Of a stretch of DNA of 15,876 bases, positions 1 to 15,876 are shown piece by piece. The notes under the pieces are model-generated. The model worked only from the letters and a program-made list of their open reading frames with translations, ran no database searches and was not told the origin of the DNA. Positions within the stretch are counted from its first letter, which is position 1; every line of letters begins with the position of its first letter. The translations under genes and the position numbers were made by a program. Where the stretch lies: positions 1 to 15,876 of IMG/VR virus record IMGVR_UViG_3300045988_117093; one strand, 5' to 3'. This stretch comes from a virus.

Positions 1-41
1 CGAGATCTACACTCTTTCCCTACACGACGCTCTTCCGATCT
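1..41. other. Illumina TruSeq universal adapter remnant (technical, not biological)
   Basis: CGAGATCTACACTCTTTCCCTACACGACGCTCTTCCGATCT matches the 3' 41 nt of the TruSeq universal adapter. Its exact reverse complement sits at 15836..15876. Confidence 0.97.
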
Positions 42-171
42 TTCGTTATTCCCAATGAGACCACGTCCCCCATTTGATTAAAAAGCACGAAAAAATACTT
101 GACAAATGAACGGGCGTGTGGTATTATAATCATAGAAACAAGGAAGCCGTATAAAATAAGGAGGGATAAAA
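42..171. repeat. Left inverted terminal repeat (ITR), about 130 bp
   Basis: The reverse complement of 15706..15835 aligns base for base. 42..110 (69 bp) is identical. 111..171 has 6 mismatches, at 111, 116, 131, 146, 149 and 165. Homology stops at the start codons. Confidence 0.95.
99..127 (+). promoter_or_regulatory. Sigma-A-type extended -10 promoter inside the left ITR
   Basis: TTGACA (99..104), 17-nt spacer, TGgTATTAT (119..127, continuing as TATTATAAT). It sits about 45 nt upstream of the 172 ATG. Confidence 0.75.
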
Positions 172-357
172 ATGAAGATTACAGAAAGAGAAAGATTAAG
201 AAGACGTGTATTAATTGAATATGCTAAACGTCATTATTTAGGATATGTTTATGGAGATGGTGACGAAAGAACAATACAAGCTAGTCATAAATGGTATAAT
301 TTATATAGGGAATATAAAAGAAGATACAACGACACGCCATTAAACAAAGACTATTAA
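172..357 (+). CDS. Hypothetical small basic protein (61 aa), the only plus-strand gene
   Basis: ATG is preceded by AAGGAGGG at 8-nt spacing, driven by the ITR promoter and followed by a terminator. I recognise no family. Confidence 0.7.
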   Translation: MKITERERLRRRVLIEYAKRHYLGYVYGDGDERTIQASHKWYNLYREYKRRYNDTPLNKDY

Positions 358-362
358 AAAAT

Positions 363-393
363 AAACCTGCCCCATAATTGAGGCAGGTTTTTT
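363..393. terminator. Bidirectional intrinsic terminator between convergent genes
   Basis: Stem AAACCTGCC (363..371) pairs with GGCAGGTTT (382..390), loop of 10 nt. A T-run follows on the plus strand (to 393) and TTTATTTTTT follows on the minus strand. Confidence 0.8.
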
Positions 394-409
394 ATTATTC
401 GCTTTTTAC

Positions 410-1126
410 TTACATATAAAAGTTCATGAGATTAATATTAATATCATAAACCGACCCGCCCAGTGGATTTGATACAATAATATTACCATTAGTATCAATT
501 GTAATATCAGCAGGAACTCGACTATAATTACTTGTTGACTCTTTCGTCAAGCCTGCAACAAAATAGAACGTTTTATTAGAGCTAGGCGCTGGAATGCTAG
601 ATGGTAACTTTCCAACGCTGATATTTGTTCCGACTGTTGTCGGGCTGGACACGTTCAAATGCCCATTAATGCTAATTAAATTCATTTTTGCATTGTAAAC
701 TGCGTTAACTGTTCCTCTCAAGCCATTAACGGGCGTTACTGTATCTTTTAAAGTTCTTTCGATATCAGCGTTAAGATTTGTCACCTCAGACTGTGCACCG
801 TTAGCTGTTATTTTTACGCTTGAAACTTCTTCTTTTAAAGTACCTAAGTCTTTTTTATTCTGTGCATTGTCAATCGTTAAACTCTGTACAGAAGCTTTCA
901 CACCTGCCATATCGTTCTGCAATGCTTCAACACTAGGAGATAAAGCTGTGACTTTAGCTTCTGCGCTTCCTGCCGTCTGATTGGCTGTTGATGCTGTTTC
1001 CTGTACTTTGTGAATTCCAGCATCAATTTTAGACATATCTGAGTTATAATCACCTAAATATGTCGGTTTGTCTGTCCCAATGTACTGGCTTAATTTGTAA
1101 TAATTTGTTTTGTTCGTTGAACTCAT
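410..1126 (-). CDS. Tail fibre / receptor-binding protein (238 aa)
   Basis: Last gene of the structural operon, with RBS AAGGAGGA. It has an N-terminal YYKLSQYIGTDKPTYLGDYNSDMSKID-type fibre N-terminus, a central Ala/Ser/Thr/Gln-rich coiled-coil-like stalk and a C-terminal beta-rich head. The function is a by-eye and positional call. Confidence 0.55.
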   Translation of the reverse strand: MSSTNKTNYYKLSQYIGTDKPTYLGDYNSDMSKIDAGIHKVQETASTANQTAGSAEAKVTALSPSVEALQNDMAGVKASVQSLTIDNAQNKKDLGTLKEEVSSVKITANGAQSEVTNLNADIERTLKDTVTPVNGLRGTVNAVYNAKMNLISINGHLNVSSPTTVGTNISVGKLPSSIPAPSSNKTFYFVAGLTKESTSNYSRVPADITIDTNGNIIVSNPLGGSVYDININLMNFYM

Positions 1127-1146
1127 TTATTCGTCCTCCTTGATTA

Positions 1147-1986
1147 TTATAATTTTAACGCTGTTTTTGCGTTACTATCGAATGTGTAAGCGCTTAACGC
1201 TTTAGCTTCAAACGCTGTCACTGTTAATAATAAAGCGTCAAATTCACTAACTGTAATAGGGTTATTAAAATGTAACTCCGCAAGCTGATTGATAACATCT
1301 TGATAGAACACATATTCGCCTGTAAAAGGACTGTGCATATACAAGTTGCTATCAACGCGAAATCTTTTAGCACCATACAAATCGAATTCTGTGCAACTAA
1401 GTAATAAGTTATCGAATTCTGTACAACTTAAATTTAATGAGTCAAATTCATTGCACGTTAAAGCGTTGTATCTTAAATTATCATACATATCCCCTAACGC
1501 TTGATTAAGGCTAGTATAATAACCCTTGACAGGGTTTAGTACTTGCATATTACTTGGTACATAATTATTGATATAATCATATAATTTTGTAATAGACGTG
1601 TCAATATAATCTCTTGTTTCACTGTTTAACTGATAGATAAGAACGTTTAACTTGTTTATTCGTTCTATTAAATTGTTCTGTACATCATCAATTTTTTTAT
1701 CTAACTCAGTGTCTTTTTTATTCATATCGTTACGGATATTTTTTTCGACTTCTGCGATATGATTATAAATGTCATTATTAAGACCGTCAACGTAGGTTTT
1801 TAACTCTGCCACTTTTTCATCTGTATACTGCTTATACGCGTCTGTGAACCCATTGATTGCGTCAATACATTCATTGACTTTATAGCCTATATAACACAAG
1901 CATTCATAATAACTCTGTTTGTTGCTGTATACGCTAGGGATATCACAACAAAGTAAAGGAACTACAGGTTTTAACTCTTCTGACAT
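1147..1986 (-). CDS. Tail appendage/fibre protein with a coiled-coil and decapeptide repeats (279 aa)
   Basis: The ORF track starts at GTG 1995. I prefer ATG 1986, which lies 9 nt from GGAGG (1996..2000). The position corresponds to phi29 gene 12. There is a long heptad-like region (aa 50-140) and two blocks of 10-aa repeats. Confidence 0.55.
   Translation of the reverse strand: MSEELKPVVPLLCCDIPSVYSNKQSYYECLCYIGYKVNECIDAINGFTDAYKQYTDEKVAELKTYVDGLNNDIYNHIAEVEKNIRNDMNKKDTELDKKIDDVQNNLIERINKLNVLIYQLNSETRDYIDTSITKLYDYINNYVPSNMQVLNPVKGYYTSLNQALGDMYDNLRYNALTCNEFDSLNLSCTEFDNLLLSCTEFDLYGAKRFRVDSNLYMHSPFTGEYVFYQDVINQLAELHFNNPITVSEFDALLLTVTAFEAKALSAYTFDSNAKTALKL
1168..1257 (-). repeat. Second block of three degenerate 10-aa repeats: ITVSEFDALL / LTVTAFEAKA / LSAYTFDSNA
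   Basis: It has the same L-[ST]-x-x-[EA]-F-[DE] register as the block at 1372..1461, without the Cys. Confidence 0.7.
1372..1461 (-). repeat. Three tandem 30-bp (10-aa) repeats: LTCNEFDSLN / LSCTEFDNLL / LSCTEFDLYG
   Basis: The DNA repeat atcgaattctgtRcaact recurs with a 30-bp period, and the protein repeat is seen in translation. Confidence 0.85.
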
Positions 1987-2002
1987 ACAGTTCACCTCCT
2001 TA

Positions 2003-2710
2003 TCACCAAACTTGTAAAAACAAATCTCGGCAAGCTTCTACAAGCTCTCTATTGATATTTTGTATTTGCTCGCGATATTCTTCAATTGCTTCACTTGTTG
2101 ATTTTCCTCTTAATCCTATCTCTTTCGTGTCTCTGTCTCTTTTGCTGTCTTTGTTGTCATTTCCTGTGTGGTCGTTTTTTGCGGTTGTAGTCGTGTTATT
2201 GACAGTTTCGCCTCTGCTCATAGCGCTCGCGTAATCTTGCGTGGCTACGGTAACTTGTGGGTTATCGCTATCAATATTTTGGTAGTTTTGGTTGTTTTTT
2301 ACTTCGCTCGTTCCTGCATCTGTTGCTTTTGTTGTTGTTTTTTCGTTTCCTTTTTCTGCTTCTGTGATTGTTATATTTACATTTGTAAAAGGGTTATCGT
2401 CTTGAATTGCATCATACAATTTTGCATAATATGGTATTAATTCATGCATTTTTGCCATGAAGGCAGTTTTCCACATTCCTAAAGTTTCAAAACCTATATA
2501 ATTATTCCAGTATCTAAGTAAAAAATATGTCTTAAAGGTATACAGGTCTTTTCCGTCCTCTGAATAAAATGGAAAATCAAAGTCAAAAAAATTCCCCTGT
2601 GTTTTGTCGATAATTCTTTGTACGGATAAGTCCATGCTCCATAGTTCTTGAGGTGGTATAAAGCTTTCACAAATTTCTTTAATAGTCGTTGTATATTTAC
2701 TCAATCTCAT
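2003..2710 (-). CDS. Lower collar protein, phi29 gp11-like (235 aa)
   Basis: FDFPFYSEDGK...IPYYAKLY and the C-terminal EYREQIQNINRELVEACRDLFLQVW resemble gp11 (DDFPFYDD...MPYYKQLY...LFMLVY). The gene sits after the portal gene. I prefer ATG 2710 (upstream AAAGGAAAAGAGGGTG, overlapping the portal stop) over the ORF-track ATG 2755, which has no RBS. Confidence 0.75.
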   Translation of the reverse strand: MRLSKYTTTIKEICESFIPPQELWSMDLSVQRIIDKTQGNFFDFDFPFYSEDGKDLYTFKTYFLLRYWNNYIGFETLGMWKTAFMAKMHELIPYYAKLYDAIQDDNPFTNVNITITEAEKGNEKTTTKATDAGTSEVKNNQNYQNIDSDNPQVTVATQDYASAMSRGETVNNTTTTAKNDHTGNDNKDSKRDRDTKEIGLRGKSTSEAIEEYREQIQNINRELVEACRDLFLQVW

Positions 2711-3596
2711 CACCCTCTTTTCCTTTTTGCATATATTTGTCTGGGATATATCCATTTAACATGGTAGGCAATTCACTATTGAAATCAACTGTCACATTTA
2801 GACCCCATAAGTCATTGATAGCATTTGCACATCTTCTTCTTAACGTCAGTCCTACGTTTCGATTTGCTTCTACCTGCCCGTTGTTTCCAGCCGTTTCACC
2901 CGTCACAAGACGTTCACCCTTTTCTACAGGGTTACTTTCATACCCTAAAGATGTTAATACTTGTGACCATAAATCTCTTAATTCCTGTTCGCATTTGTCC
3001 ACAATGTAAGGTGCGCCCAGGTCCAGTGCTTTGATGTCTTTCAAGTTTAATGAATCGGAAACTTTTAGAACAGGTAAATAATTATCATACATTTCCCCCA
3101 ATATTTCAAAGGATATTTTTTCATTATCGGAAGAAGAAAGCGCAACAGGTGTACGCTGTGCATACATATTAATCCCTTTTGTATTCCAAGTATTAGCCAT
3201 AGCATCAGCGTACATTAAAGCTTTGTAGTAGTACGGCATTGTTGAGTAGTTGCTCCATAAAATACAGCTATTTTCTTTTCCATATTCCTCTATATAACCG
3301 TTAGCTGTGTAAGCAATTCTATCTTGTGGTATATTGTAAATATCGGGCAACCCCGATAATGCAACTTTCATAAAAGCGTACCCTGCGATATCATCTTTGA
3401 TGAATACACCAAGTCCATGCCAAAATAGTGTTTGTTCAATGTACATTGGTAGAATTTCTTTAGGCAAATCATTCCATGTGTACCTATTTACAAATATGTC
3501 AAAAATATCGTAAAAGAAGATACTCTTAATTGTTTCAAAATCACTACTTTTCTTTTTATTGACATTTCGTTCAAAAATTCGCAATGGGTTTCTCAT
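2697..3596 (-). CDS. Portal / upper collar connector, phi29 gp10-like (299 aa)
   Basis: YTWNDLPKEILPMYIEQTLFWHGLGVF, NMYAQRTPVAL, APYIVDKCEQELRDLWSQVLTSLGY..EKGERLVTGE and INDLWGLNVTVDF parallel the gp10 blocks (FEWENLPPTINP.., NAQKTPVLI, APYVVDKL..EKKERMVTDE, INELYGLNVKVKF). Confidence 0.9.
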   Translation of the reverse strand: MRNPLRIFERNVNKKKSSDFETIKSIFFYDIFDIFVNRYTWNDLPKEILPMYIEQTLFWHGLGVFIKDDIAGYAFMKVALSGLPDIYNIPQDRIAYTANGYIEEYGKENSCILWSNYSTMPYYYKALMYADAMANTWNTKGINMYAQRTPVALSSSDNEKISFEILGEMYDNYLPVLKVSDSLNLKDIKALDLGAPYIVDKCEQELRDLWSQVLTSLGYESNPVEKGERLVTGETAGNNGQVEANRNVGLTLRRRCANAINDLWGLNVTVDFNSELPTMLNGYIPDKYMQKGKEGDEIE

Positions 3597-3612
3597 TTAT
3601 ACGCACCTCCTT

Positions 3613-5229
3613 TTAATCGTTGGATAGTCCATAATTCCCTATATCGTCAGTATGCCACAAAGTTACACCGTTGTCAAATATATTTCGTAACTTTTTCAAC
3701 TGGTCTAAATCAATGTCCCCCGTAAATCCACAATGAGAAGTTTTCACGTAGTTCCAATAGACTCTTGAGTGTAGATAAGGTGTCACAATCTTATTGATTG
3801 GATATCCAAATTGCTCGAAAAAACTGTCCGCCATTTCCGCAAATTGTCTTTTACAGGACATTTCATAGAAATCAACACCGCACTCCTTGATACCTGTCAA
3901 TACATTTTCTGATAATGCTTTCCCGTGTGTCATCCCAGCATTTCTAGCTCTGTCTGTCTGATTGGCTAACATTCCAAGAGCGTCCCAAAAAGCGTTCGTA
4001 GTTTTCCCGAGTCCATTAAGACCACCTTGCAAGCTTCCTCCTGCTAAACCTGCTATCGCCGTGCCTGTTCCTAGAGTGGCATCGACAGCGGTATGAACTT
4101 GTGATAGAGCGATTGAACTTTTATTTTGAGCAAGCCACGCCCTGTAAGTATCGGAAGAAAAAGAACACATCGGAAAAGAGGAATTAATAAGTGCTTCACT
4201 CATTAGTCCATGCCCTAATTCTTCGCGCGTCTTATAATTTTTCGGTGCTGTCAAGACTTGCGGTAGCGTTGCAATTGTACCGTAGCTGTCAAACTCAAGA
4301 GACTTATCTCGGCTATAACTGTACTCATATCTATAGATATGTGTGTTGCCTTGATTGTTGTCAGCTAAACAAAATAACCACGGATAAGAGTATAACTTTT
4401 TATTTTTCGGTTTATATCCCTCGAATACATTGTCAGATATCTGCATAGATGTAATTTTAGGTTTTATCTCTTTTCCACCTAATGCAAGCGTGCATAATTT
4501 TGGCGACATAAATAATCCTATAACGGCATCTTGTGCACCTTGATTGTTATAATCTTCCAACAAAGTGTTAATTCCTTTTAGTCCATCTTCTGTAGTTACA
4601 TCATAATGTCCGATACTGCCCCAACAATAAACGCCATTTTCAACGCGCCCCTCAAACCAACTTTGCTCCGCTGTTCCTCTTGTTACAAAAGCGCAACACT
4701 CTGTTGGTGTTAAGTCTAATTTTTTGTGACGTGATACAATCGTTTCGCCTGTTTCTAGGTTAACAGGCGTTAGATTTGCTCCTATTTCGTCAGCACTTCT
4801 AGGGATATGATGATACTCTACAAAGCAAGGTTTGATATTTGCATCGTAAAAGTTATTTTGAAAAACGTCTAAGGAAAAGTTAATTCTAGTTGTTTTTTCA
4901 GAGAGCCACTCAATCGAATTAATAAAGCAAAATACCCATTCGTTAGAAATCCCACTATTTTGAAAAGCTAAATAATTGAGATTAAGTGCTTTCATTTCTG
5001 TGAACGGTACGCGGATATCATAACTTCCTACTTTAATCGGGGCAAGGTGTGACAAGTCAACACTATTGATATGTTTACGATATAACTCTAAATGATTTAG
5101 CAAATCTTCTTTTGAATTGTATAATCTAACGTGTTCATACTCGTCAGACCATGGTACCCCACTATACAATCTTAATTTTGTTTCGGGGTCGCGTGGTGCG
5201 ACCCCTCCCTGAACAGGTAAATTTATCAT
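3613..5229 (-). CDS. Tail knob protein, phi29 gp9-like (538 aa)
   Basis: The C-terminus FFEQFGYPINKIVTPYLHSRVYWNYVKTSHCGFTGDIDLDQLKKLRNIFDNGVTLWHTDDIGNY closely parallels the gp9 C-terminus ([53 protein letters not shown]). The N-terminal YLAFQN...WVFCFI block is also gp9-like. Confidence 0.88.
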   Translation of the reverse strand: MINLPVQGGVAPRDPETKLRLYSGVPWSDEYEHVRLYNSKEDLLNHLELYRKHINSVDLSHLAPIKVGSYDIRVPFTEMKALNLNYLAFQNSGISNEWVFCFINSIEWLSEKTTRINFSLDVFQNNFYDANIKPCFVEYHHIPRSADEIGANLTPVNLETGETIVSRHKKLDLTPTECCAFVTRGTAEQSWFEGRVENGVYCWGSIGHYDVTTEDGLKGINTLLEDYNNQGAQDAVIGLFMSPKLCTLALGGKEIKPKITSMQISDNVFEGYKPKNKKLYSYPWLFCLADNNQGNTHIYRYEYSYSRDKSLEFDSYGTIATLPQVLTAPKNYKTREELGHGLMSEALINSSFPMCSFSSDTYRAWLAQNKSSIALSQVHTAVDATLGTGTAIAGLAGGSLQGGLNGLGKTTNAFWDALGMLANQTDRARNAGMTHGKALSENVLTGIKECGVDFYEMSCKRQFAEMADSFFEQFGYPINKIVTPYLHSRVYWNYVKTSHCGFTGDIDLDQLKKLRNIFDNGVTLWHTDDIGNYGLSND

Positions 5230-5248
5230 AGATAACTACCTCCGTTAA

Positions 5249-6520
5249 TTATGACGCTTTTGTGAAACTTGCTGTCCCTGTGATAGTCTCGTCTGGTCTG
5301 TAAATTGCTTTCAGTACGATAGTTCCTGTCTCGTCCGCTCCCGTGTGTAACAAATGTGTTCCCGGTATTACATACGTCTTTGCAGAGGTAGCACCACTTT
5401 CCACCTCAAGAGTAACTAAATTCTGATGATATGTTCCTGTACCAGCTGTAACAGTAACCGCTACTTCTTGTGTCTCACCAGCTGTATAAGTTCCATCTGT
5501 GACACTCAGCGTCGGCGCTTTAACCACTGTATCGGTCGTGAATACACGGATTGGATAAAATGGACTAGCACTGACCATTTCTACTTGTGTATAGAAGTAG
5601 TTCCATGATAAGACATTTGCGAGTCGCTGGTCACTCATTTCTTTAAACTGGTCACGTACGTTGAAGAATCGCACGTCACAGAGAACGCCCTGTATCGCAC
5701 TATTCGCGAATTTGTCTACAATCACGGTCTGAACTGCTACGTCTGCCTTATCCATATGGAACGCATATGCTAAAGCGTCAACACTAATCTGTGCATTAAC
5801 TTCGGGTGTTGTAATCCAAATCAAGTTCGCTGGCATAGCGTGTGACGTTGCTCCTGCTGGATTGTTTTCTGGCAATGGGAAGCCAAACTCTCCAACTGCT
5901 CGTTTTACTTCAATCAATAATTTTTTCGCTGATGCCTCATCCACAATCGCGTCAACGGTTACTGCTGGAAGCACCTCTTTTTCATACCCGACATTAATCA
6001 AATCACGCATAGCGAGATATTCGTCCCAGTTCGCCCCTGTGATAGCGCTTTCCATTTTTGCCATAATCATATCACGGATACCGTACTCGCTTGTAAAAGC
6101 TTTTCTAAGATTGTCATATGTAACCGTCACAGGGTACTGAATTTCAAGATTGACATTATGGAACACGCTCATGATATAAGACTGATATTGCTGGAATGCG
6201 TATTTAAAATCTGCCTGTGAGTCATAAACATGTCCTTTACACATATTCACATAAGTTTCCTCATGTGTCTCACCGTATCGCATCGGGTCTTTTTTGAAAC
6301 GTGCTAACGGGTTTCTCCATGCGATGCTGTCTACCGTCTGCATACCGATACGATTAATTAATGACGGAACAATTTCGTTCCGAACAGGGGCAAAATTCAG
6401 AATGTTATCATAGACAGCTTGTAAATTGTCTGAGACTTCCACAGGCAAGTGGTTCTGAACCTCGAAAGAAAGTTCCTGTTTGACTGCTTTTAAAATGTTT
6501 TTATTTGTTGCGTCTGCCAT
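5249..6520 (-). CDS. Major capsid protein, phi29 gp8-like, with a C-terminal Ig-like domain (423 aa)
   Basis: SLINRIGMQTVDSIAWRNPLARFKKDPMRYGETHEETY parallels gp8 [38 protein letters not shown]. The last ~90 aa are Thr/Val/Gly-rich beta repeats typical of a BIG2-like decoration domain. Confidence 0.9.
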   Translation of the reverse strand: MADATNKNILKAVKQELSFEVQNHLPVEVSDNLQAVYDNILNFAPVRNEIVPSLINRIGMQTVDSIAWRNPLARFKKDPMRYGETHEETYVNMCKGHVYDSQADFKYAFQQYQSYIMSVFHNVNLEIQYPVTVTYDNLRKAFTSEYGIRDMIMAKMESAITGANWDEYLAMRDLINVGYEKEVLPAVTVDAIVDEASAKKLLIEVKRAVGEFGFPLPENNPAGATSHAMPANLIWITTPEVNAQISVDALAYAFHMDKADVAVQTVIVDKFANSAIQGVLCDVRFFNVRDQFKEMSDQRLANVLSWNYFYTQVEMVSASPFYPIRVFTTDTVVKAPTLSVTDGTYTAGETQEVAVTVTAGTGTYHQNLVTLEVESGATSAKTYVIPGTHLLHTGADETGTIVLKAIYRPDETITGTASFTKAS

Positions 6521-6534
6521 TTGTTAAATCCTCC

Positions 6535-6816
6535 TTACTCTGTTTTACCGTTAAAGTCTAAATCTTCCACGGTAATTTCTTCTGTTTCGTCTTTTGACTC
6601 GCCTTTATCATCTGCACGAGTCGTACCCTCTGCCATTTTTTCCTTAAAGCGCTTTTTATACTCGCTCTCTAGCTTTAAATACTTGTCTTTCCATTCGCTG
6701 TCTGTTTCTCCGTCTCTTTCTCCCTCATAATTCTGTAAAACTTCAATCGCGTCACCGTGTTCCTCAACGTCTGCTACAGCGTCAATTAATTCGCTTAATG
6801 CTTCTTTAAAATCCAT
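6535..6816 (-). CDS. Scaffolding protein (gp7-like by position and composition; 93 aa)
   Basis: A small, highly acidic, helical protein directly upstream of the capsid gene, with RBS AAGGAGGTAAATAA. This is a positional inference. Confidence 0.55.
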   Translation of the reverse strand: MDFKEALSELIDAVADVEEHGDAIEVLQNYEGERDGETDSEWKDKYLKLESEYKKRFKEKMAEGTTRADDKGESKDETEEITVEDLDFNGKTE

Positions 6817-6866
6817 TTATTTACCTCCTTTATTTATAGTGTCACCCTTTTACGATATCTATTATA

Positions 6867-7874
6867 TCACCACGGAAAGAAAAAGTAAAGTGGCATTTTT
6901 GTTTTTCGTGTATGTGGGTGTACTGGATATGGCGATAATGTTTGCAAATACGCATACCATTTTAGCGCGTTCTTTTTTCTGTCCTCTTCTTTTTCCACGC
7001 CTGCACGCTCGAAATTTTTTAAAAATACTGACGCTAAATAATCGGGTTCTTTTGTGGACTTTCGAAACTCCTCCCATGATATTGGATATTTTGCTGTTTC
7101 TATCCATTGTCCGCTACTTACAGTTTCTTCATCGAGCCATACACATTGATAGTAACCATCTGTGATATCATACCCGTGTGCATTCGCCCAGTCTGTATAG
7201 ACTGTTGCTGGTGTCCACTGGACTAAACCATAACCACCATTATAATTTCCCTCTTTTAGCGACTGCCATAGCTCTGGGTTAATATTGGACTCTATCTCCA
7301 TATTTCCCAACATTCCAGCTATTGCATTCAAGGTAAAATCTTTAAAGAACATCGTGCTATAGAGTACATAAGCATTATTTTTCATTTCATCGTCTGTCAA
7401 ATAACGGTTTCCGTGAACCCACTCAAGGGGCATTCCAGCACTATCTCCATAACGATATATCTTTGTCCATGCGGATGGTTTTGACACATAATTATTAATA
7501 CTTACTTGGTCGGGTAAGGGATATCGTCCACTGTGTGCACCCATGGTAACTCCTCCATTTCCTAAGCCTGCCCCTTGATAGACCATTTCTGTATGTCCAC
7601 TACGCCACACGATGTCCCCAGCTTGCCACGCTTCATTAATGTTAATTTCTTTAAACCCAGCTTGTAATAGATAGCCCTCTTCTGTCCTTGTGGTGAACCA
7701 TGGGTTCGAGGAAAAGAACCCTGCTTCTGTAAGTGCTTTTGAGATAAAAGAACTGCAATCGTAATAAGTAATACCGTTCACGGTCTGACCTCTTCTGTAT
7801 TGTTGTGAGTATCCAATGTTAGGAGCATTACAGGCATTGACCGCCCACTGGTATGCAACATTGATATTTGGCAT
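6867..7874 (-). CDS. Tail-associated peptidoglycan hydrolase: N-terminal Cys-peptidase (NlpC/P60 or CHAP-like) plus C-terminal phage-tail-lysozyme-like domain (335 aa)
   Basis: A YDCSSFI (Cys) ... GDIVWRSGHTEMVY (His) dyad sits in the N-terminal half. AIAGMLGNMEIESNINPELWQS...GGYGLVQWT in the C-terminal half resembles the tail lysozyme motif seen in the phi29 gp13 N-domain. RBS GGAGG lies 8 nt upstream. Confidence 0.75.
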   Translation of the reverse strand: MPNINVAYQWAVNACNAPNIGYSQQYRRGQTVNGITYYDCSSFISKALTEAGFFSSNPWFTTRTEEGYLLQAGFKEININEAWQAGDIVWRSGHTEMVYQGAGLGNGGVTMGAHSGRYPLPDQVSINNYVSKPSAWTKIYRYGDSAGMPLEWVHGNRYLTDDEMKNNAYVLYSTMFFKDFTLNAIAGMLGNMEIESNINPELWQSLKEGNYNGGYGLVQWTPATVYTDWANAHGYDITDGYYQCVWLDEETVSSGQWIETAKYPISWEEFRKSTKEPDYLASVFLKNFERAGVEKEEDRKKNALKWYAYLQTLSPYPVHPHTRKTKMPLYFFFPW

Positions 7875-7890
7875 TTTACTACCCTCCGTA

Positions 7891-7930
7891 AAAATGTTTC
7901 ACGTGAAACATTTTTTGTTCCACGTGAATA
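7891..7930. promoter_or_regulatory. Palindromic motif locus d: perfect 24-bp palindrome plus a degenerate second CACGTG site
   Basis: AAAATGTTTCACGTGAAACATTTT (7891..7914) and GTTCCACGTGAATA (CACGTG at 7921..7926), with centres 21 bp apart. Both lie in the 60-bp gap between the endolysin stop and the tail hydrolase RBS. Confidence 0.6.
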
Positions 7931-7934
7931 ATCA

Positions 7935-8924
7935 TTAAATCGTGTATAACATATCTTTCGCGTAAACGATTTCAATTCCACAAGCGCGCGCCAGTCCTCC
8001 GCCAAATGTTCCTGGGTGTTCCACCCCGTTCGGGTCTTTCCCCTGCAATAAGCATAAGATTTCAAGCGCTGTGACTAAGTACTGTGTTTCCCCTCGTTTC
8101 ACATAATGCCGACCTGCTTTCGCTTTTGTCTTTTTACCAACAAGTCCGTCCTCTGCAATCGTACGGCCGTAATCCATGTTCATAGCATGTTGCACTACGC
8201 GCACCGCCATTCTTTTTGTGTTTCTTCCAACAATGCCGTCAACTGCGATTTGAACACCTGTAAAATTAATGGCGTGTTGCTGTCCCATGGCAACCAGTTC
8301 ATTTCTTGGGGTTGTGTGCGTTGGTGGACTCTGTGGAACATTAGGTACAAGATTTGAAGTTCCATAGTCTTTATAAACATGGTTCACATCACATCTGCCA
8401 TTAATACCGTCAACAGTTCCATTACTGGAATACTGCCAAATGTCTACATTGTCTACACCTAACACATTCGCATACCGAGCAATCCACAAGTCATATCCCC
8501 AAGTCTCACCGATGTATTTTTCGTACCACGATTTACTAGCGTAAATTCCAGCTTTATATCCATGCGTCAGCATAGCATCACAAAAACGCTTTGCGTTGTG
8601 CTTTGCTACAGACTGTGTTCCTTTTTCCTCGCTGTCGAAAAATACAGGTAAATTAGGAGTGTGCCCCTGTAATAATCTAAGGCAGTGATTGATTTCACCC
8701 TCAATTCTAGCTGTTGTTTTTGCGTAGGAATAAAAATAAACCCCATATGGAATACCCAATCGCTCGCATTCACTCACGTTTCGACTCCATTGTTTATCGT
8801 CTTGTGATGTCATATCCTGTCCATATCCGCATCGAATAATCACATAATCGACAGCGTTTTTTAATCGTTCAAAATCAATCACTCCATTATGATACGAGAT
8901 GTCAACCGCTTTTTTTACACTCAT
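7935..8924 (-). CDS. Endolysin: GH25 muramidase plus C-terminal PG_binding_1-like domain (329 aa)
   Basis: DISYHNGVIDFERLKNAVDYVIIRCGYG, FDSEE and IWQYSSNGTVDGINGRCDVNHVY are typical GH25 blocks. A Pro/Thr linker follows, then DGIVGRNTKRMAV...DGLVGKKTKAKAG repeats typical of the peptidoglycan-binding domain. Confidence 0.9.
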   Translation of the reverse strand: MSVKKAVDISYHNGVIDFERLKNAVDYVIIRCGYGQDMTSQDDKQWSRNVSECERLGIPYGVYFYSYAKTTARIEGEINHCLRLLQGHTPNLPVFFDSEEKGTQSVAKHNAKRFCDAMLTHGYKAGIYASKSWYEKYIGETWGYDLWIARYANVLGVDNVDIWQYSSNGTVDGINGRCDVNHVYKDYGTSNLVPNVPQSPPTHTTPRNELVAMGQQHAINFTGVQIAVDGIVGRNTKRMAVRVVQHAMNMDYGRTIAEDGLVGKKTKAKAGRHYVKRGETQYLVTALEILCLLQGKDPNGVEHPGTFGGGLARACGIEIVYAKDMLYTI

Positions 8925-8927
8925 TTT

Positions 8928-9152
8928 TTAATCCTCCTTTTTCTGTTCAAATGTATCACAAATGCGCTGTAACGCAAGTGTGTTATTATTCACTGCTTCT
9001 GTAATGTCTGACATTTCTTGCTTGTGTGACTCGTTTAGTTTATCCATGCGTGCGTCATTCTTATCTTCTCGATATTTCACATACCACATAGACGCAATTG
9101 CTACAACTGTAGGCAGTCCCAACGTGTTAATAGCTGCCATGATTTCTTGCAT
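8928..9152 (-). CDS. Holin, BhlA/UviB-like (74 aa; one N-terminal TM plus a charged coiled tail)
   Basis: TM segment LGLPTVVAIASMWYV is followed by KYREDKNDARMDKLNESHKQ. The gene lies immediately upstream of the endolysin and is translationally coupled to it, with RBS GGAGG 7 nt upstream. Confidence 0.6.
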   Translation of the reverse strand: MQEIMAAINTLGLPTVVAIASMWYVKYREDKNDARMDKLNESHKQEMSDITEAVNNNTLALQRICDTFEQKKED

Positions 9153-9172
9153 GATACCACCTCCTTTTTTCT

Positions 9173-9201
9173 ATCATAACACAAATAGAATTATTTGTAA
9201 A
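9173..9201 (-). promoter_or_regulatory. Candidate late (lysis plus structural operon) promoter
   Basis: On the minus strand: TTTACA (9196..9201), 17-nt spacer, TGtTATGAT (-10 at 9173..9178). The predicted start near 9166 leaves only ~2 nt before the holin SD, which lowers confidence. Confidence 0.45.
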
Positions 9202-9202
9202 T

Positions 9203-9353
9203 AAAAAATGTTTCACGTGAAACACTATCACGTGAAACATATTGTACGTTACAAAATAATCAATGCAAAGGGAACGCAACGCCAAAAATTGATATCAGAC
9301 TACTTGTCTATGTGCGTGTATATCAATTACAATGCCTGTATTATTTTGGGTAC
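9203..9353 (-). ncRNA. Candidate ~150-nt structured small RNA (possible pRNA analogue); hypothesis only
   Basis: It has a consensus promoter upstream and a predicted start at G 9353. A 5'/3' closing helix is formed by 9340..9348 with 9252..9260 (9 bp) plus GUAC 9350..9353 with 9244..9247. An inner hairpin pairs 9320..9327 with 9288..9295. A palindrome hairpin plus U6 sits at the 3' end. The region has no ORF. Confidence 0.3.
9209..9240. promoter_or_regulatory. Palindromic motif locus c: full site plus adjacent half site
   Basis: TGTTTCACGTGAAACA (9209..9224) and ctatCACGTGAAACAT (9229..9240), with centres 15 bp apart. The locus lies directly upstream of the -35 at 9196..9201. On the minus strand the full site is followed by T6 (9203..9208). 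Confidence 0.6.
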
Positions 9354-9359
9354 GATATT

Positions 9360-9388
9360 ATGATAACATATATCATTTGAAATGTCAA
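9360..9388 (-). promoter_or_regulatory. Near-consensus extended -10 promoter in the ATPase-holin gap
   Basis: On the minus strand: TTGACA (9383..9388), 17-nt spacer, TGtTATCATAAT (-10 at 9360..9365). The architecture is nearly identical to the ITR promoters. Confidence 0.65.
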
Positions 9389-9406
9389 TGTTTCACGTGA
9401 AACATT
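9387..9406. promoter_or_regulatory. Palindromic motif locus b: perfect 20-bp palindrome
   Basis: AATGTTTCACGTGAAACATT overlaps the ATPase stop codon (9405..9407) at one end and the -35 hexamer (9383..9388) at the other. Confidence 0.6.
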
Positions 9407-10448
9407 AAAAAGATATCACATCAAATATCATGTTCTTACACTCTAAATTTTCAAACAGAAGTAACCCTCTGTTAAAATATTCTCGTAACATTGTAACAAT
9501 GTAATGCGTTGAATTGACACGAATAGCCGTATTATCTATGACATCAGTTTTTGTAAAGCATATCCTTGTTGGAAAACTATCGTCCGCCCCTGTTGCCACA
9601 TATAGGCAAACATCATATTTTCTGACATTATATAAATTATCATTATATTTAATTGTACAAATATAACGAGACTGCCCACTTGGTTTACCAATCAAACATT
9701 CGTTATCGTTTAGATATTTGTTTTCGCTCGCATATTCGTTATATTCAGCACCTCGAAAAGCTCTTGCAATAGCACTTTCTTTATACGCGGTTGAAGCGCT
9801 TTCATTATAAGTTCTTTCAAACACCCAACCATCACCACGTAAAAATTTGGTGTCTCTCTTTAACATTTTATTGATACCAAACACGCTATAATAAGGGTTT
9901 AACAAAGATACTGTATTCGATGCCATATATAGCATAACTCTCCTGTGCTGTTTACCGTGACCCGAACTAATTGTAGTGAGCAACGATAATAATTTGTTTA
10001 CTTCGTTTGGTAAATATATATTATCTTCATCTTGGTATTCGTCAAAAAACACAGAACGAATATTGACAAACAACCCACGCATTTTTTTATACTTTCTCGC
10101 TACGGACAAAGCTAAGCAATAACCACACGGCTCTTCATTGATAAATAACTGTACTAATGCACCTCGCATCAAGCTTTTTTCAGTCATAACATAACCGTCA
10201 AATTTTTCCGCTATATCCCCAAAATAGGTATCAGCACAGTTTTTCATATCAACAACATTACGATATAAATAAATGAACTGATTTTCCGGTCTGTATTTAT
10301 CTTTTAAAAAGTCAGAAACTTGCCGACACTTAATAGAATAACTTTTACCCGCTGTTCTGTTGCCGTCCACAATAAAAATGTCGGGTGTATTCCCGTATTT
10401 ATCTTTCATAGTTAATAATCTCTCACAGTGATAATAACCATCATTCAT
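9405..10448 (-). CDS. DNA encapsidation (packaging) ATPase, phi29 gp16-like (347 aa)
   Basis: Walker A GNRTAGKSY, QFIYLYRN, Walker B SVFFDEY, YLPNEVNKLLSLLTTI and NTVSLLNPYY parallel gp16 (GARGIGKSY, QFIYVRRY, TIVFDEF, YIPNEVSALLNLMDTV, NAVSVVNPYF). I chose ATG 10448 (GGAGGTG 9 nt upstream). The ORF-track start at 10478 lies inside the palindrome half site. Confidence 0.92.
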   Translation of the reverse strand: MNDGYYHCERLLTMKDKYGNTPDIFIVDGNRTAGKSYSIKCRQVSDFLKDKYRPENQFIYLYRNVVDMKNCADTYFGDIAEKFDGYVMTEKSLMRGALVQLFINEEPCGYCLALSVARKYKKMRGLFVNIRSVFFDEYQDEDNIYLPNEVNKLLSLLTTISSGHGKQHRRVMLYMASNTVSLLNPYYSVFGINKMLKRDTKFLRGDGWVFERTYNESASTAYKESAIARAFRGAEYNEYASENKYLNDNECLIGKPSGQSRYICTIKYNDNLYNVRKYDVCLYVATGADDSFPTRICFTKTDVIDNTAIRVNSTHYIVTMLREYFNRGLLLFENLECKNMIFDVISF

Positions 10449-10465
10449 AATTTTAGCACCTCCAT

Positions 10466-10478
10466 TCACGTGAAACAT
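10466..10478. promoter_or_regulatory. Palindromic motif locus a: half site
   Basis: attCACGTGAAACATTT has a perfect right half. It lies between the early terminator and the ATPase RBS. Confidence 0.45.
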
Positions 10479-10488
10479 TTATTTTATA

Positions 10489-10515
10489 AAAGAGGTGGCA
10501 TATAGCCACCCCTTT
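10489..10515 (-). terminator. Intrinsic terminator at the end of the early (replication) operon
   Basis: The minus-strand RNA AGGGGUGGC-UAUAU-GCCACCUCU gives 9 bp including one G-U, followed by UUUAUAAAAU. On the plus strand the same position is an A-C mismatch, so the hairpin is oriented for minus-strand transcription. Confidence 0.7.
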
Positions 10516-10554
10516 AGAAGAAGAGAATTAAAATGGTATTCTCACGACATCATT

Positions 10555-10905
10555 TTATAAATTTGATACATCTAAGGTACAATTGATATAATCGCGCCCT
10601 GCTTTTGTCTTTCCACTAATTTTAATGATAGAAAATTTTTCACCGTCCATAACACTTTCAATATCTTTCAAAGACTGTCTAAAGGTTGCGGACTGTCCCG
10701 AATAAACTTTCTTATCGGGTGTGATAATACTCACAATCTCCTGCACGTCTCCGTTGTCTTTGATGTCATTAAAAATGATAAAACCGTCAACCTCGATAGA
10801 CTGCCCGTCATCAATATTTTTTAATGGCTCAATGTCGGGTGCTGTGGTCATTAAATACTTTTCAACCTTTGTAAACTCTCTGCTCATTTCTTTAATTTCT
10901 ACCAT
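10555..10905 (-). CDS. Putative ssDNA-binding protein, phi29 p5-like (116 aa)
   Basis: Size and pattern resemble p5: IVSIITPDKKVYSGQSATFRQSLKDIESV...FSIIKISGKTKAGRDYINCTLDV versus TTIFAADGSLYSAISKTVAEAASDLIDLV...FKVKVVQGTSSKGNVFFSLQL. This is a by-eye match only. Confidence 0.5.
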   Translation of the reverse strand: MVEIKEMSREFTKVEKYLMTTAPDIEPLKNIDDGQSIEVDGFIIFNDIKDNGDVQEIVSIITPDKKVYSGQSATFRQSLKDIESVMDGEKFSIIKISGKTKAGRDYINCTLDVSNL

Positions 10906-10929
10906 GTTATTTACCTCCTGTTTTTCCTT

Positions 10930-11229
10930 TTAATCTTCCTTTTTCATTTCCTGTAACTCTGCTTCGGTAACAATTTTTTCGCTCTTGACATCAGAATTGA
11001 GTAAAAACTGCTCGTCCGTCATTGCGCGTTTTTCCAATTTAAATTTAATATCTAAAATAGAAACAATATCTCCTTTGTACTGCTTTTCAATCAAGATTTC
11101 CGCTTTGTCTCTAGTCCTGCAATTTGGCAGTTTTTCGTCAAAGCAATCTTTCTTGATTTCGCCTGTCTCCTTGTCTTTGTAGACTCTTTCTACAGATACC
11201 TCCGCTGTGACTAATGTCCTTGTAAACAT
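10930..11229 (-). CDS. Putative dsDNA-binding / origin-organising protein, phi29 p6-like (99 aa)
   Basis: EKQYKGDIVSILDIKFKLEKRAMTDEQFL versus p6 KRKYKGEPVQVVSVEPNTEVYELPVEKFL. The size is similar and both have an acidic C-terminal tail. This is a by-eye match only. Confidence 0.45.
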   Translation of the reverse strand: MFTRTLVTAEVSVERVYKDKETGEIKKDCFDEKLPNCRTRDKAEILIEKQYKGDIVSILDIKFKLEKRAMTDEQFLLNSDVKSEKIVTEAELQEMKKED

Positions 11230-11297
11230 CTTGTTTTCCTCCTTTTTTCTGTGTTCTGTGAGTGTGAATGCAATGTAATATGTTTTATTACATTATT

Positions 11298-11326
11298 ATA
11301 ATATCACATTCATAAAATAATTGCAA
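11298..11326 (-). promoter_or_regulatory. Extended -10 promoter (copy B of the duplicated promoter)
   Basis: On the minus strand: TTGCAA (11321..11326), 17-nt spacer, TGaTATTATAAT (-10 at 11298..11303). Confidence 0.65.
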
Positions 11327-11329
11327 GTA

Positions 11330-11569
11330 TTATTTTATAACTTTTCTGCTATCTTTTGATTGGCATTGCATAACACCAAACTTGCTATTAATTATTCTTT
11401 TATACTGTTCTTTTGTTAAATTGCTCATGGTTGCCCCTCCAACCCAATAACAAAAACTCATAGGGTACTCACTATTCATTTCTTGATTGCTCAATCCTGT
11501 TAAATGTATGCTATCAGTATCCGCATAGCATAATCTTTCTTTATTTTCTAAAGTATCAATCATAAACAC
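11330..11569 (-). CDS. Open, RBS-equipped fragment paralogous to the DNA polymerase C-terminus (79 aa; possibly a gene remnant)
   Basis: NKERLCYADTDSIHLTGLSNQEMNSEYPMSFCYWVGGAT aligns with polymerase NKERFCYADTDSIHLIGLEDAEMVIEHPTNFCCWGCEAT, then MSNLTKEQY with MSKSAKEQF. The KTY-containing segment is deleted in frame. Start is GTG 11569 (6 nt after GGAGG) or ATG 11563. Confidence 0.6.
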   Translation of the reverse strand: MFMIDTLENKERLCYADTDSIHLTGLSNQEMNSEYPMSFCYWVGGATMSNLTKEQYKRIINSKFGVMQCQSKDSRKVIK

Positions 11570-11637
11570 CTTTTTCCTCCTTTTTTACTTACTTAACTGT
11601 GAATTGCAACGTAATATGTTTTATTTATTACATTATT

Positions 11638-11666
11638 ATAATAACACATTCGTAATATAATTGAAA
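11638..11666 (-). promoter_or_regulatory. Extended -10 promoter (copy A), directly after the polymerase stop codon
   Basis: On the minus strand: TTTCAA (11661..11666), 17-nt spacer, TGtTATTATAAT (-10 at 11638..11643). Confidence 0.6.
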
Positions 11667-11669
11667 GTA

Positions 11670-13556
11670 TTATATTGTAACTTTTTTATCTTTTTGCTGA
11701 TGTATCTTAAATGTTTTATTCCTAAGCACAATACCTCCTTTTACTCGCTCTGACTTTAAATTACAGTTATACAATTCCAAATCTGTAGTTAATTCTTTTA
11801 TGTCACGGTTTTCTGCAATGAACTGTTCTTTCGCTGATTTGCTCATGCCACACGCTTTAATATCTAAATATGGTGTATCAACTGACTCTCTGTTCTCGGC
11901 TACAATATGTTCTGCATATGTTTTTTGTCGCTCATAATATGCAAAGTCAAATGTTGCCTCGCAACCCCAACAGCAAAAATTTGTAGGATGCTCAATAACC
12001 ATTTCCGCATCTTCCAAACCAATCAAATGAATACTATCAGTATCAGCGTAGCAAAATCTTTCTTTATTTGCTAATGCGTGCCTTATCGTAAAATTCATAG
12101 CGTATGATGTAATGGCAGAACCTATCGGAATATATCCAACTCCTTTTTCATGCTCCTCGTGCAAGATAAATCTAACAACACCGTTTTCATCAAGATATGG
12201 CTCTTTATAAGATGAGTTATCAGACATTGCAAATTTTCCATAAAGGTTATTCAAAAACAGTTTTGCCAACTGACGAGAAAAGCCTTTACTGTTCTTTTTC
12301 ATTTCTGCATACTTATCAATATAAGCATCAAAAAATCCATCACGGGCATAAAACCATACATAATCATGTATCTCTAAATCATAAATTTCATAAGTATCAT
12401 TAAATAATTCCCAGTCTGTGCAAGTCATGGTCAATGTTACTTTTGTGTCGCACATATTACCGTCAGCGTCTCTATAATATCTATAATATTGCCCTTTGTA
12501 TCTAACATCAGATGTATATAAATTTTCGTTCGACTTGTACAATGCACTATGTCTAATATGCACCCAGGGAAAAGCGTTCTCTTTTACTCTAAATCTACAA
12601 GTAAAGCGGATAAAATAATACTTATTATCTGCTTTTACTAAATCTATAGGTGGCGCTCCTTTGTGATATTCTCCATGTCCAAATGGGTATTTATTGCCAC
12701 TCATGCTATGCATCATAGACGGATAAAGAGAATTTACATCATATACAAGACCCTCTCCGACTACAATATGTGCAAATTTTGGGTTCAGATAGCACCACCC
12801 ACCGTGATACGATTTATGAACATAATCCCAAATGTTCCATACACCCGTCACATCTTCGTCTAAATAATCCTCTCTTAAATCAGGGAACAATCTTTTATAA
12901 TCCTTTAAATCATAATCTGCTTTAAATTCTGATAAACAACAAGAGCCGATTGTGAGCTTTTGATGTCCCGCATCAAACATCATTTCAAGAGCTTCTTTTA
13001 ATACTAGTACATCATTTTCAATATACTTTTTCTCTTCTTCCGTGATGTTACAATATGCATATCGCATACCTGTATAAACCATTTCTAACTTTTTATGCTT
13101 TGTCTTAAAAGATTTAGCTATGTTATTGAGTGATGATGGCATTAATTTCAACGAGTTTCGTATTTCGATAAAGTTCTTGTTCCATTTTAATTTTATCCAG
13201 TACCACGAACCCAAATCTGAAATACAAGTCTGAAAAGTCTTACTTCTCATTTCCTTATCTTTACAATGTACCCATTTCCAGTTCTCTTTTAATAAAAAAT
13301 CAACAATAAAAGAACCGTCAAAAGATAGATTATGAAAATATAATATATTGTTGCCTCCCATGGTTAAAAACCGATTTAAAAAGTCTCTAATCGAATGAGT
13401 AATTGTAACTGTTTCACTGTTATCATAAAGAGCAACGTCAGCGGCAGACCATACCTCTGTACAGTCTTGCTTTTTTCTTAATTGGTTTTCTAATTCCTCT
13501 CCCCACACGGTCGTCTCGAAATCGCAAGCCCAATATGTAACATTTTTCTTTTTCAT
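11670..13556 (-). CDS. Protein-primed family B DNA polymerase, phi29 gp2-like (628 aa)
   Basis: ExoI CDFETT, ExoII YFHNLSFDGSFI, ExoIII YIENDVLVLKEAL, motif A DVNSLYPSMM, motif B KLFLNNLYGKFA, motif C YADTDSIHL and KxY QKTYAEHI all closely parallel phi29 DNA polymerase. Confidence 0.97.
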   Translation of the reverse strand: MKKKNVTYWACDFETTVWGEELENQLRKKQDCTEVWSAADVALYDNSETVTITHSIRDFLNRFLTMGGNNILYFHNLSFDGSFIVDFLLKENWKWVHCKDKEMRSKTFQTCISDLGSWYWIKLKWNKNFIEIRNSLKLMPSSLNNIAKSFKTKHKKLEMVYTGMRYAYCNITEEEKKYIENDVLVLKEALEMMFDAGHQKLTIGSCCLSEFKADYDLKDYKRLFPDLREDYLDEDVTGVWNIWDYVHKSYHGGWCYLNPKFAHIVVGEGLVYDVNSLYPSMMHSMSGNKYPFGHGEYHKGAPPIDLVKADNKYYFIRFTCRFRVKENAFPWVHIRHSALYKSNENLYTSDVRYKGQYYRYYRDADGNMCDTKVTLTMTCTDWELFNDTYEIYDLEIHDYVWFYARDGFFDAYIDKYAEMKKNSKGFSRQLAKLFLNNLYGKFAMSDNSSYKEPYLDENGVVRFILHEEHEKGVGYIPIGSAITSYAMNFTIRHALANKERFCYADTDSIHLIGLEDAEMVIEHPTNFCCWGCEATFDFAYYERQKTYAEHIVAENRESVDTPYLDIKACGMSKSAKEQFIAENRDIKELTTDLELYNCNLKSERVKGGIVLRNKTFKIHQQKDKKVTI

Positions 13557-13558
13557 GA

Positions 13559-14251
13559 TTATTCTCTTTCTATAATATTATCTTGCATATTTATAAATTG
13601 TTGGAAATCCTCACTATTTTCAAAAAATTTCATTTTTTTAAGAATATTTGAAAAAACTGCATCAATCGTTGCTTTATCCATGTATGGCTCAGTTGGGAAT
13701 ACTTCGGGTGCATTTTTATATGTGTAGCCAAACAATGCTCGTTCTGTGTCAGTAGCAGTAGCCAGTAGTGCGTCTGTTTTCATTCTTAAATAATGTGCTG
13801 TAAATGGTACAAAACTATCTAAACTATCATACCACATATCAATATATAGGTCATAATCGGGTACTGGTGCAAAGTCACGTATTAGAACACCTGTGGATTT
13901 TAATTCTTTTAACCCTTTTAAAGTGGTAATATTATTTTGTCGAGCATAATCCTGTTCAAAAGGTACTAACGATGCAAAAACTCTGTTCAAAGCTAATACA
14001 TTTTTTCTTTCCTTTTCTGATTTAATAATAAGCTCGCCTGTTAATAAATTAACAACGGGTGCGTTTTCTTTAATCACTTTCGCTGTCTGTTTTTTAAGCT
14101 TTTCAATACTTGTCTTTTTCGGTACTTTTACTTTCTGTATCGCCTTGACTAGCACGCCTTGCTCGACCTGTCTTTGTACACGTCTTAAATAATTCTTATA
14201 CTCTTTATTGTATAATTTTTGTAATTCAGATACTTTCCTTTTTCTACTCAT
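13559..14251 (-). CDS. Putative terminal protein (230 aa)
   Basis: The gene lies immediately upstream of, and is coupled to, the protein-primed polymerase, as in phi29 genes 3 and 2. It has a very basic N-terminal third and a size in the TP range. I used ATG 14251 (AAAGGTGA upstream); the ORF-track start at 14257 is TTG. I recognise no sequence motif. Confidence 0.55.
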   Translation of the reverse strand: MSRKRKVSELQKLYNKEYKNYLRRVQRQVEQGVLVKAIQKVKVPKKTSIEKLKKQTAKVIKENAPVVNLLTGELIIKSEKERKNVLALNRVFASLVPFEQDYARQNNITTLKGLKELKSTGVLIRDFAPVPDYDLYIDMWYDSLDSFVPFTAHYLRMKTDALLATATDTERALFGYTYKNAPEVFPTEPYMDKATIDAVFSNILKKMKFFENSEDFQQFINMQDNIIERE

Positions 14252-14435
14252 AATCAATCACCTTTTTCAATAATAGACCATTAGGGACACGTGTATACTC
14301 GATATAATCTCCTGCGTGTATATCTAAATCTCGAATTGCTTCTTTTGGTATCATAACTCGTGCGGTATATCCGCCTGTTCCGCCTTTTGTAAACATTACT
14401 TTGTAACGCAATAATTGGTTTGTTAATTTTGCCAT
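14244..14435 (-). CDS. AbrB/SpoVT (MazE-like swapped-hairpin) DNA-binding protein (63 aa)
   Basis: ARVMIPKEAIRDLDIHAGDYIEYTRVPNGLLLKKV fits the SpoVT-AbrB consensus (v-IPkeir..l.i..GD.ie......g.i.l.k). It overlaps the TP start by 8 nt. Confidence 0.6.
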   Translation of the reverse strand: MAKLTNQLLRYKVMFTKGGTGGYTARVMIPKEAIRDLDIHAGDYIEYTRVPNGLLLKKVIDYE

Positions 14436-14449
14436 GTGTTTTTTCCTCC

Positions 14450-14917
14450 TTATAAAAGATTAAAGACTTTCCATGTGAATTGTGAAAAATGTTCAGCTAT
14501 ATATGATACAGAAGATAAGAAAAGATATAGTAAAAATGTTGCCATGATAACGACGGACAAAATGCCTAAGAAAGAGGATATCTTTTCTAGTTTAGTGTAT
14601 GGCTCTTTTTCTTCTTCTATAGGTGCGTGCCTTTTTATCCAGTCTATTTCACTTTCATGTAATGTTTCACGTGAAACCTTTTCTGTATAAAGATTGCTAG
14701 ACGTGTCTGTCTCTATATAGTCTTTAATTCCATCTGTCGGATTGACGTAGCTCTGTCCATCAAAACCCACATAAATGTTTTTATTAGTATACAAATTTTC
14801 TACCCAGTATGGTGGGTCAACGAATAAGGATATGTAGTTGTTTAGTGAATTTTCAGTATAGAAGTCGTGCAATTCTACCCCAAAATCTGTAATGTTATGC
14901 AATCTGTATTGAATCAT
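14450..14917 (-). CDS. Early membrane-anchored protein with a C-terminal TM helix (155 aa)
   Basis: Hydrophobic segment ISSFLGILSVVIMATFLLYLFLSSV near the C-terminus, with RBS AAGGAGGAAAAATAA. I recognise no family. Confidence 0.6.
   Translation of the reverse strand: MIQYRLHNITDFGVELHDFYTENSLNNYISLFVDPPYWVENLYTNKNIYVGFDGQSYVNPTDGIKDYIETDTSSNLYTEKVSRETLHESEIDWIKRHAPIEEEKEPYTKLEKISSFLGILSVVIMATFLLYLFLSSVSYIAEHFSQFTWKVFNLL
14661..14677. promoter_or_regulatory. Palindromic motif locus e, inside the membrane-protein CDS
   Basis: AATGTTTCACGTGAAAC encodes ..VSRET.. in the 155-aa protein. It is the only copy inside a coding region. Confidence 0.45.
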
Positions 14918-15139
14918 TTATTTTTCCTCCTTTAAATAATATCTTTTTTTCCAATCATAATATAAGGCTCTAATTTTTTTCTCTTCTTCACTGCGCTCCG
15001 TTTCAGTAAAACTCGATAACTCTAAAAACGCTAAAAGTCTACCTAAATTACTTGACATAGCTATAATTGCATTATCATACAAACCTATAGAAATGTCTAG
15101 TTTAAATCTTTCATACTCTTCATTATATTTCTCATTCAT
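14918..15139 (-). CDS. Hypothetical early protein, paralog 2 of a tandem pair (73 aa)
   Basis: MNEKYNEEYERFKLDISIGLYDNAII...LGRLLAFLELSSFTETERSEEEKKIRALYYDWKKRYYLKEEK aligns end to end with the upstream 78-aa protein. Confidence 0.7.
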   Translation of the reverse strand: MNEKYNEEYERFKLDISIGLYDNAIIAMSSNLGRLLAFLELSSFTETERSEEEKKIRALYYDWKKRYYLKEEK

Positions 15140-15368
15140 TTATTTTTTCCTCCTTTGAATAATATCTTTTTTCCCAACAATTACACAATTCACGCAATTT
15201 ATTTTCTTCATTATCTCTCTCGTCCTCTGTGAAGTCTGATAGCTCTAAAAAGGTAGATAACCTACCAATTTGTATAGCCACTGCTACTAAAGATTTATCG
15301 TATAAACCTAGCTCTATATCTTGTTTACATAATTCATACGCTATTTTATATTTCTCATTCATTATCAT
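15132..15368 (-). CDS. Hypothetical early protein, paralog 1 of a tandem pair (78 aa)
   Basis: Homologous to 14918..15139 at both protein and DNA level. GGAGG lies 7 nt upstream of ATG 15368. Confidence 0.7.
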   Translation of the reverse strand: MIMNEKYKIAYELCKQDIELGLYDKSLVAVAIQIGRLSTFLELSDFTEDERDNEENKLRELCNCWEKRYYSKEEKINE

Positions 15369-15382
15369 TTTTATTCCTCCTT

Positions 15383-15703
15383 TTAATCAATCTCTAAAAT
15401 AAATTTTTTCAACACTAAATCTATAGTAGCCATATATTTATGCCCATCTTTTATATAATACATTCTATGCAAGTATCTTCCAGTGCTTCTTAAGCAATAA
15501 TCTATTGCACGCCCTGTATTATCAGTTTCACCTCGTTCTAAAATTTTAGCTATTCTGGTACGAATTTCATCATTTACTCTTATTACCATTCCTATTACAA
15601 AATCGTCGTTATTTATTTGTCTTTCAACTTCTTTCGCTTGTTTATAAAAGTTATATGAACCCTGTCCGTAACTTTCGCCCCATACAATCTTACCATTTAA
15701 CAT
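15383..15703 (-). CDS. Hypothetical first early protein (106 aa)
   Basis: I used ATG 15703 (TAAGGAGGAATAAAATT upstream, the mirror image of the left-end RBS). The ORF-track start at 15778 lies inside the ITR promoter and is rejected. Confidence 0.7.
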   Translation of the reverse strand: MLNGKIVWGESYGQGSYNFYKQAKEVERQINNDDFVIGMVIRVNDEIRTRIAKILERGETDNTGRAIDYCLRSTGRYLHRMYYIKDGHKYMATIDLVLKKFILEID

Positions 15704-15705
15704 AA

Positions 15706-15835
15706 TTTTATTCCTCCTTATTTTATATGGTTTCCTTGTTTCTATAATTATAATACCACATGCCCATTCATTTGTCAAGTATTTTTTCGTGCTTTTTAAT
15801 CAAATGGGGGACGTGGTCTCATTGGGAATAACGAA
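15706..15835. repeat. Right inverted terminal repeat
   Basis: Reverse complement of 42..171, with 124 of 130 positions identical. Confidence 0.95.
15750..15778 (-). promoter_or_regulatory. Sigma-A-type extended -10 promoter inside the right ITR (main early promoter)
   Basis: Mirror image of 99..127: TTGACA (15773..15778), 17-nt spacer, TGgTATTAT (-10 at 15750..15755). Confidence 0.75.
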
Positions 15836-15876
15836 AGATCGGAAGAGCGTCGTGTAGGGAAAGAGTGTAGATCTCG
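15836..15876. other. Illumina TruSeq adapter remnant (reverse complement)
   Basis: AGATCGGAAGAGCGTCGTGTAGGGAAAGAGTGTAGATCTCG is the exact reverse complement of 1..41. Confidence 0.97.

Follow-up and report, generated by a model that had tools for sequence, protein, structure and literature searches.

Palindromic repeats of the parS type

Seven palindromic repeats in the genome of a small gut podovirus are in all likelihood chromosomal-type parS sites, as judged by their sequence, and the protein binding them would be the host ParB/Spo0J, because no ParB is encoded by the phage. The window, i.e. the whole stretch of 15,876 nt analysed here, which is a complete genome, contained the 16-mer TGTTTCACGTGAAACA in 3 perfect copies and 4 copies with 1 to 3 mismatches, the chance expectation being zero. 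Published parS consensus sequences include TGTTNCACGTGAAACA for B. subtilis and Corynebacterium and TGTTTCACGTGAAACA for Hyphomonas (PMC7022226), and the same 16-mer has served for locating parS in gut Clostridia, which without exception possess ParABS, with 1 to 10 sites per chromosome (PMC10197239). The motif of the window was identical to the consensus TGTTNCACGTGAAACA, and nearly all matches in a full-text literature search for the motif core were papers on ParB/parS. Five parS sites have been described in phi29, and Spo0J relies on them for segregation of the phage genome to the prespore (Meijer et al. 2005, cited in PMC2731898).

A novel phage operator, as the original prediction had it, is thus not what the repeats represent, since the motif is a textbook chromosomal parS already published for phi29. 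The parts of that interpretation that stood were a protein site under selection and the U-tailed tandem hairpins, whereas the new operator, an AbrB-like binder and a switch resembling that of p4 had to be abandoned. By sequence, the repeats do appear to be specific sites, maintained by selection, for a dimeric DNA-binding protein, and the host-encoded binder that had been offered as one option would fit the host ParB/Spo0J reading. No ParB or ParA domain was found when all proteins of the window were searched, and Noc sites (ATTTCCCGGGAAAT) were absent from the window.

Exact copies of TTTCACGTGAAA were located at nt 7897, 9211, 9391, and 14665, and copies with 1 or 2 mismatches at nt 7918, 9226, and 10464; a 2-mismatch match at nt 1451 was unrelated. 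Eight or more matches were reached in none of 200 dinucleotide-preserving shuffles (mean, 1.46), so that in the shuffle check advised earlier the motif stood far above chance. CACGTG occurred 8 times versus a shuffle mean of 2.2, with 7 of the 8 inside the motif, in agreement with the earlier count. Four sites with at most one mismatch to TGTTNCACGTGAAACA were present, compared to 0.0 in the shuffles, and the shuffle expectation at up to 3 mismatches was 0.28. The site coordinates given originally were all correct on recheck, and the perfect palindrome at the first locus was found to measure 26 bp instead of 24 bp.

Genome context and probable host

The gene set of the window was phi29-like, including a terminal-protein candidate, PolB, a gp16 ATPase, a phi29-type capsid, a connector, and a tail knob, with nearly all genes on the minus strand; no tRNAs were detected in a scan of the window. 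The phage is a phi29-like protein-primed podovirus with several host-type parS sites, one of the features expected of a phi29-type spore-entrapment strategy. No near-identical cultured phage was found, the megablast matches being confined to adapter sequences at both ends of the window. The closest cultured relative infects Clostridium symbiosum (47% identity in PolB) and, among the matches listed in a scan of a genome collection, one was a near-identical contig binned in a Clostridia MAG, the other match being weak and irrelevant. The host is probably a spore-forming gut species of the Clostridia.

Location of the sites and neighbouring elements

The coordinates of the sites and of the elements next to them are listed in Table 1. 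Four loci had been assigned to module junctions (terminator to ATPase, ATPase to promoter, promoter to holin, and endolysin to tail hydrolase), and these placements were correct, as were the minus-strand U-runs following the hairpins at 7891 and 9209; two loci, represented by sites C and D2, lay beside the -35 boxes of predicted promoters, as had been noted.

Table 1 parS sites and neighbouring elements in the window (mismatches are relative to the 16-mer TGTTNCACGTGAAACA)
Feature	Position (nt)	Sequence	Mismatches	Remarks
parS E1	7895..7910	perfect TGTTTCACGTGAAACA	0	centre of a 26-bp perfect palindrome, 7890-7915
parS E2	7916..7931	degenerate TGTTCCACGTGAATAA	2	centre 21 bp from that of E1
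Predicted late (holin) promoter	9173..9201			TTTACA-17-TATGAT with upstream TG; minus strand; directly downstream of the D pair
parS D2	9209..9224	perfect	0	7 nt before the holin/late promoter -35; T6 follows on the minus strand
parS D1	9224..9239	degenerate ACTATCACGTGAAACA	3	centre 15 bp from that of D2
Small non-coding RNA	9241..9353			conserved, structured, pRNA-like, ~110 nt; minus strand; between parS C and the D pair
Small-RNA promoter	9360..9388			strong sigma-70-type, TTGACA-17-TATCAT with upstream TG; minus strand; conserved in relatives
parS C	9389..9404	perfect	0	starts 1 nt after the end of the ATPase stop codon
parS B	10462..10477	remnant CCATTCACGTGAAACA	3	flanked by the early terminator and the ribosome-binding site of the ATPase gene
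Candidate early terminator	10491..10515			ordinary G+C-rich hairpin with U-run, read from sequence and fold; minus strand
parS A	14663..14678	TGTTTCACGTGAAACC	1	inside a 155-aa early ORF, encoding VSRET

Site E1, located between the endolysin stop codon and the ribosome-binding site of the tail hydrolase, was nearly invariant in 70 relatives. Site C abutted the -35 sequence TTGACA of the small-RNA promoter, and in phi29, CS229P2, and the relative L107, a parS likewise comes right after the ATPase gene. Site B is a 7-nt deletion derivative, the site at this position being perfect in most relatives; since the probable ATPase start is at nt 10451, preceded by a GGAGG ribosome-binding site, this copy lies just 5′ of that site and outside the gene. 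The terminator-like hairpin just upstream of site B, which was absent from the terminator-scan list, was unrelated in sequence to the motif and conserved in relatives. Site A, lying upstream of the genes for the AbrB-like protein, terminal protein, and PolB, was invariant in relatives, whereas the codons directly upstream of it were highly variable.

pRNA-like small RNA

Just downstream of the ATPase gene, between two parS loci, a candidate small RNA resembling pRNA was located on the minus strand. The features used for recognizing a pRNA were a length of about 120 nt, a long 5′/3′ helix, a three-way junction, two mutually complementary loops, through which a ring can form, and the presence of a gp16-type ATPase in the phage. 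The architecture was common to three clades, with compensatory changes, and loop-loop complementarity was seen by eye from the sequences and folds as ACGCA/UGCGU, CGUUA/UAACG, CCCA/UGGG, and GGAUA/UAUCC, depending on the clade. Rfam searches of the window and four relatives gave no family match (E ≤ 1 and E ≤ 10), with hits at chance level only, and the MFE z-scores of single sequences were not significant. RNAalifold across clades recovered the terminal helix only, because the middle of the molecule misaligns between clades, and folding clade by clade was therefore needed.

Conservation in related phages

At least 119 stretches with the motif were found in an exact-motif scan of IMG/VR. The presence of the motif at syntenic junctions of related small podoviruses, which had been suggested as a check, was confirmed, the five loci being kept in about 80 metagenomic relatives (L001 to L079) and the positions of parS being conserved in about 110 relatives. 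The 79 near-complete genomes possessed a median of 4 perfect sites, or 6 at up to 2 mismatches. Alignments of relatives showed the sites to be invariant where their flanks vary, the coding copy included. In clade B genomes, 1 to 4 parS in tandem followed the late promoter, ahead of the first late gene, and another parS immediately preceded the AbrB/terminal-protein/PolB operon, lying about 10 nt 5′ to the ribosome-binding site of the AbrB-like gene; L109 had one parS each in the early and late 5′ leaders. No site was found in L108 and L110, both close relatives, indicating that parS is dispensable for lytic growth.

Proposed role of the sites

By analogy with the spore-trapped phi29, the seven parS copies most likely serve to ride on the chromosome-segregation machinery of the host. 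Following the established mechanism of ParB, dimers would nucleate at each 16-bp site and, with CTP, would form closed clamps sliding onto the adjacent DNA; with 3 to 5 strong sites per 15.8 kb, the resulting partition complex could cover the entire genome. The phage DNA would thereby be tethered to the apparatus that segregates the host origin (ParA/Soj, SMC), and when the host is sporulating or still dividing and lysis does not take place, the infecting genome would enter the forespore or daughter cells and survive there. Such carriage is, again by analogy, the most likely pay-off of the sites. Entrapment in spores cannot be their sole use, since Enterococcus phage Athos has parS and its host does not sporulate.

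A more regulatory function was also considered. Non-coding DNA, which makes up about 13% of the sequence, held 74% of 482 parS sites, and a median of 24 nt separated a site from the next ATG, which might point to an additional role in transcription or translation beyond partition. One explanation of this kind, rather improbable as a whole, accepts the sites as parS and takes their selected function to be transcriptional, ParB of the host silencing the pRNA gene along with the genes for replication, packaging, and late functions; occupying sites near promoters and ribosome-binding sites, or the DNA around them after spreading, ParB would act as a sensor of host state that restrains the lytic cycle. 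The tandem arrays and the operon-proximal site of clade B, the two leader sites of L109, and the position of site C in the window against a -35 box are all consistent with it, as is the lack of enrichment of Spo0A boxes, the repression device of phi29. However, a 16-bp palindrome is most easily accommodated in non-coding DNA, all of which is near start codons in packed genomes, and 3 of the 4 perfect sites of phi29 are intragenic. Likewise unlikely is that host ParB provides these gut phages with a switch between lysis and dormancy in addition to tethering. With parS copies or arrays at the -35 of the promoter for pRNA, within the late-operon leader, and closely preceding the replication and packaging genes, loaded ParB clamps might shut down all 16 kb of the genome under conditions of abundant or active ParB; protein-capped ends would possibly retain the clamps on the linear genome, and ParB silencing would take the place of the Spo0A boxes of phi29. 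The degree to which a strictly lytic phage is 'temperate' in its behaviour would then be tuned through gain, loss, or change in copy number of parS among close relatives.

RNA hairpins and AbrB-type operators

It is very unlikely that the sites act as RNA hairpins (terminators, attenuators, processing sites, or 5′ stabilisers) and owe their identity to common descent only. The tandem pairs can form 13-bp hairpins on the minus strand with folding energies of -17.2 kcal/mol (E1 plus E2; z -4.4) and -18.5 kcal/mol (D1 plus D2, terminator-like), none of 200 shuffles being as good, and U5 to U6 follow on the coding strand; the D pair lies exactly at the expected 3′ end of the small RNA, and many copies are situated just 5′ of ribosome-binding sites. 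A single site, however, folds weakly (-8.9 kcal/mol), the coding copy at site A folds no better than shuffles (z -0.8), and the hairpin with U-run on the transcribed strand, present at the D and E pairs, is lacking at sites A, B, and C and in the arrays of clade B. Furthermore, the same small RNA ends in ordinary, unrelated terminators in clades B and C and in L110, and conservation of this 16-mer extends to unrelated phages and to bacterial chromosomes. All bases are conserved, including those of the would-be loop ACGU, and the stems show no compensatory variation, which is the signature of protein-DNA recognition. Since the D and E pairs do form U-tailed hairpins, a second role of these two pairs as intrinsic terminators is possible, if tentative, and would be compatible with their being parS.

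The sites can hardly be operators at which a 63-aa AbrB/MazE-fold regulator of the phage switches early and late transcription: this protein exceeded the Pfam MazE/AbrB threshold (27.6 versus 24.7 bits) and was the sole recognizable DNA-binding protein of the phage, its gene directly precedes the terminal-protein and PolB genes as p4 does in phi29, and both the site before this gene in clade B and the two window loci beside -35 boxes would suit an operator, but the motif is the host parS consensus, one site of the window and three-quarters of the perfect sites of phi29 are within coding sequence, L108 and L109 have 0 and 3 sites, respectively, with AbrB-like proteins 89% identical, L110 has the protein and no site, and phi29, Nf, phiCPV4, Athos, CS229P2, CH17P1, and CI55P1 have sites and no AbrB-like gene (nothing by tblastn at E ≤ 0.1). 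Because motif counts were unlinked to AbrB-like genes across clades and cultured phages, the AbrB operator was rejected. The AbrB-like protein, whose gene does not co-vary with the motif, accordingly cannot be upheld as the binder proposed earlier, and the p4-like early/late switch was unsupported, the motif being found also in coding sequence and in phages with quite different regulators. No other phage protein specific to motif-bearing genomes was found; for the ORFs peculiar to L109, comparison with other genomes bearing the motif revealed no counterpart.

Implications

The copying of a host centromere, by which host ParB is made to handle the phage genome and which is known from the Bacillus phages phi29 and Nf, extends to a large group of uncultured small gut podoviruses (more than 100 contigs); further new carriers are cultured phages infecting Clostridium, Hungatella, and C. 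perfringens. If the sites mediate carriage in spores or daughter cells, the spores of Clostridia could harbour strictly lytic gut phages, allowing these to persist and to spread. This would matter for the dynamics between phages and their hosts in the gut, for transmission from person to person, and for the therapeutic use of phages against spore-formers such as C. perfringens. Where a perfect TGTTTCACGTGAAACA is encountered in a phage, parS and not a novel operator is the appropriate annotation.

Comparison with known systems

Relative to the chromosomal parS/ParB (Spo0J) system of Firmicutes, the phage sites have the same sequence as the consensus TGTTNCACGTGAAACA, but chromosomes have 1 to 10 parS over several Mb, clustered near oriC, versus 3 perfect and 4 degenerate sites in the 15.8 kb of the phage, whose replicon is a linear genome of the protein-primed type with some parS centres merely 15 to 26 bp apart. 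The partition cassettes of P1, N15, and F (SopB/sopC) likewise have repeated centromere sites on a mobile replicon; these elements encode a ParA and a ParB dedicated to their particular sites, whereas the window phage encodes neither and copies the site of its host. The p4 sites of phi29 are also palindromic and near promoters, and in both phages the gene of a small regulator directly precedes that of the terminal protein, yet the motif of the window is unrelated to them in sequence, a p4 homologue is lacking, and the motif is unlinked to the AbrB-like gene.

Scanning of cultured phages for parS revealed 4 perfect sites in phi29, 2 in Nf, and 1 each in the gut Clostridia podophages CS229P2, CH17P1, and CI55P1, while CI644P1 had 1 site with one mismatch and Athos 1 perfect site plus 1 with one mismatch. 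C. perfringens phage phiCPV4 had 7 sites (3 perfect and 4 with one mismatch), arranged as intergenic tandem pairs 25 to 26 bp apart. None was detected in three actinobacterial phi29-like phages, GA-1, or Karezi. Spo0A boxes were not enriched in the window, a single TGTCGAA being found within the endolysin gene (at least one occurred in 178 of 200 shuffles); thus, the full 'spore-entrapment kit' of phi29, consisting of parS and of Spo0A boxes that suppress the lytic cycle from the early and late promoters, is not reproduced.

The window phage differs from phi29 in several respects. The two are only distantly related (PolB, about 34% identity; MCP, below 35%), and nearly all genes are on one strand in the window phage, unlike in phi29. 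Most of its sites lie between genes, frequently as tandem pairs or arrays near promoters and ribosome-binding sites, whereas 3 of the 4 perfect sites of phi29 are within genes, and its half-sites are the symmetric TGTTTC versus a mix of TGTTCC and TGTTTC in phi29. The host of phi29 is a Bacillus and that of the window phage probably an anaerobic gut species of the Clostridia. Nevertheless, phi29, Nf, and the window phage are of the same phage type, share the same 16-bp host consensus, and have several parS per 16- to 19-kb genome with no ParB of their own, and in both phi29 and the window phage one parS directly follows the stop codon of the packaging ATPase.

Identification of the repeat as a host-type parS

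Re-scanning of the window returned the coordinates and counts of the original prediction: TTTCACGTGAAA was present in four exact copies and three with 1-2 mismatches, all at the five predicted loci, and 7 of the 8 CACGTG hexamers fell inside the motif. The palindromes were seen as described in nt 7800-8000, 9100-9480, 10400-10620, and 14400-14760. A further 2-mismatch match at nt 1451 was unrelated to these loci, and eight matches were reached in none of 200 dinucleotide-preserving shuffles. The first-locus palindrome was indeed perfect, although 26 bp (nt 7890-7915) and not 24 bp in length, whereas the "half site" at nt 10462-10477, also present, had lost 7 nt from a site that most relatives keep in perfect form.

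In a full-text search, the core sequence was found almost exclusively in ParB/parS papers. The chromosomal centromere consensus is TGTTTCACGTGAAACA in Hyphomonas and TGTTNCACGTGAAACA in B. subtilis and Corynebacterium (PMC7022226), and the same 16-mer has been used to find 1-10 parS sites in gut Clostridia, all of which possess ParABS (PMC10197239). Compared with the parS consensus, the window had three perfect sites, one with 1 mismatch, one with 2, and two with 3; the shuffled window gave 0.0 sites at ≤1 mismatch. Judged from sequence, the repeat is real and functional, a host-type parS, which is a device already described for phi29.

Family searches detected no ParB or ParA domain in any window protein. 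Host ParB would most likely nucleate on the phage parS sites, then load as CTP-dependent clamps and spread, by which the phage genome would enter the origin-segregation system of the host. For spreading, ParB needs a closed DNA substrate, and bound proteins can stop it (PMC7053999). By analogy with phi29, the most likely pay-off would be that the infecting genome is carried into forespores or daughter cells. The hosts are likely gut Clostridia: a Clostridia MAG contains a near-identical contig, and C. symbiosum, Hungatella, and C. innocuum are the hosts of the nearest cultured relatives.

Genome organization

The window is an essentially complete genome of a phi29-like podovirus, and almost all of its genes are on the minus strand (see table). 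The Illumina adapter CGAGATCTACACTCTTTCCCTACACGACGCTCTTCCGATCT was present at both ends (nt 1-41 and 15836-15876), and thus the contig probably extends to the true ends of a linear genome. An inverted terminal repeat runs inward from nt 42 and 15835; its two arms match exactly over ~69 nt and remain near-identical across the terminal promoters and ribosome-binding sites. The 232-aa ORF was taken as the terminal protein because it precedes PolB and weakly resembles (23-37%) the ORF that relatives carry in this place. The 79-aa ORF that closely follows the intact polymerase gene was a duplicated PolB gene fragment (60% identity over 43 aa, YADTDS motif included), and two adjacent early ORFs were clear paralogues sharing the pattern MNEKY...DI..GLYD...FLELS.FTE.E..EE.K.R.LY..W.KRYY.KEEK.

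Features of the window and of related genomes (window positions unless a genome is named)
Feature	Position	Strand	Basis
Strong promoters	both termini		consensus scan
Early ORF, 78 aa	15132-15368	-	
Early ORF, 73 aa	14918-15139	-	
AbrB/MazE-fold protein, 63 aa	14244-14435	-	family match
232-aa ORF	13559-14257		without family match
PolB (DNA_pol_B_2)	11670-13556		family match
PolB-fragment ORF, 79 aa	11330-11569	-	
phi29-SSB-like protein	10555-10905		family assignment
G+C-rich hairpin and U-run	10515-10491	-	read from sequence and fold
Podovirus_Gp16 packaging ATPase	9405-10451		family match
Strong promoter	9388-9360	-	consensus scan
Small RNA	9353-9241	-	
Strong promoter	9201-9173	-	consensus scan
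Holin	8928-9152		family assignment
GH25 endolysin	7935-8924		family match
Tail lysozyme	6867-7874		family assignment
Phi29_MCP capsid	5249-6520		family match
gp9 tail knob	3613-5229		family assignment
gp10 connector	2697-3596		family assignment
Post-ATPase parS, window (parS C)	9389-9404		
Post-ATPase parS, L107	4795		
Post-ATPase parS, L235 (CS229P2)	5780-5795		
Post-ATPase parS, L113 (phi29)	17243-17258		
Small RNA, L081	~6368-6480		
Small RNA, L108	6922-7037		
Small RNA, L110	6250-6364		
Small RNA, L114 (CH17P1)	~2100-2240	-	
Clade B unit array, L100	5984-6077		
Clade B unit array, L081	6595-6662		
TTGTTATATAACAA/TATAACA repeats, L108	490-530, 1645-1680, 7055-7080		
TTGTTATATAACAA/TATAACA repeats, L109	470-520, 6385-6410, 6451-6464		

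A small RNA beside the ATPase gene

A conserved non-coding stretch of ~110 nt with its own near-consensus promoter separates parS C from the tandem parS D pair, and the gp16-type ATPase gene is immediately upstream. It was recognizable in clades B, C and L110 despite diverged sequence (~110-116 nt), and Hungatella phage CH17P1 has a similar promoter-driven structured stretch next to its ATPase gene. Each per-clade consensus fold combined a three-way junction with a long 5'/3' helix that contains bulges and with two hairpins, one long and interrupted by an internal loop and the other short; both-sided changes occurred at 11 of the 13 pairs of the terminal helix, and compensatory changes were also seen within clades. 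By eye, the internal loop was complementary to the short hairpin loop in each clade with differing sequences, namely ACGCA/UGCGU (clade A), CGUUA/UAACG (clade B), CCCA/UGGG (clade C), and GGAUA/UAUCC (L110). Such loop-loop complementarity is a hallmark of phi29 pRNA. No Rfam family was matched by the window and four relatives (E≤1 and E≤10). With its strong promoter, covarying helices, and clade-specific loop pairs, the small RNA resembles a prohead/packaging RNA, and in the window it apparently terminates at the parS D pair.

parS in uncultured relatives

Searching IMG/VR with the ATPase yielded 80 contigs of 88-99% identity, here called clade A, plus a single one at 58%; a second search gave the group of the latter (clade B, L080-L105) and a more mixed third set (L106-L110). 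Almost every clade A genome carried the palindrome at the same five loci. In 79 near-complete genomes, the median number of sites was 4 when perfect 16-mers were counted and 6 when up to 2 mismatches were allowed. In the alignments the sites were nearly invariant and the flanks variable, and the copy inside a 155-aa ORF was also near-invariant although the upstream codons were highly variable. Clade B kept one parS ~10 nt ahead of the AbrB-like gene's ribosome-binding site, and had 1-4 tandem copies of a 26-bp parS-containing unit, CTTGATTCATGTTTCACGTGAAACAT, in the leader that separates the holin gene from the late promoter, the number varying even among near-identical genomes. In the third set, three sites were present in L109 and two in L107, and the motif scan found none in L106, L108, and L110. 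A different repeat family there, TTGTTATATAACAA plus TATAACA units, is found next to early promoters and following the small RNA, and may be the operator set of another regulator in L108 and L109.

Beyond the 16-mer, parS was preceded by A in 93% and followed by T in 91% of 175 unique contexts (L001-L111; L114, nt 7513), giving AATGTTTCACGTGAAACATT; this could represent a preference of host ParB, or the copies may derive from each other. In 112 genomes, 74% of 482 sites were non-coding, versus ~13% of the DNA, and the next ATG lay a median of 24 nt away. This bias may only mirror where a 16-bp palindrome is tolerated, yet it leaves room for placement reflecting a ParB-dependent silencing role, which, if true, would be the novel case.

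Alternative functions of the motif

It is very unlikely that the motif acts only as RNA hairpins, the alternative reading in the original prediction. The two tandem pairs fold stably (-17.2 and -18.5 kcal/mol) with U-tails and may well terminate transcription, but the fold of a lone site reaches only -8.9 kcal/mol, the coding copy folds no better than shuffles, and the same small RNA ends in ordinary terminators in other clades. Moreover, all motif positions were conserved, the would-be loop included, without compensatory variation.

Also very unlikely is an operator of the phage AbrB-like protein, a binder suggested originally. The protein is genuine (Pfam 27.6 bits versus a cutoff of 24.7), is kept in all three clades (38-88% identity), and its gene occupies the position of p4, the phi29 early/late regulator, directly ahead of the terminal-protein gene, with which it overlaps. 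However, the protein did not track the motif: copies 89% identical occurred in L108 and L109 with 0 and 3 sites, respectively, L110 had the gene without a site, and none of the cultured parS-bearing phages had the gene. The target of this protein is not the parS motif. As for other host sites, Spo0A boxes showed no enrichment and Noc sites were absent in the window.

parS in cultured phages

Scanning of cultured phages in the same way as the window revealed four perfect parS sites in phi29 and two in Nf (both B. subtilis). Phage phiCPV4 (C. perfringens) had seven, three perfect and four with 1 mismatch, mostly in tandem pairs 25-26 bp apart at intergenic junctions. One perfect site each was found in CS229P2 (C. 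symbiosum), which among cultured phages is the nearest to the window (PolB, 47%), CH17P1 (Hungatella), and CI55P1 (Clostridium_AQ), one with 1 mismatch in CI644P1 (C. innocuum), and one of each kind in Athos (Enterococcus); the same scan gave none in GA-1, Karezi, and three actinobacterial phi29-like phages. The interest of these parS sites lies in their breadth among podophages of gut Clostridia, their unusual density and tandem placement, and how rapidly they are gained and lost among close relatives. As in phi29, a parS directly follows the stop codon of the packaging ATPase gene, whether by ancient inheritance or by convergence, in the window, L107 of the third set, and CS229P2, that is, in four separate lineages.

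Follow-up and report, generated by a model that had tools for sequence, protein, structure and literature searches.

A small RNA gene beside the Gp16-type ATPase gene of a phi29-like phage probably encodes a packaging RNA of divergent sequence

The non-coding gap that follows the packaging-ATPase gene in a phi29-like virus genome (IMG/VR record IMGVR_UViG_3300045988_117093, 15,876 nucleotides, analysed over its full length and referred to here as the window) is likely an independent small non-coding RNA gene, the counterpart of the prohead or packaging RNA (pRNA) of phi29. The gene has defined boundaries, evolves under purifying selection, folds into a conserved structure with two co-evolving loops and is linked to the ATPase gene in phages that carry Gp16-type ATPases and Gp10-type connectors. 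Sequence comparison makes it very probable that its product is a packaging RNA belonging to a new class of divergent sequence. An initial annotation had proposed a pRNA-like small RNA with paired ends at this place, and every sequence element that it listed was found at the position it gave. Its proposal is borne out by the fold, the boundaries, the covariation and the ATPase linkage, but not by a match to the Rfam pRNA family. Two pRNA hallmarks go beyond it, namely a three-way junction with its elements in phi29 order and a pair of co-evolving complementary loops.

The window represents a whole phi29-like genome of 15.9 kb, bounded by inverted terminal repeats of 171 bp. Pfam searches matched Podovirus_Gp16, Phage_connector GP10, Phi29_MCP and the gp9 tail knob, as well as a protein-primed type B polymerase; the terminal repeats and this polymerase indicate protein-primed replication. 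The gene for the Gp16-type DNA-packaging ATPase occupies 9405..10448 on the minus strand (PF05894 Podovirus_Gp16, 116.8 bits; PHROG 2150). The start at 10478 given by the ORF finder was dropped in favour of ATG 10448, which has a GGAGG ribosome-binding site upstream. The Gp10-type head-tail connector gene (2697..3596, minus strand; PF05352 Phage_connector, 159.1 bits) encodes a protein with the N-terminus MRNPLRIFERNVNKKK, in which six of the first 15 residues are Arg or Lys; such a connector is the expected docking partner for a packaging RNA. The RNA is encoded in the same genome as both a Gp16-type ATPase and a Gp10-type connector, a combination expected of the pRNA class. The gap was described as the only long ORF-free stretch of the genome, which is not strictly so, since 11230..11669 holds only a 79-aa ORF, a duplicated DNA-polymerase fragment.

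In the window, the predicted RNA is bracketed by a consensus promoter and a terminator. The near-consensus minus-strand promoter noted earlier was recovered by a promoter scan at 9388..9360 as TTGACA-17-TATCAT with TG (−35 TTGACA at 9388..9383, a 17-nt spacer, TG at 9368..9367 and −10 TATCAT at 9365..9360), and its 11/12 match ranks among the best of the genome. Among relatives the −35 box is invariant, the TG-n-TAT[CTA]AT motif is retained, and the spacer drifts in sequence while keeping a constant length. An equivalent promoter lies upstream of the RNA in the window's clade and in L080, L107, L108, L111, L164 and L165. The predicted +1, G 9353, is also the first base of the closing helix. 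The terminator-like hairpin had been described too modestly: a terminator scan places an intrinsic terminator on the minus strand at 9203..9240, with a 13-bp hairpin at 9240..9208 (9240..9228 pairing with 9220..9208) followed by the U tract TTTTT at 9207..9203. The hairpin consists of one and a half copies of a palindrome, and in other clades an unrelated canonical terminator occupies the same place after the RNA. From +1 to the U tract, the predicted transcript measures about 151 nt. Holin-endolysin, which form the following unit, have their own promoter outside the RNA (TTTACA-17-TATGAT plus TG, 9173..9201, minus strand, promoter scan); in relatives the hexamers of this promoter are conserved and its spacer is variable. 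An alternative promoter suggested for the region, TTTGCA-17-TACAAT (9269..9241), is not conserved, its −35 reading TTTGAT in most relatives and its −10 being split by 1-3-nt insertions in many.

Conservation follows the same boundaries. Within the window's clade, identity is 0.665 from the −10 box to +1, 0.925 in the 110-nt core and 0.56 in the 3-nt linker, so that a conserved block runs from the predicted +1 to the last base of the closing helix. The core value is a pairwise identity, for which third codon positions in the adjoining genes give 0.57-0.65. These boundaries bear on an alternative in which the structure acts in cis at the 3′ end of the ATPase mRNA, for example by stabilising it or marking it for processing, and does not exist as a separate RNA. 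Among CS229P-like phages the ATPase stop codon marks the beginning of the RNA, which leaves no room for an intergenic promoter, and none is visible; in the window, the terminator scan found no strong terminator between the ATPase gene and the RNA. Biogenesis is thus not uniform across the family. Against a cis-acting element, near-consensus promoters in the window's clade, L080, L108, L164 and HM2 are so positioned that +1 coincides with the opening base of the closing helix, a 195-aa gene intervenes between the ATPase gene and the RNA in L108, and co-evolving loops are not needed by a simple stabiliser. We regard this explanation as very unlikely.

The core of the independent RNA gene, 9244..9353 on the minus strand (110 nt), is the sole match of our covariance model R1 in the window (121 bits), and all its elements are given on that strand. 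Its two ends are joined by the closing (A) helix, whose 5′ strand (9340..9353) consists of P1, a bulged C and P2. P1 pairs GUAC 9353..9350 with 9247..9244, and P2 pairs CAAAAUAAU (9348..9340) with AUUAUUUUG (9260..9252) over 9 bp. The bulges are the single C 9349 on the 5′ strand and the 4-nt UAAC 9251..9248 on the 3′ strand; the latter measures 3-4 nt in the clades examined and is a 4-nt U-N-A-C in the window's and nearest clades. Toward the three-way junction, the inner A helix (9330..9338) pairs CAG 9338..9336 with UUG 9263..9261, GC 9335..9334 with GC 9266..9265 and G 9330 with C 9270. Counted over P1, P2 and P3, the bulged A helix comprises about 18 bp, and each of the three segments shows compensatory changes.

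Two arms emerge from the junction. Hairpin 1 (9287..9328), the equivalent of the phi29 C/E arm, has a 9-bp outer stem (9328..9320 with 9295..9287) that includes AUUGAUAU/AUAUCAAU, a 10-nt internal loop on its 5′ side (ACACGCACAU, 9319..9310), a 4-bp inner stem AGAC/GUCU (9309..9306 with 9300..9297) and the apical loop AAGUA (9305..9301). The internal loop contains ACGCA (9313..9317), a 'right-hand' loop element complementary to 9278..9274. The U-rich junction (9286..9284) and hairpin 2, the D-arm equivalent, follow within 9270..9286; the stem of hairpin 2 pairs GG 9283..9282 with CC 9272..9271, and its 9-nt loop CGUUGCGUU (9281..9273) contains UGCGU 9278..9274. The junction linkers are 5-6 nt long and the D stem is short, at 2-3 bp in the window's clade. 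Its GG/CC is invariant there and in the nearest relatives, and in other clades the stem has 3-5 bp that covary.

Thermodynamics alone does not show selection on this fold. The 151-nt transcript has a folding energy of −39.4 kcal/mol (z = −3.7 against shuffles), mostly due to the terminator, and the 110-nt core is no more stable than chance (z = −0.99). As the core z is not significant, folding energy was not used as evidence, and the case for selection on the fold is built on comparative data. Within the window's clade (78 distinct sequences), 8 pairs show double changes against 3.1 ± 0.9 after shuffling (0/500), and sliding the partners within the same alignment leaves 0-3. P1 changes from U-A to C-G with the U-G intermediate seen, and P2 from A-U to G-C or U-G; pair 9337/9262 is A-U in 21 sequences, G-C in 50 and G-U in 7, and never A-C. 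Three pairs of the AGAC/GUCU stem carry double changes within the clade. The initial annotation had named covariation in relatives as a check, and its GUAC/GUAC, 9-bp closing and AGAC/GUCU helices all pass with compensatory substitutions. Within the window's clade, its AUUGAUAU/AUAUCAAU hairpin shows either no change or only wobble changes, and compensatory support for it comes solely from the cross-clade alignment.

The cross-clade comparison spans ATPases that are only 58-63% identical, and the RNAs of these clades are all 110-112 nt long. In this alignment 95.1% of cells are paired, compared with 78.7% after shuffling and about 40% after sliding, and both sides have changed in 31 of 39 pairs; all nine pairs of the hairpin 1 outer stem covary. 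The CS229P-like clade, a second large one that resembles Clostridium phage CS229P (61 distinct RNAs), yields the same architecture from single-sequence folds. In a plain MAFFT alignment made without a structure model its RNAs are 95.2% paired, compared with 73.7% after shuffling, and 19 of 26 pairs show changes on both sides. Unaided single-sequence minimum-free-energy (MFE) folds recover the three-way junction in L107, L110, L164, L165 and many CS229P-like RNAs. Two competing pairings were set aside. The MFE fold of the window gave a different inner pairing of hairpin 1 and a small hairpin at 9277..9264, where the alignment supports AGAC/GUCU instead. RNAalifold, applied to the cross-clade MAFFT alignment, took the loop-loop helix over a poorly aligned C helix because pseudoknots cannot be drawn, and a covariance-model alignment resolved this. 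Taken over the alignments, compensatory changes support nearly every helix of the RNA.

This covariation also bears on whether the gap is only a DNA-level control region of operators, promoters and terminators, in which the RNA fold is incidental. The region does hold such signals. A 20-bp perfect palindrome, AATGTTTCACGTGAAACATT, at 9387..9406 abuts and overlaps the −35 box of the RNA promoter and is nearly invariant across 78 relatives; it is a dispersed element (7 genome matches against 0.14 expected), and three copies or half-copies of this operator-looking sequence lie in the gap, along with two promoters and one terminator. The unremarkable thermodynamics of the core would also fit. However, the strongest conservation lies between these signals and not in them, dozens of compensatory double substitutions keep helices up to 110 nt apart, and in the L080 clade the palindromes sit wholly outside the RNA gene. 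The covariation effectively refutes a purely DNA-level role, to which we assign only a marginal probability. The chance that the region encodes a small protein is next to negligible. Two ORFs of 51-52 codons overlap it, at 9208..9363 on the plus strand and 9127..9285 on the minus strand; both were rejected because, in many relatives, frameshifting indels (1, 2 and 3 nt) interrupt them at three sites. Neither has a ribosome-binding site, and substitutions track base pairs rather than codons.

The two loops of the RNA are themselves complementary. The helix ACGCA/UGCGU is absent from the covariance model, yet it is 98.7% paired across clades with all five pairs changed on both sides, and the CS229P-like RNAs likewise show covariation at all five. 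In every lineage the internal loop is complementary to the loop of hairpin 2, with at least 12 different loop-pair sequences. With seven loop types taken from fixed alignment columns and the other two (L164, L165) delimited by eye, the mean duplex energy is −5.6 kcal/mol for cognate loops and −0.4 for non-cognate ones, and the cognate sum was matched in 0 of 100,000 permutations. On the alignments, this covariation is proof of base-pairing, which would fit an intermolecular ring or an intramolecular pseudoknot alike. Two loops complementary in this way are a hallmark of pRNA, whose loop pairing forms a ring. Kissing-loop RNAs, such as retroviral dimerisation hairpins, likewise make short Watson-Crick loop-loop contacts in which both sides covary. 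Those are single self-complementary hairpins that form dimers, whereas in the present RNA the complementarity lies between two distinct loops of each molecule and makes head-to-tail rings possible, as in pRNA.

The RNA accompanies the ATPase gene over a wide range of phages. The gap-region DNA gave no match to GenBank phages, and relatives were therefore found through the ATPase protein. More than 170 of them in IMG/VR and GenBank carry the RNA beside the ATPase gene, with strong sequence divergence and the fold retained. Model R1 finds exactly one match per genome, including a non-training match in L108 (46 bits, E 2e-10), the genome in which the 195-aa gene separates the two. Distant relatives each have their own promoter and an unrelated terminator, and the neighbours beyond the RNA differ: a holin gene lies downstream in the window and a convergent polymerase gene in CS229P2. 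Among GenBank relatives with 36-39% ATPase identity, R1 and R2 gave only one marginal match, in MT835814 at the expected place (15 bits, E 0.06-0.1). The RNAs of MT835904, HM2 and CS229P2 were assigned by position, single-sequence folds and loop complementarity, and the CS229P lineage was then confirmed by its own 80 loci. In MT835854 (L161) the closing helix and hairpin 1 are present, with no confident assignment of the second arm. In the C. perfringens phage phiZP2 the Gp16 gene has only 31 nt downstream and no space for the RNA there, so the arrangement is not universal. The cultured relatives, CS229P on Clostridium symbiosum and HM2 on C. saccharoperbutylacetonicum, suggest that the hosts are gut Clostridia-type bacteria.

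Compared element by element, the RNA resembles the pRNA of phi29. Both belong to small protein-primed podoviruses with a Gp16 ATPase and a Gp10 connector, and both have a core of about 110-120 nt plus a 3′ extension. In each, a long bulged helix connects the 5′ end with the 3′ end, and the C/E arm precedes the D arm at a three-way junction where a U-rich linker separates the arms. The first arm runs from a stem through an internal loop of 9-10 nt on its 5′ strand to a second stem of 4 bp, capped by a loop of 5-6 nt, and the second is a simple hairpin; the internal and hairpin loops are complementary over 3-7 nt and co-evolve. The order of elements is that of the consensus of Rfam RF00044 (Phage_pRNA, '3WJ core of Phi29 bacteriophage pRNA'): bulged A helix, C helix, 9-nt CE loop on the 5′ side, 4-bp E helix, U-rich junction and D hairpin. 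There are also differences. The gene lies mid-genome directly after the ATPase gene, whereas that of phi29 lies at the left genome end behind an early promoter; the A helix has a 3-4-nt bulge on the 3′ strand and a single C on the 5′ strand, in contrast to a CCA bulge on the 5′ strand; the D stem has 2-5 bp and a loop of 5-10 nt, compared with 6 bp and 5 nt; and the hosts appear to be gut Clostridia-type bacteria rather than Bacillus.

No covariance model connects the two families. RF00044, an Rfam scan suggested in the initial annotation, gave no match in the window at its gathering threshold (100 bits) or even at E ≤ 10, while the control, phi29 201..318, scored 145.4 bits; conversely, R1 and R2 did not find the pRNA in phi29. 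Homology with pRNA is consequently not demonstrated, and the RNA stands outside the curated family as a structural, and probably functional, equivalent. Across the whole window no Rfam family scored above threshold, and the weak matches to OxyS, Thr_leader and ncr952 (9329..9443) are chance or terminator matches. Divergent Bacillus-phage pRNAs (GA-1, SF5, B103/M2 and the DLc1/B. cereus group, with twelve more reported in PMC12670572) were recognised by the same criteria as the present RNA. Their sequence drifts while secondary structure and loop complementarity persist. Infernal reaches all of them when seeded with phi29, GA1 or DLc1, whereas the present family is unreachable from RF00044.

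This lack of sequence or model similarity leaves some room for a conserved structured RNA with a role other than packaging, such as a late-gene regulator, a decoy or an anti-defence RNA, whose loops would form an intramolecular pseudoknot. The fold and loop pairing are proven as base-pairing and not as intermolecular contacts, and with a short D stem and 5-6-nt linkers, a contact within one molecule is not obviously excluded. We nevertheless consider such a role unlikely. Topology and size match pRNA element by element, the linkage to the Gp16 gene is tight across clades whose other neighbours differ, and the genome has no other pRNA candidate, though its ATPase family is known to need one.

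A packaging RNA suggests the following mode of action. The gene is predicted to be transcribed by a host sigma-A-type polymerase that would start at G 9353 and stop at the hairpin and U tract (9240..9203), giving a transcript of about 150 nt whose first 110 nt would be the functional domain. This domain would fold into the long bulged 5′/3′ helix and a three-way junction with two arms, one presenting a 10-nt internal loop on its 5′ side and the other a 9-nt end loop. As in phi29, ACGCA of one loop may pair with UGCGU of the other between neighbouring molecules, so that copies would assemble, hand in hand, as a ring seated on the empty head's connector. Docking of the Gp16-type ATPase, which pumps in the protein-primed genome, would then fall to the protruding 5′/3′ helix. 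The RNA would bind proheads and be required for packaging.

Besides pRNA, no RNA is known to be an integral part of a motor that packages viral DNA, and RNA nanotechnology makes heavy use of pRNA. In reviews dating up to 2024-2025 it is considered unique to phi29 and related Bacillus phages (PMC11476376, PMC5066667). A tentative reading of its evolution, and one we hold with less than even confidence, is that a ring-forming packaging RNA is an old component of the Gp16 motor that stayed linked to the ATPase gene and drifted past recognition. More than 170 genomes, from several lineages of phi29-like phages of gut Clostridia, would then carry a second class of pRNA, and in the CS229P-like lineage the RNA would derive from the 3′ part of the ATPase transcript and not from a promoter of its own. 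Owing to the gap in Rfam, such RNAs stay unannotated in phage genomes. With more than 100 natural sequence variants and a dozen natural loop-pair 'codes', the family offers material for comparative studies of structure, and cultured relatives for tests exist in CS229P1-3 on Clostridium symbiosum and in HM2. If phages that are abundant in the human gut and infect Clostridia-type hosts carry a structural equivalent of pRNA, its known distribution would grow, and its origin and necessity would become testable in new systems.

The window is a complete linear phage genome of 15,876 bp, bounded by 171-bp inverted terminal repeats (1..171 and 15706..15876; 96% complementary) and with nearly all of its genes on the minus strand. 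Profile searches identified a protein-primed type B DNA polymerase, a packaging ATPase (Podovirus_Gp16, PF05894, 116.8 bits), a connector (Gp10, PF05352, 159.1 bits), a capsid protein (Phi29_MCP), a gp9-type tail knob, a lower collar protein and lysis genes. On the basis of its termini and these predicted genes, the genome is that of a phi29-like podovirus. None of 50,697 GenBank phage records is related to it at the DNA level. Among deposited phages, its ATPase is closest to those of human faecal contigs MT8358xx and of Clostridium phages CS229P1-3 and HM2, at only 36-39% identity, and it is about 28% identical to those of the Bacillus phi29 group. Each terminal repeat carries a near-consensus promoter, TTGACA-17-TATTAT with TG, reading from the outside inward (99..127 plus, 15778..15750 minus). 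Two adjacent genes of 73 and 78 aa (14918..15368 minus) are paralogues, both starting MNEKY and with the motif FLELS.FTE.ER in common.

On the minus strand, a 252-nt gap separates the ATPase stop (9405) from the holin start (9152); in it, the initial annotation had proposed a promoter, an RNA closed by a helix and a terminator-like hairpin. The sequence elements described for all three are present. The promoter, TTGACA-17-TATCAT with an upstream TG (9388..9360 minus), had been called near-consensus and scores 11/12 in the promoter scan, among the best in the genome. Scans also recovered the terminator, a 13-bp stem followed by TTTTT (9240..9208 minus), and the next promoter, that of the holin (9201..9173 minus), while RNAfold reproduced the closing helices and the 9-bp hairpin stem drawn by hand. 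Two other statements did not hold: a proposed weaker overlapping promoter is not conserved in relatives, and the gap is not the only long ORF-free stretch, as 11230..11669 holds nothing but a duplicated polymerase fragment. Both small ORFs across the gap are ruled out by 1-3-nt indels at three sites in relatives. Folding energy gives z = -0.99 for the 110-nt core and z = -3.7 for the 151-nt transcript, the latter due mainly to the terminator; thermodynamic stability alone is thus no evidence for the RNA.

Conservation delimits the RNA closely. Relatives were fetched by ATPase protein, yielding 80 IMG/VR contigs with ATPases 88-99% identical and one at 58%, and the gap aligns end to end in 78 contigs at 83.5-99.6% identity. 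As mean pairwise identity, the -35 box is invariant (1.00), the promoter spacer stands at 0.74 without indels, the six bases from -10 to +1 at 0.665, the 110-nt core (9353..9244 minus) at 0.925 and the three bases past it at 0.56. ATPase codon positions 1, 2 and 3 give 0.92, 0.95 and 0.65, and holin third positions 0.57. By this pattern, selection acts on a unit running from the predicted transcription start to the last base of the closing helix. In one close relative, L069 (4042..4473), about 175 extra bases separate a first copy of the palindrome plus -35 segment from the complete RNA locus; upstream of the RNA promoter there has apparently been a local duplication or insertion.

The initial annotation had suggested looking for compensatory changes in relatives, and these were found. 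In a 79-sequence alignment, with the structure written from the helices it had drawn, eight pairs are changed on both sides, against 3.1±0.9 in shuffles (0/500 reach eight) and 0-3 with slid partners. The outer GUAC/GUAC helix replaces U-A with C-G in nine sequences, with one U-G intermediate, and one pair of the 9-bp helix occurs as A-U, G-C or U-G. Pair 9337/9262 is A-U in 21 sequences, G-C in 50 and G-U in seven, and never A-C. Two double changes convert the inner stem AGAC/GUCU to GAAC/GUUC in three sequences, which bears out the hand-drawn stem; the alternative offered by RNAfold is without support in this alignment.

The fold extends across clades (ATPases 58-63% identical). In the L080/L081 group, L105, L107/L109, L110 and L111, all contigs of relatives, an RNA of 110-112 nt immediately follows the ATPase gene; most of its sequence differs from that in the window, and GC content is 45-57% versus 35% in the window. 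Each of these RNAs has its own near-consensus promoter, with +1 at the first base of the closing helix, and an ordinary terminator of its own that bears no relation to the palindrome-based one of the window. From 34 of these sequences a covariance model (R1) was built; it gives exactly one match in the window (121 bits, 9244..9353 minus) and a single match in each relative, and also reaches an RNA outside the training set, that of L108 (46 bits, E 2e-10). In L108 an inserted 195-aa gene (2574..3161) parts the RNA from the ATPase gene. Since the L108 RNA keeps its own promoter and terminator despite this insertion, the RNA is, as judged from sequence, an autonomous unit. The inserted gene's product starts MLKKEIATQLFEHLCTHDWHGY, and similar N-termini come after the RNA in L107, L109 and L110. 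In a model-based alignment of 92 matches, which is fitted to the nested helices and therefore biased towards them, 95.1% of cells are paired versus 78.7% when shuffled and about 40% when slid, with 31/39 pairs changed on both sides.

A further helix, left out of the covariance model, joins the two hairpins. In every lineage the 10-nt internal loop of hairpin 1 (C/E-arm equivalent) is complementary to the loop of hairpin 2 (D-arm equivalent), with differing sequences: ACGCA/UGCGU in the window, GCGUUA with UAACGC or UGACGC in the L081 group, GAAUCAA/UUGAUUC in L105, CCCA/UGGG in L107, UCCA/UGGA in L110, GGAUA/UAUCC in L111 and GUACA/UGUAC in L108. Among the 92 matches this helix is 98.7% paired, with 5/5 pairs changed on both sides, and RNAalifold, working blind from a MAFFT alignment, chose it too. 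Across nine loop pairs, those of L164 and L165 being delimited by eye, mean duplex energy is -5.6 kcal/mol for cognate loops versus -0.4 for non-cognate ones, and 0/100,000 permutations match the cognate sum. By analogy, we infer that the loop pairing would be intermolecular.

A second large clade displays the same architecture. With the ATPase of Clostridium phage CS229P2 as query, 80 more contigs (66-97% identity) supplied 61 distinct RNAs, 111-116 nt long, with GUAUCU at the start and AGAUAU at the end; many of their single-sequence MFE folds give this architecture unaided. Their covariation was assessed on a plain MAFFT alignment of 24 RNAs, fitted to no structure. RNAalifold recovered the closing helices, inner stem and second hairpin, with 14/21 pairs compensated. 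When the loop-loop helix is added, 95.2% of cells pair versus 73.7% shuffled and 29-43% slid, and 19/26 pairs are changed on both sides, including 5/5 loop-loop pairs (AGCA/UGCU, AAGCA/UGCUU, UAGCA/UGCUA, UUGCA/UGCAG, ACGC/GCGU, CUGUA/UACAG). The P1 helix GUAUCU/AGAUAU is almost invariant here, unlike in the window's clade. In these contigs (L168-L247) the first base of the RNA lies about 0-5 nt past the ATPase stop (TAG|GTATCT) and no promoter is recognisable upstream; because of this arrangement, the RNA may be cut from the ATPase transcript by processing. An RNA of the shared architecture also follows the ATPase genes of Clostridium phage HM2 and contig MT835904, as recovered by MFE folds, with loop pairs GUAGU/ACUAC and GGGA/UCCC; the evidence for both is confined to position, fold and complementarity, because the covariance models reach neither. 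C. perfringens phage phiZP2 has no room for such an RNA after its ATPase gene.

The palindrome that the initial annotation read as terminator-like is one copy of a dispersed 16-20-bp element, (AA)TGTTTCACGTGAAACA(TT), with seven matches in the window versus 0.14 expected (sites 7893..7931, 9207..9239, 9387..9406, 10460..10479 and 14661..14680). The copies sit on the borders of transcription units, namely ahead of the ATPase ribosome-binding site, ahead of the RNA promoter, within the terminator of the RNA and past the endolysin gene. Two of the sites hold one and a half copies, which form a terminator-like hairpin of 13 bp. Distant relatives contain exact or near-exact copies (L080, with three upstream of the holin gene, L108, L110, MT835854, CS229P2), there separate from the RNA gene, and HM2 has a variant form. 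Lying outside the RNA core, the element is probably an independent regulatory site, with the appearance of an operator or an anti-termination target of a phage regulator. An early-region 63-aa protein (14244..14435 minus) with a MazE/AbrB-type DNA-binding domain (PF04014, 27.6 bits) is a candidate binder. The longest-ORF ATPase start, ATG 10478, falls within a palindrome half-site; the true start is almost certainly ATG 10448, 8 nt past GGAGG. Further upstream (~10520..10490), a G+C-rich hairpin followed by a T run resembles a terminator by eye and is absent from the terminator scan list; no promoter is evident. Elsewhere, a 79-aa ORF (11330..11569 minus) is a diverged partial copy of the DNA polymerase, with a 122-nt repeat 75% identical to 11953..12074. 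On either side of this ORF lies a 62-nt repeat (11284..11345 and 11624..11685, 90% identical to each other), each with a promoter-like TTG[CA]AA-17-TATTAT with TG. The region 11230..11690 has the look of a segmental duplication that took in the 3' part of the polymerase gene together with a promoter-bearing segment.

In its predicted fold, the RNA parallels phi29 packaging RNA (pRNA). In the consensus of Rfam family RF00044, the bulged A helix is followed by a C helix, a loop of 9 nt confined to the 5' side, an E helix of 4 bp capped by a 6-nt loop, a UUU junction and a D hairpin of 6 bp whose loop has 5 nt. The window RNA has the same elements in the same order and of similar size: after an ~18-bp bulged A helix come a stem of 9 bp, a 5'-side loop of 10 nt, a 4-bp stem capped by a 5-nt loop, a junction rich in U and a short hairpin whose loop has 9 nt. 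However, the two show no sequence or model similarity in either direction, and the Rfam scan that the initial annotation had proposed gave no RF00044 match in the window, whereas phi29 pRNA scores 145 bits. The gene for the window RNA follows that of the ATPase, whereas phi29 pRNA is encoded at the end of the genome. In place of a 5' CCA, the helix has a bulge of 3-4 nt on its 3' strand, which reads U-N-A-C in the clade of the window and those nearest to it, and the D stem is shorter. Because of these differences, RF00044 membership fails.

No description of a pRNA from Clostridium or gut phages turned up in full-text literature searches. A 2024 review of phi29-like phages holds that pRNA, as far as is known, is unique to phi29 and the Bacillus phages related to it, and places CS229P1 and HM2 in separate clusters with no RNA mentioned (PMC11476376); a 2016 pRNA review agrees on this uniqueness (PMC5066667). 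New pRNAs have been called from the structural features compared above together with gp10 and gp16 in one genome, and the 12 added in 2025 all came from Bacillus phages (PMC12670572). In gene content, predicted fold and loop complementarity, the window RNA matches the pRNA functional class, and by analogy it would bind the prohead and act in packaging.

Follow-up and report, generated by a model that had tools for sequence, protein, structure and literature searches.

The polymerase gene end is present twice

Between its DNA polymerase gene and the next gene, the phage genome analyzed here carries a short reading frame, ORF79, that is made of polymerase sequence and has its own ribosome-binding site (RBS) and promoter-like sequence. 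Is it a gene in its own right, a spacer that supplies a second promoter, or a remnant of recombination? The window (the whole 15,876-nt stretch, positions 1 to 15,876 of IMG/VR record IMGVR_UViG_3300045988_117093) contains the intact parent gene, pol, on the minus strand (11670..13556). It encodes a phi29-type protein-primed DNA polymerase of 628 aa, which matches phrog_1907 (E 5e-126), aligns nearly end-to-end with the phi29 polymerase structure 1xhx (E 2e-76), and has homologues that carry precomputed PF03175. On the same strand follows g99 (10930..11229; 99 aa), which has no assigned function, and after it come a phi29-SSB-like gene (10555..10905; PF17427 Phi29_Phage_SSB at E 7e-5, below the cut-off) and the packaging ATPase gene (9405..10478; phrog_2150 terminase, with homologues on record as PF05894 Podovirus_Gp16). 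Searching GenBank phages by blastn in distant mode returned two weak partial matches only, and this phage therefore has no annotated relative.

On the minus strand, the 3' end of pol and the 100-nt promoter, leader and RBS region behind it (12095..11570) are followed by a second copy (11569..11230), consisting of ORF79 and a further intergenic copy. The copies are ~75% identical in the coding part and 82-90% identical in the intergenic part. Repeat finding returned a 122-nt direct repeat (11430-11551 versus 11953-12074, 75% identity) and a 62-nt repeat (11284-11345 versus 11624-11685, 90% identity), which global alignment merged into a single unit of pol 3' end, stop codon, intergenic region and RBS. 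The parent segment, delimited by alignment to ORF79, comprises pol codons 488-628 (11673..12095) and includes motif C (YADTDS, 12050..12033), KxY (11924..11916) and the thumb/C-terminus. ORF79 matches the pol C-terminus by tblastn at E ~1e-12 to 1e-13, and 26 positions only (485-510) of phrog_1907, a phage DNA-polymerase profile. Homologous to the neighboring pol, in tandem orientation and truncated, it has the attributes of a pseudogene fragment. The first-pass annotation had described this unit, from the polymerase C-terminal region through stop, promoter and leader to the RBS, as present twice with about a quarter of the nucleotides differing, and our alignments confirm both statements.

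Such an arrangement could also arise as an assembly artefact or as a chimera of two co-occurring strains. Two related polymerase clades, A (to which the resident pol belongs) and B, do co-occur in human gut samples, and the two copies differ by ~25%. However, junctions, indels and the out-of-frame segment are the same in contigs from many unrelated samples across SPAdes, MEGAHIT, Logan and JGI assemblies, and the internal deletions of the fragment are nothing that an assembler would create. The commonest ORF79 allele, intact and widespread, occurs in 88 index blocks of the collection. Among the sampled polymerases, none has the sequence of ORF79, and hence there is no second strain from which to build a chimera. 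Because many independent assemblies share the structure, we take the duplication to be real and an artefact to be extremely unlikely, in line with the earlier judgement that this is no assembly stutter.

ORF79 retains motif C and little else of the polymerase

ORF79 (11330..11569, minus strand) has 79 codons from its GTG, or 77 from the ATG at codon 3. Codons 2-47 (11566..11429) keep the frame of pol 489-535, with motif C, YADTDS, at codons 15-20 (11527..11510; pol residues 503-508). ORF79 lacks the KxY region (pol 536-570, 105 nt), and codons 48-55 (11428..11405) correspond to pol 571-578. A net 20-nt deletion after KEQ then puts 15 of the 79 codons outside the pol frame (codons 56-70, YKRIINSKFGVMQCQ; 11404..11360); the DNA here is homologous, and its reading in the pol frame would meet a TAA. 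Later indels bring ORF79 back into the pol frame for its final 9 codons (71-79, 11359..11333), which correspond to the pol tail, and for the stop codon, which is common to both. The motif C region and the MS..KEQ segment had both been recognized at first pass, and ORF79 MSNLTKEQ indeed aligns with pol MSKSAKEQ. The accompanying claim that all deletions preserve the frame holds for the first and is rejected for the 20-nt net deletion after KEQ.

A full polymerase set comprises Exo I-III, motif A (DxxSLYP), motif B (Kx3NSxYG), motif C (YxDTDS), KxY, TPR1/TPR2 and the thumb; ORF79 has only motif C plus 8 and 9 residues of the C-terminal region. Set against phi29 DNA polymerase (PDB 1xhx/2py5; PF03175), its retained motif C hairpin (YxDTDS) corresponds to YCDTDS, whereas the exonuclease domain, TPR1/TPR2, motifs A and B, KxY and most of the thumb are absent. 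Pfam gave no match for ORF79 (at E <= 0.1), for g99, or for ORF62, a second fragment described below. With only motif C and thumb fragments kept and no Pfam match, ORF79 cannot be an active polymerase, as had been stated from the outset. An AlphaFold2 model from the single sequence, run without an alignment, had a pLDDT of 40 and no confident fold, and was otherwise uninformative. Apart from weak pol matches, no homologue outside the cassette was found among 5.8 billion clustered proteins or among 1.84 billion representatives, the protein searches returning ORF79's own alleles, a pol fragment (P0026) with 51% identity and three chance, repetitive matches. ORF79 is routinely annotated as a hypothetical protein.

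The junction explains the expression signals of ORF79

Direct comparison of three sequences places the duplication junction, GTGTTTATGA, at 11560..11569 (minus strand). It consists of the first bases of g99 (ATGTTTAC...) fused to the pol codons N-F-T-I (AATTTTACGATA), and the g99 start codon and leader are copied into it. The join sits at a TTTAC microhomology directly past the g99 start codon; clade-B pols read AATTTTACAAT there, with 7 nt in common with the g99 start. Because the join falls just after this start codon, ORF79 inherited its RBS, start codon and promoter automatically. At its other end, it shares the stop codon and the intergenic region with pol.

Both intergenic copies lie on the minus strand. 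The upstream copy, IG1 (11570..11669; 82-90% identical to IG2), has a degenerate -35, TTTCAA (11666..11661; 3 of 6), an extended -10, TGtTATTATAAT, ending at 11635, a 10-bp inverted repeat in the leader (11635..11607) that folds into a hairpin at -5.5 kcal/mol, and the RBS AAGGAGG from 11582; the GGAGG and the TTTCAA-17-TGtTATTATAAT promoter (11666..11635) reported earlier upstream of ORF79 are thus present. IG2 (11230..11329), which serves the downstream genes and is the copy closest to the single intergenic region of relatives, has by promoter scan a -35 TTGCAA (11326..11321) and an extended -10 TATTAT (11303..11298; 9/12 with TG), followed by a leader inverted repeat (11295..11271; hairpin -7 kcal/mol, z -3.5) and an RBS from 11244. 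The architecture TTGACT-17-TGnTATTATAAT plus hairpin plus GGAGG is kept in ~50 relatives. We found no terminator-like site between ORF79 and g99, and a search of the entire window against Rfam (E <= 1) placed no family within 11230..11670, its sole match being a sub-threshold OxyS at 12877-12978.

We infer that ORF79 and IG1 arose by an unequal, microhomology-mediated crossover or template switch, in which the first bases of the gene after pol would have been fused to codon ~489 of the pol on a second, related molecule. The resulting order would be pol, intergenic region, g99 start fused in frame to the pol 3' fragment, intergenic region, g99, and would be tolerated because an intact pol and an intact promoter-plus-gene downstream remain. 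The event probably occurred on the stem of the clade A lineage. The fragment may have diverged from the resident pol either before the joining or since, and would later have lost the 105 nt including KxY and gained the frame-shifting indels.

ORF79 is nearest to the resident clade-A pol (75% nt identity, dS ~0.9), with clade-B pols at 53-61% nt, which fits the earlier proposal that the duplicate is either old or acquired by recombination with a relative. Its pairwise dN/dS against pol, 0.24 over 48 in-frame codons, counts against reading ORF79 as a scar; this value is compatible with past divergence as a working sister-lineage polymerase, or with selection acting on ORF79 itself. Among 51 loci and 120 pol clusters, we found no donor polymerase nearer to ORF79 than resident type A, in a search that used representatives collapsed at 50% or 90% identity, among which a sister lineage could be hidden; the best polymerase match was type A itself (25/40 residues). 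In-situ divergence and a foreign donor are therefore both compatible with these data.

The cassette moves and is lost among relatives

Among 51 related IMG/VR genomes collected via pol, ORF79 is present in 5 and absent from 46. It is missing from L001, where the pol protein matches at 100% in tblastn. It is also missing from L006-8, with pol 97-98% identical, and from every clade-B genome but L009 (42 of 43). The ORF79 cassette is a presence/absence polymorphism among these relatives. L009, L059 and L062 have a pol that is only ~75% identical but a block (~11740/11700 to ~11300) that is 97-100% identical, with two different left breakpoints. In L006-8 the last ~85 nt of an otherwise A-type pol are B-type, and in L009 those of an otherwise B-type pol are A-type; they are reciprocal recombinants. 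In L001, an IG2-type region directly follows pol A, as repeat-mediated loss predicts. These comparisons show that the cassette is dispensable, and that it has moved and been lost by homologous crossovers falling in the conserved intergenic repeats and in pol's final ~85 nt. Its presence in several genetic backgrounds does count against the scar reading, in that a selective advantage would yield the same pattern. The pol-g99 intergenic region stood out as a plasticity hotspot of this gut phage group.

If the extra promoter/leader copy were the selected part and the pol fragment a mere spacer, a pair of promoters in tandem, with 340 nt between them, would boost transcription of the g99, SSB-like and ATPase genes or change its timing. 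IG1 does retain an extended -10, a leader inverted repeat and an RBS, and is 97-100% identical among cassette copies; group-wide, the intergenic element shows unusual conservation (80-91% identity, against 72-75% for pol). ORF79 and pol A equal the identity of the IG1 copies, however, so this level reflects recent common ancestry rather than special constraint. Furthermore, the IG1 leader is an outlier among all intergenic copies and its -35 has decayed to TTTCAA, a 52-nt deletion (11660..11609) takes out the promoter core in L002-type genomes, and a single plain intergenic region suffices in 40 of the 51 relatives. The upstream promoter copy is dispensable, having been lost through this deletion in 5 of 28 distinct cassette-bearing genomes. 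These losses and the many single intergenic regions weaken the second-promoter spacer role suggested at first pass, and we regard selection on IG1 as improbable.

ORF79 is eroding

At least seven independent disruptive ORF79 alleles are in circulation, and several of them turn up again in contigs from different studies. They are the nonsense change C69*, gain of one T and loss of one T in a T-run, gain of GG and loss of one G in a G-run, an in-frame deletion of 57 nt and a large deletion. ORF79 is also changed at residues invariant across 120 pol clusters (90% cluster level), for example from FCCW to FCYW and from RF to RL. In a small sample assembled blind to ORF79 (this window and L002-5), it has 7 replacement changes (6 missense, 1 nonsense) and a single silent one, whereas pol has 27:61 (Fisher p ~0.003), which, for these alleles, shows relaxed constraint on ORF79 relative to its parent. 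Pooling all sampled alleles gives 5 silent versus 8-11 replacement changes, and a dN/dS of ~0.3-0.45 that alone would hint at mild constraint and is biased downward, since exact identity to the ORF79 protein was the criterion by which most loci had been picked. For the same reason, a comparison of diversity (ORF79 pi 0.008 versus pol dS 0.057) was set aside. Intact alleles form the majority of those sampled, which counts against a scar.

The first-pass annotation had taken the open frame as a sign of selection and had suggested roles for the product. Neither is supported, given that the expression signals are inherited, part of the frame is out of register with pol, relatives carry frameshifts, a nonsense codon and deletions in ORF79, and replacement changes dominate in the genomes sampled blind to it; frameshifts in relatives, along with a dN/dS near 1, had been named beforehand as the mark of a decaying remnant.

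A second polymerase fragment occupies the same site

The clade-B relatives L027, L038, L039, L042, L044 and L124 carry a different pol-derived ORF, the ORF62 type, between pol and g99. It contains motif B, motif C and the pol tail (LNSLYG ... YADTDS ... DKK*), and in L027 and L038 it is flanked by two copies of the same promoter. The leader upstream of the ORF62 type is truncated. Against its own pol, only motif C aligns (BLASTP E 0.001). Like ORF79, the ORF62 type sits at the pol-g99 site, derives from pol and is decaying; unlike ORF79, it spans motif B to motif C and is far more diverged from its pol. Its dN/dS, obtained by direct measurement, is 0.93, and 2 of 5 examined alleles are broken. 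Judging from these comparisons, the ORF62-type fragment is an independent event, unrelated to ORF79, that is evolving neutrally and decaying. In L028, the same site holds an inserted DNA methyltransferase gene (phrog_757). We rejected pol fragments after pol as a family-wide feature, since 78 loci, some from the first set and many with more distant pols, gave only the ORF79 and ORF62 types; one further match, in L140, is weak and probably spurious.

Could ORF79 nevertheless be a functional pol-derived mini-protein, such as a dominant-negative or decoy that binds terminal protein, polymerase or origins? Such a peptide could modulate replication of the phage itself or hinder relatives that infect the same cell. 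Its commonest allele is intact with its own RBS and promoter-like sequence, the cassette occurs in several genomic backgrounds, the pooled dN/dS from the biased sample is ~0.3-0.45, and motif C is kept in both independent pol-fragment ORFs of the site. Yet seven independent alleles are disruptive, some of them in several studies, the unbiased set has a 7:1 replacement:silent ratio (one nonsense) against 27:61 in pol, 15 codons lie out of the pol frame, residues conserved across 120 pol clusters are altered, and a confident fold is absent. Moreover, close relatives with near-identical pol lack the cassette, and the analogous ORF62-type fragment evolves at a dN/dS of 0.93. We therefore consider a functional mini-protein unlikely. 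A more specific version, in which the twice-arisen motif-C mini-ORFs would be expressed as frequency-dependent interference peptides against the protein-primed replication of co-infecting relatives, appears to us very unlikely; were it true, an advantageous cassette would spread via the promoter repeats, and the broken alleles would reflect fluctuating selection, not neutrality.

We think it probable that ORF79 and the upstream intergenic copy are a recombination scar, or pseudogene fragment. Any ORF79 peptide is most likely a by-product without maintained function, and the alleles show that the cassette is eroding through point mutations, frameshifts and deletions.

Relation to phage mosaicism and morons

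Mosaic joints and gene remnants left by illegitimate recombination are features of tailed-phage genomes (the Hendrix/Hatfull model of phage mosaicism). The locus described here resembles them in having a non-homologous or microhomology join at a gene boundary, tolerated as the neighbors stay intact, and a novel joint that is shuffled among relatives via conserved flanks and is polymorphic for presence and absence. Unlike in the usual mosaic joint of unrelated genes, both partners are the same locus, and an unequal crossover would therefore give a tandem partial duplicate. Unlike in other mosaic joints, too, birth, spread, loss and decay are all readable from population data.

Morons are extra transcription units inserted between essential phage genes. 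ORF79 is moron-like as a small extra ORF with promoter-like sequence, variably present between two conserved genes, at a site that in L028 hosts a bona fide accessory gene. It differs from a moron in deriving from the adjacent clade-A-lineage polymerase rather than being foreign, and in having neither a terminator downstream nor a sign of maintained function. Its promoter-like sequence is conserved in architecture, yet the -35 is degenerate and the sequence is deleted in some genomes. We found no description in the literature of polymerase-fragment duplicates in phi29-like phages.

The importance of the finding is limited, gene fragments from unequal or illegitimate recombination being an expected by-product of phage mosaicism. 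Its value is that of a clear example, worked out in a tiny (15.9 kb) phage with protein-primed replication, in which the junction microhomology is directly readable and the erosion of the cassette can be followed in public metagenomes. That such scars look like genes is explained by the expression signals they inherit, and annotation calls for caution where a scar such as ORF79 is called as a hypothetical protein. For this phage group, the conserved promoter repeats are handles for gain, loss and transfer of the cassette.

The polymerase 3' end and its duplicate

Inverted terminal repeats of 171 nt at both ends (1-171 and 15706-15876, 96% complementary) mark the 15,876-bp window as a protein-primed phage genome that is linear and complete. 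Almost all of its genes lie on the minus strand, among them the phi29-type protein-primed DNA polymerase gene (pol, 628 aa; 11670..13556(-); phrog_1907, E 5e-126), whose product aligned nearly end to end with the phi29 polymerase 1xhx (E 2e-76). Downstream on the same strand follow ORF79, a 79-codon polymerase-derived fragment (11330..11569), g99, a 99-aa gene (10930..11229), a gene with a weak match to the phi29 SSB (10555..10905), and the packaging ATPase gene. We found no close relative among GenBank phages; hundreds of relatives are present in gut metagenomes. Scanning IMG/VR with pol, we obtained 51 related genomes, which fall into two polymerase clades, A (at least 96% pol nucleotide identity to the window) and B (~75%).

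The first-pass annotation had described a diverged duplicate of the pol 3' end, and we recovered it as claimed. Direct repeats (11430-11551 vs 11953-12074, 122 nt, 75%; 11284-11345 vs 11624-11685, 62 nt, 90%) merged in a global alignment into a single repeated unit of pol 3' end, stop, promoter-like sequence, leader and RBS, and ORF79 matched the pol C-terminus in tblastn (E ~1e-12 to 1e-13). Codons 15-20 of ORF79 are motif C (pol residues 503-508) and its MSNLTKEQ corresponds to pol 571-578, while pol 536-570, including KxY, is missing through a 105-nt in-frame deletion. The deletions had been described as frame-preserving, which holds for this one but not after KEQ, where a net loss of 20 nt causes a frameshift, so that codons 56-70, homologous to pol at the DNA level, are read in a frame other than that of the polymerase; in the polymerase frame the stretch reads ATA AAA GAA TAA. 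Further indels regain the register, so that ORF79 again matches pol over its final nine codons and its stop. Identical junctions in SPAdes, MEGAHIT, Logan and JGI contigs of many samples agree with the earlier view that the repeat is no assembly stutter, and leave almost no room for an artefact. The commonest ORF79 allele occurred in 88 index blocks of the collection.

Elsewhere in the genome, adjacent early genes at 15132-15368(-) (78 aa) and 14918-15139(-) (73 aa) are paralogues (58% identical, BLASTP E 1e-27) and represent a second tandem duplication, of whole genes; their copy number appears variable among relatives, judging from overlapping blastn hits. The palindrome AATGTTTCACGTGAAACATT occurs at five intergenic positions (7893-7912, 9207-9226, 9387-9406, 10460-10485 and 14661-14680; two exact copies, three with mismatches). 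Its role may be that of a phage regulator's operator or of a stem for bidirectional termination, and a 63-aa MazE/AbrB-like protein (14244..14435(-); PF04014, E 3e-6) is a candidate binder.

Origin of the fragment

The 5' junction of ORF79 reads GGAGGAAAAAG-GTG-TTT-ATG-ATT, the start of g99 GGAGGAAAACAAG-ATG-TTT-ACA-AGG, and pol codons 488-491 AAT-TTT-ACG-ATA (AAT-TTT-ACA-AT in clade-B polymerases). These shared bases point to a join at a TTTAC(A) microhomology directly after the g99 start codon. Any tandem duplication bounded on one side just within g99 and on the other within pol would yield exactly the observed arrangement: in order, intact pol, an intergenic copy (IG1, 11570..11669), the fragment ORF, a second intergenic copy (IG2, 11230..11329) and intact g99, with the fragment borrowing the translation start of g99. 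Because this geometry itself would supply the RBS, start codon and promoter of ORF79, we infer that these signals are its outcome and not evidence of selection. The cassette, ORF79 plus the extra intergenic copy, is probably a scar of recombination in which the pol 3' end, with the conserved promoter and leader, was partially duplicated in tandem. As such it would have inherited its expression signals; it is dispensable, is shuffled by recombination and is at present decaying.

Over 48 in-frame codons, ORF79 showed 75% nucleotide identity to pol A (dN 0.22, dS 0.92) and 53-61% to pol B (dN 0.40-0.52, dS about 1.8-2.1 or not computable); pol A and pol B shared 66-71% (dN 0.21-0.30, dS at least 1.5 or not computable). 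Of 120 polymerase clusters formed at 90% identity, none came closer to ORF79 than the resident type A (25/40 residues), nor was a closer donor found in 1.84 billion representatives. Together with an A-specific signature common to the promoter spacers of IG1 and IG2 (87-90% identity vs 64-78% to other intergenic types), this indicates that the fragment derives from the A lineage. Since extant cassette copies diverge by at most 2.5% and clade-A polymerases by ~1.5%, the ~25% divergence between ORF79 and pol must, on these comparisons, predate the clade A radiation. Its source is either a sister polymerase missing from present sampling or long decay in situ; the pairwise dN/dS against pol A (0.24) would suit the former, and a rough chi-square on the N/S split did not reject the latter (p about 0.08).

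Distribution and recombination among relatives

ORF79 was present in only 5/51 related genomes, L002-5 of clade A and L009 of clade B. It was absent from L001, where the pol protein gave a 100% tblastn match, from L006-8, and from all clade-B genomes except L009 (42/43); 40/51 relatives carry a plain ~100-nt pol-g99 intergenic region. A block running from ~11740/11700 to ~11300 of the window was 97-100% identical in the clade-B-pol genomes L009, L059 and L062, with two different left breakpoints. L006-8 combine an A-type pol with a B-type final ~85 nt, and L009 is reciprocal; the breakpoint zone common to these recombinants (~11755, a conserved TGTAATTTAAAG stretch ~85 nt upstream of the pol stop) suggests a crossover hotspot between the left (replication) arm and the right arm. 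In L001 an IG2-type region directly follows pol A, as would be expected had the two repeats recombined with each other. Block sharing across clades, the reciprocal recombinants and L001 show that ordinary homologous recombination in the conserved flanks of the cassette brings about its gain, loss and re-assortment.

Selection on ORF79 and the intergenic element

The open frame had been taken as a sign of selection, a view that the excess of replacement changes and the disruptive alleles do not support. In the window and L002-5, genomes found without regard to ORF79, the fragment had 7 replacement changes (including one nonsense) and 1 silent, compared with 27:61 in pol (Fisher p = 0.003). All sampled DNA alleles gave 5 silent against 8-11 replacement changes, with nonsense changes in addition (site ratio 4.9:1); pooled dN/dS was ~0.3-0.45, but most loci had been retrieved through exact protein matches, a route that conceals replacement changes. 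We counted at least seven disruptive alleles of independent origin (a C69* nonsense codon, +T and -T in a T5 run, +GG and -G in a G run, a 57-nt in-frame deletion and a large deletion), several recurring in contigs of different projects; P0019 was in 6 contigs, P0022 in 3, and P0008/P0009 in 5 contigs and one NCBI record. Residues conserved across the 120 pol clusters are altered in ORF79 (FCCW to FCYW, RF to RL, EHP to EYP), and a single-sequence AlphaFold model, weak evidence, had pLDDT 40. With 55 codons inherited in frame, a chance of ~0.3 that the 15-codon out-of-frame stretch is open and a chance of 1/3 that the frame is restored, we estimate that neutral evolution would not make an open ORF of 79 codons improbable. 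That ORF79 is a functional polymerase-derived peptide seems unlikely.

The intergenic element (TTGACT-17-TGnTATTATAAT, a 10-bp inverted repeat at the leader start, GGAGG) is strongly conserved across the whole phage group, which accounts for the closer resemblance between the two intergenic copies than between the coding copies; among relatives that share 72-75% identity in pol, the element is 80-91% identical. Taken as a whole, it greatly exceeds the flanking genes in conservation. The A/U-rich inverted repeat UAAUGUAAUA ... UAUUACAUUG (11271-11295 and 11607-11635, minus strand) begins at or just after the -10 element, occupies the same position in ~50 relatives and may be an operator or 5' leader hairpin; the IG2 hairpin folds at -7 kcal/mol (z -3.5). 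Selection for a second promoter copy is likewise doubtful, given a degenerate -35 in IG1 and a 52-nt deletion (11660..11609) that removes this upstream copy in 5/28 distinct cassette genomes. A strong promoter-like site, TTGACA-17-TGnTATTAT, just inside the right terminal repeat (15778..15750(-)) is a weak third relative of the element (63%).

Other insertions at the pol-g99 site

The clade-B relatives L027 (3806-4182), L038 (3091-3461), L039 (~4040-4460), L042 (2866-3246), L044 (3421-3790) and L124 have, in the pol-g99 interval, a different ORF of ~62 codons. This ORF carries motif B as LNSLYG, motif C as YADTDS and the DKK* tail of pol, matches the same part of phrog_1907 as ORF79, and in L027 and L038 is flanked by two promoter copies, with the upstream leader copy truncated. 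This ORF62 type is polymerase-derived and independent of ORF79. No other type of pol fragment turned up when 78 further loci were scanned, many of them belonging to more distant clades. In L028, an 880-nt insertion at the site (2815-3696) encodes a 232-aa DNA methyltransferase (phrog_757, E 2e-57; FPPC motif), a typical accessory gene in this hotspot. ORF62 has lost its start codon in L027 and has a frameshift and a stop in L039, and its L038 and L044 alleles differ at dN 0.228 and dS 0.244 (omega 0.93). We conclude that the pol-g99 intergenic region is the plasticity hotspot of the phage group, in which polymerase fragments behave as neutral debris.
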